Origin: an uncultured archaeon
GTDB lineage: Archaea > Thermoplasmatota > Penumbrarchaeia > JASLWR01
DNA length: 64,000 nt
Direction: 5' to 3'
Assembly: GCA_964430885.1 (NCBI GenBank)
Contig: CAYSHM010000013.1
Coordinates: 18,283 to 82,282, forward strand
Shown: piece by piece, positions 1 through 64,000 of the stretch
How positions within the stretch are numbered: the stretch's first letter is position 1
How the letters are laid out: the number at the start of each line of letters is the position of its first letter
Position numbers and translations under genes: made by a program
Notes under the pieces: generated by a model
What the model was told of the DNA's origin: nothing
The model's database searches: none
What the model saw: the letters and a program-made list of their open reading frames with translations, nothing else

Positions 1-1325
1 ATGTCGAAAATGAAATTATCTCCCGTAGTGCCTGCATTGGGTGAATTATCCCCCGTAAGTGTGGGATCGGCTGTATCAGTTAGGGTGAAGGTCTTGAAAT
101 GATACTGGTCCCAGTAGTCGCTTTGCTGGGATGCCGCAAAATCAGCATGAGTAACACTTACTGTGTAAGCGCCTTTGTACCAATATCCCATGTTGTTGAA
201 TATGAAGTGTGTGCCTTGAAGATTGACATAACCCATGCTGTCGGTTGTGCCGGAGAAGTGGTTTGAACCATTATGGACCATATTCACATTTGCTCCCTGG
301 ATCCCATTCCCCTGAGAATCCTTCACAAATACCTTGTCTGGATAGTTGACAGAAAGATTCCCGCCAGGCATAACGGTCCAGGTACCGTTCAGATTTGCAT
401 TGTAGTTGGTAAGGTTCAGAAGAGTGACATTGATATTATCATTTATGGAATCGGGCGATACATGAACACTGTTCACCAGGGTAGCATTGGTGATGGTGCA
501 GTCCGAGAGTGTGATGTCTCTCTCCGCACCCGTGACATAGACGTTCTGCTCTCCAGTGTTCTCAATAACACAATGGTCGATCACAGGAGTATAACTGATC
601 CCAATGCTTATCCCGATCCCGGTTGTATTGTGTATATATGTGTTCTGAATTATAGGTGAGCCGCCGCCTATCCAAATACCGGTCTTTGATGAATTGAATA
701 TCGTACATCCGGTTACGGTGGTCCCGGAGTTGGTCCTTATGGCACCGCTGTCATCCCCGCCGTCCCCGGTATTGTTGATGGTACAGTTATTGATTATGAA
801 CTCCTCGTCTCCAGTGACATATATGCCCCAGTCGCTGATCTCATTGATGAGACAGTGATTAACCTCCACGTGACTGGCGGCCAGATTGATACCGTCGCCC
901 TTCACTCCTAATGTAGCTTCCATGATGGTGGTGTAATTGATAAAGGCTTTACCGCCGTTCTCAACAATAATTCCCTCGTAACTGCCGTTTGTTACGTTCT
1001 CGGTTATGGTGACATAGCTGTTCCAGGTTCCGTCTATCACCAGTTTACCGCCGTTCTTGACAACTATGCTCCCGGCGCCGTGACTGCTGTCAATCTTCAC
1101 ATTTGTCCCTGCGGATATGTTCAGGGTCCAACCGGCTGTTATATTGAAAACATCATCGACAACTACATTGCCTGACCAGTCCTTGTTAGCCATGTTGATA
1201 TCCCCGGCATAATTGCCGTCTGCCCGGGCAGGAAGTATGGTCCAATCGTTGAATATTACTATGCATGAGAACAGCAGGATCGCTGTTACGCTCAATGATA
1301 CGTTTCTATTAAAACTACTTTTCAT
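1..1325 (-). CDS. Secreted right-handed parallel beta-helix (PbH1/NosD-like) repeat protein; partial, C-terminus beyond window start
   Basis: Minus-strand ATG at 1325 opens a frame that stays open to position 1 with no in-window stop, so it is absent from the ORF track. N-terminus MKSSFNRNVSLSVTAILLFSCIVIF is a signal/TM anchor. Body consists of ~22-residue turns rich in N-x-T sequons and G/N/I/V, typical of beta-helix repeats. Confidence 0.6.
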   Translation of the reverse strand, partial: MKSSFNRNVSLSVTAILLFSCIVIFNDWTILPARADGNYAGDINMANKDWSGNVVVDDVFNITAGWTLNISAGTNVKIDSSHGAGSIVVKNGGKLVIDGTWNSYVTITENVTNGSYEGIIVENGGKAFINYTTIMEATLGVKGDGINLAASHVEVNHCLINEISDWGIYVTGDEEFIINNCTINNTGDGGDDSGAIRTNSGTTVTGCTIFNSSKTGIWIGGGSPIIQNTYIHNTTGIGISIGISYTPVIDHCVIENTGEQNVYVTGAERDITLSDCTITNATLVNSVHVSPDSINDNINVTLLNLTNYNANLNGTWTVMPGGNLSVNYPDKVFVKDSQGNGIQGANVNMVHNGSNHFSGTTDSMGYVNLQGTHFIFNNMGYWYKGAYTVSVTHADFAASQQSDYWDQYHFKTFTLTDTADPTLTGDNSPNAGTTGDNFIFD

Positions 1326-1621
1326 ATTGTTCACCCTTCTACGGTTCAGAGTTTTGTTCATATTCTTTTTTAGTGGAAAAATGTACCTGACTATCAGGTT
1401 TCTATCAGGTAAGAATAGCAACCATTAATTCTTTCCTATTTATAACCTTTTCCTATAACTTATTACTGCGTATCAATCAGGACATATTTTCAATGAGAAC
1501 TGGGAGAGCCATTGCCTGTTTGAAGAATTGAGGCTGCTCCTGTGAGTAAGGTGGGGGAAAAACAATTGAAAATATAAATTTTCACTATTTCAGACAGGAT
1601 AAAATAATCCTTGATGACTAC

Positions 1622-1640
1622 TGTAAAAAATATATTAATA
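1622..1640 (+). promoter_or_regulatory. Candidate archaeal BRE/TATA element upstream of argS
   Basis: Sequence tgtaaaaaatatattaata: purine-rich BRE-like stretch followed by a TATA-like box ending at the first in-frame ATG. A TSS about 25 nt downstream would favour the internal start at 1718. Confidence 0.3.
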
Positions 1641-1717
1641 TGGGAAGTAATACCCTTTCGGTTGAAGGTGCCGTGAAAATGAATGAAGATGGTGTGAAGA
1701 ACGGGTGCAGTTTGTTC

Positions 1718-3511
1718 ATGGACAACCGCCATAAACTGATGAAGAAACTAACATTGTTGTTCGTAGAACTGAACATAGGGACAGCTCCGGTCTTGGAAAC
1801 CCCACCCAAGGGAATGGGGGATCTTGCCCTTCCCTGCTTTTCGCTTGCACGGGAGCTGAAGAAGAGCCCGGCAGTCATCGTTGCAGATCTAACAGAAGCA
1901 ATGAATACCAAGATGGGTGATATGAAGAACATATTTCATGTTGAGTCTAAGGGGCCTTATGTCAACTTCACCTACAGGGACGATTACCTGATGAGAACGG
2001 TGCTGCCGAATGTTCTGAAGAGAGGTAAGGAATACGGTTCCTTTCCAGGTCTGGAGGGCCGAATAATCCTTGAACATACCTCGGCAAATCCCAACGGACC
2101 CTTCCATGTAGGCCGGGCCAGAAATCCCATAATAGGCGACACACTCGCCAGGGTGCTGAGGAAGCGGGGGCATGATGTGGAGGTCCAGTACTGGGTGAAC
2201 GATATGGGCCGTCAGGCTGCCACCCTTGCCTGGGGTAAAAAGAACATAACCCTCGAGGCCAATACGGCCGGTGATTTCGGAATTGACGGGAATGGTTTTT
2301 CTGAAAAACCGGACCATATGCTGGTTCCCTATTACCAGAAAGCCCATTCCCGTATAAGGGAAAATCCAGAATTGGAATCGGAGATCGACAATATCCTGCT
2401 GAGGATAGAGGAAGGCGATAGGGAGATCAAGGATTATGTTCAGCATTATGCCAAAAAGGTACTTGAAGGCATGAAGGGGACCCTGGAAGGATTGAATATC
2501 ATGCACGACAAGTTCGTATGGGAATCCCAGAGTGTAGAGAGCGGTTCAGTAGGGAAGGTGATATCCACCCTCAGTGAAAGCAGCTATGCGTACGCTACCG
2601 AGGGGGCATGGTATCTTGAACTGGAGGATTTCGGTATACAGGGCCGGAGCACCAAGTTCTTTTTCACCAGAGGGGACGGGACGTCACTATACACAACCAG
2701 GGATCTGGCCTATCACCTGGACAAGATGAAAGAGGCCAACAGACTGATAAATGTTCTGGGAGAGGACCACAAGCTCCAGGCAAAACAGCTCAACATCGCC
2801 CTTGAGCTTTTGGATGCTCGGATCCTTCCTGAAAGCGTGTTCTACAGCTTCGTCTCCCTGGAGGACGGCAAGATGTCCACCAGGAAGGGCCAGGTCGTTT
2901 ATCTGGATGATCTTATCAGCGAAGCTGTTCACCGGGCCTATTTGGAGGTTCTAAGAAGAAGGCCGGAACTGGATGAGGACCGGAAGAAAGAGATAGCCGA
3001 AATAGTTGGTCTGGGGTGCATCAGATACAATATCATACGTGTCCAGCCTGACAAGAAGATCACCTTCAGGTGGTCCGACGCCCTGAACTTTGACGGGGAC
3101 AGTTCACCTTTCATGCAGTATGCCCATGCCAGATGCTGCGGGATACTCGACAAGGCGGAGGAGAAGGGGATTGTCACCCCGGAGCCTTCCGAATTGGATA
3201 AAATATTTGACGATCTCCATGACCTTGGCTATCATCCAAGCGAGGTGGAGATTATTAAGAAGATCGCGGAATTCCCGGATGTGGTCAGAGAGGTGTCCGA
3301 AACCTTCAAGCTACACCGGATTCCCGAATATCTGCAGGAGGCTGCTTCCGCATTCAATACCTTCTATCAGGACTGCCCTGTGCTTAAAGATGAGCCCAAT
3401 GGTCAGGATGAACAAAGGAGAAGGTTCCGACTGTGCATAGTTAAAGCTTCCCGCACAGTGATCGCTGAAGGACTGGTCCTCCTTGGTATCAGCGCTCCGA
3501 GGAGCATGTGA
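1718..3511 (+). CDS. argS: Arginine--tRNA ligase (class I)
   Basis: ORF 1640..3511. Conserved PPKGMGDLALPCF N-terminal motif, HIGH-like PNGPFHVGRARN and KMSTRKG (KMSKS). Start placed at ATG 1718 so that ~26 aa precede the PP..GDLA motif as in archaeal ArgRS; 1640 and 1739 are alternatives. Confidence 0.9.
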   Translation: MDNRHKLMKKLTLLFVELNIGTAPVLETPPKGMGDLALPCFSLARELKKSPAVIVADLTEAMNTKMGDMKNIFHVESKGPYVNFTYRDDYLMRTVLPNVLKRGKEYGSFPGLEGRIILEHTSANPNGPFHVGRARNPIIGDTLARVLRKRGHDVEVQYWVNDMGRQAATLAWGKKNITLEANTAGDFGIDGNGFSEKPDHMLVPYYQKAHSRIRENPELESEIDNILLRIEEGDREIKDYVQHYAKKVLEGMKGTLEGLNIMHDKFVWESQSVESGSVGKVISTLSESSYAYATEGAWYLELEDFGIQGRSTKFFFTRGDGTSLYTTRDLAYHLDKMKEANRLINVLGEDHKLQAKQLNIALELLDARILPESVFYSFVSLEDGKMSTRKGQVVYLDDLISEAVHRAYLEVLRRRPELDEDRKKEIAEIVGLGCIRYNIIRVQPDKKITFRWSDALNFDGDSSPFMQYAHARCCGILDKAEEKGIVTPEPSELDKIFDDLHDLGYHPSEVEIIKKIAEFPDVVREVSETFKLHRIPEYLQEAASAFNTFYQDCPVLKDEPNGQDEQRRRFRLCIVKASRTVIAEGLVLLGISAPRSM

Positions 3512-3706
3512 CGGGATTTACATTTGAGTAAATTTCCTAATATGCAGAAAATATACATATACTACATTTCAATATCAATTAAGGATTGTATCCAAAGATA
3601 TGTTCTCAATGAGAGGATATGGGGGTATTATCCGTCTCTATAGGGCATATAATACAAGTCCGGAGGGTATAGGATCAAGAAGAATACCGGTAAGTTTCTG
3701 GTAGCC

Positions 3707-4858
3707 TTGGCTTTTCTTTTCTTCACAGGATTCAGCATGGCCTACTATTTTCAGACAGGCAGCATATCGGCTATTCTTCCGTATCTCATCACTATTATGG
3801 GTGCTTCCTTCCTTATTCTTCTCACAGTCCATTACACGACCAGTCAGCAGGATAAGCTGATGAACACAGTTGCTTCCATCCTCTATGACAAGGCAATTGC
3901 CCTGGACAAGGAGAGAGAGAAGAACCAGGATGAATCCGGGGATATGATAGCACAGGGTGATTCCACAGCCAAGGGCAAGGGAATCATACCCATTGACAAA
4001 CCCAGCGTAGATTTTGCCAATGTAGGGGGACTGGAACGTGTGAAGGAGGAGATCAGAAAGGCAATAATCTACCCTTTCGATCATCCTGAGCTATACACAC
4101 TTTACGGAAAGCGGATAGGCGAGGGTATACTTCTTTACGGCCCTCCCGGCTGCGGAAAGACCTTTATCAGCAGAGCAACTGCCGGGGAAGCAAAGGCTTC
4201 ATTTATCAATATCAAGCTCAGCGATATCCTCAGCAAATGGGTAGGGCAGAGCGAAAGAAAGATCTCCGAGGCCTTCGAGACCGCCGCCAAGAATAAACCG
4301 GCTATTCTATTTTTCGACGAGGTGGACGCTCTGGGGTCCAAGAGAGGGGACATGTCCCAGGACCATACCAACCGGCTGGTGAATTCCCTTCTGATGGAGA
4401 TGGACGGTTTTGCGGGACCCAAAGAGCAGGTTCTGATACTAGCAGCCACCAATGAACCCTGGAATGTGGATTCCGCCCTCAAACGGCCGGGCAGGTTCAG
4501 CAAACTGCTTTTCATCCCCCCGCCTGATTTCGAGGCCCGATACCAGATCCTCAAGATACTTGCCGAGAACAAACCGGTATCACCCCTAGTTGACCTGAAG
4601 ATGATCGCCAAGAAGACCGCTGGATACTCAAGTGCCGATCTGGAGCAGATAGTAGAGGAGGCTGCGGACATACCCCTCAAGGAGGCAATATCTGGTAAGA
4701 AGTCAAGAGCAATAAACGAGAGCGATTTTTTCAGGGTCCTCAAGAAGCGCTCTTCTTCCATCCTGCCCTGGTTCAAACACGCAAAGGAGCAGCTGATAAT
4801 CAGAGACTGCAGGGATGAGTTCCAGGAACTTTGGAGATTTGTTAAAAAAATAAAATAG
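3707..4858 (+). CDS. Membrane-anchored AAA+ ATPase
   Basis: Two N-terminal hydrophobic helices, then Walker A GPPGCGKT, Walker B ILFFDEVD and second region of homology. C-terminus ends FVKKIK, so no HbYX motif. Confidence 0.8.
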   Translation: MAFLFFTGFSMAYYFQTGSISAILPYLITIMGASFLILLTVHYTTSQQDKLMNTVASILYDKAIALDKEREKNQDESGDMIAQGDSTAKGKGIIPIDKPSVDFANVGGLERVKEEIRKAIIYPFDHPELYTLYGKRIGEGILLYGPPGCGKTFISRATAGEAKASFINIKLSDILSKWVGQSERKISEAFETAAKNKPAILFFDEVDALGSKRGDMSQDHTNRLVNSLLMEMDGFAGPKEQVLILAATNEPWNVDSALKRPGRFSKLLFIPPPDFEARYQILKILAENKPVSPLVDLKMIAKKTAGYSSADLEQIVEEAADIPLKEAISGKKSRAINESDFFRVLKKRSSSILPWFKHAKEQLIIRDCRDEFQELWRFVKKIK

Positions 4859-5010
4859 CATTAAATCGAGCAAGGTGGAAAAATATTTAGTTCAGGTGTG
4901 ATATAGGGAAGGCAAAAGTCCACGGATTCAGATCAATAATATTTCAATAATATCAGTAATATCAATAGGACTAATGATCCGGAATTAATACATTTCAGGG
5001 GAGACACAAG

Positions 5011-5742
5011 ATGCAACCGAGCAATATGGCATATGACAGGGCGATAACCGTTTTCTCGCCGGACGGCAGACTGTTCCAGGTGGAATACGCTAGGGAAGCC
5101 GTAAAGAGAGGAACGACTACTGTTGGATTGAAGTACGACAATGGTGTGCTTCTGATGATAGAGAAGAGGATAACAAGCAGGCTTATCGAGGCGGCCTCCA
5201 TCGAGAAGATATTCAGGATAGATGATCATGTAGGGTGCGCTACCTCGGGTCTGGTTGCCGATGCCAGGGTCCTTGTTGAGAGGGCCCAGCTCGAGGGACA
5301 GATACACAGGATAACCTACGGGGAGAAGACCACTGTGGATTCCCTTGTAAAGAAAATCTGCGATTTCAAACAGAACTACACCCAGTTCGGAGGCGTCAGA
5401 CCCTTCGGGACTGCTCTTCTCATTGCAGGCTTCGATGAACAGGGACTGCATCTATACGAGACAGATCCCAGCGGAGCGGTGATCGCCTACAAGGCTGCTA
5501 GCATAGGGGCGGGACGTGATACGGTTGTCAGGGTTTTCGAGGAGAAATACAAGGACAACATGAGCAAGAAGGATGCAATAGAGCTGGGTCTTGAGGCCCT
5601 CATGGAGTCCTCGGAGAAATCCGTGGAGACCGATAGGATCGAGATAGGTCTTATCACCAAGGACCAGAAGTTCAGTTTACTGTCCCCTGAAGAGGTTGCC
5701 AAGTATGCGAAGCCCTTCATGAAGAAGATTTCCAAGGAATGA
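5011..5742 (+). CDS. psmA: 20S proteasome alpha subunit
   Basis: N-terminal [27 protein letters not shown] is the canonical alpha-subunit signature. GGGGAG RBS-like element 8 nt upstream. Confidence 0.95.
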
Positions 5743-5798
5743 TTGGACAGCCTCAAGGAAATGATTGATCTATAAATATAAACTAAAAAGGTGAAAAA

Positions 5799-6494
5799 AT
5801 GATATCCCTTGATGATGCGGTGGTTGCCCGATTGGATAGTCACGGAGAACGCTTTGAGGTATTGGTAGACCCGGATGTGGCCAAGGCTGTAAAGGAGGGT
5901 GAGGAGGTGGATCTCATGGAAGGCTTGGCTGCAGAATATATATTCAAGGATTCTTCCAAAGGCGACCGGGCTGCAGAGGAGAGTCTGGAAAAGGTTTTCG
6001 GAACCCAGAATGTTAAGGAAATTGCTCTTCAGATCATATTGAAAGGGGACATACAGCTGACCCAAGCCCAGAGAAAGGAGATGGTGGAGGTAAAGAAGAG
6101 CAAGATACTGGATATTATTGTGACGAACTCCATCAATCCCCAGACAAACACGCCGCATCCCCGACAGAGGATCGAACTGGCCATAGAGGAAGCCAAGATA
6201 CACATCAGTCCCTTCTCCAAAGTGGACGAACAGGTCAAGGAGATAATGGATAAGCTGAGACCCCTCATTCCCATAAAGTTCGAGACCCTGATCTTTGCGG
6301 TCAGGCTTTCTGCAGAGGAATACGGCAAGTGTTTCGGGACCATCAAGGACATAGGTGAATTGACAAGACAGGAATGGCAGAAGGACGGCAGCTGGATAGG
6401 AATCGTTCAGATACCGGCAGGTCTTAAACTGGAATTGTTCGACAGACTTAACTCCAAAACCCACGGTGCTGTTGAGATAAAAGAGATCGAGTGA
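5799..6494 (+). CDS. SBDS/Sdo1 family ribosome maturation protein
   Basis: 231 aa. FYSH-domain-like N-terminus (GERFEVLVDPD). Conserved position between psmA and rrp4 in the archaeal exosome superoperon. Confidence 0.8.
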   Translation: MISLDDAVVARLDSHGERFEVLVDPDVAKAVKEGEEVDLMEGLAAEYIFKDSSKGDRAAEESLEKVFGTQNVKEIALQIILKGDIQLTQAQRKEMVEVKKSKILDIIVTNSINPQTNTPHPRQRIELAIEEAKIHISPFSKVDEQVKEIMDKLRPLIPIKFETLIFAVRLSAEEYGKCFGTIKDIGELTRQEWQKDGSWIGIVQIPAGLKLELFDRLNSKTHGAVEIKEIE

Positions 6495-6641
6495 TCAGTC
6501 CCCTGGTTTATTACAAGTCCGCCTGCGGGTTCTGCACCTGCCTGATTATTTCCATAGCCCACGGGTATTTCCAACAGTTCCTGGGAGTTTCGAAAGTCGA
6601 TTTTAATGCTGATGATGAATTATTGAAAGGGGTAGTAACAA

Positions 6642-7352
6642 TTGAGCTTTAAAGAGGGTATTGATGAGGAGGAAAGCGGAAATTCCGTCAGAAACAGGGA
6701 GGTGGTGACACCAGGGGAGGAGTTGTACACATCCGAAGAGATGTATCCCGGTGATGGAGTGGATGTTGAGAACGGCAGCATCTATTCCACAATTCTTGGG
6801 ATGAAGTCCATCAATTCAGGCTATGTTAATATTCTTCCGTTGAATACTGTCTATATGCCCATCAAAGGAGATCAGGTCATAGGAAGTATAGTCAATGTTA
6901 AACCCATGAACTGGCTGGTTGATATCAATGCCCCGGAACTGCTTTCGCTCCACGTGAGTTCCGTGCCCTGGAACGTTGATTACGGGGATACCGAAAGATT
7001 CCTTAAGGTGGGTGATGCGGTCATCCTTAAGATCGTGGATGTCAATTCCCTTAATAGAATGGAAGCAACAATGAAGGGAAGAGGGCTTCGGAAACTCAAC
7101 AAGGGTTTCATTCTGCGTATCAATCCCGCCAAGGTTCCCAGGCTTATCGGCAAGGGCGGATCTATGATATCCCTTATCAGAGGGTATACCCAGTGCAAGC
7201 TTTTCGTGGCCCAGAACGGATTGATTTGGATCAAGGGGAGAAGCGAAATGGTGCCCCGGATCAAGCATGTTGTGGATATGGTCGAGGAACGCGCTCATCA
7301 TTCTGGATTGACCGACAAGGTGAAGAGCTACCTCATGGACCTGGCAAAGTAG
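6642..7352 (+). CDS. rrp4: Exosome complex RNA-binding protein Rrp4 (S1 + KH domains)
   Basis: TTG start. S1-like central region and C-terminal KH motif (LIGKGGSMISLIRGYTQCKLFVAQNGLIWIKG). Synteny with psmA and SBDS. Confidence 0.85.
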   Translation: MSFKEGIDEEESGNSVRNREVVTPGEELYTSEEMYPGDGVDVENGSIYSTILGMKSINSGYVNILPLNTVYMPIKGDQVIGSIVNVKPMNWLVDINAPELLSLHVSSVPWNVDYGDTERFLKVGDAVILKIVDVNSLNRMEATMKGRGLRKLNKGFILRINPAKVPRLIGKGGSMISLIRGYTQCKLFVAQNGLIWIKGRSEMVPRIKHVVDMVEERAHHSGLTDKVKSYLMDLAK

Positions 7353-7525
7353 ATCCGGATGTTATTACAGCCACGATTCTCGAATTCGAACTCTTATTTA
7401 GCTTTCATATGAGAAACAAAGCTCAATTTATCCCTTATCAATTATTACCAATACCTATTTAATCAATCTTGAATTATAGTCGAAGAAGTTAGACCGCCGT
7501 ATGGCGCGATAGAGGATTGTAATAG

Positions 7526-10324
7526 GTGATAGAGTTGGAGATCAAGTACAATGCCCAGGAAATTGAGATCAAATGGCAGAAGAAATGGAGAGAAGAAGGC
7601 ATATTCAATGTAGAGGCCAGCGACGACAAGGAAAAATTCTACTGTTTGGAGATGTATCCCTACCCCTCGGCCACTCTCCATATGGGCCATTTGCGTAATT
7701 ATTCAATAGGGGACTGCCTGGCCCGTTTCCAGCGGATGCATGGTAAGAACGTTCTCTATCCTATGGGTTACGATGCCTTCGGTATGCCTGCGGAGAATGC
7801 CGCCATCCTCCATGGAGCCCAGCCCAAGAAATGGACCTGGGATAATATCAAGAATATAGGCCAGCAGCAGAGAAGAATGGGTCTGAGCTACGACTGGGAC
7901 CGCCAGATACAGAGCTGCGACGAGGATTATTACCGATGGAACCAGTGGATCTTCCTGAAACTGCTTGAAAAGGGACTCGTAAAACGAAAGAAATCCTTTG
8001 TGAACTGGTGCAGTGAGTGTACCACCGTACTTGCCAACGAGCAGGTTATCAACAACAGGTGCTGGAGGTGCTCAACCGAGATACAGCCTCTGGAGAAGGA
8101 GCAGTGGTTCTTCGGTATCCGGAAATACGCAGATGAGCTTTTGGAATCCCTGGATGATCTGGACTGGCCTGACAGGGTCAAATCAATGCAGAGTAACTGG
8201 ATAGGCCGAAGTGAAGGGACCATAATCAAGTTCGAGATCAAGGATACCGGAAAGGAGATTCCAATATTCACCACCAGACCCGATACACTTTTCGGTGTCA
8301 CATTCATGGTATTCGCACCTGAGCATCCCTGGGTAAAGGAATGGGTCAAGGGTACCGAGTATCAGGATGAGTTCGAGGCATTTCTGGCGGAAGTACTCAA
8401 GGAGGACAAGTTCAAAAGGATGGATGCCAGCAGGGACAAGAAGGGCATGTTCACAGGCAAGTACGCCGTTAATCCCATAAACGGACGTGAGGTTCCGGTA
8501 TATGTAGGTAATTTTGTGATCTACGGGTATGGTGCAGGTGCCGTCATGGCAGTACCTTCACATGACCAGAGGGATTTCGAGTTCGCAAAGGAGCATGATA
8601 TCCCTATTATTGTTGTGATCAATCCGCCAGGATATTCCATCAATGCCGAGAAGATGGCAAGGGCGTACGAGGGTAACGGTGAGCTGGTGAACTCTGGAGA
8701 GTTCACGGGTTTCAGGAGCGAGGAGGCCCAGGATTACATATCTGATAAACTAGCAGAGATGAATAAGGGCGGTAAGACCGTTGACTATCGTCTTCGGGAC
8801 TGGCTCATATCCCGCCAGAGGTACTGGGGGACACCCATACCCATGGTCTACTGCGATAAATGCGGCGTTGTGCCGGTGCCCTACGAGGAGCTCCCTGTAA
8901 AGCTTCCGGATGATGTGATATTCACAGGTGACTGCAATCCCCTGGAGACCTCGGAGAGCTTTGTCAATACCGGCTGTCCCCAGTGCGGGGAGCCCGCCAG
9001 GAGGGAGACTGATACCATGGACACCTTCGTTGACAGCTCCTGGTATTTCCTGAAATACTGCTCACCCCGGACCGAGGATTTTCCCTTCAACCGTGATGAT
9101 GTCAACTACTGGATGGCGGTTGACCAGTACATTGGGGGCATAGAGCACGCTACTGGACATTTGATCTATGCACGGTTCTTCACCAAGGCCATGAGGGATA
9201 TGGGTCTTCTGGATTTCAATGAGCCCTTCGGCAGGCTCATGACCCAGGGAATGGTTAATAAGGAAGCGGCATACTGTCAGGAGTGCGATGTGTTCTTCCA
9301 TCCTGACAAGGTGAAGGACAGTGATGACTGTCCCGAATGCGGAAACCACCTGGGACAGAGAATTACAAAGATGTCCAAGAGTCTGGGGAATACTGTTAGT
9401 CCCGATAATGTCATCAAGGAGTTCGGGGCAGACTCTGCCCGCTTCTTCATATTGTCAGGGTCCAATCCCCGAAGGGACCTGGCCTGGTCTGATGAGGGTA
9501 TAGAGACAACCTACCGGTTCATGGATAAGACCTACAGGCTTCTCATGGAACCCCCCAAGGATGTAAAGAATGGAGGTCTGGACGCCTGGGATGAATTGAT
9601 GGAATACCGACTGAATTCCACAATCCGCAATGTCACCCATGAACTTGCAGAGCTCATGATACGTGACGCCATAAATTCAATAATTAGGTTCATCAATCAG
9701 CTTTCTGCTTATAAGAAGGGAATTGTAGAGAAGGAACTCTACGATAGGTCAGTGGACTCTCTGATGCTTATGCTGGCCCCCATCGTGCCTCATATGGCCG
9801 AGGAGATTAATCAGCACAGGGGAAGCGCCGAATTTGCCTCCCTCCGCATGTGGCCAGGGTATGATGAAGAGATGCTGGGCGAGGTTACAGAGTTCAAATG
9901 GGATATGCTTGACGCTGTTATCGAAGACATAAAGGATATTCTCGTTATCATCGGTAAGGAGGAGGTGGAAGGGATAAAGCTCTTTACGGCTGATAGCTGG
10001 AAATACAGGTTCGTTGATATATTCAGGGAGGAGTTCCGGAAAACAAAGAATTTCGGGGAGATAATGTCCAGGATGATGAGGGAGGAGAAACTTAGAAAGC
10101 ATGGGAAGACCATTAACAGGATGATAGCCCAGTTCCTGAAAAAACCCAGCCTGGCCCCGGATATTCTCCTGGATTCAGAGTCAGAATTTGAGTTCTTTGA
10201 TTTGGTAAAGATTATTCTTGAGAAGAGGTTCAACTGCCCAGTTGCAGTCGAGTTTGAGGGAACCACCCAGGAGAAGAAGGCCGGTAAGGCTCTCCCGGGC
10301 AAACCTGCCATAATTATCCAGTAG
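7526..10324 (+). CDS. leuS: Leucine--tRNA ligase (archaeal type)
   Basis: GTG start. [14 protein letters not shown] (HIGH), KMSKSLGN (KMSKS), editing CP1 domain and zinc-binding Cys pairs. 932 aa. Confidence 0.95.
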
Positions 10325-10336
10325 AGCTGATAGGTT

Positions 10337-11320
10337 ATGAACAATGAGGTAATCGCAGGCGTTGATGTAGGCGGTACCAAGATATCTGTGTGTCTAGCGG
10401 ATAGAAGAGGTATTCTTTTAAATTGCTTGGAGCCTACGGTTCTGGAGGGTCCGGCTGATTCTATACCTTGTCAGATAATAGGAATGATAGAGAGGCTTTG
10501 TATGGCTGCGGGTATGGAGAAGGGAGGTCTGAAGGGTGTGGGCGTGAGCTCCGCAGGCCCGTTCATGCTCATTAACGGACTTATTAACTTGGTCTCACCT
10601 AACATATGCGGAGCTTTGGCTCCGGAGAGAGGCATTATTCCCAATGATTGGTCGGCTGTGGCTATTGAGAAAGTGCTGGCGAATGCCCTGCCAGAAGTTG
10701 TTATTCGGAATGACGCTGTTGCTGGAGCTGTTGCCGAGAGGACCTTGGGTTCGGCCAAGGATGCGGATAATCTTGTCTATGTGACCTGGAGCACAGGAAT
10801 TGGTACTGGGGCATTTGTTGACGGCAGGCTTATTGAGGGGAAGAACGGCAACGCACCTCACGGAGGCCACATATTTCTTCTTGAAGAAGGTCCCTTGTGC
10901 GGATGCGGTAACAGGGGAGATCTGGAATCTCTCGCCTCGGGTACAGCCATCGCCAGGGATTACGGTCAGGATGTTGATACTGCGGAGGTTTTCCGGCGGT
11001 ATCATCTTGGAAACGATGATAAGGCAAAGGAAGTTATTGATAGGGCCGCCGGGCTTTTCGCTCGGGGTTTAGCATCCATCAATGCAGTGCTTGATACAAA
11101 GGTCATTGTAATAGGTGGAAGTGTGTTCCTGAACAACGTGGAACTTCTTTTACCCAAGATCAGGGATATTTTTTATTCCACATTTTCAGTGCTCTCAGAT
11201 AACGTCGAAATTGTTCCCTCCACATTGGCATCCTACCTGCCGGACCTTGCGAGTCTGTCCCTTGCGATGGATGATGATTGGTGCAAAAACTGGCATTCAA
11301 ATAGACCTTGGCTTGATTGA
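10337..11320 (+). CDS. ROK family sugar kinase (glucokinase-like)
   Basis: N-terminal VIAGVDVGGTK ATP-binding motif and ROK zinc motif GPLCGCGNRGDLESLASG. Confidence 0.85.
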   Translation: MNNEVIAGVDVGGTKISVCLADRRGILLNCLEPTVLEGPADSIPCQIIGMIERLCMAAGMEKGGLKGVGVSSAGPFMLINGLINLVSPNICGALAPERGIIPNDWSAVAIEKVLANALPEVVIRNDAVAGAVAERTLGSAKDADNLVYVTWSTGIGTGAFVDGRLIEGKNGNAPHGGHIFLLEEGPLCGCGNRGDLESLASGTAIARDYGQDVDTAEVFRRYHLGNDDKAKEVIDRAAGLFARGLASINAVLDTKVIVIGGSVFLNNVELLLPKIRDIFYSTFSVLSDNVEIVPSTLASYLPDLASLSLAMDDDWCKNWHSNRPWLD

Positions 11321-11409
11321 TTTATTGAACCTTTCCAAAATCGGAGTACCTTTCAAATACGAAAATCATCTATTATCACTGTGTAATATCTGAGTGATGA
11401 TTTGATTTA

Positions 11410-13578
11410 TTGGTGATAATTATTAATTCAAACGGAAAATCAAAAGGAGGGTCATCCCGGATCCTGCCTATAGTTGTCTTGATCAGTCTGCTTCTAAGTC
11501 TGAGTCTGGCTCTGGCTTCGGAGGTTTTAACAGATAGGTCCGGTAATATGTGCCAGGGCTGCCATGGCAACAGATACAAGGAGTACTGCAACCTCCTGCC
11601 CCATGACGCCGAGAGCGATCTGCCTGCCAGCGCTGATGTGGACCTGACCATAACCATGAAGATGGCTGTAGAGGTGATAAGCACAGGCCAGTCAGGTCCG
11701 AGCAATTATTTCTTGGTGGATGTCCTACGTGTAACCCTGGGCAGTGTTAACGGGAAGGTGAACATTCCAGTTCCCCAGCAGGAGGCTAATAATTTATACC
11801 CTGGTGACCGGTCAGTATTCTCTTGGGATATCACGCCTACTGAAGCTGGGGATGAACAGCTGACTTTTTCCCTGTATGCTCACAATCCCCATAAATCATC
11901 AACCGCATCGGAGCTTTATTACCACGACCTCACCATTATCGGTCAGATGAGTGAACCGAGCTCTCCGCGTTCTTTGGAGCTCAGTGTGGGAAGGATATTT
12001 GCTCATCTGACCTGGGAAACTCCCCTGGATGACGGAGGTGATGATCTAATTAGATTCAATATCTACAGGGGGAACACACCTGGAAACGCAGTTCAATATG
12101 ACACGGTTTCTCCCTTTACACTAGACTATAATGACACCGCTGTTTCACTGGGTGAGAGCTACTATTACCAGGTCAGCGCGGAGAACTCCCAGGGTGAGTC
12201 ACCGTTATCTTCCGAAGTGTCCGGCGAACTTGTTTTCGCACCTTTAAGTCCACGGAACCTTCAGGGTGTGGGCGGGGACAACTATGTTCTGCTGTCATGG
12301 GACGAACCACTGGACGACGGAGGTGCGCATATTACAAGTTATAACCTTTACAGGGGAACTACCGAGAACGGTCTCTCACTGCTGGATTCCTTTGGTCCCT
12401 CAGAGCATTCTATCAACGACACATCTGTGACCAATAGCAATACCTATTATTATCACATTACCTGCGAGAACTCTCAGGGAGAATCCGATCCTGGTAGCAT
12501 CATATCCATTACCCCCGAGAAGGATGTTTCGGTGCCCACCCCGCCCAGGGACCTTACCATAGAATGCGGAGAGGATTTTTGCCTTCTGAAATGGGATGAA
12601 CCCGCTTATGACGGAGGAGCCCCGCTTATATTTTACAAGCTTTACAGGGGGCCGGCGGATGGTGAACGGGAATTACTGATAAATATCGATGAAGTATATC
12701 TGGAATTTAATGATACCTCTGCTTACAGCGGAGTAGAGTATTCCTATCATGTGACCGTCGTGAATTCCGCAGGGGAATCACCACCGAGCACAATGGTAAC
12801 CGGCAAACCCGATGTTGAAGTGAGTCTGCCTTCCCCTCCTGAGAACCTTACCTATACTGAGAGTGATGGGTATGTTCATATATATTGGGAACCTCCGGCC
12901 AATTTCGGCGGGGGCCGTTTGATCAGTTTCAATCTCTACAGAGGGGAGGAACTGGCGTCTATCAGATTGTATCGGAATATTCATCCTGACCTTAATGATT
13001 TCAATGATACCAACGTGACCAACGGCAAGGTGTTCAGGTACTATGTCACAGCACTGAACGAGAAATTCGAGAGCGGATCTACCAATATAATCTATACCCT
13101 GCCGGAAGAGGAGGATATTTCTGATGATCCCAAGGACGATCCTAAACCGCAGTTTCCTCCCTCTTTCCTCCTGACCATACCTGATGAAGAAACAATCGAG
13201 ACAGGTCTGAACAACATTGTGCATTTTATGGTGAGGGGCAATGTAACGGCCAATATCACATGGTTTGTCGAGGGTGACGTGTATTCCAAGGGTTCGGAGA
13301 TACTGGAATATCCTACCCTTTTACCAGGCACCTATGATATAGAGGTGGAGCTGGAGAGATACGGACTTACCGCTTCACACTCGTGGAAAATCAAGGTCCT
13401 GTACCGGACACCCGGGAATGATGACAGTAGCAATATTGGCAATGGCGGTTCCCAAGGAGATCCCGAGAGCGGTGGAAGTACTGATTACGGTCTCTTTGCC
13501 GACATGCTCTACATTTTGGGCGGTATAGGATTAATCGTCTTAACAGTGATACTTGTGATCTATTACAGGAGGCAGTAA
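11410..13578 (+). CDS. Membrane-anchored extracellular protein: N-terminal CXXCH haem-c motif followed by four fibronectin-III-like repeats
   Basis: Signal peptide then CQGCH at 11551..11565. Four ~95-aa repeats each with W-x-x-P-x-D/YDGG-x-x-I-x-x-Y-x-L/I-YRG and a terminal Y-Y-x-V-x-A-x-N-x-x-G-E-S (FN3-like). C-terminal TM LYILGGIGLIVLTVILVIYY. Stop TAA abuts the next gene ATG at 13579. Confidence 0.7.
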   Translation: MVIIINSNGKSKGGSSRILPIVVLISLLLSLSLALASEVLTDRSGNMCQGCHGNRYKEYCNLLPHDAESDLPASADVDLTITMKMAVEVISTGQSGPSNYFLVDVLRVTLGSVNGKVNIPVPQQEANNLYPGDRSVFSWDITPTEAGDEQLTFSLYAHNPHKSSTASELYYHDLTIIGQMSEPSSPRSLELSVGRIFAHLTWETPLDDGGDDLIRFNIYRGNTPGNAVQYDTVSPFTLDYNDTAVSLGESYYYQVSAENSQGESPLSSEVSGELVFAPLSPRNLQGVGGDNYVLLSWDEPLDDGGAHITSYNLYRGTTENGLSLLDSFGPSEHSINDTSVTNSNTYYYHITCENSQGESDPGSIISITPEKDVSVPTPPRDLTIECGEDFCLLKWDEPAYDGGAPLIFYKLYRGPADGERELLINIDEVYLEFNDTSAYSGVEYSYHVTVVNSAGESPPSTMVTGKPDVEVSLPSPPENLTYTESDGYVHIYWEPPANFGGGRLISFNLYRGEELASIRLYRNIHPDLNDFNDTNVTNGKVFRYYVTALNEKFESGSTNIIYTLPEEEDISDDPKDDPKPQFPPSFLLTIPDEETIETGLNNIVHFMVRGNVTANITWFVEGDVYSKGSEILEYPTLLPGTYDIEVELERYGLTASHSWKIKVLYRTPGNDDSSNIGNGGSQGDPESGGSTDYGLFADMLYILGGIGLIVLTVILVIYYRRQ

Positions 13579-14907
13579 ATGAAGCGCATACTGGTCCTGG
13601 CCTCCCTCCTGCTTCTCCTTGCTTCCACACTAGCTGCCGGCTATTCCGAGACCCGAAGCAACTGTTATTCATGCCACAGCTCATCTTCGGCTTCAGGCGG
13701 CTACAAATATGTTCTCCCTGAACTTCAGCTCGATGTGCCGGGATTTGTAGAGCCGGATACGGATTTCGTATTGAATATGAAACTACTTTTCTCCGATTAC
13801 GAAATAGAAGAAGCTGAGTTCACCCTGAGTGCCGACGAGGACATGCTGGTCTTTACCGAAGATGTTGTGAAACGTTCAGGTCTATCCAATGGTGATGAGG
13901 TTTCTATAGGGGGTAAGACCAAGGGTCAAGGCGTTGTGGAGATAAAGGTGATCGCAAGGGTAGATGTCTATTATGACCATAATGTCGGCAGTTATGATGA
14001 CAGGGGCACGGAGATACTTGAGAAGACCGCTGTTCTGACAGTCGGAAGTACATCGCTCATTCCCTCTCATTGGTCTATACTCCTTAAAAAGGATCCAGTC
14101 CCGGTTCAATTGAAGGCCAAGGAAGATATTACCGATATTGAAATAACGGCACCTTACGGAGTTCATGTACTACCCCAGACAATTGCCAAGCTGGATTCTG
14201 GAAAGACCGCAGTCATTACCCTGGAAGCCGACAGCAGTTCTAGCATTAATGAAAATATTATTATCACCTGGAATGAAGGAGGCAACCAAAGGGCTTTATC
14301 CATCAATGTGGTTCACAGGGCTTCATCTGGTTCAGGAAGCGACGGCCTTCACTTGATGGGCAGAATAACTGGAATAGCCTCAATATTCCTTCTTTTGGCG
14401 TCACTGATATTCGGGGGGCTCTGGAATTCACGAAATGCACTGAAAAAAATGATGTCAGCCAAAACAAGGATAAAGATTCACTGCGGAATCTCATGGTTCC
14501 TCTTTGCCCTTGCATTATATCACGGGATAATCCTTCTTGTCGGCCCCTATAATTCGCAGATCTGGGAGAGGCCGGTGATAATTGGTGATATTGCAGCCTT
14601 TGGTATGCTGATCGCAGCCCTGTCAGGAGGTTTGATGAAATGGATGATCAGGAAGTTTGGTAGAAAGGCGTGGCGGATCATACATCTGTATTCAACCCTA
14701 GGAGCTCTTGTTCTGGGAACCCTTCACGGCATTCAGATGGGGACTGATACGGATTTCATAAGGGAAACACCCCCCCTTCGGATATTTATCATGGCTGTGG
14801 TTATAATTGGAAGTATTATCTCACTTATAATGCTGCACAGAAGTAATAAGACCAAAAAAGCAGTAACCCCAAGGGGTGATCATAGGGTGAAGTTCAGGTC
14901 AAATTGA
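13579..14907 (+). CDS. Membrane protein with N-terminal CXXCH haem-c motif and C-terminal di-haem cytochrome-b-like 5-TM domain
   Basis: Signal peptide, CYSCH at 13663..13677 in a context paralogous to the upstream gene. C-terminal TMs carry two His pairs with 14-residue spacing (KIH..13..YH and IIH..13..LH) on alternate helices, the classic bis-haem-b arrangement. Confidence 0.65.
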   Translation: MKRILVLASLLLLLASTLAAGYSETRSNCYSCHSSSSASGGYKYVLPELQLDVPGFVEPDTDFVLNMKLLFSDYEIEEAEFTLSADEDMLVFTEDVVKRSGLSNGDEVSIGGKTKGQGVVEIKVIARVDVYYDHNVGSYDDRGTEILEKTAVLTVGSTSLIPSHWSILLKKDPVPVQLKAKEDITDIEITAPYGVHVLPQTIAKLDSGKTAVITLEADSSSSINENIIITWNEGGNQRALSINVVHRASSGSGSDGLHLMGRITGIASIFLLLASLIFGGLWNSRNALKKMMSAKTRIKIHCGISWFLFALALYHGIILLVGPYNSQIWERPVIIGDIAAFGMLIAALSGGLMKWMIRKFGRKAWRIIHLYSTLGALVLGTLHGIQMGTDTDFIRETPPLRIFIMAVVIIGSIISLIMLHRSNKTKKAVTPRGDHRVKFRSN

Positions 14908-14985
14908 TCATCAAATATTCTGAATATAATAGATTGATCAGGTCTATTAATAGAATGGATAACACATAAAGGTTGGATTGGTAAA

Positions 14986-15432
14986 ATGGCACATTCACTG
15001 GATTCGGCAATGATTTACATACACCCGCCCTTGGCCATTATCGGCTATGTTCTTATCCTTCTGAGCACAGTTTTCATTGGCCGGGAACTTTTCCTAAAAA
15101 AGCAATTCAAAGCTACAAAGAAGATCCTCTATACATCCTGGATCATTAACCTTCTGGGTGTAGTTACCGGTGCAATATGGGCACAGTGGGCCTGGGGTTC
15201 ATACTGGTCCTGGGATCCCAAGGAGACGGTGTCTCTCATTATGTTCGTGTTTGTGGTAATAGGACTCCTTTTTTACGAAAACCCCATCTTCAATATCAAA
15301 TGCGACGGAAGCTGCCCGGTACAGAACCATCGGAAACATATCTCGTTTGGACTCCATATAGCTGCAATCATAACGATATTTATCAACATATGGATAACCC
15401 TTGGGAATTTCGGTCTGCATTCATACGGCTGA
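14986..15432 (+). CDS. Minimal WWD-domain haem-handling protein (CcsA/CcmC family-like)
   Basis: 148 aa, 4 TMs. Tryptophan-rich loop [16 protein letters not shown] matches the WGxxWxWDPKE signature of CcsA/ResC/CcmC. Flanking His residues (IHPPLA; [11 protein letters not shown]). Confidence 0.65.
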
Positions 15433-15470
15433 TCTGCCCTAATCTATCAGGACCTTTTCGAGGATGAAAT

Positions 15471-16496
15471 ATGTTTAGACGATTTCGAGATATCTGGCAC
15501 CCGGAGAACTATCACGGAACGAAAAATAAAAAAAAATTCTTTGAAGGCTGGTACTTCAAGCTTGTTTCCGCAGATCTAAAGAAAAAATTCGCATTCATAC
15601 CGGGTATATCCCTGTCCCCTGAAGACCCACACTGCTTCATCCAGGTTCTGGAAGGTGGCAGCAGCCAGACCAATTATGTGCGCTATTCCATTGATGAATT
15701 TCAGATAGGCAAAAAATTCGATTTGACCCTGGGTAAGAGCCGTTTCAACATCGACGGCCTGGAGCTGGATATCCTGGATGAGTTCATAACGATCAAGGGT
15801 GTAATTAACTTCAAGGATCAATATAAATGGCCCGGGACCTTCTTTTCACCCGGGGCCATGGGACCCTACCAGTTTGCGCCTTTCATGCAGTGTAACCATG
15901 GCATACTGAGCATGGACCATGTAATAACGGGTAAATTGGCGGTGAATGGGGAGAGCGTGGATTTAACCGGAGGCCGGGGTTACCTCGAAAAGGACTGGGG
16001 CCGGTCATTTCCACGGGCGTGGATATGGTCCCAATGCAATGATTGGGAGTCGCCGGCCCCCACCCCCGATCCCACACCTACGTCGGTGAGTATATCTGTT
16101 GCTACAGTGCCTTGGATGTGGAGCTATTTCACAGGTTTCATTATCGTTGTGATGGCCGGTGGGAAATTCTACAATTTCTCCACCTATGCAGGAGGGAGGA
16201 TAAAACGACTGAGGGTCAGAGATTCCTTGGTCGAGCTTAAGATCGTAAGTAAAGATATCGTTCTGGAAGCAATTCTAATAAAGAGTCGCGGAGGAGAACT
16301 AGCTAGTCCGGTAAAGGGCATGATGGAGGGACGAATAACCGAGAGCCTTGATTCCAGGTGCAGGATCGCCCTTTACAGGCTGAGCAGGAATGGATCGGGG
16401 GAACGGCAGATTATGTTCAGGGGCAAGGGTGACCCGGCAGCCCTGGAAGTTGTGGGAGATATGGATGAGCTGAGGTCTGGATTAGGGTTGAAATAA
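15471..16496 (+). CDS. Tocopherol-cyclase-like protein
   Basis: N-terminal HPENYHGTKNKKKFFEGWYFKL matches the PHSGYH..FFEGWYFK opening of the tocopherol cyclase (VTE1/SXD1) family. Contains a Pro/Thr linker SPAPTPDPTPT. Confidence 0.5.
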   Translation: MFRRFRDIWHPENYHGTKNKKKFFEGWYFKLVSADLKKKFAFIPGISLSPEDPHCFIQVLEGGSSQTNYVRYSIDEFQIGKKFDLTLGKSRFNIDGLELDILDEFITIKGVINFKDQYKWPGTFFSPGAMGPYQFAPFMQCNHGILSMDHVITGKLAVNGESVDLTGGRGYLEKDWGRSFPRAWIWSQCNDWESPAPTPDPTPTSVSISVATVPWMWSYFTGFIIVVMAGGKFYNFSTYAGGRIKRLRVRDSLVELKIVSKDIVLEAILIKSRGGELASPVKGMMEGRITESLDSRCRIALYRLSRNGSGERQIMFRGKGDPAALEVVGDMDELRSGLGLK

Positions 16497-16596
16497 CATG
16501 AAATTTAGAATATTGAATATTTCCAGGTTCGAGATAACTTTGATAATGTTAATAATCTAACAAAAAGTATTACCTCTGTATAATACATTTCCAATA

Positions 16597-18405
16597 TTGA
16601 AGGTGAAATATATGAAGTACATCTGCGAGGTTTGCGCCTACGAACATGAAACGGAAGACGATAATTGGGCCGAATTGGAGGATGGTTTCTCCTGTCCCGT
16701 TTGCGGCTCGCCGAAAAGCTATTTCAAGGTAGTTGTAGAGAGAAAGACCGAAGAAGATGGTACTGAAACCGTATCACAGGAGACCACCTATTTCGAGTGC
16801 ACTGTATGTGCCCACAAGCACGAGGCCCAGCATGGTTTTCTGGACGATGAAGGTGAATTTACCTGTCCGGTATGCCAGTCACCGAAGAACTACTTCACCC
16901 ATTGCGAACCTGTGCTGACCAGTGTGAAGATCGATAAAGGGGATGAGGATTCTAGCTCTGGAAGCTCACAAGGAGTGATTGTGTATGAATGCGAGATCTG
17001 CGGTTATATCGTGAAAGCTGGACCTGACTGGAAGGGTCTGAAGGACGGTTTTTTATGTCCAATTTGCCAGTCCCCTAAATCCTTTTTCAAAGTGAAAAAT
17101 TCTGAGTTGCCCACAATCGCCTTATCGGCATCATCAACATCACCAACACAGACCACTGCCCAAGAAGATACCGGGAAGGAAGCTACTCAGCCCATACCTG
17201 CACCTCCTACATCAACCACAGAGAAATATTTTCTCGATATTAAGATGATGGCGGATTCCGGCAGATCCATAATCGAGCCCATGAGAACCCGTGAGAATGT
17301 GATAGGCTGGGAGGACATACTTATAAAAGGCAGCCAGCTCTACAAACTGCCCCTCCTGGAAGAGGTTTCTGTCAATACTTCCACTGTAATCGGACCAAAG
17401 GCAAAGAAACCCCTTATAATCGAAGCTCCAATATTCATTACACATATGTCATTTGGAGCGCTATCAAGGGAAGCCAAGATAGCCCTGGCCAAGGGTAGCG
17501 CAGCAGTAAAGACCGCAATGTGCTCAGGGGAAGGGGGGATTCTGGAGAAGTCCTTCGATAGTTCCTACAGATATATATTCGAATACGTTCCCAATCTATA
17601 CGGCGTTACCGAGGAGAACCTGAAAAGGGTGGACGCTGTCGAAATAAAATTCGGTCAATCCACCAAACCCGGTATGGGAGGCCATCTGCCGGGGGAGAAG
17701 GTCACAGAGGAGATATCCGAGGTCAGGGGTTTCGCAAAGGGAAAGGATATCATCAGTTCGGCCCATTTCTCGGATATAACAAATAAAGAGGAACTCAAGG
17801 CTAAGGTTGACTGGCTCAGGGAGACCTCAGGAGGAAGGCCCATCGGCATCAAGATCGCAGCAGGCCACATCGAGAAGGACATGGGAATAGCGGTATATGC
17901 AGGTCCCGATTTCATTACCGTGGACGGAAGGCCAGGCGGGACTGGGGCATCAGCCAAATACGTAAAGGCGGCAGCATCAATGCCCACATTATTTGCCCTT
18001 CACAGAGCAAGAAAGTTCCTGGATGAGAGCGGTCATGATGATATTTCACTAATCATGACAGGGGGTTTCAGGGTGTCCCCGGATTACGCCAAGGCCCTGG
18101 CAATGGGAGCGGATGCAGTTGCCATAGGTCAGGCAGCGGTCATGGCCCTAGGATGTTTTCAGCACAGAATATGCCATACAGGAAAATGCCGGGCGGGCAT
18201 CATGACCCAGGATCTGGAATTGCGCAAAAACCTCGTTGTAGATGTGTCGGCAAAAAGGGTGGAGAATTACCTTAAGGTCTGCATCAAGGAACTAAAGGAT
18301 TTCGCACGATTAACAGGCAATGATGATGTGCACTGTATGTCGATAGAGGACCTTATGACAGTCAATTCGGAGATATCGGACCATACGGATATCGAGCACG
18401 TATAG
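16597..18405 (+). CDS. Triple rubredoxin-domain / glutamate-synthase FMN-domain (GltS domain 2-like) fusion protein
   Basis: Three CxxC...CPxCG rubredoxin modules (CEVCAY..CPVCGSP; CTVCAH..CPVCQSP; CEICGY..CPICQSP). A Ser/Thr/Pro linker, then GltB-type motif GQSTKPGMGGHLPGEKV and a TIM-barrel FMN domain. Confidence 0.8.
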   Translation: MKVKYMKYICEVCAYEHETEDDNWAELEDGFSCPVCGSPKSYFKVVVERKTEEDGTETVSQETTYFECTVCAHKHEAQHGFLDDEGEFTCPVCQSPKNYFTHCEPVLTSVKIDKGDEDSSSGSSQGVIVYECEICGYIVKAGPDWKGLKDGFLCPICQSPKSFFKVKNSELPTIALSASSTSPTQTTAQEDTGKEATQPIPAPPTSTTEKYFLDIKMMADSGRSIIEPMRTRENVIGWEDILIKGSQLYKLPLLEEVSVNTSTVIGPKAKKPLIIEAPIFITHMSFGALSREAKIALAKGSAAVKTAMCSGEGGILEKSFDSSYRYIFEYVPNLYGVTEENLKRVDAVEIKFGQSTKPGMGGHLPGEKVTEEISEVRGFAKGKDIISSAHFSDITNKEELKAKVDWLRETSGGRPIGIKIAAGHIEKDMGIAVYAGPDFITVDGRPGGTGASAKYVKAAASMPTLFALHRARKFLDESGHDDISLIMTGGFRVSPDYAKALAMGADAVAIGQAAVMALGCFQHRICHTGKCRAGIMTQDLELRKNLVVDVSAKRVENYLKVCIKELKDFARLTGNDDVHCMSIEDLMTVNSEISDHTDIEHV

Positions 18406-18470
18406 AAATAAAAATGGATAAACGAATCGATGTTAGAGTACGAAATATAACACAAAAAGGAGAAGATAGA

Positions 18471-18992
18471 ATGAGCAAGACCAAAGAAAACCTGAAAGCG
18501 GCCTTTGCGGGAGAATCCCAGGCCCGGAACAAGTATACCTACTATGCAGAGGTTGCGGAGAGAGAAGGATATCATTACATTGCAAAGGTATTTTTAGAGA
18601 CCGCCGAGAACGAGAAACAGCACGCCATGGACCATTTCAAGATGCTGGGAGAGCTTGGGACCACCGAGGATAACCTCAAGGCGGCCATTAGCGGAGAGCA
18701 TTACGAGACCGTGGAGATGTATCCCCAGTTCGCAAAGGATGCCCAGGAGGAAGGAGATATGCTCTCGGCAGCCCTTTTCAGAATGATCGGCAGGGTGGAG
18801 GAGCAGCACAGGGAAAGATACAAAAAATTGTTGGATATGGTTCAGAACGGCACGGTCTTCAAGAGGGACAAACCTATCAGGTGGAAATGCGCAAAATGCG
18901 GCTACATCCACGAGGGAACAGAGCCTCCCATGAAGTGTCCCGCCTGCAAGAATCCCCGGGAGTACTACGAGCCCGATGCACTTGACCTGTAG
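18471..18992 (+). CDS. rbr: Rubrerythrin (ferritin-like di-iron domain + C-terminal rubredoxin domain)
   Basis: MSKTKENLKAAFAGESQARNKYTYYA N-terminus, E..H di-iron motifs, C-terminal CAKCGY..CPACK. Start moved to ATG 18471 preceded by aaaggagaag RBS; ORF track starts at 18414. Confidence 0.9.
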   Translation: MSKTKENLKAAFAGESQARNKYTYYAEVAEREGYHYIAKVFLETAENEKQHAMDHFKMLGELGTTEDNLKAAISGEHYETVEMYPQFAKDAQEEGDMLSAALFRMIGRVEEQHRERYKKLLDMVQNGTVFKRDKPIRWKCAKCGYIHEGTEPPMKCPACKNPREYYEPDALDL

Positions 18993-19115
18993 GAAACGAA
19001 TTTTCATATTAATTAACATAATGCCCTGCGGCGCCTGTTCAAAGCTCTCTTGGTACTTTGGATAGATTAATAGAGCCAAGTTAAAAATAAAATATCCGCC
19101 TTAGCCCTCAGCAGT

Positions 19116-21335
19116 ATGAGGAAACTGACATCGAGAGCGCTGGCTGTTGCCGCAGGACATATCACTCAGAACCGAAAAAAGTACATCATATTCGTTATTT
19201 TCTTAACTGTCGCACTGATATATCCCCTTAGGTCCATCGAGTTCAATTCAGATATGGATTCCTTTGCACCAGGGAAACCCGAGTTAAAGGCCAGGGATTA
19301 TATTGAAAGCAATTTTCGGACCCAGAGAAATATCATATGTATTGCTTTGCCTGCCGAAGGTGCGATAAATGACACGGACTTCTTACAGGATATTTGGGAT
19401 GCTGAGCAATCTTTAAGAGCAGAGCTGGACGGCGTGTTCGTCTTTTCATTGGCTGATTACCTGATGGGATCATTGGGGGCTATGAATATTTCACTGGAGA
19501 ATGCCCCAGGATACACAGTGGACCTTTTGATCAACGCGGCTTCCCGGGATCAGAACGTATCCGGCACATTCAACCAGGACTGTTTAATGATATTGGTCAG
19601 TATTATTAATTCCTCCGCCGATGAAGAGGATATGGGGATGGAGATCAGGGATCTGATGCGCGATACTGATGATACCCGATTTTTCGTTCTGGCAGGTTTC
19701 AATCACGATCTCAATGAAGGCGCAGTAAGGAGTTTATATCTATTTCCCATCACCCTTGTTCTTATTGCGGGAATACTATTTCTAAGCATAAGACGTTTGT
19801 TCGGAGTGGTCCTCACACTCTTGGCCATTCCCATTGTACTTGTCTGGACCTCCGGTATCTCGGCGCTCCTGGGATTGGAGTTCACAATATTCGCGTCTGC
19901 AGTTCCATTTATTGTTCTGGCACTGGGTATCGATTACGCCATACATTCAATGAACCGTTTCTCCAATGAGAGGGATGAGGGAAAGACAGGAATGCAGTCT
20001 GCCAGGAGAACTATAAAACATCTTGGAGTGGCTCTTCTTCTATCCTCCATCACAACTGTAGCCGCCTATCTGTCCAATGCCGCCTCGTCCATACCTGCAG
20101 TGGTTGACTTCGGCATAATGGTGGCCATAGGTATCACATGTTCATTCTTCGTCATGGGCCTTTTTCTTCCCATGGTGAGCTCCTTTTTTGTCAAGAAGGG
20201 CCGGAAAAAGAAAAAACGAGACCCATTCAGAGCGGTATGGAGGAGGTTCAGTATTATAATGGCCCGCTTCTTCTCCATGAAAAGAAATGCAGTGCTGGTG
20301 ATAGCCGGCGCATTGATCCTTACAGCGGTCTGGAGTTTCGGGGCCTTGAACCTTGAACGCACCTTTGAACCGGGTGAGGTCCTTCCAGAGGATTCCCCCT
20401 GGCTTGAGGCGGAGGAAATGCTGACCAAATACTTTCCCCAGAAAGCAGATCCGTACCAGGTGCTGATCCGCGGAGATATCACGTCCCGTGAGGTCCTTTC
20501 AGCCATTCAGAACGTCACCTTGGTCAACAGTGCGGAGGATTCCCCAATCTATCGTATTGGTAATTGGTCAGACCTGGATGAAGAGGGGATCAAAAATATG
20601 TTCGATGGATTGTTCGAAAATGATCCGACCATTGGTCAGGTTCTCCACCGATCCGGTAATGAATACGATGCGGCGGTGATACGGATTCGGGCCGAGGACA
20701 GGGGAAGCATTGACCTCTCTGCCCTTGAGGGGATGGATGATGCGGACCATATTCTGACGGGACAAAAAATTACCTATGACATAATAATCTCTGAGATATC
20801 AAACTCAATGCTCACATCATTGGTAATTTCAATTATCGTATGCGCAATAGTTGTTTCCCTTGTATTTCAGTCGCCCAGAATAGGGATCATTACCCTCTTG
20901 CCGGTGAGTATTATGACCGTTTGGCTCCTCGGCACAATGAATTTCATTGATTTCTCACTTAACATTGTTTCCATCATTATTGTTGTTACCGCAATAGGCG
21001 TGGGTATAGACTATTCCATCCACATAACCAACAGCTTTATCACCCAAAGGGACCTGGGAAAAGAAAGAGAAAAGGCTTTATCCTATTCACTTCAAACAAG
21101 CGGTTTGTCTTTGGTAGGTGCAGCTCTTACCACATCACTGGGATTCTTTATTCTGGTGTTCTCACCCATGAGAGGGTTCAACGCTTTCGGTGTCCTGACA
21201 CCTATAATGATCCTCTTCAGTTTATTGGGGGCAATCATAATCTTACCGGCCATGCTGATGCTGTCGGACCGCCTGCCCTATCTGAAGGATGTTCACAATA
21301 GTAAAATAAATAAGAATGGTAAAAATAAGAAATAG
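19116..21335 (+). CDS. MMPL/RND-superfamily exporter (SSD membrane domains)
   Basis: 739 aa with two 6-TM blocks separated by a soluble domain. Typical MMPL architecture with GxDYAIH-like motifs (LALGIDYAIHSMN; AIGVGIDYSIHITN). Confidence 0.8.
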   Translation: MRKLTSRALAVAAGHITQNRKKYIIFVIFLTVALIYPLRSIEFNSDMDSFAPGKPELKARDYIESNFRTQRNIICIALPAEGAINDTDFLQDIWDAEQSLRAELDGVFVFSLADYLMGSLGAMNISLENAPGYTVDLLINAASRDQNVSGTFNQDCLMILVSIINSSADEEDMGMEIRDLMRDTDDTRFFVLAGFNHDLNEGAVRSLYLFPITLVLIAGILFLSIRRLFGVVLTLLAIPIVLVWTSGISALLGLEFTIFASAVPFIVLALGIDYAIHSMNRFSNERDEGKTGMQSARRTIKHLGVALLLSSITTVAAYLSNAASSIPAVVDFGIMVAIGITCSFFVMGLFLPMVSSFFVKKGRKKKKRDPFRAVWRRFSIIMARFFSMKRNAVLVIAGALILTAVWSFGALNLERTFEPGEVLPEDSPWLEAEEMLTKYFPQKADPYQVLIRGDITSREVLSAIQNVTLVNSAEDSPIYRIGNWSDLDEEGIKNMFDGLFENDPTIGQVLHRSGNEYDAAVIRIRAEDRGSIDLSALEGMDDADHILTGQKITYDIIISEISNSMLTSLVISIIVCAIVVSLVFQSPRIGIITLLPVSIMTVWLLGTMNFIDFSLNIVSIIIVVTAIGVGIDYSIHITNSFITQRDLGKEREKALSYSLQTSGLSLVGAALTTSLGFFILVFSPMRGFNAFGVLTPIMILFSLLGAIIILPAMLMLSDRLPYLKDVHNSKINKNGKNKK

Positions 21336-21341
21336 ATTCCA

Positions 21342-22388
21342 TCATTTTTTCAATGCGGCCCCGCAGCCTTTACAGTGATATTCGGTGCTCTCAACTGAAG
21401 CTTTGCAAACCGGGCATTCAATTCTATCCCCTTCAGCTCTGCTGCCACTTTTCCCTTCTCCTCCGGGTACTGCGATTATTTTCGGAATTCCATCCTCATT
21501 TTCCTCAACATGCACCTTCCACAGTTCACCCCGACTGTATATTAGCGGCAGCAGTTCAGGCGGTAGGTTCAGGGTGCCGTCCATGTTGATGAACACCTCA
21601 CGGTCCTCATGAAGCTCGGTAAGGTCCATATCAACACCGTGCTGGCCGATGAACCTTCCGTCTGAGAGTTCCAGCGACCTGTCGGTGAATGAAGCGATAT
21701 GTTTGGAATGGGTGACCAAAAGGCATGCGGTGTTCAGCTTCTCCCTCAGGCCAGATACTATCTCCATGACCTTTTCAGCATTCTTGTAGTCAAGACTGCC
21801 GGTGGGCTCGTCCATGAGAAGCACTGCGGGATTATTGGCTAGTGCCCTGGCGATGGCCACTCTCTGTCTTTCACCTCCGCTTAGATGACTTGGAAGCGCT
21901 TTCATACGGTCGCTCATACCCAGAAGCTCCATAAGCTCTATTGCCCTCTTCTTTGCTTCCTTTCGTTTCATATTTGAAAAGAGAAGCGTCTGAACTACAT
22001 TTGCCAGGGCGGTTATTGTAGGGATCAGATTTCCCTCCTGGAACACATATCCTACCATCCTCCTTCGGAAATCCGCCCTATCCTTCTCAGGTACTTTTAG
22101 AATATCGTTCCCGTTGTAGTAAACCTCCCCTGCAGAGGGTTCCTGCAGTCCTCCCAGAATACGAAGCAATGTGGACTTCCCAGCTCCTGAGGGTCCGACC
22201 ACCGAAACCAGTTCACCCCGTTTGAGATCAAGACTGAGCCCTCTGAGGGCCACCACATTTGCCGCACCTTCCTTTCCCTTATAAAGGCTGTATATGTTCT
22301 TGGCTTCAAGGACCAGATCTTTTTCTTCAACTTCTTTATTATTTCCGCCCTTTTTGCATTTCCTTTTTGATTTACGCTCGCCTGCCAT
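21342..22388 (-). CDS. ABC transporter ATP-binding protein with C-terminal ~115-aa extension ending in a zinc ribbon
   Basis: Walker A GPSGAGKST, signature LSGGERQRVAIARAL, Walker B LLMDEPT. Tail CPVCK..x13..CKGCG. Start abuts stop of upstream permease (22388/22389). Confidence 0.9.
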   Translation of the reverse strand: MAGERKSKRKCKKGGNNKEVEEKDLVLEAKNIYSLYKGKEGAANVVALRGLSLDLKRGELVSVVGPSGAGKSTLLRILGGLQEPSAGEVYYNGNDILKVPEKDRADFRRRMVGYVFQEGNLIPTITALANVVQTLLFSNMKRKEAKKRAIELMELLGMSDRMKALPSHLSGGERQRVAIARALANNPAVLLMDEPTGSLDYKNAEKVMEIVSGLREKLNTACLLVTHSKHIASFTDRSLELSDGRFIGQHGVDMDLTELHEDREVFINMDGTLNLPPELLPLIYSRGELWKVHVEENEDGIPKIIAVPGGEGKSGSRAEGDRIECPVCKASVESTEYHCKGCGAALKK

Positions 22389-25300
22389 TTAGATCACCCT
22401 CGTTGAAACTGATAGGTCCTGACGCGCTGCGCTTATCGCGCTGAGAGCCACTGCCAGAAGCATGCCTATGAAAGTAGCTGCACCGATCAATATAAGCTGC
22501 AGCCACGGTATGAACACAAGTCTGTCCAGAACTCCTCTTCCCAGAAGTTCACCGATAATATTGAAGAAACCGTTCATGAGGTAGCTGAGACCTATTCCAA
22601 TGGTTATGCCCAGTATCACTGATATCATCATTAGAACTGAGTTTTCGCTAATAGCTATCTTATAGACCTGCCCTCTTGAAGCTCCTATTGTCTGGAGGAC
22701 CGCAAACTCCCGCTGCCGCTTCTTCATTATTATGGAGGAGAACGTGAAGGATATGGTCAGTGCGGCTATCAGAGAAGCGATGAACATCATTGTCAACAGA
22801 CCGGGTATGCCCCAGTTGTTCTTGTTCCCGATATCGTTGATCTCCTTTTGAAGATCGGCCACATTTGTTACGCCCTCCACAACCTCAAGTCTGTCCCCTG
22901 TCTTTGATATGGAGCGCCCTTTGGAAGCTCCCACCAGGTATTTGGTAGATCCAATATCAGCCTCCGGATTATCAATGGTTATGTTGTAGCGAAGGGGCAG
23001 GGTCGAGTCATCAAGAGTAATACTTCCGGTATAGAAACCGGATCCTCCTCCTCCTTCCGAACCTGAAACGCCTGATCCGCCAACGGAACCGTCGTTCAGT
23101 ATAACTTCGCCGTTCTTATTGCCATGGGACCAGACGGCTTTCACAATCCCGTATCTCAAACTCTCACCCAGACTGACATTGAAGTTATAAGCACTTCCTG
23201 CCTCAGCTGCCGGAGGGCTCAGATCGAGTATATGGTTGGGGGCCCAAATATTCCCTACATCCACCCTCTGAAGACCGCTGGAATTGGTGTTGTTATAATA
23301 ATCGGTCAGATAGATCCTGTAAGTGAGGTCTGATGTGCTCATTCCGGGTTCCGTCCATCCCATCCAACCTTCCTGGGCCGGAAACAGGGAAATATTGCCT
23401 CCTTCTTCCCCATGGCTCCAGTTGACACGCACTGATGTGATTCCAGAGCTGGGATCAGCAGTTATGTTGAATACAAAAGGCATCCCCGCCATGGCGCTAT
23501 TTAGGCTGTGGTCCGTGAATACCCTGCCGGGATCAATATTGGCCTGCATCACCTGGACCTCTCCAGGGACACTTAGGTCATGGTCCCTCATGAGCTGCCG
23601 TATAGAGAGAACCAAGGAATGGTCAGCTATCACCGCTTCTTTGCCGATGGCTCCCGGAACATGGTCGAACCTGCCAAGAACTGCCGCCTCCAATCTCTCC
23701 GTGGTGATATTTCCTGTCACAGGGTCCAATCTGGCAGCTTTTATGGTAAGTTTATCTCCACTCCTGGCACCTATGTCCGACGCAAAGGACCTGCCCAGAT
23801 AGATACCGGGAAGTGAATCATCCCGAGCCAGCCTGTCAAGGGCGCTTTCTGCGCTTTCACCCTTGAATGAGTTCTCATGCCACTTTGCAAAACCAGCATT
23901 CTCGGCATCGATTCCGTAAAGGGTAACAGAGGCGCTGTAAATCTCAACTGTGACAGAAGGCAGGGGCATTGCCCTGTCCACACCATCTACTTCTAATAAT
24001 TGTCCTGTATGATCAGTGCTGTTGGAGAATGTCAGCTGAAAATCAGCTCCTATCTGGTACTCCAGTTCCCTGACGCTGAACCGCTCATCGGAATACCCCT
24101 GTATCACCGAAAGGGAAGCAATGGATAGTGTAAGTGCGATTATGAAAACAAGTTTTGCAACCTCTCCCCTTCTTTTCAGACCGCTCTTGATAATTGGTCC
24201 TATATCTCTGAACGTCTTTACTTTCAGCATTACCTTCTCAAGTTTCAGGGCCGCCCATTTTGCGATCACCGGGGCCGAGAAAGCTCCGCCCACCCATAGT
24301 GCGATGGTTCCCAGGAATACGAATAAAAAGGTGTCCCAACCGCTTCCAAGACTGAGTTTGTAACCCGCTATTTCATCTATATCGAAGGCCCTGTCAAGTA
24401 TTACCTTCGCTGCGGATATCACTCCGAAAATCAACAGAATGATGTCGATGTTATGACGTCTGAGGAATCCTTTCTTATTCCATTTCAGCGTCTGCACTGC
24501 TTCACTCACCTGCAGATCTATGAAGGATCTTCCCCTTTTCCTAATGGATATAATGGTTATAAGACCGATTGCCAGTAAGGATATGATAAACGCAGTCATG
24601 TCGAACAAGAGAAAATCACCCAGATATTCAAAGGAGAAATTGAAGTTCATAAAACCAACCGCAGAGCTAATCACCCAGGCGCCGATTACTGCCAAAAGAT
24701 AACCCAGTACCAGCCCCAGGAACAGAAGGAGAAAGGATTCCGTCAGGACCTGTCCGAAAATCTGTTTTCCGTCAGCCCCCTGAACCTTCAGGATACCTAT
24801 CTCCTTCCTTCTCTCCTCAAGGGAAAGCTCCAGACCGTATATCAGAAGGTAGATGGTGAGGACCACAACAGGAACGATGAGAACAACGTCTATGATTATG
24901 ATGGCATAGCGTATGAAACTGGATATTCCCAGTATGAAACCCACATTGTTGCTTCCTCTGAGGTCTTCCCCGCTATCCCTGGTAATGTCGTTAACAAGTC
25001 TATCGATCTGCCCGCTCATGGTCTCGAGATTTCCTGTGCTGAACTCGTCCTTGTCGATCTTTACAGCCAGGGTGAACAATCCGTATTCCTGAAATTTGCT
25101 CATTAGCGTGGAGTTCGTCCCCAGCATTCCGGTTCCGAACATTATGGTCTCGGCACTCATTTCATCGTCCCAGGAAGCCTCCTCCATCTCGTATATACCG
25201 GCAATGGTAACATTCTGGAATCTGTATTCGGTTGTCTCGAAGTCTATGTAGGACAGAAGGGTGATGTTGATCCCTGGAACCACATTTCCCACATCCAGGT

Positions 25301-26108
25301 TCATTCGAAGGGCCATTGACCGGGGGATGACGGTCCTATTCTCTCTACCGGTAAGATCGAAACTTCCCTCTAAACGGTCACCCACAAGCTTATCGTAAAT
25401 CGTGGTGCTCGCAAACTTATCATCTACAAATGAGGGATTGACCACCCCGTCTTCCTCTTCCCATTTTTCAAGTGTCTGTTCAAGTGTATCTCCGTCGACT
25501 CTGGTGATAAGCCGGAAATCAGGGTCTTCCCATAATGTGCTTCCTCCTCCTTTAGTGTAATATCCGTTCCCGCCTGGAACGCCTCCTGTGAAAACCACCG
25601 CAGACTCGACTCTCGGATCATTATTCACCCGAATTGCATATTCTTCAAGCAGGGTTACATTTCCCTCTTCCTCCAGACTGAAGGTCACTTCATAGGGTAT
25701 TCCCCTGACCATGGAATCGTACATCTCATTCTGAAGTACATTGGTATAGATGAATATAGACGAGATGATAAGGGTTCCCAATATAATACCGCTGAGCATG
25801 GCCAAGGTCCTTCTGGGGTTCCTGAAGATGCGGATAATTGCATCCAGAAGGGAGTGAAAGGGTTCCAGAAGGGAACTTCCGGTTACAGGCATCATATTTT
25901 TTCTTCTTCTAGCCTCCACGGAGAGTGCTTTTGCCCTTACATGATTCACGATACCTATTATCAGGAAAACCGCGGCCAATATTGCAGCGATTGAGACAAA
26001 GCATGTGGCCAAACAGAAAGCCGAGGAGAGATAGATGAACAGAACAATGGCCAGGATGAACAGCAGGATGCTGCCGAAGATAGCAGACGACGCTTTCATG
26101 ATATTCAC
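22389..26108 (-). CDS. ABC transporter permease with two FtsX modules and two large ectodomains (tandem MacB/BceB-like), 1239 aa
   Basis: Two FtsX signatures (RRKEIGILKVQGADGKQI; KRQREFAVLQTIGASRGQV), each followed by 3 TMs. ~270-aa and ~380-aa extracytoplasmic inserts. 4-nt overlap with upstream ATPase. Confidence 0.85.
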   Translation of the reverse strand: MNIMKASSAIFGSILLFILAIVLFIYLSSAFCLATCFVSIAAILAAVFLIIGIVNHVRAKALSVEARRRKNMMPVTGSSLLEPFHSLLDAIIRIFRNPRRTLAMLSGIILGTLIISSIFIYTNVLQNEMYDSMVRGIPYEVTFSLEEEGNVTLLEEYAIRVNNDPRVESAVVFTGGVPGGNGYYTKGGGSTLWEDPDFRLITRVDGDTLEQTLEKWEEEDGVVNPSFVDDKFASTTIYDKLVGDRLEGSFDLTGRENRTVIPRSMALRMNLDVGNVVPGINITLLSYIDFETTEYRFQNVTIAGIYEMEEASWDDEMSAETIMFGTGMLGTNSTLMSKFQEYGLFTLAVKIDKDEFSTGNLETMSGQIDRLVNDITRDSGEDLRGSNNVGFILGISSFIRYAIIIIDVVLIVPVVVLTIYLLIYGLELSLEERRKEIGILKVQGADGKQIFGQVLTESFLLLFLGLVLGYLLAVIGAWVISSAVGFMNFNFSFEYLGDFLLFDMTAFIISLLAIGLITIISIRKRGRSFIDLQVSEAVQTLKWNKKGFLRRHNIDIILLIFGVISAAKVILDRAFDIDEIAGYKLSLGSGWDTFLFVFLGTIALWVGGAFSAPVIAKWAALKLEKVMLKVKTFRDIGPIIKSGLKRRGEVAKLVFIIALTLSIASLSVIQGYSDERFSVRELEYQIGADFQLTFSNSTDHTGQLLEVDGVDRAMPLPSVTVEIYSASVTLYGIDAENAGFAKWHENSFKGESAESALDRLARDDSLPGIYLGRSFASDIGARSGDKLTIKAARLDPVTGNITTERLEAAVLGRFDHVPGAIGKEAVIADHSLVLSIRQLMRDHDLSVPGEVQVMQANIDPGRVFTDHSLNSAMAGMPFVFNITADPSSGITSVRVNWSHGEEGGNISLFPAQEGWMGWTEPGMSTSDLTYRIYLTDYYNNTNSSGLQRVDVGNIWAPNHILDLSPPAAEAGSAYNFNVSLGESLRYGIVKAVWSHGNKNGEVILNDGSVGGSGVSGSEGGGGSGFYTGSITLDDSTLPLRYNITIDNPEADIGSTKYLVGASKGRSISKTGDRLEVVEGVTNVADLQKEINDIGNKNNWGIPGLLTMMFIASLIAALTISFTFSSIIMKKRQREFAVLQTIGASRGQVYKIAISENSVLMMISVILGITIGIGLSYLMNGFFNIIGELLGRGVLDRLVFIPWLQLILIGAATFIGMLLAVALSAISAARQDLSVSTRVI

Positions 26109-26821
26109 ACCTCCCCGTCCACGGATTCTCTGAGCTTTCCATTCCTTAGAATATATATCCTTTGGGATGCCTTGGCAAGGTTCACATCATGGGTGACCAT
26201 CAATACCGCTTTACCCTGGGAAGCCAGGTTCTTGAACAGCTCGATTATCTCCAATCCAGACTGGGTGTCAAGGTTTCCTGTTGGTTCATCAGCGACTATC
26301 AGGGGCGGGTCGTTCATGATGGCCCTTGCAACACAGAATCTTTGCTGCTGGCCCCCGGAGAGGCCGTCGGGAAAATGGTCTATCCTGTCTGAAAGTCCCA
26401 GCCGGTTGATTATTTTCATGGCCTTAACACGTACCTCATTGCCGGTTTCCCCCAGAAGATTGGATGGTATCATTACATTTTCCAGTGCGGTCAGGTTGGA
26501 TATCAAGTTGAAATCCTGAAAGATCCAGCCCACATCGTGCCGTCTTACCTCGGTGAGCTGTTTATGCTGCATTCGGCTGATATCCTTGCCGTTCACCTCC
26601 ACGATGCCGCTCGAGGGAGGAATCAACCCGCCGATTATGTTCAGCATTGTAGATTTCCCGCATCCCGAAGGGCCCATGAGAGTTATGAACTCTCCCATTT
26701 TGACCGCAAGGTCGATGCCTTTCAGGACACGGTTCTTTCCGCCTCCGGGTATGGAGAAATACTTTTTCAGGTTCCTGCATCTGACAAGGACCTTCTTTTT
26801 CTTTGCAGTCGACATTTCCAT
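26105..26821 (-). CDS. ABC transporter ATP-binding protein (MacB/LolD-like)
   Basis: [40 protein letters not shown] overlap with permease. Confidence 0.9.
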   Translation of the reverse strand: MEMSTAKKKKVLVRCRNLKKYFSIPGGGKNRVLKGIDLAVKMGEFITLMGPSGCGKSTMLNIIGGLIPPSSGIVEVNGKDISRMQHKQLTEVRRHDVGWIFQDFNLISNLTALENVMIPSNLLGETGNEVRVKAMKIINRLGLSDRIDHFPDGLSGGQQQRFCVARAIMNDPPLIVADEPTGNLDTQSGLEIIELFKNLASQGKAVLMVTHDVNLAKASQRIYILRNGKLRESVDGEV

Positions 26822-26898
26822 CCACCAAAATAATTTTGTTGATAGCTCTAATATTCATAAGAACCAAGGTAATGATCAATAGTAACGGAGTTGCGCCC

Positions 26899-27417
26899 TC
26901 ATTTTTTCTTTTCCCGTCTGTAAAGTACAATACCCACAATTAGGAGTACAGCACCCACAAGGAATAATCCGCATGACATACAGCACCCACCGCACAGCTC
27001 CATGAAGCTGTCCTCTATTCCCAGGGGCTCGGTGATGTATATAACAGTACTGTCCGAGGAGGTGATATTGTATAGGCCAGTGTCCGGGATTGTGATCTCA
27101 CCATATTTGACGTATTGTTCCTTCCCCAGTGTCACATCCGTTTCGGTAAACTTTATCGGGATGGTCTTGTTGTACTCTTGATCCTTCACGGTGATATCGA
27201 GATAATCGGGATCCATATATGTCTCATCAGAATCCACCCAAATCTCATATTTTCCCTCTCTTAGGATCTCAACAGACGGTGGTTCAACAGTATATTCCGC
27301 TTCTTCGCTAGGATCCTGAAGTAGGGGAGGTCCTTTGATCACAGCCCAGATTCCACCGCCAACAAGTGCTATGACAAGTATGATTATACTGAATACGATT
27401 AGCAGCTTCTTGCTCAT
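26899..27417 (-). CDS. Bitopic membrane protein, paralog of 27676..28611 (unknown family)
   Basis: N-terminal TM, ~120-aa extracytoplasmic domain, Cys cluster CGGCCMSCG at C-terminal TM. Shares PLL.DPS.EAE, EIW, YVKYGE.TI.D.G.Y.I.S..T.IYIT.PL and LC.GC motifs with the 311-aa neighbour. Confidence 0.6.
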   Translation of the reverse strand: MSKKLLIVFSIIILVIALVGGGIWAVIKGPPLLQDPSEEAEYTVEPPSVEILREGKYEIWVDSDETYMDPDYLDITVKDQEYNKTIPIKFTETDVTLGKEQYVKYGEITIPDTGLYNITSSDSTVIYITEPLGIEDSFMELCGGCCMSCGLFLVGAVLLIVGIVLYRREKKK

Positions 27418-27446
27418 TTACGTTCACCTTTTTTCAATATCATGAA

Positions 27447-27689
27447 TTAAGCAGATTTACCATTTTTGCCCTTGAAAATGAACACTTCTTCAATGGTGGT
27501 GCCAAATATCTCGGCGATATCATGCGCCAGCTGAAGAGATGGATTGTATTTACCCTTTTCCAGATAGAGAATAGTCTCCCTCCTGACACCCGCCTTGATG
27601 GCCAGCTCCTCCTGTGTGAGGTTGAATCTGGCCCTGAACTCCTTGATGCGCGTATCCATGGTATCCATCCCCCTGTTAGCTCCGATCAC
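27447..27689 (-). CDS. XRE-family helix-turn-helix transcriptional regulator (80 aa)
   Basis: [40 protein letters not shown] is a classic Cro/CI-type HTH. Likely true start at internal Met (MDTRIKEF). Overlaps upstream gene end. Confidence 0.8.
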
Positions 27690-28611
27690 CCCATCGGTTG
27701 TAATAAAGCCAACATAGACCCAATATCACCAGGATCACAAAAATTCTCCAACCCGACCAGTAGAAAAGCCTAAAGAAAGGTACAAAGACAACTAGGGAAA
27801 CCAGGATCTCTACGAATATGTAGATAATAAGGGCCGCCGTAGCACTCTTTCTGAAAACATCCCTGGACCGTTCGTCCCGATAGGGAATTCCCTTGGAGAT
27901 GTCCCTGAAGGAGTTTCTGGCCTTCAATATCCTGAATAGCATGATGCCAAAACCAATGGAGATTAAACCTATTCCCCAGTAAATATCTCCGTCATTTTCA
28001 CCCATTAGGGCTATTGCTAGTCCCAATAATAGAATTGGCAGTCCAATGAACGATACAATTATCATTTCCGCCCATAGCTGAAAACGATCTCTCCCTCTCT
28101 TTTTCTTTCCTTCTTTGAGCTTTTTAGACACGCCGGCGTAGATGAGGACGAGACCAATTATTCCCAAGAATAGAGAAATACCGCATCCGTTGCAGAGGGT
28201 TACGAAGTTATGCTCAACCTCCAGAGGCTGCGTGATGTATATGGTGATGTTCTCTGAGGCCAGGATATGATATGCACCACCATCTTTAATGGTCGTCTCC
28301 CCGTACTTGACATATTCATCATCGGCGAGTTTAACCTTGTCATTTTCATTCTTATAGATATTCGCTGAGGCGTTTTTACTGTCAAGAAGTGTTATTTCCA
28401 CCTCTTCAAAATCACCGTAATCGTTCTCCAACCATATTTCCCACTCACCTGTCTTCAGGGTGGCGTTATCGCCATGGGAAAGGGTGTGCTCAGCTTCCTT
28501 GGAAGGGTCCACAAGAAGCGGGGTGCCAAAAAAATACAGAAGGGAACCGCACCCTATTATGGAAAATAGTATTGTGGAAATCCCAGTTATTATCAAGGCC
28601 CGGCCTTTCAT
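27676..28611 (-). CDS. Membrane protein paralog with extra C-terminal 4-TM domain
   Basis: Same N-TM/ectodomain/LCNGCG/TM module as 26899..27417, followed by a ~130-aa polytopic domain. Confidence 0.6.
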
Positions 28612-28647
28612 CTGTATACACCTGGAGTTAAATATTCATATTCGTAA

Positions 28648-30807
28648 CTATTTTTCATCGAACAATCCCATCAGGGCAGTACCTGAGATCTTGGTGACGT
28701 ATACCATGCGCCCGGTCTCCACGTCTATTGCTACTGAGAACATGTCGCCCTGCTCCCAGGCGCTTCCTTTCCAGAATATCCATCCGAATCTTGCCGAGGG
28801 CACCACGATACCGGTTATCTGCTGAAGTACCTGGGCCGCCGGAAGCTGGGATGATTCAACTCCTCTGGCTATAGTGATGCTTGAGTCTGATAGGTCTAAA
28901 TCGCCGTTACGGTCAAAGAGCTCATCTCCTGCCATCTCATCTCCTGAGACTATGTCAACAGCCCCTGAAAGGGTAATGCCTTCGTCATCCATCTCCGATC
29001 TTTTCATCCTGGCCCATCCTTCAAGCTTTCCGTAGTCCTTGTCTATCTCGTACACCGAGGAGTAGGGATTCAGGGGATTTATTGACTTGGTAATGTTCTT
29101 TGCCATCCTGGCGGAGTATATGTGTTCAGGCCATTGGAAATCCTCCACTTCGTCCTTATCCTTTCCTTCGTTCTCCTTCTGCCATTCCCCGTAATCCTCA
29201 TAATATGGCTCAAGTTCCTTCTCACTCATGTAATCCGAAAGAGTGATGTTCCAGTAATGGCTGCCTGCGGTTTTCTGCGGGTCCAAGGCGGATAAAGTTG
29301 CATTGTAGGTTGCTTTTGTCACAAAAGAGGTCGGGAATTGCCTTGCAAAATCACCCATGGCTGAACTGTTTTCTACCATGTATTCTAGGGCAGTATCCGG
29401 TGCTATCTGAATGGACTGATCCGGATTTGTAGCTTCATCTAGATCGGCATTTTCGAACATGTAACCGCCTTTTGGTATCATATCCCAATCCTCGTATTCA
29501 CCCTGAGGATGCCGCTCAAGGAATTCTCCAACAGAATTCTCCCAGGATATGGGGCTTGAACCTCTGCTGTAGCCGCTTGTAAGTACCCTGTCCTGTTCAA
29601 TTATGATCCAACCGGTATGGTTCTCGCTGTCCCAGCTTGTATTGGTACGGAGGAATGTCCTGGTGGGATACGGTGTCTTGCTTGAAAGCCATATTGTCTG
29701 GGTATAATCAAGAAAACCCCAGTATTTTCTTGTAATGTTCACTCTGAGAGAAGGTATGCCCTCGACATTTTCCATATCTTCAGCGGACCAGTTGTAGAAA
29801 CCCTGGTCGAGAGCTCCATCATAATTTCCCTGGTAATATACACTGCCGTTGTCTCCCACGGACAGGGCCCGGTCCTTGTAGATCTGGTCTTCTAGAGTAG
29901 GCAGGGTCTCTTCCTCGGGATCTGAATAGGTTCGGACATAACCTTCGTATTCAATTGGAACGGGCACAGTAGCTCTCGGAAGCTGGTCAACAGACATTGT
30001 CCCGCTGTTAACTGCCTTGATCTGTATTCCTCCGGCCAGTTCGGTGTATTCCGAGCGGTCGGCACTGAATGATCCGTCAACCGTGACCTTGCCGGAATCG
30101 GTGGTATCAACAATCACAGTTAGAGCTCCGTCCGCCACCATCCTCTCCTGTACACAGCTGTGGATCTTTCCATATCCCGACTCTGCATTCACCGGTCCGT
30201 AGACCTTGAAATCCCACTGACCGTCGCCGGTTATGGTGTACCTCTCATATTCTCCGCTGCTCTTGTTCTCGGAATAGAGCTCTGCAAAAACCGTGAAATC
30301 ATACCGGTAGTCATCACCTATGTGAAGAGGGGGTTGACGCACGGATAATTCTTCATCTCCGGTATTGTTAATGGGTAGAAGAATGGATGTAAGGGTCAGC
30401 TTGACGGTTGTCCCGGATATTTCAGTGATAAGTACCTGTATGTCGTATATGTCGTCCTTATCAGTATCCACATATTCGGGGATGTCCAGAGTAGCAGTAA
30501 CCTCTACGGGATCGGACTCAATAATTAGAGTTACCTCATCGCCTTCTATATCGGTTATGGTAACCGAATGAGTAACCGCGCCTACGACCATTTCCTCGGT
30601 CTCGCCCAGTTTAATTCCCTCGGAGGTGGAATCCCCCTGCTGGATGGGATCATTATCTCCCGGCCCAGGACCTGGTTTATCGTCATCGTCGTCATCTTGA
30701 AGTTCCCCGTCCTTTTCCCAGACGTTTTCAAATAGGCCGAAATAGACGACGTTGACCAATAGGCTAGCTATACAGATGATGATGATTAGTGTCTTTATCT
30801 TGCTCAT
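28648..30807 (-). CDS. Secreted/N-terminally anchored 719-aa protein, tandem paralog B (unknown function)
   Basis: N-terminal hydrophobic anchor, poly-Asp/Gly-Pro acidic linker. ~75% identical to the 721-aa upstream neighbour along its full length. No recognisable catalytic motif. Confidence 0.7.
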   Translation of the reverse strand: MSKIKTLIIIICIASLLVNVVYFGLFENVWEKDGELQDDDDDDKPGPGPGDNDPIQQGDSTSEGIKLGETEEMVVGAVTHSVTITDIEGDEVTLIIESDPVEVTATLDIPEYVDTDKDDIYDIQVLITEISGTTVKLTLTSILLPINNTGDEELSVRQPPLHIGDDYRYDFTVFAELYSENKSSGEYERYTITGDGQWDFKVYGPVNAESGYGKIHSCVQERMVADGALTVIVDTTDSGKVTVDGSFSADRSEYTELAGGIQIKAVNSGTMSVDQLPRATVPVPIEYEGYVRTYSDPEEETLPTLEDQIYKDRALSVGDNGSVYYQGNYDGALDQGFYNWSAEDMENVEGIPSLRVNITRKYWGFLDYTQTIWLSSKTPYPTRTFLRTNTSWDSENHTGWIIIEQDRVLTSGYSRGSSPISWENSVGEFLERHPQGEYEDWDMIPKGGYMFENADLDEATNPDQSIQIAPDTALEYMVENSSAMGDFARQFPTSFVTKATYNATLSALDPQKTAGSHYWNITLSDYMSEKELEPYYEDYGEWQKENEGKDKDEVEDFQWPEHIYSARMAKNITKSINPLNPYSSVYEIDKDYGKLEGWARMKRSEMDDEGITLSGAVDIVSGDEMAGDELFDRNGDLDLSDSSITIARGVESSQLPAAQVLQQITGIVVPSARFGWIFWKGSAWEQGDMFSVAIDVETGRMVYVTKISGTALMGLFDEK

Positions 30808-30871
30808 GAGAAAACCCTATTCCTTTCCGATTTTATACTGAATACAATTTTTTAATGTATCTATCTGGTAA

Positions 30872-33037
30872 TTATTCGTCGAACATACCCATAAGAGCAG
30901 TTCCGGATATTTTTGTTATATACACCATGCGCCCTGTCTCAACATCTACCGCCGCCGAGAACATATCGCCCTGTTCCCAGGCGCTGCCTTTCCAGAATAT
31001 CCATCCGTAATTGGCAGACGGCATAACAATACCCGTAATCTGCTGAAGGACCTGAGCAGCGGGAAGCTGAGATGATGTTGCTCCTTTTGCGACCACAATA
31101 CCCAGATCGTTCATGTCCAGATCACCGCTTCTGTCAAAGAGTTCGGTACTAGCCATATCATCACCCGCAACAATATCCACCGCACCTGAGAGTGTGCATC
31201 CTTCATCATCCAACTCGGAGCGTTTGATCCAGGACCAGCCTTCTTCACGGGTATAATCCTTGTCTATCTCTATCTCAGCAGAGTAAGGATCAAGAGGATT
31301 GATGGATTTGGTGATGTTCTTGGCCACCCTTGCAGCATAGAGATGCTCGGGCCAATGAAACCGTTCTTCTTCCGGAATGTCCTCCCACTCCTCTCCCTCA
31401 TGCTCTTCTTCCCATTCTTCATAATCTTCGAATATGGGCTCCAATTCGTCCCAGCTCATATAATCTGCAAGTGTTATATTCCAGTAATGGCTTCCTGCAT
31501 TGTTCTGAGGGTCCAGATTTGAAAGGTTGGCCCAATAAGTTGCTTCCGTTACCAGGGTATTGGAGAACTCATCGGTGAATTCACCCATGCCGGTACTGTT
31601 CCTAATCATAAAATCCAAGGCATCTTCCGGCGACATATGCACTGCAAACTCAGTGTTTATTGGATCTTCCAATTCAGTATTATCGAATTTATAGCCTCCC
31701 TTTGGTATCTTATCCCACTTGAGGAATTCACCATCGGGATGTGTATCTTGGAAGGTAGCTTCAGTATCTTCCCAGGGTATTGGGTCAGATCCCCTGCTGT
31801 AACCGCTTGTCAGGGTTCGGTCCTGTTCTATTATTATCCAGCCCTTTTCATTTTCCTCATCCCAGGTAGTGTTGGTTCGCAGAAAAGTTCTGGTAGGGTA
31901 GGGTGTCTTGCTAGATATCCATACCGTCTGGATAAAATCCAGAAATCCCCAGTACTGACGGGTGATGTTGATCTTCAGGGACGGGATTCCCGCAATATTT
32001 TCCATTTGCTCAGCTGTCCAGTTATAATATCCCTGGGAGACCGCTTCCTCGTAAGGACCCTCGTAGTATACACTTCCCTCATCTCCCACCGTAATATCCT
32101 TGTCCTCATATATCTGATCCTCAAGGGTTGGCTGGACCTCTTCAGTGGGATCGGGATATGTTCGGACATAACCTTCATACTGTATAGGTACAGGAACTGT
32201 AGCTCTGGGAAGCTGGTCGATGGCCATCTCACCCTGGTTCACGGCCTTTATTAAAGTCCGGCTTTTCAGTTCAGAATATTCCGATCTGTCCGCACTGAAG
32301 GAACCGTCAACAGAGACCTTGCCGGTATCGGGTGTGTCCACTACAACAGTGAGGGCCCCGTCAGCGACCATCCTTTCCTGTACACAGCTGTGGATCTCTC
32401 CATAACCCGACTCTGCATCCACCGGGCCGTATACCTTGAAATCCCACTGTCCGTTGCCGGTGATGGTGTAGCGTTCGTATTCACCGCTTGTCTTATTCTC
32501 TGCATAAAGCTCGGCGAAAACAGAGAAATCGTATCTGAAATCATCTCCCATATGAAGTGACGGTTGACGTACCGATATAACTTCGTTCCCCGTATTGTTG
32601 ATGGGAACTAGGATGGATGTCAGCGTCAATTTCACCGTTGTTCCGGAAATATCTGTTACAAGTACCTGTATATCATAAATTTCATCTTTATCGGTGTCCA
32701 CGTACTCCGGGATATCCAAAGTGGCAGTAACCTCCACTGGGTCGGATTCAATTATAAGGGTGACCGTATCACCATCTATACCGGTTACGGTAACCGAATG
32801 GGTCACGGCACCAACCACCATTTCCTCCGTCTCACCCACTTTGATGCCTTCTGAGGTGGACTCTCCCTGCTGGATCGGATCGTTATTGCTAGGCCCTGAA
32901 CCCGGTTTCTCATCATCATCATCATTATTCAGCTCTTCTTCCTTTTCCCACACGTTATCAAAGATACCGAAATAGACGACGTTGATTAGAAGACTAGCGA
33001 TACAGATTATTATTAGCAAAGTTTTGATCTTGCTCAT
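30872..33037 (-). CDS. Secreted/N-terminally anchored 721-aa protein, tandem paralog A
   Basis: Same architecture as 28648..30807. Begins MSKIKTL(L/I)IIICIASLL.NVVYFG in both. Confidence 0.7.
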   Translation of the reverse strand: MSKIKTLLIIICIASLLINVVYFGIFDNVWEKEEELNNDDDDEKPGSGPSNNDPIQQGESTSEGIKVGETEEMVVGAVTHSVTVTGIDGDTVTLIIESDPVEVTATLDIPEYVDTDKDEIYDIQVLVTDISGTTVKLTLTSILVPINNTGNEVISVRQPSLHMGDDFRYDFSVFAELYAENKTSGEYERYTITGNGQWDFKVYGPVDAESGYGEIHSCVQERMVADGALTVVVDTPDTGKVSVDGSFSADRSEYSELKSRTLIKAVNQGEMAIDQLPRATVPVPIQYEGYVRTYPDPTEEVQPTLEDQIYEDKDITVGDEGSVYYEGPYEEAVSQGYYNWTAEQMENIAGIPSLKINITRQYWGFLDFIQTVWISSKTPYPTRTFLRTNTTWDEENEKGWIIIEQDRTLTSGYSRGSDPIPWEDTEATFQDTHPDGEFLKWDKIPKGGYKFDNTELEDPINTEFAVHMSPEDALDFMIRNSTGMGEFTDEFSNTLVTEATYWANLSNLDPQNNAGSHYWNITLADYMSWDELEPIFEDYEEWEEEHEGEEWEDIPEEERFHWPEHLYAARVAKNITKSINPLDPYSAEIEIDKDYTREEGWSWIKRSELDDEGCTLSGAVDIVAGDDMASTELFDRSGDLDMNDLGIVVAKGATSSQLPAAQVLQQITGIVMPSANYGWIFWKGSAWEQGDMFSAAVDVETGRMVYITKISGTALMGMFDE

Positions 33038-33180
33038 TGAATTTTCCCCTTCGGATTGATGGCTGTAAATTTAGGTTTTTCCAATTGTGAGGTATCTCTA
33101 ATATAATATTAGAAATATATAACATTGGGAATATATAAAGGAGTTGTACCTGATTATCCAATGCGATAAATATATCTCAG
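33038..33180 (-). promoter_or_regulatory. AT-rich putative promoter region of the secreted-paralog/ABC operon
   Basis: On the minus strand contains tttatatatt and ttatatattt TATA-like boxes within 100 nt of the paralog A start. It is the only sizeable non-coding gap heading the 8-gene co-directional block. Confidence 0.3.
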
Positions 33181-33396
33181 CTACCAAATGATCCCTATAG
33201 CCGCCAAGATCCCGAGAACAATAATGACTGCCCCCAAGACCGTATAAAATCGATGCACATTTTTTCCCCAAAGCTTTTTAGACCTGTAGATCAACAATTT
33301 ATAGACAATAAAATCGGTTTCTAAAAGGCTGCATACTAGCATGAACAGCCCGATAGCAGATATCAAAATTCCCCAAAGCGGATCCATATTTATCAC
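33181..33396 (-). CDS. Small 2-TM membrane protein (71 aa)
   Basis: Two hydrophobic helices separated by YKLLIYRSKKLWGKN. No homology recognised. Confidence 0.4.
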   Translation of the reverse strand: MINMDPLWGILISAIGLFMLVCSLLETDFIVYKLLIYRSKKLWGKNVHRFYTVLGAVIIVLGILAAIGIIW

Positions 33397-33406
33397 ATCT
33401 TCAAAA

Positions 33407-33730
33407 TCATTTCTTCCTCTTCATTCTGACAGCGGTCCCGAAGGCTATAAGCTCAGCCGCACCAGGCTTGGTTTGGGCTGTTGTGTACCGCATCCCGATA
33501 ACTGCATTGGCTTTCAATTTTTTCGCCTGTCTGAGCATTCGCTCCATTGAGGTCCGGCGTGCCTCCTCCATCATTTCAGTGTAACCCTTAGCTTCGCCGC
33601 CTACCAAGGATCGCAATCCTGCTCCTATGTCCTTACCTAAATGCTTTGTCTGGACGCAGCTTCCGAAGACCACGCCCAGCACATCCGTGACCTTGTGGCC
33701 AGGTACACTTTCAGTTGTTGTCACTAACAT
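33407..33730 (-). CDS. YbjQ/UPF0145 (DUF74) family protein
   Basis: 107 aa. ESVPGHKVTDVLGVVFG...LRSLVGGE...AVIGMRY matches the conserved YbjQ core. Confidence 0.8.
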   Translation of the reverse strand: MLVTTTESVPGHKVTDVLGVVFGSCVQTKHLGKDIGAGLRSLVGGEAKGYTEMMEEARRTSMERMLRQAKKLKANAVIGMRYTTAQTKPGAAELIAFGTAVRMKRKK

Positions 33731-33785
33731 ATTTTGTTCCTCCTTTGGTGTAATGTTTATATATCAGGTAAAATCAATTATTGGT

Positions 33786-34301
33786 TCAATATGTCTTCCC
33801 GCATCTGGTACATCTGTAATCAACGCCGTCTAGGAACTTTATCTCATCATAACCGCATTTTGGGCAGTTTCCGTAATTTTCCGGTTTTTCCCTATCCCTA
33901 TTCTCGATTTCCATCTTGAACTTCTCTTTTTCAACATTGAACAGCTGTATGCAAATACCAAGGGTAAGAAGGGAAATTACTATAGTGGGTATGTCAAGGT
34001 AGAGCGGGTTAACAGAGATTTTTGTGGAGATTAGATAATCTTTTTCCAGAAAATACATCAGAGATATCTCTACAAGAGCCAGAATAATATTGGCTATGGC
34101 AAGCCAGATGCCGATCCTTGGTCCCTTGTAATCCGATTTCCATATGCTGTAGGCTGCACCGAATCCGAGTATTCCGATGATGTATCCAATAGAAAAAGTT
34201 ATGCCCTGGAATAAAATGAGTCTAATAACTACTGACAGAATGCCAATAACAACAAATAGACCTGTGCCGATTATTCTTAATCCCATGTTATCATTTCTCA
34301 T
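33786..34301 (-). CDS. 4-TM membrane protein with C-terminal cytoplasmic zinc ribbon
   Basis: Four hydrophobic helices, then GNCPKCGYDEIKFLDGVDYRCTRCGKTY (C4 ribbon). Confidence 0.6.
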   Translation of the reverse strand: MRNDNMGLRIIGTGLFVVIGILSVVIRLILFQGITFSIGYIIGILGFGAAYSIWKSDYKGPRIGIWLAIANIILALVEISLMYFLEKDYLISTKISVNPLYLDIPTIVISLLTLGICIQLFNVEKEKFKMEIENRDREKPENYGNCPKCGYDEIKFLDGVDYRCTRCGKTY

Positions 34302-34350
34302 ATTCCATCACCCCCATGTTCTGCCTTTTTAACATCCTGACTTCCCTGAT

Positions 34351-34566
34351 CTAATATTCATGGCCGCATTTGGTACATTTGTAAACAACACCATCAACGA
34401 ATTTCAGCTTGTCGTTCCCGCATTTTGGGCAGTTACCCAGTTCCCTCTCGTATATCCTACGTAAACGCCGCAGTTCTTTCTCCGCAAGCTGGGAAAGGTT
34501 GATCCACTGATTTTCCTTCCACCATTTCCAGATATCCTTACCCAGAGTGATATTTACTTTTGGCAT
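34351..34566 (-). CDS. Small RHH-like/zinc-ribbon protein (71 aa)
   Basis: N-terminal beta-strand + helix (KVNITLGKDIWKWWKEN...LAEKELRRLRRIYE) resembling ribbon-helix-helix. C-terminal GNCPKCGNDKLKFVDGVVYKCTKCGHEY is near-identical in pattern to the ribbon of 33786..34301. Confidence 0.55.
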   Translation of the reverse strand: MPKVNITLGKDIWKWWKENQWINLSQLAEKELRRLRRIYERELGNCPKCGNDKLKFVDGVVYKCTKCGHEY

Positions 34567-34590
34567 AGATTCACATATCTCAATTGTATT

Positions 34591-35091
34591 TTACGGATGA
34601 AACCAGTAAATATATCCGCACATAGAACAAACGTAATTTTGTGCATTTTTGTTCGTCCAATCCCAATCCAAAAATGTTAAACCCCTGGTATTCAAAAGGG
34701 TCTTACGGCTCCAGAATTGATCGTATCTGCAAACGGGACAGGTCAATTTGTTCCCTTGAATGACAACTTCGCTTGCTTCCCGTTTCTCTTTTTTCACTTT
34801 TTTTGTTTTGAGAATGACAGGGTCGCCATCGCGGATCTTCAGCAGCTCCATGTCCTCCTCCCGGATGCAGGCATACCCTTTACGAATATAACTGTCGTAT
34901 ACCAGCTGGACAAATATTCCCTTTCTTTCATCTCCGGCATTACATAATTCAATGGCATTATCTTTTTCAAGACCAGCGTCCTCCCAATCATCTATATGTA
35001 TCCTCACAACGCCCGGTTGTCCTTTTATTTTGCTGGTCTTGGCTCTCAGTTCCATTTTGTTCACCTCAATTTCTTCCTTCGCTATGATCAT
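34591..35091 (-). CDS. Double-psi beta-barrel (Cdc48-N/VatN-like) domain protein with C-terminal zinc ribbon
   Basis: Two half-repeats GQPGVVRIHIDDWEDAGLEKDNAIEL and RKGIFVQLVYDS..YACIREEDMELLKIRDGDPVIL resemble the GRGIARID/LGVSVGDVV repeats of the Cdc48 N-domain. C-terminal CPVCRY...CSMCGY. Confidence 0.45.
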   Translation of the reverse strand: MIIAKEEIEVNKMELRAKTSKIKGQPGVVRIHIDDWEDAGLEKDNAIELCNAGDERKGIFVQLVYDSYIRKGYACIREEDMELLKIRDGDPVILKTKKVKKEKREASEVVIQGNKLTCPVCRYDQFWSRKTLLNTRGLTFLDWDWTNKNAQNYVCSMCGYIYWFHP

Positions 35092-35123
35092 TTCTCTAAT
35101 GGTTTTATTTTACCGCCCTCATT

Positions 35124-35336
35124 TCAATTCGAATCTGCGATTTTATTGAGTTCCGACTGAACAAAGGCTAGCATTACAATATCGAGAAGGAAAAATAAGA
35201 TGAACCAAAACCATTTTTTATTATCTTTCTTAACATGATCAGCAAAGCCTTCAGAATATTTATATTTCCAAAAAATGTTAACAAAAGGAATTATTATCAG
35301 CCAGCCTGTTGGTATTTTTGCTCCCAGACGGTTCAT
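35124..35336 (-). CDS. Small membrane protein (70 aa), DUF4234-like second half
   Basis: Hydrophobic stretches with FVNIFWKYKY aromatic motif. Immediately preceded by a 32-aa ORF with TTFGIYGIYW. Confidence 0.4.
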   Translation of the reverse strand: MNRLGAKIPTGWLIIIPFVNIFWKYKYSEGFADHVKKDNKKWFWFILFFLLDIVMLAFVQSELNKIADSN

Positions 35337-35348
35337 CTCATTTTTAGT

Positions 35349-35447
35349 TTAAACTGACCAATAGATTCCATAGATACCAAAGGTGGTTAATGCAAATAGA
35401 TACACCAATATAATATTTCTTTTTTTAACCATTTTTTTATGTTCCAT
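35349..35447 (-). CDS. Small hydrophobic ORF (32 aa), possible first half of a split DUF4234-like gene
   Basis: MEHKKMVKKRNIILVYLFALTTFGIYGIYWSV. The GIYxIYW motif recurs in the next ORF. Not in ORF track (<60 aa). Confidence 0.25.
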   Translation of the reverse strand: MEHKKMVKKRNIILVYLFALTTFGIYGIYWSV

Positions 35448-35687
35448 ATTAAGTTCCTCTGTAGATATTTCTTAGTGGTGCAATTATCGAAAGTTTCTTT
35501 CACCCATTTTTCACCTGACCTGGCCGTTTTGGTCCCGACAGGTGCGGACAAAAATTCTAAAAATCTTTACGCCTTAAGGAGTATATAGGAGTATGATTTT
35601 AATAAATATATCGGTCAAAAGGAAAGATAAAATTCAAAATTTGTCCTGAAAAAAGCCTTGATGTGATGAATACACATCGAGAAGGTC

Positions 35688-36797
35688 CTAGAGCCGCGAT
35701 CGGATCCATTCCCTGTGCTCCCAGAGAGCGCATCCCCCGGAGGTCTCGTCCAGCCGCTCCCGGTTCTCCCTTATCACCCTGAGAAGGTCGGATCTCAATG
35801 CTTCTTTCAGGGAGTATTCCCGCAGGTTCCGGTCTGAATACGGCGCAAAAGGGCAGGCCTCCACGTCGCCTCCCGGACCTATATGGACAAATCCCCGTCC
35901 AGATGAGAGGCAGCCTCCGAACTTCTCTTCGTCTCCTGGGAAGGATATGAACAGCGCAGGTATCTCCCTTTCAAGAACCTTCAATCTTTCCGCAAGCATC
36001 TGCCTTTCACCGTCATCGATCTCCAGCTCCTCGGTCCCCTCTTCCACCGGTATATACTCCACAAAGAAGAACAGCCTGCACCCGGTCTTGTGAAGACCAG
36101 TAATGAAATCCTTTCTGGTGAGGAGGTCAAGGTTCTCACTGGTCACTGTGAAAGATACACCGAACATACTGCCCCTTTTCTCCATCTTCTGAAATAGCTC
36201 GGTCATTCTATTGTAGACACCCTCTCCCCGCCGGTCATCGGTAATTGAACGGGGGCCTTCGATACTGACAGTTGGCAGGACATTATGGCTCCTCGATATT
36301 CTGTCAAGTTTTCTATCCGACAGCAGAAGGCCGTTGGTGAATACAGGGAAAAGTATCGAGGGGTGTTTTTCAATAAGCGGAATAAGGTCGTCCCGCATGA
36401 AGGGCTCGCCTCCGGCCATAAGTATTACGGAAATGCCAAGTTCTTCGGCCTCTATGAGAAGTCCATCCAGCATTTCAGAATCCATCTCCTTTCCGTCCTT
36501 TCTGCCCTGGGCCTTGGAATAGCATCCCTTGCAGTTGAGATTGCATCTCTGAGTAACGGAGGCGATCATGAAGGCAGGAACATGAAGACCCTTTTGCCTC
36601 CATTCCTTCCTTCTTCTGCCTGCATTACGCTGGTCATTGAATATTTTCAGCAGCCGGTAGGCATGGCGGGTATCCCCGAGAGCAATCCTCATGGCGTCCT
36701 TGAAGAACAGGAGCATTGAGCTGTTAAAGAGGTTCATGTATTCTTCTTCTGTCAGGTTTTCCTGGTTCATTGCGTCACCTTGAATATTTTTCATCAT
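35688..36797 (-). CDS. Radical SAM protein with C-terminal SPASM/twitch-like Cys motifs
   Basis: CNLNCKGC (CxxxCxxC), GGEP glycine-rich SAM motif, C-terminal GGCLSSGRGFVHIGPGGDVEACPFAP...GGCALWEH. ~80-aa N-terminal extension. Confidence 0.8.
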   Translation of the reverse strand: MMKNIQGDAMNQENLTEEEYMNLFNSSMLLFFKDAMRIALGDTRHAYRLLKIFNDQRNAGRRRKEWRQKGLHVPAFMIASVTQRCNLNCKGCYSKAQGRKDGKEMDSEMLDGLLIEAEELGISVILMAGGEPFMRDDLIPLIEKHPSILFPVFTNGLLLSDRKLDRISRSHNVLPTVSIEGPRSITDDRRGEGVYNRMTELFQKMEKRGSMFGVSFTVTSENLDLLTRKDFITGLHKTGCRLFFFVEYIPVEEGTEELEIDDGERQMLAERLKVLEREIPALFISFPGDEEKFGGCLSSGRGFVHIGPGGDVEACPFAPYSDRNLREYSLKEALRSDLLRVIRENRERLDETSGGCALWEHREWIRSRL

Positions 36798-36844
36798 TGT
36801 TATATTATTTGTTCAACATGGAGTCGTTTCTTTACAATTCATTC

Positions 36845-39223
36845 TCATTGGTATCTTAAAGCGTCTCCGGGCTTCAGCTTGGTGGCTCTTCTCAGCGGAA
36901 ACTGGATTATCACAATAGCGATAACAAGTGTAATACCAAGGGACATCAGGATATAGATGCCGGGGAATTGATGCGTAAAGTTGATCCCGAATATCTCGTT
37001 CATCATCCATATAAGGAATCGTCCCACCGCGTAGCCTCCGGGAATTCCTAGTATCCACCCGATAGAAGCCAGGACCACACCTTCGGTCCCGAACACCCGC
37101 CTGATATGCTTGGACAGGGAGCCCAGGCACCTCATCATTCCTATCTCCTTTGTTCTCTCCAGAACGTTCATTGTCATGGTGCTCACTAGTCCTATCATGG
37201 TGATAAGGACGATAAGGGTCCCTACGGCAGCCATGAGCTGGAACATAAGATTGTTCATACGGAGGTTTTCCTCCTCCATGACATACCAGATCTGATTGTT
37301 CACCACATAACCCATGGAGAGCATCTTGTCCTCGATATCGGTGGATACACGGTCGATAAGGCCATGGTCGTCGGAATCGGTCCTGATGGCGAATCCGTTG
37401 ATCATATTCTCCCATCCCACAGCATGCTGGAGGGAGTCCAGGGGTACATATCCGGTAAAACCGTTCATCATCTGCGAGGATGTCAGACCGATCACAGTGA
37501 AGTTCCAGGGCCCCCTGGGCGTGCTTACCTCTACAGTATCACCCACGCCGATACCTGTTCGACTGGCCATGTTCTGTGCAAGAACCATCACGCTGGCATT
37601 TTTATTTTCCTCCGATCCGCTGAACCATCTTCCCCTGTAGACTGTCCGATCATGACGGAAGGTCTCGGTATCATGTGAGAATCCGAATAGATACATGGCT
37701 TCCCCCTCCATCTCTCCTTCTATAAGCATGAAGGGTTCTGCCGTCTCTACGCCGTCCATACTCTCCAGGTCGAACCTGTTGCTCTCGAAAAGGGGTCTGG
37801 CCCCTTCGGTTTGGGTCTGGGACAGGATGTCGATATTGAAGTTATCATACTCCTCAACCACGGCGCTTGAAAGGGAATAACCCACTGTGACAATGCCCAG
37901 GAACATGGAAACCGCCAATGTGACCTGGAGTATGGTTGCCAGGCTTCTCCCTTTCCTCCGGGCTATGTTCCTGATGCCCATCTGAATTGTTCTTGGCATT
38001 CTTTTGAGTCCCATTAGTATCCGATCAGTCATTCCGATACCGTATCCCGATGAGATATTCCCGCCTTCAAGCCCTTCCCTTACTGTGATCTTGAGGCCCT
38101 TTCTAAGAGCGGGTATTATTGCCAGAAGAGTAATGATAATTCCTGATAAGAATGTTATGATGACTGTAAACCAGTGAATATTGAAGGGAGGTATAAGACC
38201 GTAGAATGTTGATGCTATGAACCTGAGGAAATAGTGGGATATGAATATACCGAGGATTACTCCGAGGAGCGACCCGCCGGCGCTCATGAGCACTGATGTA
38301 GTCATGTAGGAACGTATTATCTGAAATCTGGTGGCGCCGATGGCCTTCATCTGGGCAATCTCTTTTCTCTGCTCCGTTATCATGGTGTTCATGGTGTTTG
38401 CTATAAGGAACACTGCACAGAAAAGAGTAAGGAAGGTCATTACGTAGAAGAACAGGGAGTTGTTCTGGAATTCTTCTTTTCCAGGATATTCACTTTGCTT
38501 GTTGATCTCAGGCATATTGGAGAAAGAAGTGAATTCGGTATTGGCCAAAAGGAATGCTCTAACAGTTTCCACAGTTTCCTCTGCCTCAGATTGGGTAGAT
38601 TTTTGGAGGTCGAGTGCAAGAGAATTATAGCCGGATGAATTCGAGATGGCCCTGACCGTATCCAGATTACCGTAGAATACTGCCAGTCCGAAGGAAGTGT
38701 GCGGATAGGTTATGCTGTGTGCCTTTCCGGTGATGTTCAGTTCGGTCTCCACCCCCTCTGAGGTGAATATTCTTACCCTGTCACCGCTGAATAGACCGTT
38801 CCTGGTGTTTCCTTCATCAGCTAATAGCTCCATATGACCCGGTTGACCCCCTGAATCCAAAGCTACTCGGTTAACCTTCTGGTCATCGAAATCCTCTATG
38901 CCGACGATATAGGCCTGGGCTCTCCTTTCGCCTTTGTAGTACCGGGTAACGAAAAAAACTCTTGCCTCTAGATCTTCTACATTATCAAGTCCTCTCAGGC
39001 CATTCAGCTCATCCTTTGTCAGTTCCAGGTCATAGGTTGACAACTGAACGTCATAGAGATTAGCCTTTCTCAATTCGTCTTCCATAGCCTCGTCCATCAA
39101 TGGGGTCACAGCGAAAAGACTAAGGCTGGCCACTGCCAATGTTATGGTGAGCATGGTGAAGATGGTCCGGGATTTTCTGAGTTTCAGGTCCCCGAAGCTC
39201 TTCTTTATTATGCTGGGTATCAT
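36845..39223 (-). CDS. ABC transporter permease with duplicated FtsX domains (YbbP/BceB-like), 792 aa
   Basis: EQRKEIAQMKAIGATRFQI and ERTKEIGMMRCLGSLSKHI FtsX signatures, each followed by three TMs. Large ectodomains. Confidence 0.85.
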   Translation of the reverse strand: MIPSIIKKSFGDLKLRKSRTIFTMLTITLAVASLSLFAVTPLMDEAMEDELRKANLYDVQLSTYDLELTKDELNGLRGLDNVEDLEARVFFVTRYYKGERRAQAYIVGIEDFDDQKVNRVALDSGGQPGHMELLADEGNTRNGLFSGDRVRIFTSEGVETELNITGKAHSITYPHTSFGLAVFYGNLDTVRAISNSSGYNSLALDLQKSTQSEAEETVETVRAFLLANTEFTSFSNMPEINKQSEYPGKEEFQNNSLFFYVMTFLTLFCAVFLIANTMNTMITEQRKEIAQMKAIGATRFQIIRSYMTTSVLMSAGGSLLGVILGIFISHYFLRFIASTFYGLIPPFNIHWFTVIITFLSGIIITLLAIIPALRKGLKITVREGLEGGNISSGYGIGMTDRILMGLKRMPRTIQMGIRNIARRKGRSLATILQVTLAVSMFLGIVTVGYSLSSAVVEEYDNFNIDILSQTQTEGARPLFESNRFDLESMDGVETAEPFMLIEGEMEGEAMYLFGFSHDTETFRHDRTVYRGRWFSGSEENKNASVMVLAQNMASRTGIGVGDTVEVSTPRGPWNFTVIGLTSSQMMNGFTGYVPLDSLQHAVGWENMINGFAIRTDSDDHGLIDRVSTDIEDKMLSMGYVVNNQIWYVMEEENLRMNNLMFQLMAAVGTLIVLITMIGLVSTMTMNVLERTKEIGMMRCLGSLSKHIRRVFGTEGVVLASIGWILGIPGGYAVGRFLIWMMNEIFGINFTHQFPGIYILMSLGITLVIAIVIIQFPLRRATKLKPGDALRYQ

Positions 39224-39274
39224 TTTATTCCACTCCTCTTTCTCCTTGCATTGATATGTTTTCAGGATTTTTCA

Positions 39275-39955
39275 CTACTGTGCCGACGCCCTGCCGTCAA
39301 GAATGGTTATTTTTCTATCCGCCTTGGCTGCCAGTTCTCTGCTGTGGGTGACGTAGATAATGGTCTTACCTCTCTTGTTCAGTCTCTTGAACAGCTTGAA
39401 CATCTCGCTCTCGGTCTTTGAATCAAGATTGCCGGTAGGTTCGTCGCCGATTATGATCCACGGATCGTTGGCAAGAGATCGGGCGATGGCAACTCTCTGC
39501 TGTTCTCCTCCGGATAGTTCAGAGGGCAGATTGTCTAGTTTGTCCCCTAGGCCCACAAGCTCCAGGTTCTTTTTGGCCGTATCCCTTCTCTCCTTCAGGC
39601 TCCCTCGGCCTGCAAAATCCATGGGGAGTATGGCGTTCTCCAGGGCAGTTAGGGTGGGGAAAAGCTGGAAGAACTGAAATACTATCCCCACGTTCTTTCC
39701 TCTCCACTTGGCCAGCTCGTCCTCCTTCATCCTGTCGATCCTCTGCCCTCCAACGGTGATGGTCCCTTCGGTGGGCCGATCGATGCCGGTGATCATGTTC
39801 AGAAGGGTGGATTTTCCGCTGCCAGATGGCCCGACTATTGCCGTTAGTTCTCCCTTTTTTATGGTAAGGTCTATCTCCTTCAAGGCCTGAAATTCCATCT
39901 TTCCTGTGGTGTAGGTCTTTGACAGGCTGTTCAGTTGTATCTCTCTCATTTTCAT
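39275..39955 (-). CDS. ABC transporter ATP-binding protein
   Basis: [36 protein letters not shown]. Confidence 0.9.
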
Positions 39956-40087
39956 TCCTCCTTATTTTCTTCGTTTTGACTATTTCCATTTCCGGATTTC
40001 AACGGTAGTTTCTGCAGCATCAAGGCTGCTTTTAAACGAATTAAATACTAAAATCACAATATATTTTCAGTTCATTTTCCCGATACC

Positions 40088-41002
40088 TCAGCTGCCGATA
40101 AGCAGCCGTTTGGACATCCTTCCGTGAAGCCTTCCCAGAATGCTTACAAGGTGCATTGTCCATGTGAGGATGGCAAATCCCAGAAGCATGGTCACTGCCT
40201 GGAACCAGGCGGGTCCCGGAAGCACACCTACCATCAGACCGTTTATGTTTAGCAGATATATGATGGGTGCACCGATAAGTGCAATTGCCACGGCGAAGAA
40301 GGTCACGATGAGGGTGAAATAGATTATCCCCAGGGGGAAGATCAATAGCATGTAGAGCATGGAAGTGTATAGTTTGGGGTTCTTCAGGATGGTCCAGACC
40401 CTTTTCCACAGCTTACCCTTGACCTTGTACTTTCTTCTTTTACGGGGCATTCTTATTCCAAGTAGTTTTTCGGTGAGACGTCCGTGGAAGAAAGATATGG
40501 GAGATATGCTCAGCAGAAACAGTGCCAGGAGAGGCAGGCCTATAATTGTAACGATAAGTCCCAGACTGAGTGAAAGGCCAGTGACTATATAGGTGAAGTA
40601 GATTATTCCCAAGGGGAACATCAGGAACAGATAAAGGAGGCTTCGGTAGGTCACACTGTCGGCATAAACCCCGAATATTGTTCCCAGTAACCCTTTTCTT
40701 CTCTCCTCCCGTTTTTTCTGGATCCTTTTCTTGTAGCTTTTATCCTGCTTGATGTACTCCTTTGCTATTGTCTTGGGATTTCCGTACTGTCTGATCGCCA
40801 GCTTGACAAGGCGGCCCATGTCGTCTATCTTACTTCTTTCAGCAATATCAGTTATTAGCTCGGTCAAATGCTCTTCTGCATCATCCAGTGCGTCAGCTGT
40901 TATTGCTGGATCCGCATCCTCAAGGCATTTCTCCAATTTCTTGATATAATCCTTTATCGTCAATATCTCACCCATAAATACCACCTCCCAGAACTGTATC
41001 AA
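40088..41002 (-). CDS. DUF1700-like membrane protein with internally duplicated TM region
   Basis: N-terminus IKDYIKKLEKCLEDADPAITADALDDAEEHLTEL..GNPKTIAKEY resembles DUF1700. Two ~60-aa TM halves (LYLFLMFPLGIIYFTYIVTG.../MLYMLLIFPLGIIYFTLIVTF...) are clear repeats. Confidence 0.6.
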   Translation of the reverse strand: MIQFWEVVFMGEILTIKDYIKKLEKCLEDADPAITADALDDAEEHLTELITDIAERSKIDDMGRLVKLAIRQYGNPKTIAKEYIKQDKSYKKRIQKKREERRKGLLGTIFGVYADSVTYRSLLYLFLMFPLGIIYFTYIVTGLSLSLGLIVTIIGLPLLALFLLSISPISFFHGRLTEKLLGIRMPRKRRKYKVKGKLWKRVWTILKNPKLYTSMLYMLLIFPLGIIYFTLIVTFFAVAIALIGAPIIYLLNINGLMVGVLPGPAWFQAVTMLLGFAILTWTMHLVSILGRLHGRMSKRLLIGS

Positions 41003-41516
41003 CGAACCGTTTGGTCCGATTCCAGGTCTCAGTCCAAATGTCCAGCTTCTTCTTTCCCTTGGTTGTAATATCGTAGTATTTTCTCGGAGGTCCGGATTCG
41101 GATGCCTTGAGGAAACTTTTCAGGAACCCTTTCTTCTCCATTGACCTGAGAACTGGATAAATGGTTCCCTGTTTCAGCTCCATTCGGTTGTGGCCCCTAT
41201 CGCTCATCTCCTTTGCGATCTGGTAGCCGTACATCGCTTTTTTGGACTTGTCTAGCACCGACAGCAGGATCAATGATATCAGACCAGTGATGATATCTTT
41301 TTCGAACTTGGCGTCCCTTTGCCCTTTTCCCCGGCCGTTTGTACTACGTCCTCTCTTCTTTCCGGCTTTTTTCTTGCTGTCCTTGGTGGACCTTGCCATT
41401 CCTATGAACATGGATGATGCTAGAATTACAGGGGCCAGTGCCTGGGATCTTTTTTCTGATCTGTTTATATTATCACCTTCATATGAATGAGAAAACCATT
41501 TATTCGCTGCTAGCAT
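40968..41516 (-). CDS. PadR family transcriptional regulator (with basic N-terminal extension)
   Basis: YGYQIAKEMSDRGHNRMELKQGTIYPVLRSMEKKGFLKS is the PadR winged-helix core. Alternative starts at 41411/41399. Start 41516 abuts the stop of the upstream gene. Confidence 0.8.
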   Translation of the reverse strand: MLAANKWFSHSYEGDNINRSEKRSQALAPVILASSMFIGMARSTKDSKKKAGKKRGRSTNGRGKGQRDAKFEKDIITGLISLILLSVLDKSKKAMYGYQIAKEMSDRGHNRMELKQGTIYPVLRSMEKKGFLKSFLKASESGPPRKYYDITTKGKKKLDIWTETWNRTKRFVDTVLGGGIYG

Positions 41517-41517
41517 T

Positions 41518-42480
41518 CTACATCCCTCCTTTGGTTTTTATTGAATGAACCTGGTATCCGTAAAGGTCAACATCTCCATTGGAGGTCTTAATCTCCAGTA
41601 GAGTTCCGCCGTTCCCAATTGTGCCTTTGATCTTATTATCTCCGAAGTTGGACCGGGATATCATTAGGTTATGGAAATCCAGATCACCGTTGCTGGTGCT
41701 CATCTCCACGTTCAGATCGGAATCCAAAGGTATATGCATCTCGATGTCGCCATTGCTGGTCTTGAGGAATGTATCTGTGACCGAAGCATTGATTACTCGA
41801 ATATTGATGTCCCCGTTGCTTGTTCTGACCTCGCGGATATCAAGGACGTCGAATATATCCACTTTGCCGTTATCGGTAACCGCCTTGACTATGCCGTCAA
41901 CACCACTTATCTGTATGGAACCTGAGTCGCATATGCTTGTAACGTTTCCTGTCACATCAGAGATCCTGACCTTTCCGTGTCCGGTCTTCAGGTCAAGGTC
42001 TCCTTCATGATCGCTAACATATATTGCACCAACCTGAGTTTCGATATGGATGTCCCCTGAAGTGCCTTCTATGTCGATCCTGCCCCAATCGGTCTCCACC
42101 TTCTTCACATGAACCTCGCGGGGTATCTGAATGTCCATCTCAACTGAGACCCATGTTATTGTCTCATCATAATCGGTCCTAATGGAAAAATCAACTCCAG
42201 GACTGATATCTATATCCACCTTATCGAGCTCTTCACGGCCGAAATAGGTTATCTTGAGAACGTCTATTAGTATCTCTGAACCGTCATAGCTTTCTATATT
42301 GAGCTTCCCAAGCTTGTTGTCGATTGTTAATACAGTACCGTTCTGAACTGCGTAGTTCCATGATTGCGATGAGGTTTCCTTCTTGAAATATCCCAATGAG
42401 ATCGCCGATGCAAACCACAATCCGCACATGACGAGCATTGCCAGGGATACTATGATAAAGGCTTTGTTCTTGGTGTTCAT
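41518..42480 (-). CDS. DUF4097 (LiaG-like putative adhesin, beta-helical) membrane-anchored protein
   Basis: N-terminal TM, then repeated TSNGD(I/L)(D/N/E) and G(D/N)(I/V)xI units characteristic of DUF4097. Confidence 0.75.
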   Translation of the reverse strand: MNTKNKAFIIVSLAMLVMCGLWFASAISLGYFKKETSSQSWNYAVQNGTVLTIDNKLGKLNIESYDGSEILIDVLKITYFGREELDKVDIDISPGVDFSIRTDYDETITWVSVEMDIQIPREVHVKKVETDWGRIDIEGTSGDIHIETQVGAIYVSDHEGDLDLKTGHGKVRISDVTGNVTSICDSGSIQISGVDGIVKAVTDNGKVDIFDVLDIREVRTSNGDINIRVINASVTDTFLKTSNGDIEMHIPLDSDLNVEMSTSNGDLDFHNLMISRSNFGDNKIKGTIGNGGTLLEIKTSNGDVDLYGYQVHSIKTKGGM

Positions 42481-42689
42481 TTCTTTACCTCCAGGGTACT
42501 TTTTTCAAGGGTATTATGGTGCCTACAATATTAAACACTTTACAGTATTGTAAACTCCACAATAGTATATATACGTTCTTATTTTATTCTAAAAATAGCA
42601 TATCGACGGATATGTCATGTTATAAACTCCGGATAATTTCCGGTAATTTAGCTGTAGAAAAAATGGATTCTCCTTTCGGAAAATGAAAA

Positions 42690-45212
42690 TTAATCTCTTG
42701 TGCCCTTAAGATACTGATAGCCCATCCAAACTATGATTGCCAACACCAAAATTCCCAGTATAATATAGACTATGATGTTTCCCGCAAAGCTTTTCTCCAT
42801 TACTTCGTCCTTTTCTCCGGGGCCTATATCATCATTGTCTTCCGGATCTGAGGGGTTGTCGCTTCGGGCTCCTACCAATACCTCAAAGGTGTCCCAGCCG
42901 GCGTTTCCCGCCTCATCCTTCACTGTGATCTTGACGCTGTACTCCCCTGTTGTATGGAAAATGAAAAAGGGTTCCCTTCCGTAAAGCATCTCGGTGCTGT
43001 TCTGATATTCGAAGGCCCATGTCCAATTAACAATGCCCAGATTGTCCCCGCTGGCGTTCACACTGAAATAGGTGACGTCCCCCTGGGTTGTGATCATCCG
43101 CTCCCTGGCTGCAACGAATGGGGATTCAGTATCTCCCACGGTTATCATGATGTTGTCCGAGTCCATGTTCCCTATTGCATCATAGACCCTCAGGACCACC
43201 CTGTACTGTCCCGGATCATGGAATGTTATCACGGGCTCTTTACCATAGAGTGTCTTTGGTTTTCCCAGTAGGTTCAGTATCCAGGTATAGTTCACAATAC
43301 CAATATTGTCAATCGACCCTCCACCGCTCAGCACTATTTCATCTCCCATTCCTGCACTTTGGTTATTCCCGGCATCGGCAGTTGGCGGGTGCATGTCCAT
43401 TACCAGAGTGCTGAATACCCCGGAGACATCAGCAGTTTTCATTCTGTTGCCCTCAATATCAATACATGAGAAGTAATATTCCAATAGAGCGGCTTCAACC
43501 GGGATCTCCAGCTGGTAGATGTAAACATTTGCTGCCCCGATCATGCGGCTGTAGATCATTCGGTCAACTAGAAAATCCTCACCCTGGGTCCTGAAATGGA
43601 TAAAGGCCTTTGAGATATTGTGATTGTCGTGGAAATTGACGGTCAATGAGATGGTCTCACCGGTTCCTGTATTCCCATCTAGTTCATGAATAAGGAAAAC
43701 CGGGGGATCATTATCCTTCACTTCGATACTTCCGAGGTAGCTGCTGTTGATATTGCCGGCCTTATCCGATATTATTGCATTGTAGAAAAGCATCCCCGGG
43801 CTGGTATCCAGTGTAATGTTGCCCCTCCAGGTTCCATAGGGTGTATGGTTAAGTGTGATATTGCCGGAAAGCGGATCATGGGACCAGTTAACATTTACTG
43901 ACCCGATGCCTGATTCATCCTCAATATCGATAATAAATTCGTAATTATCTCCAGTGGTTGCTGATTCCTGAGAAAGATCCCCAACAAGGACGGGAGGTCG
44001 TGTATCTGGCGGCGGACCGCTGACATTGATACCGATGGTATGGTTGTACCGTCCGAAATCCACCCTGAAAGGGTATACTCCGGGGGGCAGGAGTGTCCCA
44101 TTGGGAAAGGACAGGTTCCATTCCAGAAGATAGAAACCTCCTCCAGGGGGCAGAGCGAAATATGGATATGTCCCATTGCCTTTTTGTCTTGAATATATGG
44201 TGCTGTGATTTCCGTGGTACAGAGCATACCCTGCGGGCTGGTATCCTTCGATCACACCCGGTGCGGTATTTAATATAGTAAGATTTGCAGTCTCCCCGTA
44301 ATGATAATGTTCCTTTTCGGATACCGCTTTATGAGGCTGCAGGTCGGGACCGATTGTAAACCATACTAGGTCCTCTTGATTGTTAAATCGTGGCTCTGAA
44401 ATGAAATATCTTCCCGGGGGGACGGGGTTACCATCCAGATCAAGCTGGTTCCATGTGTGGTCATAATGGATCCCGCCGGATTCCATGTCCCAGATCGCAG
44501 GGGCGTATTCCATGTGTTCCTCGTGATATACCAGAGAACCGTTTTCGCTCTTGATATCAAAAATTCCTATCATGGGTATTCCTCCAACCATCAAAGTTTC
44601 GTTGGAGGTGTTCTTGGTACCTATCACCACTCCCTCTCCTGGCCCGTAATACTTTCGGTCAACAACAAGTTTCAGCACCCATGGATATATCACGATATTA
44701 CAGGCAGCGTCCAGCCCGCCGTAGTTCTTTTCAATAGTATAGTTGCCTGCCGGAACAAGACTGCCGTTGCCGGCCCTTTGATTCCATTTCTCAACAAAGG
44801 TGGTTTCGTGGGGTCTCAGTCTGGAATCGGCAACCACCGCATCCAGGTCATGCTCGGCATATATCAGCTCGCCGGTATCGTTGTTCCTGACGGAAAATGT
44901 GCCTCCTATGGCATGGTTATCATGAAGAGTGCCAGGTCCCTCATTGCTTAGGTAGATCGAGATGTTCTCCTGGCTCCCGTAATAATATTTATCGGTTGAC
45001 AGGAGCAGGTTTGTCTCCTTGGCTCTTGCCTGCATGACGACAGTTTTTTCTAGGCTGAATGTTAATTGTGGCAGGGTGGATTCAGTTGTCAGGTGATTCC
45101 CATGAAGAAATATTTGATTGATAGAAGGGATGAACAGAATTAATAGTATCAATATAATCATGGGAACTGCTGTATTTCCAGTTCTGCCGAGTATGCCCTT
45201 TTTCCGATTCAT
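42690..45212 (-). CDS. Large (840 aa) secreted cell-surface protein with PKD/Ig-like repeats and C-terminal TM anchor
   Basis: Signal/TM at N-terminus, multiple ~90-aa beta-rich repeats (IVNYTWILN..., IVNWTWAFE... PKD-like), C-terminal TM IIVYIILGILVLAIIVWMGY. Contains VNVNWSHDPLSGNITL module shared with the double-FtsX permease ectodomain. Confidence 0.65.
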   Translation of the reverse strand: MNRKKGILGRTGNTAVPMIILILLILFIPSINQIFLHGNHLTTESTLPQLTFSLEKTVVMQARAKETNLLLSTDKYYYGSQENISIYLSNEGPGTLHDNHAIGGTFSVRNNDTGELIYAEHDLDAVVADSRLRPHETTFVEKWNQRAGNGSLVPAGNYTIEKNYGGLDAACNIVIYPWVLKLVVDRKYYGPGEGVVIGTKNTSNETLMVGGIPMIGIFDIKSENGSLVYHEEHMEYAPAIWDMESGGIHYDHTWNQLDLDGNPVPPGRYFISEPRFNNQEDLVWFTIGPDLQPHKAVSEKEHYHYGETANLTILNTAPGVIEGYQPAGYALYHGNHSTIYSRQKGNGTYPYFALPPGGGFYLLEWNLSFPNGTLLPPGVYPFRVDFGRYNHTIGINVSGPPPDTRPPVLVGDLSQESATTGDNYEFIIDIEDESGIGSVNVNWSHDPLSGNITLNHTPYGTWRGNITLDTSPGMLFYNAIISDKAGNINSSYLGSIEVKDNDPPVFLIHELDGNTGTGETISLTVNFHDNHNISKAFIHFRTQGEDFLVDRMIYSRMIGAANVYIYQLEIPVEAALLEYYFSCIDIEGNRMKTADVSGVFSTLVMDMHPPTADAGNNQSAGMGDEIVLSGGGSIDNIGIVNYTWILNLLGKPKTLYGKEPVITFHDPGQYRVVLRVYDAIGNMDSDNIMITVGDTESPFVAARERMITTQGDVTYFSVNASGDNLGIVNWTWAFEYQNSTEMLYGREPFFIFHTTGEYSVKITVKDEAGNAGWDTFEVLVGARSDNPSDPEDNDDIGPGEKDEVMEKSFAGNIIVYIILGILVLAIIVWMGYQYLKGTRD

Positions 45213-45414
45213 TTCAATCCCGTTTTTACAATACTATAAATTGCATTTACTGCAATTGCATATGCTGCTATACTATCACTAATTGATCTGGATTTATTTT
45301 TAACTGATGCCTGCAATTTAAAATTATTTGGGAAATATTTTTATGTGCTCATTTTGAATGGCCTTAAGTGTAAGGTAAACCTTAAATTTATTCAATTTCC
45401 GATCATATGCACGG

Positions 45415-46080
45415 GTGTCAGATATGGTAACAGTAAAATTGTCAGGTAAAGATTATGAGCTTAGACCTACAAAAATTATGTGCCTCCTTCGGAACTATGC
45501 AGCTCATGCAGAGGAATTAGGGCATAAGACCACAGCAGAACCCAAGTTCTTTCTAAAGCCCCCTTCATCTCTTCAGCGGAACAACAAGTTTATCAGGTTC
45601 CCCCCTGAGGTCTATGAACTACATCATGAGGTGGAGTTGGCGGTTATCATATCAAAATCAGGTTCCCATATACCCGAGAATAGGGTCCAAGAGCATATCA
45701 AGGCCTATACCGTAATACTTGATATTACCGCGAGGGATGTGCAGAGAAGGGCCAAGGAAGCGGGTCTTCCCTGGTCCCAGGCAAAAGGTTATGATACCTT
45801 TGCACCTGTGGGACCTGCAGCCTATACCCCTGATGAATTCGACTGGAGGGGTAAGAAAATTTGGCTTAAGGTCAACGGAGAGATGCGCCAGGAAGGCAAT
45901 ACCGACTTGATGCTTTTCAGTGTAGAAAGGATAGTAAGTCATATTTCTAGCATCATGTCCCTTCGGGAGCACGATATAATTTTGACTGGGACCCCTGCCG
46001 GAGTTGGTCCACTCTATGGAGATGACCGGATCGAAGCTGGAATAGAGGGAATGGAACCCCTTACAGTCGATGTGATATAG
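45415..46080 (+). CDS. Fumarylacetoacetate hydrolase (FAH) family protein
   Basis: 221 aa. ILTGTPAGVGPL C-terminal motif and overall FAH-domain layout. Confidence 0.8.
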   Translation: MSDMVTVKLSGKDYELRPTKIMCLLRNYAAHAEELGHKTTAEPKFFLKPPSSLQRNNKFIRFPPEVYELHHEVELAVIISKSGSHIPENRVQEHIKAYTVILDITARDVQRRAKEAGLPWSQAKGYDTFAPVGPAAYTPDEFDWRGKKIWLKVNGEMRQEGNTDLMLFSVERIVSHISSIMSLREHDIILTGTPAGVGPLYGDDRIEAGIEGMEPLTVDVI

Positions 46081-46089
46081 ACAAAAGTT

Positions 46090-49000
46090 CTACTTTTTCA
46101 GCGAGGTCAACAGGGAAATGTGGACCTCGTCGCTTATGCTCAGTTCCCGCCTTTTGGCTGCCAGGAATTCCTCTTCTTCATTGCTTATTACACCATCGGC
46201 CAGGGCGAATATGAGAAGGTTTCTGTAGATGCCGAGGTTCGGGTCGCCAGCCCCCACATTTGACCGGGTCATGACGGAATCCTGGATATTTATTCCTCCA
46301 CCCGTTCCGGTTCCTGCTGCACCGCCGAAGTCCAGATTGGAGCGCTGGATTATGGAATCTTTTATCTCCACATTGACCTGGGTCACGGGCTGAAGCTGTT
46401 TCCATCTGTTATTCAATATTTCAAGGACCTTGCCCGATATGTCAGCCAGAACAGTGATGAGATGCTCCCTTTTACTGCATGCTACGAAGACCTCAAGGGT
46501 CCTGTTGCTCTTCATAACCGAAACCCTAACGATGATCTTGTCTTGGGCCCCGGACCCGCCCCCATAGAACCAGACCGAATCCATATCCCTGGTCCTTGTC
46601 TCCCGTATCTTTGAAAGGTTGGTTTGGTCAACACCGTCTTTTGCCAGGGTTAGTACCTCTTTTATGGACAGCTTCGGTGCGATGTTGTATATCTTGGAAT
46701 CCTGGTAAACGGCTTGGGTAGCGATAATGTCCTGCAGGGTCGCTATGTTCACTGTTTCCTGTGATATGAGCTTAGGAGGCTGGATCTCAATGGTCATCCG
46801 GTCAAGGGAGCTGGTGTTGTAGTTATATGACTGATCCATGTAGATCAGAGAAGCTCCCACGTGGGTTCTTGTACAAACCATTGGATCAAAATACAGGTCC
46901 ATCTGTTTCTTGCTGTTTTTCTCAATAAAACCCACCGACACCGATGATTCGGTGGTCGGCAGTTGTGGATTGGTATGGGACAGGTGCATCGCATGGGTGT
47001 CTATATGGAGTTTCAGTTCTGCGGAGTCAAGATCAAAGAATGTGTTGTTCCTAATAGTCATCTCAACCACCAGATAACCTCCCTGGTAGCTCTTCTCGGC
47101 CCTAAGCTCGATATCCTTGGCCATTGCGCCTCCTGTGCCGGTGCTGGGGCCGCCGGTGGCCGATACTCGATCAATACCCTGCGTTAGGGCCATGTCCGCC
47201 TTGTTGATCTTTTCCCTGACCCTGACCTGGAATGCGGTAAGGTTCTTGATAGCCTGTATGAAATTCCGGGATTTGGCAACGGAAATCAGGTGTTCAAGAT
47301 TCCTTGATATTTCCATGAGCTGGCTCCTGGCCTCGAAGATCCTTTCCTCCTGAAGCTGCTGTACTGCTTCTCCGAAGGCCTTTTCAGCATCGGAATAACC
47401 ATCTTGAACATTCTGTTTGTCAACTTCCATTTCCGCAGATATCATGTTATCCCTGATGCTGGCAAGCAGCCCTTCTATAGTATTCTGCAGACCTGCATCG
47501 CCTTCATATTTGGCCTTTTGGCCAGCCTGTTCAAGGTTCTGCTGTGCGGTCTGGTACGTCCTTAGAGCCTGCTCGAACTCCCGTCTGTTGAAGAGATCGT
47601 TCCCTTTCATTGCCGAGTTCCTGCCGTTATCGAAAAGAAGCTGGGTGCTGTTGTATGATGCATTGGCGGCTGGTTGTTTGTTGTAGCGTGTTGCGGTTTG
47701 CTTCTTCTTCTTTGACCTTACAATGGCACCTATGACATTGGCGAATATGATGAAGAACACAACGCCCCCTATGATGCAGAAGGTAAGATATTCCTCTGTA
47801 AAACTCCAGAAACCGCCTTCATAATCGAACTTTGGAATTTTGGAATCTCCCTGGTTCCATTTAACTGTATCTCCGCCGTGTACCGCCTTGATGCTGGTAC
47901 CGTAGGGCAGCTCCGTCAGCCGTTCCCCGTCCTGTATCACTGTAAAATAAGCATACCCTTCGTAATCCGTCTTGTTCTCGTAATAGACACCGTCAATTGT
48001 GAAGCTTACCTTGGCGCCTTCAACGTTGACGCCCCACCAATCATCCTCGTAATCCTCTTCCTTTATAGGTCCGATCTTTACTTGGTCATCGGAGAAATCT
48101 GGAAGGTAATAGGTATCACCGTTCCATTCTATTCTCTCGGCACCTATTGAAGCAGTGACGGTCACATCGCTTGGCAATTCACCCACAGGCAGTACGAAAT
48201 GGGTAATACCGTCATTATCGGTTGTATTCTCATAATATGTTCCTTTATAGGTGAAAAATACCTTGGCCCCGCTCATGGGTATGTCATCATAGGAAGCAAC
48301 GTCCCTTTCTATTGGACCGAATTCCACCATATAGGATGCCTCCTGGAGTTCAGCGGTCCAAATGGACAGGTCAGGTGATGTCATCCCTTCCTTGGCAGAA
48401 TAGATCAATTTTATGTCATTATTGGGAATACTGTCCCTGCCAGGGTAGAATCTGATGTAGTATCCTTCAATATTATCCGATATCTCATACCCGTTCTCAT
48501 CAATGGTATCTGCAGTCAGCTCCCAGGTTTCTCCGGTATCTATGTTGGCTACCGCAGCTTCCGCTGAATAATCTCCCTTCCTGTAGAGAATGTAATTTCC
48601 GTCAGAGGTGAATATGGGTTCGGTTTCATCCTCGTTCTGGTCCATAAGAAGACGTTCCCAACCCTGGCCGTTGGATCCAATGAGATGAATGTCCTTGTCA
48701 TACTGAGTTTCTTCCGCCACAAAGGCTATCTTTGTATTATCGTGTGAGAAGCTGGGCCAGTACTCATTCCAGTTGCGGTCTGTAATCTGATCGAAATCAA
48801 TTCCGTCAATATCACACATCCATATGTCCAGGTCTTCGGTTGTGTTGTCCATGTCCGAAGCGAAAACGATCCATTTTCCATCATTTGAGATGCTTGGATT
48901 GGTCTGTTTAAAATCGTCATCGGTTATGTTCTTTAGGTTGGAACCTCCGAAAGACATGGTGAATATTTCAAAAACCGGGTCATAATAATCATCATCATAG

Positions 49001-49353
49001 GCCTGGAACACTATCTTCTCGCCCTTGCTGTCCGAGGTGGGGAACACTTCATGGATATCATTATCCGTCAGCTGGACATGGTTCTTGCCGCCCATGTCCA
49101 TTTTCCAGATGTCATAGTATGATCCGCCATCTTCTGTTGAGGAGTAAAGTATGGTCTGTTTGGCTGATACAATAAATGGGCATTCCATGTTGTACTTGAG
49201 GGCCGATATCTCCTTTTTATCCCAAACATATCCGCCATTCACTGGTATTGATATTATAGATAAGATAAAAATGCCCAGAAATACCGCGAAAACAGCTGCT
49301 CCTCTGCCCCGATATCTGTTCATTGTGTGTCTCTTTAAAGAAATGCCTGACAT
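46090..49353 (-). CDS. Bitopic 1087-aa protein: extracellular TolB-like beta-propeller (PD40 repeats) + carboxypeptidase-regulatory-like domains, TM, cytoplasmic coiled-coil and TerB-like C-terminal segment
   Basis: Signal anchor, repeated D.(W/I)...DG..I.F (PD40-like) blades, TM FCIIGGVVFFIIFANVIGAIV, long Q/E/A-rich helical region. C-terminal YRNLLIFALADGVISNEEEEFLAAKRREL resembles TerB/DjlA-type motif. Confidence 0.55.
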   Translation of the reverse strand: MSGISLKRHTMNRYRGRGAAVFAVFLGIFILSIISIPVNGGYVWDKKEISALKYNMECPFIVSAKQTILYSSTEDGGSYYDIWKMDMGGKNHVQLTDNDIHEVFPTSDSKGEKIVFQAYDDDYYDPVFEIFTMSFGGSNLKNITDDDFKQTNPSISNDGKWIVFASDMDNTTEDLDIWMCDIDGIDFDQITDRNWNEYWPSFSHDNTKIAFVAEETQYDKDIHLIGSNGQGWERLLMDQNEDETEPIFTSDGNYILYRKGDYSAEAAVANIDTGETWELTADTIDENGYEISDNIEGYYIRFYPGRDSIPNNDIKLIYSAKEGMTSPDLSIWTAELQEASYMVEFGPIERDVASYDDIPMSGAKVFFTYKGTYYENTTDNDGITHFVLPVGELPSDVTVTASIGAERIEWNGDTYYLPDFSDDQVKIGPIKEEDYEDDWWGVNVEGAKVSFTIDGVYYENKTDYEGYAYFTVIQDGERLTELPYGTSIKAVHGGDTVKWNQGDSKIPKFDYEGGFWSFTEEYLTFCIIGGVVFFIIFANVIGAIVRSKKKKQTATRYNKQPAANASYNSTQLLFDNGRNSAMKGNDLFNRREFEQALRTYQTAQQNLEQAGQKAKYEGDAGLQNTIEGLLASIRDNMISAEMEVDKQNVQDGYSDAEKAFGEAVQQLQEERIFEARSQLMEISRNLEHLISVAKSRNFIQAIKNLTAFQVRVREKINKADMALTQGIDRVSATGGPSTGTGGAMAKDIELRAEKSYQGGYLVVEMTIRNNTFFDLDSAELKLHIDTHAMHLSHTNPQLPTTESSVSVGFIEKNSKKQMDLYFDPMVCTRTHVGASLIYMDQSYNYNTSSLDRMTIEIQPPKLISQETVNIATLQDIIATQAVYQDSKIYNIAPKLSIKEVLTLAKDGVDQTNLSKIRETRTRDMDSVWFYGGGSGAQDKIIVRVSVMKSNRTLEVFVACSKREHLITVLADISGKVLEILNNRWKQLQPVTQVNVEIKDSIIQRSNLDFGGAAGTGTGGGINIQDSVMTRSNVGAGDPNLGIYRNLLIFALADGVISNEEEEFLAAKRRELSISDEVHISLLTSLKK

Positions 49354-49482
49354 GTGAATACCTCTGCGGTAAGGATGGTATTATAGGAATGGTAATTAAA
49401 ATATTCCTCGAAGTTCAATCTAATTTATCCTAATAAATACTTCTGTTTTATTAATCTAACCACCTTTACTTTCATTCACCCT

Positions 49483-50628
49483 ATGATATATAATATGGTT
49501 ATCAGTGAATTATTGATGCTTATGGACCCTCACGAAGGACCAGCCGAGAAAAAAGAAAGCTCAGGAAGGAGCATCATACATATCGATATGGATGCGTTCT
49601 TTGCACAGGTAGAGCAAAACGACAATCCCGAGCTCAGCGGAAAACCCGTGATCGTAGGCGGAGATCCCAGGGGTAGAGGAGTGGTTTCTACTTGTTCTTA
49701 CGAAGCCAGGAAATATGGTATACACTCCGCCATGTCTGCCAGTAAAGCCCTTATGCTGTGTCCGGAAGCCGTTTTTATCAGGCCCCGATTTGATCGATAC
49801 CGGGAACTCTCAGCAATGATCATGTCAGTTATGATGGAGTACACAGACTTAATAGAGGTCGCTTCCCTGGATGAGGCTTATATGGATATCACCGAAAACA
49901 AGGATAAATATCCCGTTCAAATAGCTCTTGAAGTGAAGAAGAAAATCCTAGGACGGACCGGTTTGACCTCATCGGCAGGGGTTTCTTATAATAAGCTCCT
50001 GGCCAAGATAGCATCGGATATGGATAAACCCAACGGGATATTTATTGTTGACAGAGTTTCAGTGGAGGAGTTCATGGCCGATCTGCCGGTGACAAAAATT
50101 CCAGGAATCGGGAAAAAGACCGCCCTGCGGCTGGGTGATATGGGGATAGTCAAATGCTCGGACATCACTGCACTCGGTCTCCATGAGATGAGACGGAAAT
50201 TCGGCAAGATGGGGATATATTTTTTCAACTGCTCACATGGTCATGATACCCGCCCCGTTAGAACTACCAGAAAAAGGAAATCCATTGGAAAAGAGAGAAC
50301 TTTACCTGAAGATATCAATGACCTGGAGAAGATAATGGAGCTTCTGGATGAAATATCAAATAGGGTGGAGCAGTCCATGATTAAGAAGAACATTTACGGC
50401 CGAACCATAACCCTCAAGGTTAAGTATTCTGATTTCACCCAGATCACCCGAAGCCTATCCACTGATACACCGATAAAAGAGGGGAAAATGATGCTTAAGC
50501 TCGTCAAAAAGCTATTGAAAAGGACAGAAGCTGGCCGGAGGGATATCAGGCTACTCGGTATATCGGTATCGGACCTTGGGAATACAGGTAAGGAGAAACA
50601 GAGCTCACTGGCTTTTTTCCGCACTTAA
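49483..50628 (+). CDS. dinB: Y-family DNA polymerase IV (Dpo4/DinB)
   Basis: IIHIDMDAFFAQVE, SYEARKYGI, SLDEAYMDIT catalytic motifs. True start may be downstream of 49483. Confidence 0.9.
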   Translation: MIYNMVISELLMLMDPHEGPAEKKESSGRSIIHIDMDAFFAQVEQNDNPELSGKPVIVGGDPRGRGVVSTCSYEARKYGIHSAMSASKALMLCPEAVFIRPRFDRYRELSAMIMSVMMEYTDLIEVASLDEAYMDITENKDKYPVQIALEVKKKILGRTGLTSSAGVSYNKLLAKIASDMDKPNGIFIVDRVSVEEFMADLPVTKIPGIGKKTALRLGDMGIVKCSDITALGLHEMRRKFGKMGIYFFNCSHGHDTRPVRTTRKRKSIGKERTLPEDINDLEKIMELLDEISNRVEQSMIKKNIYGRTITLKVKYSDFTQITRSLSTDTPIKEGKMMLKLVKKLLKRTEAGRRDIRLLGISVSDLGNTGKEKQSSLAFFRT

Positions 50629-50737
50629 TTGGGAAATTTAATTTTTCGTATGTGATAAGAAAAATGTAATAAATTTGTTATTTGATAATCCAATATGTTA
50701 AATAAATCATTTTATATGTTAACATGGAGGTGTATGA

Positions 50738-50923
50738 ATGCCGATAGTGGAATTGAAGACATTAGGAAAACTCACACATGACCAGAAAGCCGAGATAACC
50801 GAGCGGTTCACAAGGACCCTTAAGGAAGTAGCGGGTAAACCCCCTGAATATGTATATGTAGTGATACATGAGATAGAGAGGGTGAACTGGGGGCACAGAG
50901 GCATATTGTTCTCTGATGTCTGA
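50738..50923 (+). CDS. 4-oxalocrotonate tautomerase family protein (61 aa)
   Basis: MPIVELK... with Pro immediately after Met, length and beta-alpha-beta layout of 4-OT. Confidence 0.75.
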   Translation: MPIVELKTLGKLTHDQKAEITERFTRTLKEVAGKPPEYVYVVIHEIERVNWGHRGILFSDV

Positions 50924-50942
50924 TTGACGGGTTAAGGGACCG

Positions 50943-51788
50943 CTATTTTTCTCCTGCACACCAGGCCCAATACTGATAATATTTTTCAACCCCCGCCTGC
51001 CTGTAATAGTTGAAAAGGGATTCCAGCATAGGTAATCTCTTTTGGTATGATAATTTTGGCCAAAGTGCAGCAGATTGCGCTGGAATAGAATAAAATGCCA
51101 TTGCTGCCTCAAGAGGCAATTCAATTGCCGCCACTCCAGTTCGGATATTCCTAAAGTCCAGGGACCCAAGTATAATTGGAAGTTCATCAGTATTGAATAT
51201 TGACCTGCCGTATGGAGCGAAGGATTTTTTTTCAAGTTTTGCCCGCTGGAAGAGATTGATTGGTGGAATTTCATAATTCGAGTTATTATCATCAATTTTA
51301 TTGTCATATATTCCTATTAAATAATTCATTGCCACAACGCCGCTAGATTTTAAAACTGAATATGCACTCCTGAGAGCTTTATACGGGTCTGGGATCAGAA
51401 ATATGCTCGCATTATACATAACGCAGTCAAGCTTGGAAGATATATTTTCGTCCAGCTGGGCTGCATCACACAATACGAAATCAATGGTTGGTTTTTCATT
51501 TTTCTTCATTTTTTTTTCGGCAGCCCGGAGCATTTTCAATGAAAAATCTACTCCGATCACCTTTCCCTTTGAACCCACTAATTGTCGGATCGAATAACTT
51601 GAACTGCCGGTACCGCAGCCGATATCGCATACAGCCATACCCGATTTGAGGTTGCAGTTCTCGGCCAATTTCAGGGTGAGATTTTCAAATAATTTATATT
51701 CTGCTTCAAACTGATCATATAATTCAGCTGATTTGTCGAAATTGCGACGGACTATATTTTTTATAATCTCAGGATCGGCTATGGCCAT
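50943..51788 (-). CDS. Class I SAM-dependent methyltransferase
   Basis: Motif I VCDIGCGTGSSS and downstream acidic motif VIGVDFS. Confidence 0.8.
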   Translation of the reverse strand: MAIADPEIIKNIVRRNFDKSAELYDQFEAEYKLFENLTLKLAENCNLKSGMAVCDIGCGTGSSSYSIRQLVGSKGKVIGVDFSLKMLRAAEKKMKKNEKPTIDFVLCDAAQLDENISSKLDCVMYNASIFLIPDPYKALRSAYSVLKSSGVVAMNYLIGIYDNKIDDNNSNYEIPPINLFQRAKLEKKSFAPYGRSIFNTDELPIILGSLDFRNIRTGVAAIELPLEAAMAFYSIPAQSAALWPKLSYQKRLPMLESLFNYYRQAGVEKYYQYWAWCAGEK

Positions 51789-51827
51789 AAAACAACAGAC
51801 TCCCCGCTATCTGGTGCTTCTGAGCAC

Positions 51828-53270
51828 CTAATATGTCCTTGCATAGGTGACGTATTTTGTGGCCGGAGCGCCACACTGTCCGCACTTGCCCTGGAAATCC
51901 TTACTGAGATCTATTCCAAGCATGCTCATGTCAAGTGTAAGCTCCATCTCGGTTGAGCATTCCTCGCTGCCGCACCATCCCACGTTTATTAGACCTTTGT
52001 TCACATCATGGGCCTCATCGGCAAAAGTCACATTATAGGTCAGGTCTTCAACTATGGCAGTGGCCTTCTTGAGCATCTGCTCTTTGATAACCGTAATTTC
52101 ACGGGGAATTGTTTGAGAAAGTTCATCCATCTTGACAAAGCTTTTCTTCCCGTCAGTCCGTCGGGCCAGAACCACCTGCTGCTTATCAATGTCCCTGGGG
52201 CCGATCTCTATACGCAGGGGTACGCCTTTAAGTTCCCAGTTGTAGAATTTACTACCGGGTCTGGCATCAGTATCATCCAGCACAACTCTGTAACCCATAT
52301 CTTTCAGATCAATCTTGAGCTTGTTAGCATTTTCCAGAACATCATCCTTCCTCTTCTTGGTGAGTATGGGAACAATGACTATCTGATGGGGCGCTACATC
52401 CGGCGGCAGTACCAGTCCCTTATTGTCTCCGTGGATCCCCACAACCGCACCTACAAGCCTCTCGCTCATACCGTAGGTTGTCTGGTGAACATGTTTATGC
52501 TCGCCGTCAGCGTTCTCGTACTGTATCTCATATGGAACCGAGAAATTCGTCTTGTACTGATGGACCGAACCCAGCTGCAGTGTTCTTCCGGTGGGCATTA
52601 TGCAGTCGATGCCGATGGTATAGAATGCCCCTGCGAACTTGTCCCAGTCCGGTCTCTGCCTGCAGAGGTATGGTATGCAGAGCTTGTCTGCCAGTTTCTT
52701 CATTATCTCCATGTCCTCGGCTATTTGTCTCTCTGCATCCTCGAAATCGGCATGGCAGGTATGCGCCTCGAAGAAATGTATCTCTCTGACCCTGATGAAG
52801 CTTCTGGTCTGTTTCGTCTCGTACCTGAAGGTATTGACCAGCTGATAGGTCTTAAGGGGCAGGTCCGTGTGAGAACGCACCCAGAGGGCGAACATGGGAT
52901 ACATGGCGGTCTCGGATGTGGGTCGAAGAAGCAGAGGAATATCGAGTTCGTTCAATCCGGCCTTTGTTACCCAGAAAACCTGTGCGTCAAAACCCTCTAT
53001 ATGATCAGCTTCCTTCTGGAACTCTGTCTTGGGTATAAGGAGCGGGAAGCAGACCTCGCCGTGCTCTGTATCGTCCAGTTCCTTTCTTATCTGCTTGTCG
53101 ATTAGAAGCATGATCTTCCATCCATAGGGGGTCCAGACATTCATACCCTTAACAGGATACCTCTTATCCGAAAGTCCCGCGAACTTGATCACATCGTTGT
53201 ACCAATTGCTGAAATCTTCCTTGTCGAGATTGATTTCCATCTTATCAGCAAGATTCTCCTCCTTCACCAT
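51828..53270 (-). CDS. proS: Proline--tRNA ligase (archaeal/eukaryotic type, class II)
   Basis: ORF to 53327. DFSNWYNDVIKFAGL..RYPVKGMNVWTPYGWKI N-terminus, class II motifs, C-terminal zinc-binding Cys. Start chosen at Met 53270 (MVKEENL). Confidence 0.9.
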   Translation of the reverse strand: MVKEENLADKMEINLDKEDFSNWYNDVIKFAGLSDKRYPVKGMNVWTPYGWKIMLLIDKQIRKELDDTEHGEVCFPLLIPKTEFQKEADHIEGFDAQVFWVTKAGLNELDIPLLLRPTSETAMYPMFALWVRSHTDLPLKTYQLVNTFRYETKQTRSFIRVREIHFFEAHTCHADFEDAERQIAEDMEIMKKLADKLCIPYLCRQRPDWDKFAGAFYTIGIDCIMPTGRTLQLGSVHQYKTNFSVPYEIQYENADGEHKHVHQTTYGMSERLVGAVVGIHGDNKGLVLPPDVAPHQIVIVPILTKKRKDDVLENANKLKIDLKDMGYRVVLDDTDARPGSKFYNWELKGVPLRIEIGPRDIDKQQVVLARRTDGKKSFVKMDELSQTIPREITVIKEQMLKKATAIVEDLTYNVTFADEAHDVNKGLINVGWCGSEECSTEMELTLDMSMLGIDLSKDFQGKCGQCGAPATKYVTYARTY

Positions 53271-53507
53271 GTTTTCACCCTTATACAATATTTGATATTC
53301 ATATTCAATTATCATCACTGGTCCCAAGTTGGGGCCTAACCGGCTTTGAAAGGTAAATCTAATATTATAATATTTGCGCCTGTTTTCATAGCATCAAGGG
53401 TTACAATAATTTCTTCAGGTCATTCGAATGACAATAATACCTGAATACATTAAGAGAAAATCCATAGAAGAAAGACTTATGGAATAGAAAATTATTTAGA
53501 AGAAATA

Positions 53508-53583
53508 TGGTGCCGTCGGCGTGACTTGAACACGCGGCCTTCGGATCTTCAGTCCGACGCTCTCCCAACTGAGCTACGACGGC
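53508..53583 (-). tRNA. tRNA-Phe: tRNA-Phe (anticodon GAA), 76 nt with encoded CCA
   Basis: Reverse complement GCCGTCGTAGCTCAGTTGGGAGAGCGTCGGACTGAAGATCCGAAGGCCGCGTGTTCAAGTCACGCCGACGGCACCA. 7-bp acceptor, GCTC/GAGC D-stem, TCGGA/TCCGA anticodon stem with loop CTGAAGA, GCGTG/CACGC T-stem with TTCAAGT loop. Confidence 0.95.
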
Positions 53584-53750
53584 ATAGTTCTTATCCTTAT
53601 ACAACCCTTTAGAATAAGGTATCGTCATTAGGATAATTCCAACCTCCAGTAATAATTCTTATTATTAATAGATTTACCAAAAATTATCCCCTAAATCACA
53701 TATTTTATTATTAGTCGAGGCAAGAGCAAGTAAACATTAATAGAAATAAT

Positions 53751-54149
53751 TTGTTACCACGGAACATGCCTGTGGTCAGTGTTTCCCTTACAGATAAGAA
53801 CGTAGAGGTTCTGGAAGAGCTCATGGAGGAGTTCGGACTGGGCGGCCGGAGCGAGGCAATCAGGGTATGTCTGCGTTCTGCTGGTTCCGAACTCAAGGAA
53901 AGGGAAGCATTGACGGGTACTGTGGAAGGAGTGCTGATAGTCGTTCACGACTCCCATTCATCACCAAAGTTAGATGAGGCCAGGCACGATTACCAGTCCC
54001 TTATTACCACCCAGATACATTCACATTTGAAGAACAACAAGTGTCTTGAGGTATTCATAATTCACGGTGATGCCGATAAGGTCAAGGATATGCTCAGGAT
54101 ATTTCAGGGAAATGACCGTCTGGATTATGTGAAATTCGTCCAATCCTGA
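53751..54149 (+). CDS. nikR: NikR-family nickel-responsive regulator (RHH + C-terminal metal-binding domain)
   Basis: N-terminal VSVSLTDKNVEVLEELMEEFGLGGRSEAIRVCLR ribbon-helix-helix. C-terminal VVHDSH...HDYQSLI...HSHL...CLEV matches the NikR H-H-H-C nickel site. Confidence 0.85.
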   Translation: MLPRNMPVVSVSLTDKNVEVLEELMEEFGLGGRSEAIRVCLRSAGSELKEREALTGTVEGVLIVVHDSHSSPKLDEARHDYQSLITTQIHSHLKNNKCLEVFIIHGDADKVKDMLRIFQGNDRLDYVKFVQS

Positions 54150-54153
54150 TTTT

Positions 54154-54798
54154 TTACATACCCTCGATTATTTTCCCTATTTCTCCAAGGTCATTCACTA
54201 TATAGTCCGCTTCGACACCGATACCAATTACTTTTATGCCTGCTGAATGCCCAGCACCCACATCGCTCCTTGTGTCCCCTATTAAAATTGTCTCATTGGG
54301 GCGCCTCCCCAGTTTTTTCATGGCAAGGAATATCATTTCAGGATGGGGTTTCGGCTTATGGACATGATCCCGGGTGAGAACCGCAGAAAAATGACTTAGA
54401 AGTTGGAAATGCTCCAGAACGGCTTTGGTGCAGATTTCTGGGGTGTTTGTGACAAGACCTAGCTTATAGTTCTCAAGGGATGATAGGATAATTTCGGCCT
54501 TGGGATGTACAATTACCTCATCCATATGAAATGTGAACCTTCTGCAGCAGTAGTTTCCGGCTTCCCGGGGCATTCCCAGGAGCTTTATATTAAGGAATAA
54601 TTCCAAACCCCACTGCTCTTCCAGAAATCGTTTTTCATCCTGAGGATCGTTCCCGTATTCTATAAGAGTATCGTTCATGGCCAGATGCCAGGCATGAAAT
54701 GAATTTATCAGCACACCGTCCATATCGAAAAGAACAGTTGATAGATCAACTTTTTCAATCTCATTATCTGGACTGTTTCTTTCATTGCTGAAATCCAT
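54154..54798 (-). CDS. HAD-superfamily hydrolase (subfamily IA, phosphatase)
   Basis: Motif I VLFDMDGVLINS, motif II GLVTNT, motif IV GDTRSDVGAG. Confidence 0.85.
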   Translation of the reverse strand: MDFSNERNSPDNEIEKVDLSTVLFDMDGVLINSFHAWHLAMNDTLIEYGNDPQDEKRFLEEQWGLELFLNIKLLGMPREAGNYCCRRFTFHMDEVIVHPKAEIILSSLENYKLGLVTNTPEICTKAVLEHFQLLSHFSAVLTRDHVHKPKPHPEMIFLAMKKLGRRPNETILIGDTRSDVGAGHSAGIKVIGIGVEADYIVNDLGEIGKIIEGM

Positions 54799-54891
54799 GG
54801 TTGGCTCACACCTTAAATATTGTTATCTGTTATGTTATCTTTATGATGTGGATAATGAAAGAACAATACTTCTTCAGATATTTCACTTGAT

Positions 54892-55668
54892 TTATGATTT
54901 AAGCAGCTCTATTGCAAGATGTCCTGCTTTTTTACCTGACATAAGCATTCCGCCAAAGGTCGGACCCATTCTTGGAAGTCCGAAAGCCGTTGACACGGCC
55001 ATTCCGGTTACCATTAGACCAGGATGTATCTCACCTGTATTGTTCACCACTTCTTCCTCGGCCTTATCCACCCACATGCAGCCCATTCCGGGAACTTCCA
55101 GATATCCTCTACTTTCAAGGGCCCTAACAACCTTGGCATCGTGGCCAGTTGCATCGATCACTATATCGGCTTCCAGAGCAATTGGATCTACACATGTGAT
55201 CTGCCTGGGTAATGCTGAAACCGGGGTCCAGTTCACAACAACACCGCTTACCTTTCCATTCTCCCTAATAACAACATCTCGAAATTCAGTCATGTTCATG
55301 ATCCAAACCCCTGCGTCGCAGGCCGAAGCAATAAGCTTGGAACATGCATGAGGTCCGTGGGCTAGAAATAATCCGTCGATGTGTTCCTTCAGCGGAACAC
55401 CTATTTCTCTCAGTATCTCATCTCCCGGAGCTCTGACCGTCAATGGATTCATCAGGTATCCCCCCAGCCAAAATCCACCGCCGAGATAATTATTGCTCTC
55501 GATTATAACCGTTCTCGCACCTTTTTTTGATGCCTCTCTTGCCGCAACTAGTCCGCTGGGCCCACCGCCGATCACAATAATATCCGGATTGATGTTTTCC
55601 ATCATTCTTTCACAGTACTCCTCCACAATAGCCTGGGTCACATTTTTTTCTGATGCTTTGCTGAACAT
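54892..55668 (-). CDS. thi4: Thiazole biosynthesis enzyme Thi4 family (thiamine thiazole synthase)
   Basis: DIIVIGGGPSGLVAAREASKKGARTVIIES dinucleotide-binding motif and Thi4-family length/profile. Confidence 0.85.
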   Translation of the reverse strand: MFSKASEKNVTQAIVEEYCERMMENINPDIIVIGGGPSGLVAAREASKKGARTVIIESNNYLGGGFWLGGYLMNPLTVRAPGDEILREIGVPLKEHIDGLFLAHGPHACSKLIASACDAGVWIMNMTEFRDVVIRENGKVSGVVVNWTPVSALPRQITCVDPIALEADIVIDATGHDAKVVRALESRGYLEVPGMGCMWVDKAEEEVVNNTGEIHPGLMVTGMAVSTAFGLPRMGPTFGGMLMSGKKAGHLAIELLKS

Positions 55669-55753
55669 ATCACTTCACCTACTTAACAATCGTTAAGTTT
55701 AAATATTCTTCAATATATAACCTTTTCGACATTTATGTTGGAAAAATAAGTCC

Positions 55754-56764
55754 TTGGAGAATAATATGGATGAAGAAAAACACAAGGCCATAGGTCTGCT
55801 TTCCGGCGGATTGGACAGCACCCTGGCTGTTGGAATGATTCTGAATGAGGGAGTTGAGGTAATCGCTCTTAACTTTGTAAGTCCTTTCTGCACCTGTACT
55901 AAAAAAGGCTGCAGACACCAGGCCAGCAAGGTAGCTGATGATTACGGTATTGAGATCAAGGTTGTACCAGTTGGTGTGGATTATATAGAAATGATCAGAA
56001 ATCCGAAACATGGTTACGGTAAGAATTTGAATCCCTGTAAAGACTGCCGGATCTTTATACTGAAAAAAGCCAAAGCCTTAATGGAGGAACTGGGAGCTTC
56101 TTTCATATTTACCGGTGATGTCCTTGGTCAGAGGCCCATGTCCCAGAGAAGGCCAGCCTTAGATCTTATTGAGAAAGAAGCGGGATTGGAAGGCCTGATC
56201 CTACGGCCGCTTTCGGCCAGGCATTTCAAACCAACAATACCGGAAAAGGAAGGCTGGGTGAATCGAGACAACCTACTTGGTTTTATGGGGAGGAATAGAA
56301 AACCCCAGATGAAGCTTGCGGAAGAAATGGATATACGTGATTACGACTGTCCGGCAGGGGGCTGTAGGCTTACCAACAGGGAATTCTCAAACAAGCTTCG
56401 GGATCTATTTGTTCATAATGAAGAGATTACCAATAACGATTTATTGTTTTTACGAATAGGCCGCCATTTCAGGTTTGGCGATTCAAAAATAATAGTTGGT
56501 AGGGATGAAAAAGATAACGATATGATCAATAAAATGAGCTTGCCCGAAGACCATCTTTTTGAAGTACCAGGGGTGGGAAGTCCGATATCACTTTTACGGG
56601 GTGAAGTGGGGCCTGAAGAGCTTGAGATGGCTGCAAGATTAACTGCTAGATATTCAGATTCCGTAGAAAAAGAAGTGAACGTGATCCATAGATACTGTGG
56701 GAAAGAAGAAACATTGAATGTTGTTCCATTGAAAGAAGAAAAAACAGCTCAGTTACATATTTGA
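55754..56764 (+). CDS. Stand-alone ThiI-like PP-loop ATP pyrophosphatase domain protein (no THUMP domain)
   Basis: LLSGGLDSTLAVGMILNEGVEVIALNF, NPCKDCRIFILKKAKALMEELGASFIFTGDVLGQ..LRPL track the ThiI PP-loop domain (SGGIDSPVA...CxxCRR...LVTGESLGQ...LRPL). Confidence 0.7.
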   Translation: MENNMDEEKHKAIGLLSGGLDSTLAVGMILNEGVEVIALNFVSPFCTCTKKGCRHQASKVADDYGIEIKVVPVGVDYIEMIRNPKHGYGKNLNPCKDCRIFILKKAKALMEELGASFIFTGDVLGQRPMSQRRPALDLIEKEAGLEGLILRPLSARHFKPTIPEKEGWVNRDNLLGFMGRNRKPQMKLAEEMDIRDYDCPAGGCRLTNREFSNKLRDLFVHNEEITNNDLLFLRIGRHFRFGDSKIIVGRDEKDNDMINKMSLPEDHLFEVPGVGSPISLLRGEVGPEELEMAARLTARYSDSVEKEVNVIHRYCGKEETLNVVPLKEEKTAQLHI

Positions 56765-56846
56765 TAACAAAATCCCCATAAGGAACAATGATAATTATAC
56801 ATGAGGTCTTTCAGGAATATTCGTCCTGTAGTATAATAAATGAGGT

Positions 56847-58034
56847 TTGGTAATGAAGATAGCAGTTGGTCTTTCAGGCGGTGTTGATTCTTCAGTAGCA
56901 GCTGCGCTGTTAAAGAAGGAAGACCATGAGGTCATTGGAATATGCATGAAGATCTGGGATGATGAGGAATCCCCTAAAGGATGCGGCGACGCTACCGGGT
57001 TCTCTGATGGGGACGGATGCAGTGATGGGACCGGCTGCGGAGATGATCGGATGGATGGAGGAGGGCATGCCTGTTACGGACCGGGAGAGGAGGCGGATAT
57101 TAAAAGAGCCTCGGATATTTGTCAGAAACTCGATATTCCGTTCCATGTATTCGACCTAGGGGATGAATATCAGAGAATTGTCATTGATTATTTCAGGGAC
57201 GAATACTTGGCAGGCCGGACTCCCAATCCATGCCTTAGATGCAATCCCGAAATGAAGTTCAGGTCCCTGGTAGATGAGGCTTTAAGCCAGGGCTTGAAAT
57301 TTGAAAAATTCGCCACGGGACATTACGCCCGGATAGAGTATGTTCCGAATTTTTCAAAGAATGAGGGCCGTTATATATTAAAAAAGGCCTTGGACCCGAC
57401 GAAAGACCAGTCGTACGGCTTGATATTCCTCGACCAGAAACTGCTCGGGAGATCAATATTTCCTTTGGGCAGTATTACAAAGAAGGAGGTTAGGAGGATC
57501 GCCCGCGAACTGGATCTTGAAACACATGATGTCCCTGACAGCCAGGATTTCTATACTGGAGATTATAGCGATCTTATCGGCAAGGACGATATGCCCGGAC
57601 CGATACTTAACGGTTCAGGGGAGCAGATAGGGGTCCATAAGGGTATTTGGCATTATACCATCGGACAGCGTAAAGGTTTGAGATTATCAACTAGGCACCC
57701 CATGTATGTCAAGCGGATCGATGAGAAGAATAATGCGATCATCGTGGGAACCCGAGATGAGATATTTGCAACTGAGTTTATTGCAGGGAATTTGAATCCG
57801 ATTGGCGTAGAGGATCTCACCCTATTAACTGATGTTTTCGTGAAGATAAGGCATGCTCCTTGGGAAGGGAAAGCTGCTATCTCCACAATTAAAGATAATA
57901 AATTAAAGGTAATCTTTGAAGAACCCCAGTGGGCTATTGCCCCGGGACAGGCGGTTGGTTTTTACAAAGGGGATATTGTTCTTGGCGGAGGGATCATAGA
58001 GGAAACTCTCCAAAGGAGTAAAAATAGATATTAA
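56847..58034 (+). CDS. mnmA: tRNA-specific 2-thiouridylase MnmA with a Cys/Gly/Asp-rich N-terminal insertion
   Basis: VGLSGGVDSSVAAALL PP-loop, DA..VC..L...F, C-terminal barrel. ~45-aa low-complexity insert GCGDATGFSDGDGCSDGTGCGDDRMDGGGHAC between the PP-loop and the first catalytic-Cys region. Confidence 0.85.
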   Translation: MVMKIAVGLSGGVDSSVAAALLKKEDHEVIGICMKIWDDEESPKGCGDATGFSDGDGCSDGTGCGDDRMDGGGHACYGPGEEADIKRASDICQKLDIPFHVFDLGDEYQRIVIDYFRDEYLAGRTPNPCLRCNPEMKFRSLVDEALSQGLKFEKFATGHYARIEYVPNFSKNEGRYILKKALDPTKDQSYGLIFLDQKLLGRSIFPLGSITKKEVRRIARELDLETHDVPDSQDFYTGDYSDLIGKDDMPGPILNGSGEQIGVHKGIWHYTIGQRKGLRLSTRHPMYVKRIDEKNNAIIVGTRDEIFATEFIAGNLNPIGVEDLTLLTDVFVKIRHAPWEGKAAISTIKDNKLKVIFEEPQWAIAPGQAVGFYKGDIVLGGGIIEETLQRSKNRY

Positions 58035-58065
58035 GACTATTGAAGATGACTTTTTTCAGATGCAA

Positions 58066-58464
58066 TCATAAAATGTCTTTGCTTCTATCAGATTCCCCGC
58101 TGAAAACGCTGCAGATGTAGCTTTCCGGAAGAGGCTTGCCAACCTGCTCAAGATAAATGCGAGCTAAAATATCTGAATTTTTTATACTTTCGCATATATG
58201 GCACATCTCGATGATCACTGATGAATCATCACCCTTATCGATCCTATCGGCAGATTGCTTGATCATCTCTAAGATATCTTCATCCTTGATGTTCATTTCC
58301 CCGCGTTTTCCGGACAAATACTGTGAGATGGCCGCTTCGGTCATACCCAATTTTTTTGCTGCCTTAGCCTGTGTATAATTATGATCATTGATAAGGTTTC
58401 TTACTATCTCCTTCCTAACTGCTGGAAGAACATACCATATTATTATTTCACAGGGAAGTTTCAT
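58066..58464 (-). CDS. HTH transcriptional regulator with C-terminal Cys motif
   Basis: NYTQAKAAKKLGMTEAAISQYLSGKRG is an XRE-like HTH. C-terminal CHICE..x..C. Confidence 0.6.
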   Translation of the reverse strand: MKLPCEIIIWYVLPAVRKEIVRNLINDHNYTQAKAAKKLGMTEAAISQYLSGKRGEMNIKDEDILEMIKQSADRIDKGDDSSVIIEMCHICESIKNSDILARIYLEQVGKPLPESYICSVFSGESDRSKDIL

Positions 58465-58482
58465 TTGACCACACCTTAAATA

Positions 58483-59721
58483 TTATCTGCATGCACTCAT
58501 ACTCTTCAGCTCTCTCTCCACCCTTATCTTTTCAATACCGAAAGCGAGATCCGAAGCCACCTCCTCAAGAAGGTTGAGCTCCTCAGGGTCCATCCTGTAT
58601 CCCGTTTCAAGGCAGACATTCATAGCACCAATGGTACCTTCCCTGTGTTTCATAGGTACAATAATGCTCTGATGGTCCCTATCATGTCTGCAGCATCCGC
58701 AGTCGCTGCAGTGCTCAGAAGTGTTTTCAATGAGCTTTATACTGCCCTTTTCTATAACTTCAATAATACATGGAGGGGAACTAATACTGACATCTTCCTC
58801 TGAACCATGGTCCTCTTCACACTCATGACCTGAACCATGGTGGCATATGAGCCGGGGTTTGCCGCTATCCAACATAAGGAACATACGGACATCCATATAC
58901 TTTCTGTTCTCGTACAGTATCTCACAGCATTTTTGAAAAAGTTCACCTGGGTTGTCAGTATGGATGATTGCCTGACTGATCTGGAGGATGGAAGTCAATA
59001 ACTGATTGAAATATGACGCCCTAGCCTCAGCTGTCTTCCTGTCCCTTATATCTCTCATGAAGAGGGAAAAACCGATTACTCCTCCCTTATCATCCTTGAT
59101 GGCGTCCATGGTAATACTGATATCCAGGTCCTGGCGCTCCTTTCCCTTTATAACTATCTCCTCACCGCTGACCAAAGTGCCTTCCTTTACCCTGGCGATC
59201 ATTTTTTCCCTGATCTTCTTTTTGGGGAAAATAGAAAGTTCGTCTCCCAGCACCTCTTCTTTTGTGAATCCGGTGAGTTCCTCGGCACTCCGGTTCCAGA
59301 AAAAGGCTTCCCCCTCCTCGTTTATTATTACAACTGCATCTTTTGTCTGCTCGATAACATTTTTGAAGAACTGGGGTGAAGTGGTGAAATCAGACAGTTT
59401 CCTGCTTGTCTTGAACTTTGTCTTTATGGAATGGAAAATATCAATGTTCTCCTCGACATGGGGTCTAAGGAAATATACTTTCCCATACTCTCCGGATCTG
59501 GAGGGACTGATAATCTCATGGTCCTGAAGGACCGAAACATGGTGTTTGATGGTTCTGTAGTTCACACCCATTATTTCAGCCAATTGATTGGTATTGTAGG
59601 GTCTCTCCTCAAGAAGCTGAATGATCCTCACCCTGTTCTGACCGCCTTTTTGCCCCAGTATCAGGAATGACAGGGTCCGTTTCAATGAGAGTGGGTCGTA
59701 CATGGTAACCGAACTCCACAT
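58483..59721 (-). CDS. Winged-HTH + PAS + GAF sensor transcriptional regulator
   Basis: N-terminal ArsR-like wHTH (NRVRIIQLLEERPYNTNQLAEIMGVNYRTIKHHVSVL), PAS (VIINEEGEAFFWNRSAEELTGFTKEEVLG), then GAF-like domain with a Cys-rich insert. Confidence 0.7.
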   Translation of the reverse strand: MWSSVTMYDPLSLKRTLSFLILGQKGGQNRVRIIQLLEERPYNTNQLAEIMGVNYRTIKHHVSVLQDHEIISPSRSGEYGKVYFLRPHVEENIDIFHSIKTKFKTSRKLSDFTTSPQFFKNVIEQTKDAVVIINEEGEAFFWNRSAEELTGFTKEEVLGDELSIFPKKKIREKMIARVKEGTLVSGEEIVIKGKERQDLDISITMDAIKDDKGGVIGFSLFMRDIRDRKTAEARASYFNQLLTSILQISQAIIHTDNPGELFQKCCEILYENRKYMDVRMFLMLDSGKPRLICHHGSGHECEEDHGSEEDVSISSPPCIIEVIEKGSIKLIENTSEHCSDCGCCRHDRDHQSIIVPMKHREGTIGAMNVCLETGYRMDPEELNLLEEVASDLAFGIEKIRVERELKSMSACR

Positions 59722-59930
59722 GGTATTTGTTTTTTTTAAATCTTTTCTTGGTGCTGTTGAAATAAACTATTTTACAAAAAATGAAATTTTTCATTCCTCT
59801 ATTTGTAAGAAAATTGCATATCAATTACACCCCTTCTTGAAGTTATCTTATATACCGCACAACCGTTTAATATTGATGAATATGTTAACAAATTGAAGCG
59901 ATGGTGTTATATTTAACCGAGGTTTTGGCC

Positions 59931-60053
59931 ATGAACAAGAAGGGAGGGATCTATCTCTGCAAGATATGCGGAAACAAAGTGGAGTTGGTTGACTGCGGAG
60001 AGGGTAATCTCGTATGCTGCGGTGAGTGTATGATACTCATCGAGGACGAATGA
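59931..60053 (+). CDS. Desulforedoxin (Dx) small iron-binding protein, 40 aa
   Basis: MNKKGGIYLCKICGNKVELVDCGEGNLVCCGECMILIEDE has the Dx pattern Y-x-C-x-x-CG...LVCCGE. Below the 60-aa cutoff of the ORF track. Confidence 0.7.
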   Translation: MNKKGGIYLCKICGNKVELVDCGEGNLVCCGECMILIEDE

Positions 60054-60117
60054 ATTAATTATTACGGAGTTACTTTCATATGTGTTAAAACTGTAAAAAA
60101 ATTGATAAGGTGATTCA

Positions 60118-60513
60118 ATGAGCGATATAGGAGAATTGTACAAGAGTGCCGACTGGAAAAATGAAAAGCATGTGCCTGCTATAGAGGTTGCCGGGCCCGT
60201 GAAGAAGACCGAGATAGTGACCATAAGCGCTGCTGTGGGCAAGGAGATCGCCCATCCCAATACAACCGGGCATCATATATCCTGGCTGGAGCTGTATTTC
60301 CTCCCGGAGGGAAGCAAGAACCCATACATGCTGAGCCGTTTCGATTTCGTATCCCACGGAGCTTCACCCAGAGGTCCGGATACAAGCGAGGTATATACTG
60401 AGCCTTCTGTTACAGCCAAGGTGAAGCTGGGCGGAAGCGGAAAAGTGATAGCCACGTCCTATTGCAATATCCATGGGCTGTGGACCGGGTCAATGGATCT
60501 GGTTGTGGAATAG
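60118..60513 (+). CDS. sor: Superoxide reductase, neelaredoxin type (1Fe-SOR)
   Basis: KHVPAIEV, AHPNTTGHHISWLELYF, YTEP, SYCNIHGLW are near-identical to characterised archaeal SOR ligand regions (4 His + Cys). Confidence 0.9.
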   Translation: MSDIGELYKSADWKNEKHVPAIEVAGPVKKTEIVTISAAVGKEIAHPNTTGHHISWLELYFLPEGSKNPYMLSRFDFVSHGASPRGPDTSEVYTEPSVTAKVKLGGSGKVIATSYCNIHGLWTGSMDLVVE

Positions 60514-60627
60514 AAAAAAGGAAAGAGGATGTAACTGGGTAATGATCAATTCAAGCAATGCTCCCGTTTTAATCCTCTTTATTATTTTATGGTTATATTC
60601 TATGGTAATATCTTATGGTGATGAATT

Positions 60628-61986
60628 ATGCTTTTCAAAAGAATCGAATCAGAGGGTCTGGCGCATTATTCCTACATCTTCGGACACAACGGAAAGGCTG
60701 CTGTTATCGACCCCAGGCTTGACTGCGGCATATATCTCGAAATGGCCGTGGGTAACGGTTACCGTATAAATCATATCTTCGAGACACATCGGAACGAGGA
60801 TTATCTATCCGGCTCGGCAGAGCTGGCTCGGCGTTCAGGTGCCGAGGTATGGCATGCCGATTCCCAGTTGGACTATGATTACGGTACTTCTGTAAAAGAC
60901 GGAGATGTGTGGAAGATCGGCGGCTTGACCCTTACCGCCCTTCACACGCCGGGACATACCGAAGGCAGTATGAGCTATCTTTTAAGGGATCCTGATGGAA
61001 ATCCCTGGATAGTGTTTACAGGCGACCTGATCTTTGCAGGGGATGTTGGAAGGACTGATTTTCTGGGGAAGGAAAACCTAGAGAGAATGGCCGGCCTTCA
61101 GTACGATTCCATATATGAAAAGATACTGCCTCTGGGCGATGGTGTGATTATGTGCGCTGCCCACGGTGCGGGTTCGGTCTGCGGCGGGGATATTGCTCAG
61201 AGAACCTATACAACTGTTGGTATGGAGCGGGAATACAACCCTCATCTACAATATGATGACCGTAACTCTTTTATCAAGAATACTGCCAAGATCATGGAAT
61301 ACGCGCCCTATTTCAAGGCCATGGAGAAGGAGAACCTTGAGGGCCGTATAATGGGGGGAAGAATGCCGATTCCCATGCCGCTGTCGGCCAAGGAGGTCCA
61401 TCGAATGTCCCAGAACTGCTATGTTCTGGATACACGGGATTACAATGCCTTTGCTTCAGCTCATGTACCCGGTGCTATATCCATCTGGGCGGAGGGCGTT
61501 CCAAGCTTTACAGGCTGGTTCATACCGACAGAAAAACCTATCATTCTTGTGAATGACAGCGACAATCCCAAACCAATCGTCCGCAAACTTATACGGATAG
61601 GTTTCCACAACCTGGCAGGTTATCTTTCAGGAGGGATGCTCAAATGGCATATGGCCGGATTGAAGAGCGCATCTGTAGAAACCGTCAGCGTTCAGGAGCT
61701 ATGCGGGATACTTGATGCAGGCGTAGAAACCTGGATACTTGATGTCAGAAGCGAAAAGGAGCAGCACAGGGGCCGTAGGATCCCCAATGCCCACAATATT
61801 CCTGTGACACATATCATTGAAAATATGGACAATATACCCGAGGATAAGACTGTGTTCATATTCTGCGGGTCAGGTCTCAGAGCAATGACCGCCGCTAGTC
61901 TAATGAAGAGAGAAGAACGAAACAATGTGGTTGTAATTCTTGGCGGCATGTCCGGTTGGAGTTCAGTGACCTGTGAACTTGAGTAG
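60628..61986 (+). CDS. Metallo-beta-lactamase-fold (persulfide-dioxygenase-like) protein fused to two rhodanese domains
   Basis: HRNEDYLSGS / HTPGHTEGS MBL motifs. Two rhodanese modules, the second with active-site loop CGSGLRA. Confidence 0.8.
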   Translation: MLFKRIESEGLAHYSYIFGHNGKAAVIDPRLDCGIYLEMAVGNGYRINHIFETHRNEDYLSGSAELARRSGAEVWHADSQLDYDYGTSVKDGDVWKIGGLTLTALHTPGHTEGSMSYLLRDPDGNPWIVFTGDLIFAGDVGRTDFLGKENLERMAGLQYDSIYEKILPLGDGVIMCAAHGAGSVCGGDIAQRTYTTVGMEREYNPHLQYDDRNSFIKNTAKIMEYAPYFKAMEKENLEGRIMGGRMPIPMPLSAKEVHRMSQNCYVLDTRDYNAFASAHVPGAISIWAEGVPSFTGWFIPTEKPIILVNDSDNPKPIVRKLIRIGFHNLAGYLSGGMLKWHMAGLKSASVETVSVQELCGILDAGVETWILDVRSEKEQHRGRRIPNAHNIPVTHIIENMDNIPEDKTVFIFCGSGLRAMTAASLMKREERNNVVVILGGMSGWSSVTCELE

Positions 61987-62009
61987 ATAGATAGATAGAT
62001 AGATAGTAA
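61984..62009 (+). repeat. (TAGA)n tetranucleotide microsatellite starting at the stop codon
   Basis: TAGATAGATAGATAGATAGATAGTAA. Six TAG triplets falling in all three frames, then TAA. Confidence 0.9.
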
Positions 62010-62048
62010 TTTTATCAACCAATCTTAAAGTAATTATAATATTACAGA

Positions 62049-62540
62049 GTGATCAAAATGGAAAAGAATAAGGAAACTTTGAAAATAGGCGATCCGGCAC
62101 CGGATTTCTGCCTATCTTCCAGTACCGGCGATGAAGTTTGCTTAAAAGACCTGAAAGGTAAATGGGTAGTACTATATTTCTATCCCAAGGATAATACTCC
62201 CGGATGCACAAAGGAGTCCAAGGAATTCTCTAATAACCTGGAAAAGATCAAAAAAATGGGTTCAGAGGTTTTCGGTATCAGCAAGGATTCAATAAAGAGC
62301 CACTGCAAATTCGCTGAGAAACACTCGCTCATGGTACCTCTTTTATCCGATCTGGAGGTCTCCATGATAAAGGATTACAAGGTCTGGAAACCCAAGAAGA
62401 TGTTCGGCAAGGAATTCTTGGGTGTGGTGAGAGCCACCTACATTATCGGTCCTGATGGTAAGATAGCCCATGTGTGGCCCAAGGTAAAGGTAACAGGTCA
62501 TGTTGAGGATGTAATGGCCAAGCTTCGTGAATTGATGTGA
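62049..62540 (+). CDS. bcp: Peroxiredoxin, Bcp-type (AhpC/TSA family)
   Basis: YFYPKDNTPGCTKE peroxidatic-Cys motif, thioredoxin fold length. Confidence 0.9.
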   Translation: MIKMEKNKETLKIGDPAPDFCLSSSTGDEVCLKDLKGKWVVLYFYPKDNTPGCTKESKEFSNNLEKIKKMGSEVFGISKDSIKSHCKFAEKHSLMVPLLSDLEVSMIKDYKVWKPKKMFGKEFLGVVRATYIIGPDGKIAHVWPKVKVTGHVEDVMAKLRELM

Positions 62541-63181
62541 GTACAGAGCTTGCGGAATCTGAAAATCTCAATCTAAAGGTGCCTATTATGGAATTGCAGT
62601 CTGTTATCGAAAAAAGAAGAGCTTCTCGGGCTCTGAAAGGCGTAGAGATATTTGACGAAATTGTAGATGAATTGAAAAAAGCTTCCAGCCTGGCCCCTTC
62701 ATGCTTTAACAATCAGCCTTGGCATTTCATATTTGTAAGACAGGAGGAAAAATTGAACCGTGTTATATCAGCACTGTCAAGGGGAAACGCCTGGGCGGGA
62801 AATGCTAGCATGATAGTGGCAGTGGTTTCCAAAAAGGAGGATGACTGCATACTCGGAACCAGAGAATATTTCCTGTTCGATACGGGTATGGCTGCTGCAT
62901 TTATGATACTTCGTGCAATCGAACTTGGTCTTGTGGCCCATCCTATTGCAGGCTACTCACCGGAGAAAGTAAAAGGAATATTGAAAATTCCTGAAGAAAT
63001 GACCCTCATCGCTCTATTGGTGGTCGGGGAGCATGATGAGGAATACTTGAACCCATCAGGTTCGGAAACGCTTCTATCTGAGAAGCAGCTAAAGGCCGAG
63101 AGCGATAGGCCTGAAAGAAAACCCTTCAATGAAAACTACCATATGGATGCCTATACGGAAAAGAGGCCCGAAAAGCAGTAA
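62537..63181 (+). CDS. Nitroreductase-family protein
   Basis: RRASRA, SCFNNQPWHF, GMAAAFMILRAIELGL match the NADH oxidase/nitroreductase fold. 4-nt overlap with bcp. Confidence 0.8.
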   Translation: MSTELAESENLNLKVPIMELQSVIEKRRASRALKGVEIFDEIVDELKKASSLAPSCFNNQPWHFIFVRQEEKLNRVISALSRGNAWAGNASMIVAVVSKKEDDCILGTREYFLFDTGMAAAFMILRAIELGLVAHPIAGYSPEKVKGILKIPEEMTLIALLVVGEHDEEYLNPSGSETLLSEKQLKAESDRPERKPFNENYHMDAYTEKRPEKQ

Positions 63182-63269
63182 ATGAGAAGGAAATTTGTAT
63201 AAAATATGGCGCCGTTAAACAATTGCTGACCAATTATTATCATATATTCAAGACAGGTTGTGTTTAATC

Positions 63270-64000
63270 ATGAGAACAATAAGAGGTATAATAACTTTCA
63301 CAATGACTGCCCTTTTGATCATCGGCAGTATGCTGATCTTCACCGGGGTGAGCGCCCACGGCCCCCAGTCAATGAGCATCGCATATGATCTGGAAAACGG
63401 GAATCTGACAGTAAATATAAGCCATATAGTGGTCAATCCGACCCTGCATTATATCGAGAAGGTCGATGTTGATATAAATGATATCAATGTGCTTAGCCAG
63501 GATTATCCATCACAGCCCAGCAATGATGCTTTTAGCTATTATTATGATGTTGCCGCCAATCCGGGGGATGTGATCAATGTCACCGCCACCTGCAGTGTGG
63601 GTGGCTCAGCCAAGGAAACCCTTAAGGTTCCATCAGATACCCCTGAGGAAGATTCAACCCCCCCGGATGTAAAGATAAGCGCCCCCAGTGAAGGTGCAGT
63701 GCTCACCTCGAATTCTCTTGAAGTACGAGGTTCAGCCACAGATAATGTTGAGGTATCACTTGTAGAAGCCCAGGTTAACGGCGGTATATGGCATACATGC
63801 GATGGTCTTCCATTTTGGACTGTGGATGTCACACTTCAGGAAGGGGCCAACGTTATTGAGGTCCGCGCTACTGATTCCACCGGGAACTGGGCAGTAGACT
63901 ATGTTAATGTGACCTACGACAATGACGGCGGACAGCAATCGGACGACGATGAACCTGATCCAGGTAATTCAGATGATGACAGCGATTCCGACGGGCCGGG
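63270..64000 (+). CDS. Secreted protein (partial, continues past window end) with possible SOR-like His motif and Ig-like domain
   Basis: Signal anchor MRTIRGIITFTMTALLIIGSMLIFTGVSA. H..SIAYDLENGNLTVNISH..NPTLHYIEKV echoes the H..H..HYIE pattern of SOR. Followed by beta-rich domain and acidic tail. No in-window stop. Confidence 0.45.
   Translation, partial: MRTIRGIITFTMTALLIIGSMLIFTGVSAHGPQSMSIAYDLENGNLTVNISHIVVNPTLHYIEKVDVDINDINVLSQDYPSQPSNDAFSYYYDVAANPGDVINVTATCSVGGSAKETLKVPSDTPEEDSTPPDVKISAPSEGAVLTSNSLEVRGSATDNVEVSLVEAQVNGGIWHTCDGLPFWTVDVTLQEGANVIEVRATDSTGNWAVDYVNVTYDNDGGQQSDDDEPDPGNSDDDSDSDGP

Follow-up and report, generated by a model that had tools for sequence, protein, structure and literature searches.

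A predicted cytochrome c module of an uncultured archaeon: two exported CXXCH proteins encoded beside a minimal WWD-family protein

The locus described here lies in a 64-kb stretch of DNA (hereafter the window) from an uncultured anaerobic archaeon and comprises three adjacent plus-strand genes, encoding two predicted c-type cytochromes (cytochromes 1 and 2) and a small membrane protein that we will refer to as mini-WWD (Table 1). The closest named relative of the host LeuRS belongs to a Thermoplasmatota MAG (66% identity). As the initial annotation had noted, the TAA stop codon of the first gene directly abuts the ATG of the second (cagTAAATGaag, 13576-13581), and the gene for the 148-residue WWD protein begins 78 nt downstream of the second gene's TGA. 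The start of cytochrome 1 is uncertain, since a TTG codon at 11410 competes with a GTG at 11413 chosen by another gene caller, and an alternative call at 11548 would strip the signal peptide from the protein. In the closest relative locus, L112, the same three genes are kept within different flanks, and on this basis we place the boundary of the module around the three.

Table 1. Features of the three-gene locus, in window coordinates.
Feature	Coordinates	Strand	Basis or remark
Cytochrome 1, 722 aa	11410..13578	+	ORF call; TTG start
CQGCH, predicted haem c attachment motif of cytochrome 1, residues 48-52	11551..11565	+	family-conserved columns
N-P-H of cytochrome 1, residues 159-161	11884..11892	+	alignment A4
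Cytochrome 2, 442 aa	13579..14907	+	ORF; family alignments A2 and A3; AlphaFold model
CYSCH, predicted haem c attachment motif of cytochrome 2, residues 29-33	13663..13677	+	alignments, hhalign
H134 (YYDH), second His of cytochrome 2 haem domain	13978..13980	+	invariant in A2 and A3
Membrane domain of cytochrome 2, residues 255-424	14341..14850	+	resembles ferric-reductase / cytochrome b561 domains
H301/H315 of cytochrome 2	14479-14523	+	H-x13-H pair, helix 294-321
H369/H383 of cytochrome 2	14683-14727	+	H-x13-H pair, helix 362-386
Mini-WWD protein, 148 aa	14986..15432	+	PF01578; four-helix core of CcsA/CcmC/CcmF superfamily, nothing else
IHPP, H13 = P-His1 equivalent	15019..15030	+	invariant, 30/30; aligned to P-His1 region of CcsBA and CcmC
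WWD loop, residues 65-80	15178..15225	+	nearly invariant in A1
17-residue insert, predicted cytoplasmic loop between helices 3 and 4	15280..15330	+	model confidence low there
GLHSYG, H145 = P-His2 equivalent, C-terminus	15412..15429	+	invariant in A1; aligned to Bacteroides CcsBA GLHSYG

Cytochrome 1 is built, in order, of a signal peptide, a CQGCH-headed Ig-like domain predicted to hold haem, four fn3 repeats, a beta-rich region and a C-terminal membrane anchor. Its hydrophobic segments lie at about residues 18-36 (the signal) and 699-717, and the Pfam fn3 profile matches it in four stretches with 73.3 bits. The L112 orthologue has identical architecture in 789 residues and carries the motif CIGCH. 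Both N159 and H161 are invariant in the alignment of the cytochrome 1 family (A4), and H161, a second histidine kept across the family, is predicted to be the distal ligand to the haem in this protein.

Cytochrome 2 begins in a similar manner, with a signal segment (residues 4-21) followed by a CYSCH-headed Ig-like domain that is likewise predicted to bind haem, after which come another Ig-like domain and a membrane domain of five helices. The initial annotation had described it as a CXXCH-headed surface protein but missed the multi-helix membrane domain in the C-terminal third of the protein and its four invariant histidines. The AlphaFold model, of moderate confidence (pLDDT 69.8, pTM 0.41), shows beta sandwiches at residues 48-155 and 160-246 and then helices at 255-424, and it returned Ig-like fold matches. 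CXXCH is present in every member of the family that possesses an N-terminus. The second histidine, H134, falls in a low-confidence loop (residues 134-139) of this cofactor-free model, and hhalign pairs it with the N-x-H of the cytochrome 1 family.

The two membrane histidine pairs of cytochrome 2, H301/H315 and H369/H383, are invariant across its family and in locus L001, and they reproduce the arrangement of PF01794 domains: two pairs, 13-14 residues apart, on two transmembrane helices. We predict that they ligate two haems b. The PF01794 profile spans positions 1-120 of 121 on cytochrome 2 with a sub-threshold 22.6 bits (threshold 28) and reaches E <= 0.01 in four of seven relatives (best 7.7e-5), and a PDB sequence search with the membrane domain gave no match. 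For comparison we considered CYBDOM-type proteins (a DOMON haem domain joined to cytochrome b561), Dcytb, and the ferric-reductase domains of NOX, FRE and MsrQ. Cytochrome 2 differs from this group in that its outer haem is predicted to be covalent (c-type) and to sit on an Ig-like fold in place of DOMON, in having no flavin or NAD(P)H domain and in scoring below the Pfam threshold. Canonical cytochrome b561 and ferric-reductase domains have six helices, whereas the membrane domain here has five in the model and starts from the outside. A predicted cytochrome c domain joined to a membrane domain of di-haem-b-like type is a more fitting description of cytochrome 2 than a paralogue of cytochrome 1.

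Both genes open, as first annotated, with a signal peptide and then a single CXXCH motif. They had also been called paralogous, a term that holds for their N-termini and not for the proteins as wholes: whole-protein BLASTP of cytochrome 1 against cytochrome 2 gave E = 1.9, whereas hhalign of the two N-domain families gave 95% probability (E = 2.7e-8) with the CXXCH motifs and distal histidines aligned. By this profile comparison the two proteins are homologous in their N-terminal ~150 residues only. Counted over 85 cluster representatives of the cytochrome family, the CXXCH columns hold Cys in 85/85, Cys in 82/85 and His in 85/85, so the conservation among orthologues on which the annotation's reading depended is found. 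The second, distal histidine is present in 83 of the 85, the other two being gaps. Exceptions to CXXCH are few and mostly haem-motif-like, for example CX4CH, and CX5CH also occurs. The CXXCH domain is N-terminal in all family members examined. Both window proteins have an N-terminal hydrophobic signal segment and a CXXCH motif conserved among orthologues, as expected of an exported c-type cytochrome.

The N-terminal domain matched no Pfam or NCBIfam family at E <= 0.001 and in those searches fits no described cytochrome c family. It bears weak Ig-like resemblances to Transglut_C, DUF11, ASH and CARDB, and its fold matches are generic Ig-like domains. Cytochrome f, with which no sequence similarity was found, is one among hundreds of similarly scoring Ig-like matches and serves as a lead only.

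Using the window's own amino-acid composition (~19,000 residues in 45 gene-like ORFs), we expect CXXCH at 2.5e-6 per position, or ~0.05 occurrences across these ORFs, in agreement with the earlier estimate of about 0.2% per protein of the given size. The motif occurs in exactly two real genes of the window, both times within residues 1-52, and both genes adjoin the window's only PF01578 gene. This clustering of CXXCH with PF01578 exceeds chance. A third CXXCH of the window lies in a 64-aa antisense ORF inside 15471-16496.

Mini-WWD matched PF01578 (Cytochrom_C_asm), the profile proposed as a check in the initial annotation, with 62.8 bits (gathering score 29.9; E = 4.6e-17), the match covering profile positions 65-175 of 212. 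Scores against the NCBIfam models for individual members of the superfamily were all far under their cut-offs: 48.8 bits for the CcsB equivalog TIGR03144 (cut-off 187.6), 44.4 bits for CcmC TIGR01191 (cut-off 186) and 31 bits for CcmF/NrfE. A mini-WWD profile matched CcmF (6zmq), CcsBA (25vk and 7s9y) and CcmC (7f02), covering exactly the core of all three. The AlphaFold model (pLDDT 85) has the four transmembrane helices first annotated, at residues 14-37, 42-70, 78-98 and 111-144, and its best fold match is CcmC 7f02_C (TMq 0.60). Lysine and arginine together number 0 in the N-tail, 6 in loop 1, 1 in the WWD loop, 3 in loop 3 and 0 in the C-tail, and since the loops flanking the WWD loop obey the positive-inside rule, the WWD loop is placed on the outer face. 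The family counts at least 333 proteins, and the 120 listed are 117-148 residues long, compared with 250-350 for CcsA and 700-940 for fused CcsBA. The nearest longer relatives are bacterial CcsA-type proteins with 36-43% identity over residues 4-94.

A review from the Kranz laboratory gives four core transmembrane helices, the WWD domain and P-His1/P-His2 as the three features common to the superfamily (PMC10663686). In an alignment of 30 mini-WWD family members (A1) the sole invariant histidines are H13 and H145, the equivalents of the two P-His, and no transmembrane histidine is conserved among these members. The only histidine in the helix that follows the WWD loop of Bacteroides CcsBA is that of LVLHIRF, and the matching position in mini-WWD is not histidine. 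The 17-residue insert is lineage-specific, being missing from the other 29 sequences of A1.

With CcsA/CcsBA (the System II synthase; ResC in Bacillus, CcsA in chloroplasts) mini-WWD has in common PF01578, the WWD loop and the C-terminal GLHSYG motif of P-His2, and its profile aligns from P-His1 to P-His2 of the Bacteroides CcsBA 25vk. Unlike these proteins it consists of the last four helices only, and it has neither TM-His1, nor the periplasmic chamber, nor a nearby CcsB partner to contribute TM-His2 and the beta cap. TM-His1 and TM-His2 are present in all CcsBA proteins and are used for haem export (PMC10663686). CcmC, the haem-delivery protein of System I and the best structural match, has P-His1, WWD and P-His2 and, like mini-WWD, no transmembrane histidines (PMC10663686). 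It has six helices to the four of mini-WWD, however, and its partners are CcmD, CcmAB and the acceptor CcmE, for which there are no genes near mini-WWD. The linked partner of mini-WWD, unlike that of CcmC, is the cytochrome itself.

In all 12 independent mini-WWD loci (the window, L001, L003-L007, L112 and L114-L117), which span at least two archaeal lineages, the gene immediately upstream of mini-WWD encodes a signal peptide, CXXCH and an Ig-like domain of ~150 residues, and a 4-nt overlap of the cytochrome stop with the mini-WWD start is frequent. Starting from the cytochromes instead, a mini-WWD gene is adjacent (nine) or fused in frame (five) in 14 of 17 informative loci. Cytochrome::mini-WWD fusions make up 9/85 of the cytochrome cluster representatives; in these an exported cytochrome domain is followed by a Pro/Thr linker and then the N-terminus of the WWD core, which is the only membrane anchor, and this order agrees with the topology in which that N-terminus lies outside. 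The remaining 3/17 cytochrome loci have no adjoining WWD gene, perhaps because a single WWD gene can serve several paralogues, as it would in the window. The trio or pair, sometimes fused into a single protein, recurs in many uncultured archaea and appears to be undescribed. The adjacency in 12/12 loci and the fusions strengthen the original reading of the locus as a predicted cytochrome unit with a maturation factor of its own, and neither a sub-threshold PF01578 score nor loss of the CXXCH Cys and His in orthologues, two of the refuting conditions named in the initial annotation, is observed.

Dedicated haem lyase isoenzymes are known from Wolinella, where NrfI serves CXXCK and CcsA1 serves CX15CH. 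Each is a full-length CcsBA fusion specialised for an unusual motif, and a general lyase is present alongside it. The archaeal loci resemble them in that the gene of a WWD-family lyase, here a predicted one, lies beside the one cytochrome gene served, and differ from them in the ordinary CXXCH, in the core-only predicted lyase and in its occasional fusion to the substrate. In the review cited above, Wolinella CcsBA figures solely among the fused members (PMC10663686).

Taken together, these observations make it probable that the locus is a cytochrome c module complete in its three genes, in which we propose that mini-WWD presents haem to CXXCH. In CcsBA, CcmC and CcmF, the P-His1, WWD loop and P-His2 hold haem with its vinyl groups exposed. 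In the proposed mechanism the two cytochromes are exported by the Sec pathway, each with CXXCH opening its ~150-residue Ig-like domain and with the conserved second histidine further along in the same domain. Mini-WWD lies in the membrane with both ends outside, so that its outer face displays P-His1, the WWD loop and P-His2, and would present haem b to the emerging CXXCH, whereupon two thioether bonds would form and the CXXCH histidine and distal histidine would become the axial ligands of a bis-His haem c. Matured cytochrome 2 would then act as a three-haem wire, in which two haems b of the membrane domain pass electrons across the membrane to the outer haem c. In cytochrome 1 a long fn3 stalk would bear the haem c at its tip, and the two proteins together may exchange electrons, in either direction, with partners outside the cell. 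The analysis itself shows the family membership, conserved motifs and topology of mini-WWD, the homology of the two haem domains and the genetic linkage with its fusions; from the sequences we infer that haem is bound and its ligation catalysed, which residues are axial ligands, that b haems are present and which way electrons flow. Since mini-WWD has no TM-His1 and CcsB, the source of TM-His2, is absent nearby, the mechanism does not account for the supply of haem.

An enzyme fused to its one substrate is unusual, and the fusion is no less compatible with a permanent complex than with a catalyst. Instead of, or besides, being a maturation enzyme, mini-WWD could be a permanent haem-binding subunit and membrane anchor whose outer-face haem b is a redox centre beside haem c, and to this reading we give a minor share of the probability. 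The natural 1:1 fusions (5/17 informative loci, 9/85 representatives), the WWD core as sole anchor within them and the tight coupling of overlapping stop and start codons all speak for it. CcmF has itself been described as a cytochrome with stable haem (PMC10663686), but that haem sits at the TM-His site, which mini-WWD lacks, and the haem at the WWD/P-His site is in transit in all three characterised family members (PMC10663686). Moreover, the window partners are self-anchored, protein 1 by one transmembrane helix and protein 2 by five helices, and an outer-face haem with no transmembrane relay would leave the non-fused, anchor-only cytochromes unaccounted for.

We hold it improbable that mini-WWD is one piece of a larger canonical pathway, either CcmC-like or a CcsA with an unlinked CcsB, whose partners lie elsewhere in the genome. 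The window is just 64 kb of that genome, System I is the sole maturation system reported in Archaea so far (PMC4429474), and with no TM-His export site in the family another component may deliver haem. Yet ResB, CcmE, CcmF, CcmD, CcmH and DsbD were found neither in the window nor among the genes called beside mini-WWD in the other loci examined, and CcmAB was likewise missing from the window, as the initial annotation had observed for the usual partners CcsB/ResB and CcmABEF. In every locus, furthermore, the linkage is to the substrate rather than to other biogenesis genes, and the cases in which the two are fused suggest that mini-WWD acts on that substrate directly.

That mini-WWD is a HemX/YpjD-like sensor or regulator of haem synthesis, or a decayed ccsA fragment, with unrelated CXXCH neighbours, is close to refuted: PF01578 does include HemX, a regulator of glutamyl-tRNA reductase and not a cytochrome maker (PMC5801465), and mini-WWD does span only part of the profile (positions 65-175 of 212), but its at least 333 relatives are of uniform length with P-His1 and P-His2 invariant and the WWD loop nearly so, exported CXXCH proteins are its neighbours in 12/12 loci in addition to the in-frame fusions, and the chance expectation of CXXCH is ~0.05 per window.

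Elsewhere in the window, at 21342-26821, lie ABC and FtsX genes of MacB-like type, which do not accompany the module in other loci.

Three genes that follow one another on the forward strand of the window encode two proteins with a CXXCH motif (proteins 1 and 2) and a 148-residue protein with the WWD signature, here called mini-WWD. The coordinates and motifs that the initial annotation gave for these ORFs were confirmed, as was the direct contact between the first two genes, where the TAA of gene 1 abuts the ATG of gene 2 (13576-13581). In protein 1 the motif reads CQGCH (residues 48-52) and in protein 2 CYSCH (residues 29-33), in each case after an N-terminal hydrophobic segment. A motif count over the 45 gene-like ORFs of the window found CXXCH in exactly two real genes, these two; given the window's own composition the motif is expected at 2.5e-6 per position, or about 0.05 times in the roughly 19,000 residues concerned, and a chance origin of both occurrences was therefore rejected.

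Features of the window and of related loci, with their coordinates
Feature	Locus	Coordinates	Strand	Length	Remarks
Gene 1 (cytochrome 1)	window	11410-13578	+	722 aa	ORF from TTG; start uncertain, GTG at 11413 in another gene caller
Gene 2 (cytochrome 2)	window	13579-14907	+	442 aa	ORF
Gene 3 (mini-WWD)	window	14986-15432	+	148 aa	ORF; 78 nt after gene 2
Insert in mini-WWD	window	15280-15330	+	17 residues	predicted cytoplasmic loop between helices 3 and 4
Tocopherol-cyclase-like gene	window	15471-16496	+		PF14249, 66.7 bits; directly downstream of gene 3
GltB-type glutamate-synthase domain	window	16597-18405	+		PF01645
Oxidative-stress genes	window	18414-18992, 59901-60513, 62049-63181			strict-anaerobe type
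Tandem paralogue	window	28648-30807	-	719 aa	
Tandem paralogue	window	30872-33037	-	721 aa	
NiFe hydrogenase with HycI	L001	2046-6518			
Mbh/Nuo-like set, then flavodoxin gene	L114	1-4845			
Compact fusion	L103	641-1768			
Compact fusion	L105	1962-3092			
Compact fusion	L101	368-1516			
Long fusion	L097	367-2577	+	737 aa	
Tandem cytochrome N-domain genes	L109	3-1163, 1147-1431			
Protein 2 homologue	L112	4470-6386		638 aa	acidic tail

The window is part of a 97.7-kb metagenomic contig and carries archaeal housekeeping genes (proteasome alpha subunit, SBDS, Rrp4, and Arg-, Leu- and Pro-tRNA synthetases). Our placement of the organism rests on one LeuRS search, in which the nearest named relative was from a 'Candidatus Thermoplasmatota archaeon' (66% identity) and further named relatives were from ANME-2 and Asgard MAGs (about 57%). 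Because related loci occur in Bathyarchaeia, this placement puts the module in at least two archaeal lineages.

The 148-aa protein scored 62.8 bits against PF01578, above the Pfam threshold of 29.9, in agreement with its initial assignment to the haem-handling superfamily. Against the NCBIfam models its scores are much too low for CcsB (48.8 vs a threshold of 187.6), for CcmC (44.4 vs 186) and for CcmF/NrfE. Among 5.8 billion proteins a word-indexed search identified at least 333 relatives, and the 120 matches listed are all 117-148 aa long; the size of the family and its conservation led us to reject both a fragmentary gene and a pseudogene. Across 30 aligned members H13 (P-His1, in IHPP), the WWD loop (residues 65-80 of protein 3) and H145 (P-His2, in GLHS[YF]) are invariant or nearly so, and no other histidine is conserved. 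The window's protein has an insert, absent from the 29 other aligned members, that contains two Cys and one His. Scanning genome contigs with the mini-WWD alignment listed mostly bacterial CcsA/CcsBA sharing YWSWDPKE, with four usable Bathyarchaeia loci, and the scan is therefore no taxonomic census of mini-WWD.

Compared with known structures, the family profile matches the CcmF core (6zmq, E = 2.5e-8), Bacteroides CcsBA (25vk, E = 1.1e-7, from P-His1 to the P-His2 GLHSYG), the CcmC core (7f02, E = 3.2e-7) and also the core of Helicobacter CcsBA (7s9y). The AlphaFold model (pLDDT 85) has four long helices and is closest in fold to CcmC (TMq 0.60), with the weak Foldseek E-values of a small helical protein. 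Lys/Arg residues number 6 and 3 in the predicted cytoplasmic loops, one in the WWD loop and none in either tail; these counts, together with natural fusions to an exported domain at the N-terminus, make an N-out, C-out topology well supported. What CcsBA, CcmC and CcmF have in common is a core of four helices, the WWD loop and a pair of outer histidines (PMC10663686), and the archaeal mini-WWD consists of these elements and no more. TM-His1 in the CcsA part and TM-His2 in the CcsB part are found in every CcsBA protein, whereas CcmC has neither (PMC10663686). Mini-WWD resembles CcsA in its motifs and CcmC in having no transmembrane histidine, and the 117-148 residues of its family contrast with the 700-940 of CcsBA.

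We obtained DNA for twelve independent mini-WWD loci (the window, L001/L002, L003, L004-L007, L112/L113, L114 and L115-L117; L004-L007 are four Bathyarchaeia MAGs, the complete genome CP170178.1 among them), and in all twelve a family cytochrome lies directly upstream on the same strand, commonly with a 4-nt overlap of the two genes. On a thirteenth contig, available as gene calls, a 774-aa Ig-repeat protein directly precedes mini-WWD. The window's closest relative, L112 (GCA_964614925.1), has the three genes in the same order: the first encodes an fn3 cytochrome of 789 aa whose motif is CIGCH, the second a homologue of protein 2 and the third a WWD protein of 131 aa. Since the flanks of L112 differ from those of the window, it sets the boundaries of the module. 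The tocopherol-cyclase-like gene, which directly follows gene 3 in the window, is not kept at that position in L112 and is probably not a module member. Loci L001 and L114 have one cytochrome that unites a protein 1-type haem domain with a histidine-bearing membrane domain. Just upstream of the cytochrome and mini-WWD pair lie a NiFe hydrogenase in L001 and a complex-I-like cluster in L114 (table), which could hint at an electron source.

For the reverse direction the Bathyarchaeia-type haem domain served as query against metagenome contigs, so the resulting counts are limited to that subfamily; matches were checked by HMMs, which also picked up WWD variants and fusions that a regular expression had missed. 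Among 17 cytochrome loci with enough downstream sequence a WWD gene was adjacent in nine (once divergently oriented), fused in-frame in five and absent in three. The loci without one are perhaps most simply explained if several paralogous cytochromes share a single WWD gene, as they would in the window. In L109, as in the window, paralogous copies of the cytochrome N-domain adjoin each other. The fusions consist of a signal peptide, the CXXCH domain, a Pro/Thr linker and the WWD core; three compact ones, of 376-383 aa (L103, L105 and L101), would be well suited to expression and structural studies. A longer fusion, in L097, joins the cytochrome N-domain, three Ig-like repeats, the WWD core and a multi-helix domain of about 200 aa with histidines; its core reads WSWEPRE and has no P-His2, and it may be a different functional variant.

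The initial annotation had called genes 1 and 2 paralogous, which is true of the N-terminal domain only: BLASTP between the whole proteins was not significant, but an alignment joining the first ~170 residues of protein 1 to their counterparts in the upstream proteins at other loci matched the protein 2 family with 95% probability (E = 2.7e-8, 147 columns). This comparison pairs CXXCH with CXXCH and the N-x-H histidine of protein 1 with H134 of protein 2, the predicted distal histidines. With residues 1-192 of protein 1 as query, phmmer run exhaustively against 1.84 billion cluster representatives found 88 proteins, nearly all with the domain at the extreme N-terminus. The expected conservation of CXXCH in orthologues was found: across the 85 true members, aligned by HMM, the first Cys and the His are present in 85/85 and the second Cys in 82/85, and the distal His in 83/85, the remaining two being gaps. 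Exceptions to the motif include CX4CH, CX5CH, CXCH and one CXXYH, and comparable spacer variants occur in other cytochromes c.

Beyond the shared domain, protein 1 continues with four fn3 repeats (Pfam, 73.3 bits) and a C-terminal anchor, and protein 2 with a second Ig-like domain and five helices, two of which carry four invariant histidines in H-x13-H pairs (H301/H315 and H369/H383). Fold searches with the protein 2 model gave mostly generic Ig-like matches, identified no known cytochrome fold and did not clearly confirm a ferric-reductase domain; the protein 2 profile, searched against PDB sequences, gave no match. Within the 85 representatives, 33 end in a single anchor, five carry a histidine-bearing membrane domain and nine are WWD fusions. 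In relatives of protein 2 (P0132-P0136 and the L112 homologue) the C-terminus extends into a long tail of 100-200 residues, highly acidic and rich in Asp, Glu and Tyr, which is predicted to be cytoplasmic; the window's protein has no such tail.

Linkage, fusions and motif conservation, all read from sequence, support the earlier proposal of a cytochrome unit with its own maturation factor, and we consider it rather probable that the three genes encode cytochromes and a dedicated WWD partner. Mini-WWD would hold haem b at the outer face and offer it, near the membrane surface, to the CXXCH emerging past the signal peptide; thioether bonds would then form, and the axial ligands would be the histidine of CXXCH and the distal one. 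Mature protein 2 would carry electrons from the cytoplasmic side via a pair of b haems to the c haem at the outer face, and the haem of protein 1 would sit at the tip of its four-fn3-repeat stalk.

The most serious rival makes mini-WWD a permanent haem-bearing subunit and anchor and not a catalyst, which would account for the oddity of an enzyme fused to its single substrate and for the WWD core being the sole anchor of the fusions. However, the haem at the WWD/P-His site is in transit in every characterised relative, the TM-His site of a stable haem is missing here, and the window cytochromes have anchors of their own. A second rival, less likely than the main reading, has mini-WWD depending on unlinked canonical partners, which may be encoded elsewhere in the genome; within the 64-kb window a Pfam scan of ORFs of at least 140 aa and of intergenic small ORFs found no ResB/CcsB, CcmD, CcmE, CcmF, CcmH or DsbD/CcdA and no haem-synthesis gene, bearing out the initial remark that the CcsB/ResB and Ccm partners are absent from it. 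A HemX-like regulator is effectively excluded by the linkage to exported CXXCH proteins. The dedicated-partner reading can be extended to make mini-WWD a complete one-polypeptide cytochrome c synthase and the sole c-biogenesis machinery of these Bathyarchaeia and Thermoplasmatota-like archaea, an extension that we offer tentatively and hold to be on the doubtful side. If it is true, a four-helix core is enough to get haem, through itself or from outside, and attach it to CXXCH; a further, minimal maturation system exists; and c-type cytochromes extend to archaeal lineages supposed to lack them.

The cytochrome c systems known from earlier work are either large, like CcsBA, or made up of many subunits, like CcmA-I, and both the haem's crossing of the membrane and the minimal needs for attachment to CXXCH are open questions. 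The mini-WWD family appears to be the shared core occurring naturally alone, beside or fused with a single simple substrate, and is for that reason an attractive minimal system for reconstitution and structure. A dedicated lyase gene beside its substrate is a known arrangement in Wolinella, and the logic would be the same here. Each component is of a known kind (the WWD superfamily, CXXCH cytochromes, di-haem membrane domains); new are a WWD protein cut to its bare core, with neither CcsB nor a TM-His site, its fusion in some cases to its substrate, and an Ig-like cytochrome domain outside every curated family. A 2015 survey of Archaea found cytochromes c in few orders only, with System I as the sole maturation system; it also listed single candidate cytochromes c in 17 species, and "little evidence for maturation proteins" (PMC4429474). 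Our literature search, which had most subscription journals outside its reach, turned up no report of a four-helix WWD protein, of the present cytochrome family or of cytochromes c in Bathyarchaeia.

Abundant archaea of sediment and peat are generally regarded as fermenters. Since predicted surface cytochromes occur in Bathyarchaeia and in a Thermoplasmatota-like archaeon, one of these cytochromes being joined to a predicted transmembrane di-haem domain, such archaea might exchange electrons with their surroundings.

Elsewhere in the window, the two tandem paralogues are 73% identical and match no Pfam family; both have a membrane segment at the N-terminus, along with an acidic linker. The GltB-type domain follows three rubredoxin-like zinc-ribbon repeats. 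The oxidative-stress genes encode rubrerythrin, AhpC peroxiredoxin, nitroreductase and a desulfoferrodoxin that is split into a 50-aa N-domain ORF and a 131-aa SOR domain.

Follow-up and report, generated by a model that had tools for sequence, protein, structure and literature searches.

An archaeal FRD-type membrane cytochrome joined to a predicted haem-c β-sandwich head: a candidate trans-membrane electron conduit

Introduction

FRD proteins, among them NOX, FRE, STEAP and MsrQ, are the standard single-protein devices for electron transfer across a membrane. A comparable task, that of linking c-haems outside the cytoplasm, which feed outward-facing reductases or extracellular acceptors, to the membrane or the quinone pool, is carried out by Geobacter CbcL, by NapC/NirT/CymA and by NarC of the archaeal pNar; CbcL combines a HydC/FdnI-type b domain with nine c-haems, and NapC/CymA works without b-haems. 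As of 2013 FRD proteins were regarded as essentially bacterial and eukaryotic, and the survey of that year found only four archaeal FRE-family members, which it attributed to horizontal transfer (PMC3591440). In the same survey Zhang et al. described Fer2, Rieske, DOMON and peroxidase-like domains as the accessory electron-transfer modules of FRD proteins, and the term 'cytochrome c' is absent from its main text; the YedZ and STEAP proteins were noted to carry an Arg in place of the first canonical His and to bind a single haem (PMC3591440). The c-type cytochromes themselves have been reported as nearly absent in Thermoplasmata-related archaea (PMC4429474).

Here we describe an FRD-type open reading frame, its neighbours and its relatives, starting from the window, by which we mean the whole 64-kb stretch of DNA that was analysed. 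The encoded protein represents an unnamed family that joins a four-His FRD bundle to a new kind of predicted mono-haem c β-sandwich head, and that often occurs together with another surface cytochrome built on the same type of module and with a miniature WWD protein (mini-WWD below). Sources label the family 'hypothetical protein' and nothing more, and our literature searches turned up neither an FRD fused to a cytochrome c nor an account of this protein family.

Results

Two histidine pairs on alternate helices

Translation of window positions 13579-14907(+) gives KIHCGISWFLFALALYH for residues 299-315 in TM-b and IIHLYSTLGALVLGTLH for residues 367-383 in TM-d (Table 1). His301 (codon at nt 14479-14481) and His315 (nt 14521-14523) on the first of these helices, and His369 (nt 14683-14685) and His383 (nt 14725-14727) on the second, are each spaced exactly i,i+14, and one helix separates TM-b from TM-d. 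The translation thus agrees with the first-pass annotation, which had described two His pairs 14 residues apart on alternate helices; its start for this region, position 14330, lies out of frame, one base past the codon boundary at 14329.

Table 1. Coordinates of the FRD gene, its predicted features and the two adjoining genes (window positions, strand)
Feature	Position	Strand	Remarks
722-aa surface protein, upstream partner	11410..13578	+	signal peptide, one CXXCH (nt 11551), four fn3 repeats, C-terminal TM anchor
Whole FRD-type ORF, 442 aa	13579..14907	+	signal peptide, CXXCH, two β-sandwich domains, 5-helix TM domain
N-terminal signal peptide or signal anchor, residues 1-23	13579..13647	+	from sequence; modelled as helix 2-26
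CYSCH haem-c attachment motif, Cys29, Cys32, His33	13663..13677	+	kept in 49/49 relatives
Extracytoplasmic tandem β-sandwich, residues 48-155 and 160-246	13720..14316	+	from the model
His134 (Y-D-H motif), candidate distal axial ligand of the c-haem	13978..13980	+	from conservation
TM-a, residues 256-278	14344..14412	+	out to in; FRD TM2 equivalent
TM-b, residues 294-321	14458..14541	+	in to out; FRD TM3 equivalent; His301, His315
TM-c, residues 331-351	14569..14631	+	out to in; FRD TM4 equivalent; conserved Gly336, Gly350
TM-d, residues 362-387	14662..14739	+	in to out; FRD TM5 equivalent; Trp365, His369, His383
TM-e (residues 398-425) and short K/R-rich cytoplasmic tail	14770..14907	+	clade-specific; missing from most relatives
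148-aa, 4-TM WWD haem-handling protein (Cytochrom_C_asm)	14986..15432	+	PF01578 match

To follow the pattern beyond this protein, we used a set of 142 TM domains, representatives of clusters at ≤50% identity, in which positions 301, 315, 369 and 383 are His in 139, 140, 139 and 139 members, respectively, next to conserved Trp365 (140), Gly350 (137), Gly336 (136), Ser305 (130) and Arg297 (124). The four-His pattern is far beyond chance, and with the four residues kept at this rate in diverse relatives we reject a fortuitous origin; homologues without the histidines, the outcome that would have told against the first-pass reading, were not what we encountered. The five-helix description of the domain holds for the clade of this protein and not for the family, as 124 of 140 relatives stop fewer than 20 residues past the motif after the fourth helix, so that the conserved core consists of four helices. 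At the other end of the protein, an uncleaved signal segment (residues 1-23) would replace TM1 of the canonical 6-TM FRD.

Loops a-b and c-d and the C-terminal tail are rich in Lys and Arg and loops b-c and d-e are acidic, a charge distribution that fits an N-out topology with an exported N-terminus and that locates one His pair towards the cytoplasmic face and the other towards the outer face, in keeping with a trans-membrane conduit. His301 and His369 would accordingly make up the inner pair of predicted b-haem ligands, and His315 and His383 the outer one.

Assignment of the membrane domain to the FRD superfamily

The Pfam Ferric_reduct profile (PF01794) aligns with the window protein over profile positions 1-120 of 121 (E 3e-5 to 1e-4) at a sub-threshold 22.6-24.6 bits against a gathering threshold of 28, and matches 36 of 44 relatives at E ≤ 0.01 (best E 1.7e-10). 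On these profile matches we place the family as a whole in the FRD superfamily, its window member alone remaining sub-threshold. The only other recurrent Pfam matches, both weak, are to DUF4405 (15 of the 44 relatives) and Ni_hydr_CYTB (PF01292; 10 of the 44), two membrane cytochrome b families that we take to be related di-haem TM families of the same Pfam clan; the relatives matching either are always fewer than those matching FRD, and in Pfam the window protein itself matches neither.

Structure prediction points the same way. Because the full-length AlphaFold model (pTM 0.41, with low-confidence domain placement) yielded only generic Ig-like and β-sandwich matches in Foldseek, the TM domain was modelled on its own, and this gave an FRD-like helical bundle (pLDDT 93.9, pTM 0.84), the very arrangement whose absence would have counted against the first-pass proposal. 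Among PDB entries, Foldseek matches this model best with the TM domain of Cylindrospermum NOX5 (5o0t), at a probability of 0.96, a TM-score of 0.57 over 178 columns and a weak E-value of 0.5; human NOX5 and Dcytb are also among the matches. In a profile-to-PDB-sequence alignment His315 and His383 fall on STEAP4 His304 and His397 (a marginal match, E 1.2), and in hhalign His369 and His383 fall in register on E. coli MsrQ His151 and His164 at a weak probability of 17%; hhalign against the b561-type E. coli YodB produced no match. Profile, NOX5 fold match and STEAP4/MsrQ alignments agree with the bis-haem-b motif of ferric reductase or MsrQ kind recognised in the first-pass annotation. The window protein shows the canonical FRD pattern of one histidine pair on TM3 and another on TM5, each with a spacing of about 13-14, and its predicted structure is a helical TM bundle like the NOX5 TM domain; we class the TM domain as an FRD-type di-haem cytochrome b, both haems being predicted.

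Two established subtypes were considered and rejected. The NOX/FRE long form ends in a C-terminal dehydrogenase domain, and here neither Pfam nor NCBIfam finds an FAD or NAD domain in the window protein, in which 17 residues in all follow TM-e. The single-haem YedZ/MsrQ-STEAP type has Arg at the position corresponding to residue 301, which in this family is His (139/142).

The family was visible through exhaustive profile search, a word-indexed homologue search having returned only 7 proteins, and comprises at least 212 clusters at 50% identity. Collection scans placed loci in only 4 genomes and on 5 contigs from metagenomes. Marine metagenomes account for several members, and all loci with informative neighbours are archaeal. 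The MAG ETNP2_MAG_1 holds two family copies, one of them adjoining an outward-facing molybdoenzyme reductase.

A predicted haem-c head on a β-sandwich ectodomain

The CYSCH motif lies 5 residues past the signal peptide, and apart from the FRD gene the window has just one other genuine CXXCH ORF. As expected of a c-type cytochrome, the motif lies in an exported segment and maturation genes are at hand, so that haem attachment is predicted: the gene for the WWD haem-handling protein adjoins the FRD gene, and CcmABC(D)E lie near one homologue (L003); within the 64-kb window itself there are no Ccm genes. Of the 49 relatives that can be aligned along most of the N-terminal domain, all keep the CXXCH and 45 keep His134, which is invariant among close homologues. 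From this conservation we propose that His134 is probably an axial ligand of the c-haem; a conserved ectodomain Met was not found among the relatives aligned. Both His134, in a loop, and the CXXCH region fall in low-pLDDT parts of the full-length model. The ectodomain has no relatives in Pfam or NCBIfam, and a profile search of PDB sequences gave nothing significant.

A miniature WWD protein encoded downstream

The mini-WWD protein scores 62.8 bits against PF01578 (gathering score 29.9) and displays the WWD motif flanked by two external histidines that is typical of its superfamily, with His13 (YIHPP), the WWD motif and His145 (GLHSY) invariant in 120-121 of 121 mini-WWD sequences. Its scores lie far below the CcsA, CcmC and CcmF equivalog model cut-offs, which places it in the superfamily but outside these three groups. 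Conservation is lacking at its sole TM histidine, His124, where Ala is the commonest residue. The gene follows the FRD gene immediately in 7 of 15 distinct loci, with stop and start codons sometimes overlapping or nearly abutting, and is missing in the remaining 8; the linkage reaches FRD relatives down to 26-30% identity, and at two loci (L021, L022) the mini-WWD gene comes after mono-haem β-sandwich CXXCH surface proteins without an FRD domain.

Linkage of this kind could mean that the FRD histidines serve cytochrome c biogenesis, either through CcsB-like TM haem delivery to the WWD protein, the alternative offered in the first-pass annotation, or through a b-haem that acts as reductant for the WWD site, much as the TM b-haem of CcmF is thought to reduce haem at its own. 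The mini-WWD protein, with both periplasmic histidines and the WWD motif yet no TM haem site of its own, would suit such a partnership, as would the Ccm cluster of L003, in which CcmF was not found. We nevertheless judge a biogenesis role of the FRD histidines very unlikely. The four residues match the bis-haem motif and would all be used within the FRD bundle, leaving none free to pair with the WWD partner, and an unconserved His124 provides no TM-His2 equivalent; together with the absence of ResB/CcsB from the Pfam and NCBIfam matches of the FRD protein at E up to 1, this leads us to reject a CcsB/ResB homologue. The mini-WWD gene, moreover, occurs beside FRD-less CXXCH proteins, and the FRD gene lacks a nearby WWD gene in more than half of the loci. 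That a haem lyase is encoded beside the particular substrate it serves is well established (Wolinella NrfI/CcsA1) and accounts more simply for the linkage, and the mini-WWD protein is probably a dedicated maturation factor that attaches the c-haem to the CXXCH module, not a part of the conduit. We consider it highly improbable that the FRD cytochrome joins the mini-WWD protein in a previously unrecognised archaeal cytochrome c synthase of minimal size. In such a synthase the FRD b-haems would make up in trans for the TM b-haem site that CcmF and CcsBA possess and the mini-WWD protein lacks, reducing or handing over the WWD-site haem, and would mature their own module as well as the associated surface cytochromes; if true, this would be a new variant of cytochrome c biogenesis in lineages long thought to be almost without c-type cytochromes.

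Surface cytochromes, reductases and copper genes near family members

The stop of the upstream 722-aa surface protein gene abuts the FRD gene start, and its product carries the same type of haem β-sandwich module as the FRD protein, a link that is transitive only (via P0012 and proteins of L012, L016, L021 and L022), BLASTP showing no direct similarity between the two CXXCH proteins of the window in their N-terminal halves. An fn3/Ig-type mono-haem surface protein is encoded directly upstream in 5 of 15 distinct loci. Elsewhere the upstream position is taken by a type-II DMSO-reductase-family alpha/beta/gamma operon with a NarJ-like chaperone (L012, directly upstream), by Flavin_Reduct and nitroreductase genes (L019, directly upstream) or by a complex-I-like operon and a flavodoxin gene (L014); no terminal reductase gene adjoins the FRD gene in this window.

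Other neighbours raise the question whether the same cofactors do another job, namely that of a surface metalloreductase that would use its outer c-haem to reduce Cu(II) or Fe(III) ahead of uptake, like eukaryotic FRE and STEAP, or serve copper homeostasis with a multicopper oxidase and a Cu-ATPase. The FRE and STEAP members of the superfamily are indeed metalloreductases (PMC3591440). A CopA-type HMA P-type ATPase gene follows the FRD gene in what we count as four sets of loci (L003/L004/L013, L005/L006, L011/L024), joined at L003 by an HMA chaperone, and at L015 two tandem FRD-family paralogues precede a multicopper oxidase. Copper genes do not adjoin the FRD gene in this window or at L007, L009, L012, L014, L018 and L019, however, and the surroundings of the L003 Cu-ATPase also hold a ResA/CcdA-like thiol reductase besides the Ccm genes, so that they may be no more than an island of genes for cytochrome maturation and metals. 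The c-haem intermediate and the second surface cytochrome also go beyond the needs of known metalloreductases, and we regard this function as rather unlikely.

Electrons might also run inwards: an extracellular donor (a partner cell, Fe(II) or reduced humics, for instance) would feed the surface cytochrome and the c-haem, and the b-haems would hand the electrons to quinone or to an acceptor in the cytoplasm. The conduit architecture is symmetric as to direction, and the multicopper oxidase neighbour and S-layer-spanning mono-haem partners would suit an oxidising role as well. Bis-His c-haems, on the other hand, are usually of low potential, which suits donation over uptake from weak donors. 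The reductase operon adjacent to the FRD gene at L012 needs an electron supply to the outside, and FRD retains a reductive, electron-exporting function throughout the superfamily according to Zhang et al. (PMC3591440), which makes the inward direction quite improbable.

Discussion

On balance, we favour a model in which the FRD protein is a three-haem trans-membrane conduit that feeds an extracytoplasmic acceptor. The suggestion of a conduit with an extracytoplasmic haem-c head, made in the first-pass annotation, has gained support from profile, fold, register, topology and conservation, from which we infer haem binding and electron flow. TM-a to TM-d would form the FRD-type four-helix bundle, in which His301 (TM-b) and His369 (TM-d) would hold an inner b-haem at the cytoplasmic helix ends, and His315 (TM-b) and His383 (TM-d) an outer b-haem at the opposite ends. 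The c-haem, covalently attached to Cys29 and Cys32 and with His33 and probably His134 as axial ligands, would sit on the tandem β-sandwich just above the outer b-haem. Electrons would enter at the inner face, and as most relatives are without any cytoplasmic domain, the donor is most likely a membrane quinol or a small soluble flavoprotein; this choice is a guess, since the protein has neither a dehydrogenase domain nor a quinone site that could be demonstrated. The electrons would then pass from the inner to the outer b-haem, on to the c-haem and to the extracytoplasmic acceptor. At this locus the obvious candidate for the next carrier is the fn3-rich mono-haem surface protein encoded immediately upstream, and one relative has an outward-facing molybdoenzyme reductase as its neighbour.

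Should it work in this way, the conduit would offer uncultured Thermoplasmatota a testable route for respiring extracytoplasmic or extracellular acceptors. Two unannotated domains, the haem-c β-sandwich and the mini-WWD protein, merit entries in family databases.

Set against known systems, the locus recalls CcsB/ResB with CcsA (System II) and CcmF (System I) in placing TM histidines beside a WWD-domain protein, but the FRD protein shows no ResB or CcmF similarity, its histidines form a bis-haem motif in one bundle and not a single shared TM-His site, and the WWD partner is without a conserved TM histidine. With the b/c quinol dehydrogenases CbcL, NapC/NirT/CymA and NarC it would share the link from the membrane to an extracytoplasmic c-haem, and we know of none among them with an FRD bundle or a β-sandwich mono-haem head. 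CYBDOM-type proteins (DOMON plus di-haem cytochrome b561) likewise fuse an outside β-sandwich haem domain to a four-His di-haem TM conduit; their TM family, however, is b561 and not FRD, the DOMON haem is a non-covalent haem b and not a CXXCH haem c, and the ectodomains have no sequence similarity. A protein of precisely this type, with Ig repeats, DOMON and Cytochrom_B561, is encoded about 2.6 kb from an FRD-family member at L012.

MsrQ (YedZ) and STEAP1-4 are closer, as FRD proteins without a fused NOX-type dehydrogenase that pass electrons to an extracytoplasmic partner or substrate and whose outer-haem histidines align residue for residue with those of the window protein; they possess neither a covalent haem nor a β-sandwich ectodomain, and the window protein, unlike YedZ/STEAP, keeps all four histidines. 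The FRD superfamily at large (NOX, FRE/FRO and bacterial four-His forms) provides the full template, with two His on TM3 and two on TM5 for an inner and an outer b-haem, counterpart helices oriented alike in the membrane, and the i,i+14 spacing on TM3 as in NOX2 His101/His115 (PMC3591440). From this template the window protein departs in its TM5 spacing (14 against 13 for NOX2 His209/His222), in the missing FAD/NADPH dehydrogenase domain of NOX and FRE and in a TM1 that is missing or replaced by the signal peptide, most relatives having four helices only; to it, the window protein adds an extracytoplasmic domain for a predicted c-haem, in a family whose informative loci, unlike the FRD proteins surveyed in 2013, are all archaeal.

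A four-histidine membrane domain fused to a putative haem-c ectodomain

Across the whole window, CXXCH motifs occur in just two genuine open reading frames, those of the FRD-cytochrome (FRD, ferric-reductase domain) and its upstream neighbor. In the former, the second membrane helix (TM-b) carries His301 and His315 and the fourth (TM-d) His369 and His383, each pair being exactly 14 residues apart. Both peptides singled out for this spacing in the first-pass annotation are found in the translation, whereas the start it assigned to the TM domain is out of frame by one base.

Features of the FRD-cytochrome, its gene neighbors and two compared loci
Feature	Position	Strand	Remarks
FRD-cytochrome ORF, 442 aa	13579-14907	+	window translation
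Signal peptide MKRILVLASLLLLLASTLAAG	N-terminus of FRD-cytochrome ORF	+	
CYSCH, single	FRD-cytochrome residues 29-33		just after signal peptide
Two β-sandwich domains	FRD-cytochrome residues 48-155, 160-246 (~220 residues)		AlphaFold model
Five helices in last 190 residues	FRD-cytochrome residues 256-278, 294-321, 331-351, 362-387, 398-425		AlphaFold TM model
722-aa surface protein	11410-13578	+	signal peptide, one CXXCH, four fn3 repeats, C-terminal anchor
Mini-WWD protein, 148 aa, 4 TM	14986-15432	+	Cytochrom_C_asm, 62.8 bits
DMSO-reductase-family operon and DOMON-b561 protein	L012, 1-5491 and 11962-14607		
Paralogue-class neighborhood with CopA, ResA/CcdA and Ccm	L003, 12172-20640		

The four-histidine pattern is clearly real and under selection. 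Six close homologues (39-44% identity) retain all four residues together with the CXXCH and, around His134, a Y-D-H motif. An exhaustive profile search over 1.84 billion cluster representatives recovered 212 clusters at a cut-off of E ≤ 1e-3, of which 99 also pass E ≤ 1e-10; the proteins are mostly 400-550 aa long, with a signal peptide and one N-terminal-proximal CXXCH. Conservation of the histidines is borne out in 142 aligned TM domains, where positions 301, 315, 369 and 383 are histidine in 139, 140, 139 and 139 sequences, respectively, with Trp365, Gly336, Gly350, Ser305 and Arg297 also strongly conserved; where most of the N-terminal domain can be aligned, CXXCH is present in 49/49 relatives and His134 in 45/49. 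No source consulted gives a name to this family, which is undescribed, widespread and equipped with a new haem-c domain. A GTDxxFIR motif lies after the fourth helix, and 124 of 140 relatives stop within 20 residues of it; the conserved unit therefore comprises four helices rather than five, with the fifth helix and the cytoplasmic tail specific to this clade. Only 17 residues follow TM-e in the window protein; the closest homologues (P0002-P0006 and P0008; alignment A1 columns 430-714) bear 100-245-residue cytoplasmic tails of low complexity with a very high content of D, E, Y and R.

Residues 264-379 align to nearly the whole Pfam Ferric_reduct profile (PF01794; positions 1-120 of 121), scoring 22.6-24.6 bits against a gathering score of 28. 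When 44 diverse relatives are scanned singly, Ferric_reduct is hit by 36 (best E 1.7e-10), DUF4405 by 15 and Ni_hydr_CYTB by 10. At the sequence level, FRD superfamily membership holds for the family, the window protein itself being sub-threshold. A TM-only AlphaFold model built on a 44-sequence alignment (pLDDT 93.9, pTM 0.84) has as its top PDB fold match the Cylindrospermum NOX5 TM domain (5o0t, probability 0.96, TM-score 0.57), with human NOX5 and Dcytb as further matches, all with weak E-values. The sole relevant match in a profile search of PDB sequences is STEAP4 (E 1.2), in whose alignment His315 and His383 fall exactly on His304 and His397, the STEAP4 haem ligands. A weak hhalign alignment with E. 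coli MsrQ (probability 17%) places His369 and His383 on MsrQ His151 and His164; hhalign finds no match to b561-type YodB, and the ResB/CcsB family is absent from Pfam and NCBIfam matches of the FRD-cytochrome at E up to 1. The Pfam match, NOX5-like fold and STEAP4/MsrQ register agree with the originally favored bis-haem-b domain of the ferric reductase/MsrQ kind.

The defining feature of FRDs is a set of four histidines, borne by TM3 and TM5; for NOX2 the haem ligands are His 101/115 and 209/222, the first of each pair holding the inner haem, and YedZ/STEAP proteins have arginine in place of the first histidine (Zhang et al. 2013, PMC3591440). Since all four histidines are kept, the family belongs to the four-histidine, two-haem FRD type, and a YedZ/STEAP identity was rejected, the first histidine not being arginine. 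A NOX/FRE identity was discarded because the dehydrogenase domain is missing. With an exported N-terminus, K/R-rich a-b and c-d loops and C-tail, and acidic b-c and d-e loops, the first histidine of TM-b and of TM-d (His301, His369) falls at the cytoplasmic end of its helix and the second (His315, His383) at the outer end. One histidine pair faces the cytoplasm and the other the outside, as in FRDs, with TM-a to TM-e corresponding to FRD TM2 to TM6; an uncleaved signal peptide would substitute for FRD TM1.

A shared β-sandwich haem module

Pfam, NCBIfam and PDB-sequence searches all fail to turn up a relative of the FRD-cytochrome ectodomain, which by fold is a generic tandem β-sandwich. Low model confidence is limited to the CXXCH segment and the His134 loop, as expected if both enclose a haem invisible to the predictor. 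The ectodomain contains no conserved methionine, making a bis-His c-haem the likeliest state. BLASTP of the two window CXXCH proteins against each other detects no similarity. The N-terminal 200 residues of the 722-aa upstream protein are nevertheless homologous to the N-terminal domain of P0012, a distant FRD family member (34% identity, E 4e-31); further homologues are mono-haem surface proteins of L012, L016, L021 and L022. Through these homologies, both window cytochromes carry versions of one haem-binding module, which in the 722-aa protein looks like an undescribed β-sandwich c-type cytochrome domain.

Gene neighborhoods and the mini-WWD protein

Among 15 distinct loci compared, a WWD gene lies directly downstream in seven (window, L007, L009, L014, L018, L026 and L028), including relatives of only 26-30% identity and sometimes with overlapping or nearly abutting stop and start codons. 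Its mini-WWD products (122-159 aa) belong to a large unnamed family (>333 clusters, 122-148 aa), one member of which is named as from Candidatus Bathyarchaeota. The 148-aa window member is far smaller than CcmC, CcmF and CcsA and far under the cut-offs of the corresponding models. Two external histidines, His13 (YIHPP) and His145 (GLHSY), and the WWD motif are invariant in the family and His3 is mostly kept, whereas the sole TM histidine, His124, is not conserved, alanine being commonest there.

The first-pass annotation had alternatively proposed the FRD-cytochrome TM histidines as a possible CcsB-like haem-delivery site for the WWD protein. Without a conserved His124 there is no TM-His2 for a CcsB-like TM-His1 to pair with, and together with the lack of a ResB/CcsB match at E up to 1 this led us to abandon a CcsB identity. 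Furthermore, mini-WWD genes directly follow mono-haem β-sandwich surface proteins without an FRD domain in L021 and L022, and 8/15 FRD loci have no WWD neighbor, so that it is the CXXCH module, rather than the TM histidines, to which the WWD protein is linked. That the FRD b-haems supply the WWD site with reductant, as a CcmF analogy would suggest, has a low probability. In the simplest reading, the mini-WWD protein would be a dedicated haem-attachment factor encoded next to its unusual substrates, much as Wolinella NrfI/CcsA1 is encoded beside its special substrate.

In 5/15 loci, the gene directly upstream of the FRD-cytochrome gene encodes a mono-haem surface protein that shares its module type. 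In L012 (Thermoplasmatota MAG ETNP2_MAG_1), such a surface cytochrome and the FRD-cytochrome are encoded as a pair immediately behind a type-II DMSO-reductase-family operon that comprises alpha, FeS beta, haem-b gamma and a NarJ-like chaperone; an 881-aa Ig, DOMON and cytochrome b561 protein is encoded ~2.6 kb downstream on the opposite strand. A CopA-type Cu-ATPase gene lies 3' of the FRD-cytochrome gene in L003, L005 and L011, followed in L003 and L011 by a fusion of a ResA-like thioredoxin with a CcdA-like TM domain. L003 additionally encodes an HMA chaperone and, ~7 kb off, CcmABC(D)E, whose archaeal-type CcmE ends in CPSKY, with no CcmF visible in the stretch. In the MAG copy of L011, the FRD-cytochrome gene is broken up into one ORF at 7959-8426 and another at 8460-9638, which could reflect a frameshift, pseudogene or assembly error. 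L015, from a high-GC archaeon, has a pair of tandem FRD-cytochrome paralogues with the gene for a 414-aa multicopper oxidase behind them (5264-9641); the oxidase scores 59 bits against an NCBIfam NirK cut-off of 296. Directly upstream are a flavin reductase and a nitroreductase in L019, and a complex-I-like operon and flavodoxin lie upstream in L014.

Every locus with informative neighbors is archaeal, as marked by proteasome, SBDS and Rrp4 genes (window contig), Nop and fibrillarin (L015), RFC (L019) and NurA/HerA (L007). Directly 3' of the window WWD gene, and in this locus only among those compared, an archaeal tocopherol-cyclase-like protein (15471-16496(+); PF14249, 66.7 bits) may have a quinone or chromanol lipid as its substrate. 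Beyond it (16597-18992(+)) lies a gene for a 602-aa protein in which three rubredoxin-like CxxC...CPxC modules are joined to a Glu_synthase-type FMN domain, followed by one for a rubrerythrin with a C-terminal rubredoxin-like domain.

Proposed electron path and relation to known systems

Computation yields the motif, its conservation, the family affiliation, the topology and the gene linkage; cofactor content, donor, acceptor and direction of electron flow are inferred. Electrons would enter at the inner b-haem (His301/His369), probably from a quinol or small flavoprotein, since most relatives have no cytoplasmic domain, and pass via the outer b-haem (His315/His383) to a covalent c-haem held by Cys29, Cys32, His33 and probably His134. 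The c-haem would in turn reduce an acceptor outside the cytoplasm, which at this locus is probably the fn3 surface cytochrome and elsewhere an outward-facing reductase. If this path holds, uncultured marine Thermoplasmatota would have in this family a means of exporting electrons that can be put to the test. Thermoplasmatales c-type cytochromes were found only in two single-cell genomes (Kletzin et al. 2015, PMC4429474), and the FRE family had no more than four archaeal members in the survey of Zhang et al. (2013, PMC3591440), whose main text nowhere uses the term 'cytochrome c'. The FRD-cytochrome is not a new principle: it would work in like manner to the FRD proteins NOX, FRE and MsrQ, although the dehydrogenase domain of NOX/FRE is missing here, and its overall logic resembles that of DOMON-cytochrome b561 fusions and of Geobacter CbcL.

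Follow-up and report, generated by a model that had tools for sequence, protein, structure and literature searches.

Organisation of the locus

The window, i.e. the whole stretch of DNA analysed here, comprises 64,000 nucleotides from an uncultured archaeon (GCA_964430885.1, CAYSHM010000013.1:18283-82282), and the genome that hosts it is that of a marine member of the Thermoplasmatota. A first-pass annotation of the window had described eight co-directional genes on the minus strand, and all eight open reading frames are indeed present (Table 1); its affiliation of the DNA with Thermoplasmata likewise fits, as the relatives found are Thermoplasmatota MAGs. From the head of the block downwards, the genes encode two proteins of about 720 aa (in the following F720), a 311-aa membrane protein, a small XRE-type helix-turn-helix (HTH) protein, a 172-aa membrane protein, a short ABC ATPase (NBD-B), a permease and a long ABC ATPase (NBD-A). 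In the same order, the intergenic spacings are 64, 36, -14 (or +7), 29, 77, -4 (or +5) and 0 nt, and each of the eight genes is preceded by a Shine-Dalgarno-like motif.

Table 1. Genes and candidate transcription signals of the eight-gene block, in window positions.
Feature	Position	Strand	Remarks
NBD-A	21342-22388	minus	348 aa
Permease	22389-26108	minus	1239 aa, or 1236 aa from ATG 26099
NBD-B	26105-26821	minus	238 aa
172-aa protein	26899-27417	minus	
XRE HTH	27447-27689	minus	likely start ATG 27668 or 27659, giving 70-73 aa
311-aa protein	27676-28611	minus	
719-aa protein	28648-30807	minus	
721-aa protein	30872-33037	minus	
Candidate archaeal promoter gap	33038-33180	minus	30% G+C, TATA-like stretches; read from the sequence
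Candidate archaeal terminator, oligo-T run	21321-21325	minus	

The junctions between the ABC transporter genes had been given as overlaps of 4 nt and 0 nt. The latter stands, whereas the "4-nt overlap" is probably a 5-nt gap, because ATG 26099 is the more likely start of the permease: it is the start of the database gene call, it has the motif GGAGGTG 8 nt upstream, and it results in the same 5-nt gap to NBD-B as in the relative L065 (see below). Similarly, alignment to an orthologue with 81% identity favours one of the two later ATG codons as the start of the HTH gene.

The gap at the head of the block is AT-rich with TATA-like boxes, as the first-pass annotation had it (30% G+C against about 47% in the surrounding sequence). 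The TATA-like stretches CTTTATATATT, GTTATATATTT and TATTATATTAGAG are situated 75-105 nt ahead of the ATG, and the gap is a candidate archaeal promoter. At the opposite end, 17 nt past the stop codon of NBD-A, a coding-strand run of at least five T is a candidate archaeal terminator; it is the only intergenic run of this kind in the block. The short gaps, the Shine-Dalgarno-like motifs and the lack of internal intergenic oligo-T runs allow co-transcription, and the eight genes may form a single transcript in the host organism. The arrangement as such goes beyond chance only in the trivial sense that the genes are real. An MMPL gene on the plus strand (19116-21335) is convergent with the end of the block.

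A YbbP-like fused permease

The permease had been thought to combine two FtsX modules, each with its own large ectodomain, in one polypeptide, and this is borne out by Pfam, the TM scan and the structure model. The FtsX family matches with 7.1e-24 in two stretches (residues 410-522 and about 1103-1229), and the TM scan gives about 12 TM helices, which are arranged in an N-terminal 2-TM hairpin and a YbbP-like 10-TM core, with ectodomain 1 at about 127-387 and ectodomain 2 at about 674-1098. About 200 aa with Ig/FN3-like folds are inserted into ectodomain 2, which fits the Ig-like matches obtained with Foldseek; permease relatives of 962 aa display the 10-TM layout without the N-terminal hairpin and without the insert.

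The AF2 model of the permease (pLDDT 74.4) has its best Foldseek match in YbbP of E. coli (9ge7_A, E 5.7e-14), which extends over the full length (1198 alignment columns). BceB comes second, followed by LolE/C and MacB; the top 20 matches are all type VII permeases, and the periplasmic domain of LolE (5udf) is matched at 6e-6. Profile searches against the PDB led to LolE, YtrF, LolC, HrtB-like proteins, LolF and MacB, with LolE (5e-8) and LolC (9e-7) as the solved sequences closest to the permease halves, and with only marginal sequence similarity to YbbP (E 0.07). The MacB_PCD domain is weak in the window permease (E 0.05), and PF12704 is recorded for the relatives P0024, P0036 and P0039-41. 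The permease is therefore of type VII (MacB fold), built of FtsX-type 4-TM units and large extracytoplasmic domains.

Two different ATPases

Both ATPases match ABC_tran in Pfam (NBD-A at 1.3e-37, NBD-B at 1.1e-34) and are 37% identical to each other. NBD-B is a short ABC ATPase of the MacB/LolD/FtsE type with canonical motifs, which scores about 1e-61 against the FtsE, MacB and LolD models; its orthologues on 6 contigs are 54-88% identical, and the permease is always located downstream of it. Among the ATPases compared, those of the A type are mutually 52-86% identical and those of the B type 54-88%, as against 34-45% between A and B. All 15 (8 A-type and 7 B-type) have an intact Walker A, Q-loop, LSGG, Walker B-Glu and H-loop. 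The two ATPases thus represent two old orthologous groups, both catalytically canonical.

That two distinct ATPase genes flank the permease was correctly observed, and the arrangement is conserved in six other complete triads. The heterodimeric ATPase that had been deduced from it is a sound inference as well, since the ATPases split into two orthologous groups, and NBD-A and NBD-B would accordingly pair with each other.

NBD-A is prolonged at its C-terminus by a conserved stretch of about 105 aa (DGRFIGQHG...DGTLNLPPE...GELW), at the end of which lies a zinc ribbon of the form CPxC...CxxCG (21354-21416; CPVC...CKGCG at residues about 325-345). This tail had been called unique; it is real, but it is the property of a class, being present in 8 of 8 A-type and in 0 of 7 B-type ATPases. 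It could be aligned in all six long ATPases compared, including those of Heimdallarchaeota, and all six tails gave weak matches to zinc-ribbon families in Pfam. The zinc ribbon may serve as a regulatory or docking element.

Comparison with known type VII systems

The triad is a YbbP-like (type VII) ABC pump run by two different ATPase subunits. YbbP has 10 TM helices, periplasmic domains between TM1-2 and TM7-8, and two copies of YbbA bound to each YbbP (PMC12646458). The likeness to YbbAP(-TesA) (PDB 9GE7; PMC12646458) extends to the single-polypeptide permease with two FtsX/MacB 4-TM units and two linker helices, to the large ectodomains between TM1-2 and TM7-8 of the core, to the separately encoded ATPases and, presumably, to a mechanotransmission by which hydrophobic compounds are drawn out of the membrane. 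By contrast, the window triad has two distinct ATPase genes, one with a zinc-ribbon tail, in place of two copies of YbbA, its clade adds the N-terminal 2-TM hairpin and, within ectodomain 2, the Ig-like insert of about 200 aa, and the host is an archaeon. No TesA-like hydrolase domain was detected by Pfam among the eight genes of the block.

Other type VII systems share fewer of these features. With LolCDE the triad has in common an asymmetric pair of permease units, and its ATPases score best against the LolD, FtsE and MacB models; however, LolC and LolE are encoded by two genes and share a LolD homodimer, with LolA as acceptor, as opposed to the fused permease and differing ATPases found here. 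Identity with LolCDE was rejected on the scores, which fall well short of the curated cut-off for every Lol model (e.g. LolD 226 bits against a cut-off of 307.75, lolCE 37 against 362), and on the single fused permease gene, and the block contains no LolA or LolB gene. An outer membrane is generally not expected in Thermoplasmatota. BceAB resembles the triad in its fused 10-TM double-FtsX permease and separate ATPases, but BceB has one large ectodomain, BceA forms a homodimer, and BceAB-RS includes a histidine kinase and a response regulator; the window permease has two ectodomains, and no kinase or response-regulator domain is encoded in the block. MacAB-TolC, in which the ATPase is fused to the N-terminus of a 4-TM permease and a MacA adaptor is present, is likewise set apart by the separate ATPase genes and the fused double permease of the window, and by the absence of a HlyD/MacA-like domain in the Pfam scan.

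The triad in other genomes

The complete set of short ATPase, fused permease and long ATPase was recovered on six other contigs (L012, L013, L014, L015, L016 and L065), and a seventh (L066), on which the set is cut by the contig end, retains the permease and NBD-A together with part of NBD-B. This sample is small, seven contexts taken from MAGs and metagenome contigs only, but it spans close relatives to Heimdallarchaeota, and the flanking genes are different in each. The ABC triad is the sole deeply conserved unit of the block.

In the nearest relative found, L065, the permease is about 80% identical to that of the window, NBD-B 88% and NBD-A 84%. The gene order of this contig is a 152-aa gene, YbjQ, one 257-aa PKD/TM gene, NBD-B, permease and NBD-A, i.e. 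YbjQ and the ABC triad are kept, and a single 0.9-kb PKD gene takes the place of a 6.6-kb stretch of the window. In a blastn comparison both flanks are aligned (L065 736-1062 with window 33746-33419, and L065 1965-7306 with window 26804-21463), and the intervening window 26805-33418 therefore represents an indel; it contains a small TM ORF, the 721-aa, 719-aa and 311-aa genes, the HTH gene and the 172-aa gene. A conserved order of the eight genes, on which the first-pass annotation had made its own reading depend, is accordingly not seen: the nearest relative lacks all five genes upstream of the triad.

The F720 proteins

The two proteins at the head of the block had been described as tandem secreted paralogs. 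Their tandem paralogy is confirmed (73% identity over the full length), and the DNA repeats D1-D3 of the 719/721-aa gene pair are 71-81% identical. Free secretion is less likely: in both proteins an N-terminal TM helix leads into an acidic Pro/Gly linker, and they look membrane-anchored at the N-terminus. Five segments can be distinguished in the 721-aa protein, namely the TM helix (1-26), the acidic Pro/Gly linker, a beta-sandwich (about 56-142), a long-stranded, barrel-like beta domain (about 155-414) and an alpha/beta C-terminal region (about 470-712).

Neither Pfam nor sequence comparison with PDB entries provided a match for the 720-aa proteins, and Foldseek returned nothing below 1e-3 for the F720 model, which is modest (pLDDT 62.8). 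The resemblance of the central domain to LolA/LolB/RseB/LppX-type and porin-like beta-barrels is a lead and not a family assignment; the 720-aa proteins differ from all of these in their N-terminal TM anchor and in their extra N- and C-terminal domains.

The F720 family comprises 14 close clusters, and 37 representative clusters lie below 1e-30. We retrieved 48 metagenome loci, mapped the 23 of at least 5 kb and added L003-L007, which amounts to about 30 contexts, all from MAGs and metagenome contigs. F720 has the gene of a membrane protein of about 400 aa ("p406") as its direct neighbour in about 15 of these loci and an MMPL gene in the vicinity in about 8, whereas an FtsX permease, DUF2178 or the HTH occurs in none. 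In its genomic surroundings, the wider family is thus linked to the ~400-aa membrane protein and to transporters of the MMPL/RND type, and not to FtsX pumps.

The HTH gene and its membrane partners

The small XRE/Cro-C1-type protein matches HTH_3 in Pfam (3e-13), and its gene lies directly downstream of that for the 311-aa protein, with a 14-nt overlap or a 7-nt gap. According to the TM scan, the 311-aa protein is polytopic, with an N-terminal TM helix, an ectodomain of about 110 aa, a second TM helix and a C-terminal 4-TM domain. The latter is DUF2178 (PF09946; 1.2e-5, 25.8 bits against a cut-off of 22.8), and the C-terminal 154 aa alone raise the score to 28.6 bits (cut-off 22.8). This part is 31% identical to a stand-alone DUF2178 protein of 141 aa in L001, for which a PF09946 match is precomputed, yet the family is absent from our own scan of it at E <= 0.01. 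In L001, a 731-aa F720 gene is followed by the DUF2178 gene and, after a gap of 18 nt, by an HTH gene whose product is 81% identical to that of the window; the locus carries no FtsX transporter.

HTH homologues of about 65 aa with 50-69% identity occur on 304 plasmid records. In all three plasmids inspected, the HTH gene has a small gene directly upstream on its own strand, either abutting or overlapping it, which is annotated as DUF3796 in one of them. Similar couples are the YoaS(DUF2975)-YozG and DUF3796-HTH pairs of Bacillota, in which the gene for an HTH of the Cro/C1 type of about 65-70 aa directly follows, or overlaps, that for a small multi-TM protein on the same strand; the YoaS-YozG operon has been described as conserved across phyla (bioRxiv 10.64898/2026.09.15.751765). 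The window pair differs in having DUF2178 as partner instead of DUF2975 or DUF3796, and in the additional N-terminal ectodomain, but here too a small HTH gene is found directly downstream of a multi-TM gene in several genomes. The XRE gene and the DUF2178 part therefore make up a pair of their own, of a widespread kind in which a small membrane protein is accompanied by a repressor of about 65 aa. The self-regulation of the whole system that had been ascribed to the HTH finds no basis, as nothing links the HTH to control of the pump; a search for its operator yielded the palindrome TGTATACA, which is not significant and not conserved in L001.

Two paralogous membrane proteins do bracket the HTH gene, as claimed: residues 1-161 of the 311-aa protein share 40% identity with the 172-aa protein. 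The 172-aa protein is bitopic in the TM scan (TM helix, beta-rich ectodomain, TM helix and short basic tail). A profile search of 5.8 billion proteins with the 172-aa protein recovered only the protein itself, it and the 311-aa protein are each a singleton cluster, and no relative of the 172-aa protein was found in the PDB. The ectodomain common to the two proteins is thus an orphan without homologue outside this genome.

Origin and possible function of the block

The block is probably a lineage-specific, co-directional juxtaposition of three separately inherited modules, situated in a variable surface-protein region. Against this view, functional coupling of some degree within this organism is possible, because co-transcription is possible (co-directional genes, gaps of at most 77 nt).

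Such coupling could be partial, which we consider unlikely. The slot directly upstream of NBD-B would then be that of a swappable, membrane-tethered ectodomain subunit of the pump, occupied by the 172-aa protein in the window, by the PKD/TM protein in L065 and by a CARDB/PKD-TM portion fused to NBD-B in L015, with the rest of the cassette (both F720 genes, the 311-aa gene and the HTH gene) being unrelated. TesA, EnvC and MacA, the partners of other type VII systems, are analogues for a subunit of this kind. The slot may indeed encode a real accessory subunit, as is hinted at by the L015 fusion (signal or TM helix, CARDB/PKD ectodomain of about 700 aa, TM helix, NBD-B) and by the PKD/TM gene of L065, which overlaps the start of NBD-B by 4 nt; the topology of the 172-aa protein, whose gene ends 77 nt upstream of NBD-B, matches in that a short cytoplasmic tail follows the C-terminal TM helix. 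However, the three slot proteins are not mutually homologous, L012, L013, L014 and L016 have no such gene upstream, and the AT-rich 77-nt gap could hold a promoter of the pump's own.

The first-pass annotation had gone further and regarded all eight genes as one integrated, self-regulating system for surface export or sensing, in which the HTH would control the operon, the membrane paralogues would act as sensors, and the pump would have the 720-aa proteins as its cargo or partners. This is improbable. In its favour are the co-directional genes with short gaps and Shine-Dalgarno-like motifs between a single promoter-like gap at the head and a single oligo-T run at the end, and the order membrane protein, HTH, ABC ATPase and ABC-2 permease on one bacterial plasmid (n=1). 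In addition, L012 (permease 60% identical) bears an F720 gene on the strand of the triad and about 10 kb upstream of it, and both modules are therefore neighbours in more than one lineage. Yet the eight-gene composition is not kept and the modules occur apart: it is missing from L065, from L013-L016 and from the preserved part of L066, and L012 has only the distant F720 gene, without HTH, DUF2178 or 172-aa homologue. Moreover, F720 relatives lack any FtsX permease in about 25 loci, the DUF2178-HTH pair of L001 occurs without the triad, and the 172/311-aa ectodomain, being confined to one genome, cannot be a conserved component. The integrated reading is thus already weakened by non-conservation. 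It is very improbable that the pump senses and removes a membrane-targeting antimicrobial in the manner of Bce and signals to the XRE HTH via the DUF2178 protein: BceB is the second-best structural match and a membrane protein does adjoin a DNA-binding protein, but the block has no histidine kinase or response regulator, the permease has two ectodomains like YbbP instead of the single large one of BceB, and the HTH pair is unlinked to the triad in any other genome examined.

Of the three juxtaposed modules, the first (21342-26821) is a three-gene type VII (MacB-fold) ABC machine. Its permease is a single YbbP-like polypeptide, with a 10-TM core and two ectodomains of the Porter/Sabre type, to which the clade of the window adds the N-terminal 2-TM hairpin and the Ig-like inserts. 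It would be powered by two different, catalytically competent ATPases, NBD-B encoded upstream and NBD-A downstream, with one of them presumably beneath each of the two pseudo-symmetric permease halves. If the analogy with YbbAP, LolCDE and MacB holds, the binding and hydrolysis of ATP would set the ectodomains in motion (mechanotransmission), i.e. perform work outside the membrane without a transmembrane substrate channel (PMC12646458, PMC5985334), and a hydrophobic or surface-associated substrate would thereby be extracted or expelled at the membrane's outer face. The second module (about 27447-28140) consists of the HTH gene and the stretch of the 311-aa gene that codes for DUF2178. For pairs that combine a small multi-TM protein with a repressor of about 65 aa (e.g. 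YoaS-YozG and DUF3796-HTH), a role as autoregulated switches linked to the membrane is presumed, and the HTH/DUF2178 pair would likewise regulate its own expression; the orphan ectodomain has been fused to the membrane partner of this pair, with a free copy, the 172-aa protein, downstream. Finally, the third module (28648-33037) has arisen by tandem duplication of an N-terminally anchored surface protein that is specific to Thermoplasmatota, and the central domain of which is predicted to adopt a large, beta-barrel-like fold.

The gene block and its sequence signals

The eight minus-strand open reading frames claimed by the first-pass annotation were all found at exactly the positions it had given (Table). 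Pfam assigns ABC_tran domains to the two ATPases (NBD-A and NBD-B), two FtsX stretches to the permease and HTH_3 (3e-13) to the small HTH protein. In the 311-aa protein, the C-terminal portion matches DUF2178 with 25.8 bits, which exceeds the gathering score. The 720-aa proteins have no Pfam match, and NCBIfam is in agreement. The paralogies that had been noted are borne out, with 73% identity between the 719-aa and 721-aa proteins and 40% between the 172-aa protein and the first 161 residues of the 311-aa protein, and the two NBDs are indeed different (37% identity). Likewise, the gap at the head of the block (33038-33180), described as AT-rich with TATA-like boxes, has 30% G+C and several TATA-like stretches. 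A GGAGG/GGTG-like motif is found upstream of all eight genes, and the sole intergenic run of at least five T residues on the coding strand of the block lies directly after NBD-A, where the block ends convergently with an MMPL gene.

Table. Genes of the block, in order of position in the window
Gene	Positions	Strand	Product length
NBD-A	21342-22388	minus	348 aa
Permease	22389-26108	minus	1239 aa
NBD-B	26105-26821	minus	238 aa
172-aa protein	26899-27417	minus	172 aa
XRE HTH	27447-27689	minus	80 aa
311-aa protein	27676-28611	minus	311 aa
719-aa protein	28648-30807	minus	719 aa
721-aa protein	30872-33037	minus	721 aa

Some details are amended. ATG 26099 is the probable start of the permease; the protein then has 1236 aa, and a 5-nt gap takes the place of the 4-nt overlap that had been reported at this ABC junction. 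The start of the HTH gene is probably ATG 27668 or 27659. The 720-aa proteins are paralogs, as had been stated; as to "secreted", their N-terminal TM helix, together with an acidic linker, makes them look anchored in the membrane rather than released freely.

The convergent MMPL gene (19116-21335, plus strand) encodes a 739-aa transporter of the MMPL/RND family, and 6 nt separate its stop from that of NBD-A. Just upstream of the head gap lies a 68-aa ORF (33181-33387, minus strand) with two hydrophobic segments and no Pfam match, and a YbjQ_1 gene (33407-33730, minus strand, 8.6e-37) is syntenic with two relatives (L065 and L001). Further upstream (42690-49353, minus strand), large surface-type genes for an 840-aa PKD-repeat protein and a 1087-aa PD40 beta-propeller protein fit with a region rich in variable surface proteins.

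A conserved ABC triad with two distinct ATPases

The short ATPase NBD-B, the fused double-FtsX permease and the long ATPase NBD-A (hereafter the triad) make up a conserved archaeal ABC system of type VII, similar to YbbP; its two ATPase subunits are distinct, and one of them has a zinc-ribbon tail. With the permease as query, about 27 close clusters were obtained, with forms of 1200-1236 aa and ~962 aa in Thermoplasmatota and of 963-996 aa in Heimdallarchaeota. In every context retrieved, a short NBD (230-254 aa) precedes and a long NBD (329-361 aa) follows the permease, and the genes flanking the triad are different in each. These contexts are the contigs L012, L013, L014, L015, L016, L065 and L066, with permease identities from 80% down to 38%; the short NBD is cut by the contig end in L066 and fused to an ectodomain in L015.

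The long (A-type) and short (B-type) NBDs constitute two orthologous groups, with 52-86% identity among the former, 54-88% among the latter and 34-45% between the groups. Walker A, Q-loop, LSGG, Walker B-Glu and H-loop are kept in all 15 NBDs. A CPxC...CxxCG zinc ribbon, preceded by a conserved stretch (DGRFIGQHG...DGTLNLPPE...GELW), occurs in all eight A-type NBDs and in none of the seven B-type NBDs; the tail, which had been called unique, is thus a hallmark of the family and not peculiar to the NBD-A of the window. Two old, separately kept and catalytically intact NBD lineages serving one asymmetric fused permease argue for a heterodimeric ATPase, and the heterodimer already proposed for this operon would indeed be the natural inference from their conservation.

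A likeness of the NBD-A tail to AbrB/SpoVT-like domains, seen by eye, is unsupported: Pfam gives zinc-ribbon matches only, and hhalign, with a setting that may have been unsuitable, returned 0.1% against a small, partly approximate AbrB/MazE alignment. The 138-aa ORF called directly after the long NBD gene of L014 is a tandem DNA repeat (6403-6792; 2.5 copies of a 153-nt period, 91% matches). The window also holds, at 4 kb upstream of the block, another fused double-FtsX permease (within 36845-39955, minus strand; 792 aa, FtsX 5e-33, MacB_PCD 1e-18). It has one adjoining ATPase gene only (39275-39955, 226 aa, no tail), in a conventional YbbAP-like arrangement, and this ATPase is about equally similar to B-type (41-48%) and A-type NBDs (40-45%).

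Permease architecture and known type VII systems

The claim of a double-FtsX permease with two large ectodomains holds: together with the two FtsX stretches, a hydropathy scan indicates ~12 TM segments and ectodomains at residues ~127-387 and ~674-1098. The 962-aa relatives are devoid of the first two helices and of ~200 aa of the second ectodomain, so that the core of the family is a 10-TM protein. Among solved structures the family profile matches LolE, YtrF, LolC, an HrtB-like protein, LolF and MacB, and YbbP weakly. Foldseek, run on an AF2 model of residues 68-1239 (pLDDT 74.4, pTM 0.65), ranks E. coli YbbP first (9ge7_A, E 5.7e-14), aligned over the full length, followed by BceB, LolE/C, MacB and YtrF; the clade-specific insert resembles tandem Ig/FN3-like domains.

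The YbbAP-TesA structure comprises 10 TM helices, with Porter/Sabre domains between TM1-2 and TM7-8, and two YbbA (one ATPase) per YbbP (PMC12646458). YbbAP thus employs two copies of a single ATPase, whereas the triad has two different NBD genes around a fused permease. The arrangements listed in a review of the MacB family are homodimeric permeases, the LolC/E heterodimer, and permease fusions that carry either one ectodomain or two and have a separately encoded NBD; two different NBD genes are not mentioned for any system (PMC5985334). Our literature search found no description of archaeal or heterodimeric FtsX-type systems, which is not proof of absence. A conserved family in archaea whose fused, asymmetric permease is served by two different competent ATPases, one of them with a zinc-ribbon extension, would add a new permutation, and with such a system one could ask whether each half of a mechanotransmission motor is driven or regulated on its own.

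The genes upstream of the triad

The closest relative recovered, L065 (identity to the window ~80% for the permease, 88% for NBD-B and 84% for NBD-A), has the gene order 152-aa gene, YbjQ, 257-aa PKD/TM gene, NBD-B, permease, NBD-A. DNA alignments of L065 736-1062 with window 33746-33419 (YbjQ) and of L065 1965-7306 with window 26804-21463 imply that 6.6 kb of the window (26805-33418) correspond to 0.9 kb with a single unrelated gene. Within this cassette lie the small TM ORF, the 721-, 719- and 311-aa genes, the HTH and the 172-aa gene. Its flanks showed neither direct repeats nor signatures of mobile elements, the only repeats being those that stem from the paralogues. The five upstream genes of the block are not part of the triad unit.

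In three of seven contexts the slot immediately upstream of NBD-B is occupied by an ectodomain protein tethered through a TM helix: in the window, in L065 and, fused to NBD-B, in L015. This leaves room for a lineage-specific accessory role of the 172-aa protein, unlikely as we consider it. The ectodomain common to the 172-aa and 311-aa proteins is an orphan: each protein is a singleton cluster, a profile search returned the 172-aa protein alone, and no relative was found in the PDB. The fusion in L015 (4909-8004) is a 1031-aa protein consisting of a signal/TM helix, a ~700-aa CARDB/PKD ectodomain, a TM helix and a B-type ATPase, an unusual architecture in which an ABC NBD is tethered via a membrane helix to an extracellular domain. 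Homology of its ectodomain to F720, the family of the 719-aa and 721-aa proteins, was rejected (nothing in hmmsearch; hhalign 0.6%).

The HTH and the DUF2178 protein are a pair of their own. In L001/L002, the gene for a 731-aa F720 orthologue (63% identical) precedes one for a 141-aa DUF2178 protein that stands alone and has 31% identity to the C-terminal portion of the 311-aa protein. An HTH 81% identical to that of the window comes after it, then a 262-aa protein, an FG-GAP protein of 1377 aa and an ABC-2 type transporter; the locus lacks an FtsX pump. Genes for ~65-aa HTH proteins, 50-69% identical to the HTH of the window, occur on 304 plasmid records, mostly of Bacillota, and in all three records inspected a small same-strand gene, annotated as DUF3796 in one, abuts or overlaps the HTH upstream. 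The pair is analogous to the YoaS(DUF2975)-YozG operon, which has been described as conserved across phyla and as having a putative autoregulatory operator (bioRxiv 10.64898/2026.09.15.751765). A literature search returned no papers on DUF2178. No convincing operator for the HTH was found in the window: the palindrome TGTATACA, which precedes the 311-aa gene, has a single occurrence in the window, is equalled in 42 of 100 shuffles and is absent from L001.

The features of the block are real, but their interpretation as one integrated system is not supported. Gene order, on which the proposal of a single self-regulating eight-gene system depended, is not conserved, L065 being without the five upstream genes. 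The sequence is compatible with co-transcription of all eight genes, and F720 and the triad share a neighbourhood in L012 too, where an F720 / 266-aa / FG-GAP / ABC-2 series like that of L001/L002, without the DUF2178-HTH pair, leads straight into the triad; even so, we regard the full eight-gene system as very improbable. In these MAGs, a conserved system cannot be deduced from the tight packing of co-directional genes. An anti-phage defence system was considered and rejected; PADLOC returned only generic ABC ATPase and HTH matches.

The F720 family

F720 is a small family, restricted to MAGs of Thermoplasmatota, with 14 clusters among 5.8 billion proteins. About 35 further representative clusters, of ~600-aa proteins, came from an exhaustive profile search; none has a Pfam domain, and they have the core in common (profile positions ~135-698) but are devoid of the N-terminal beta-sandwich. 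A 45%-identical subfamily is found in a conserved trio of a 137-149-aa TM protein, a ~700-aa protein and p406, a membrane protein of 400-500 aa with a weak DUF4064 match. The trio is sometimes duplicated in tandem, and a divergent set beside it consists of an AbrB-like gene, a ~790-aa gene and an MMPL gene. This neighbourhood is itself a likely candidate for a separate system. With a 600-700-aa F720 member it occurs in the Thermoplasmatota-like contigs L003, L005 (trio duplicated in tandem), L006, L007, L017, L027, L035 and L053, the AbrB gene being AbrB/MazE-like.

For the wider contexts of F720, mapping covered L003-L007 and, out of 48 metagenome loci retrieved, the 23 with a length of 5 kb or more. 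Adjacent p406 genes were found in about 15 loci and a nearby MMPL gene in about eight; an FtsX permease, DUF2178 or HTH was found in none of the mapped loci. In the window the MMPL gene lies 11 kb from the 720-aa genes; elsewhere distant F720 relatives adjoin MMPL operons. The window has no p406 gene: the single weak HMM match to p406 in it (14938-15429) is a cytochrome c assembly membrane protein. Homology of p406 to the 172/311-aa ectodomain was rejected (hhalign probability <15%, TM segments only).

At the sequence level, Pfam, NCBIfam and PDB give nothing on the function of F720. AF2 modelled the 721-aa protein with moderate quality (pLDDT 62.8). After a TM helix and a disordered acidic linker the model has a beta-sandwich, then a beta domain with long strands (~155-414), and at the C-terminus an alpha/beta region; Foldseek found nothing below 1e-3 for it in the PDB. 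Taken with the MMPL linkage, the model suggests, as a reasonable lead and nothing beyond that, that F720 proteins may handle lipids or other hydrophobic ligands.

Archaea possess neither an outer membrane nor peptidoglycan, and we know of no substrates assigned to archaeal type VII systems. Read jointly, our observations could describe an undescribed class of archaeal type VII motors (Thermoplasmatota, Heimdallarchaeota) with an obligate heterodimeric ATPase, in which the zinc-ribbon tail would gate or dock the motor, membrane-tethered upstream ectodomain partners would be swappable (the 172-aa protein here, PKD elsewhere, the NBD-B fusion in L015), and the 720-aa barrel proteins would accept extracted hydrophobic cargo in this lineage. 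As a whole this is quite unlikely in our estimation; if true, it would provide an archaeal counterpart of LolCDE-LolA or YbbAP-TesA.

Finally, the beta-sandwich of the 721-aa protein (residues ~56-142), with or without the linker, matches well over 1000 otherwise unrelated proteins in an exhaustive search, a signal that may partly be composition. No Pfam model covers this segment, and the matches are often near the C-terminus of proteases and Ig-repeat surface proteins.
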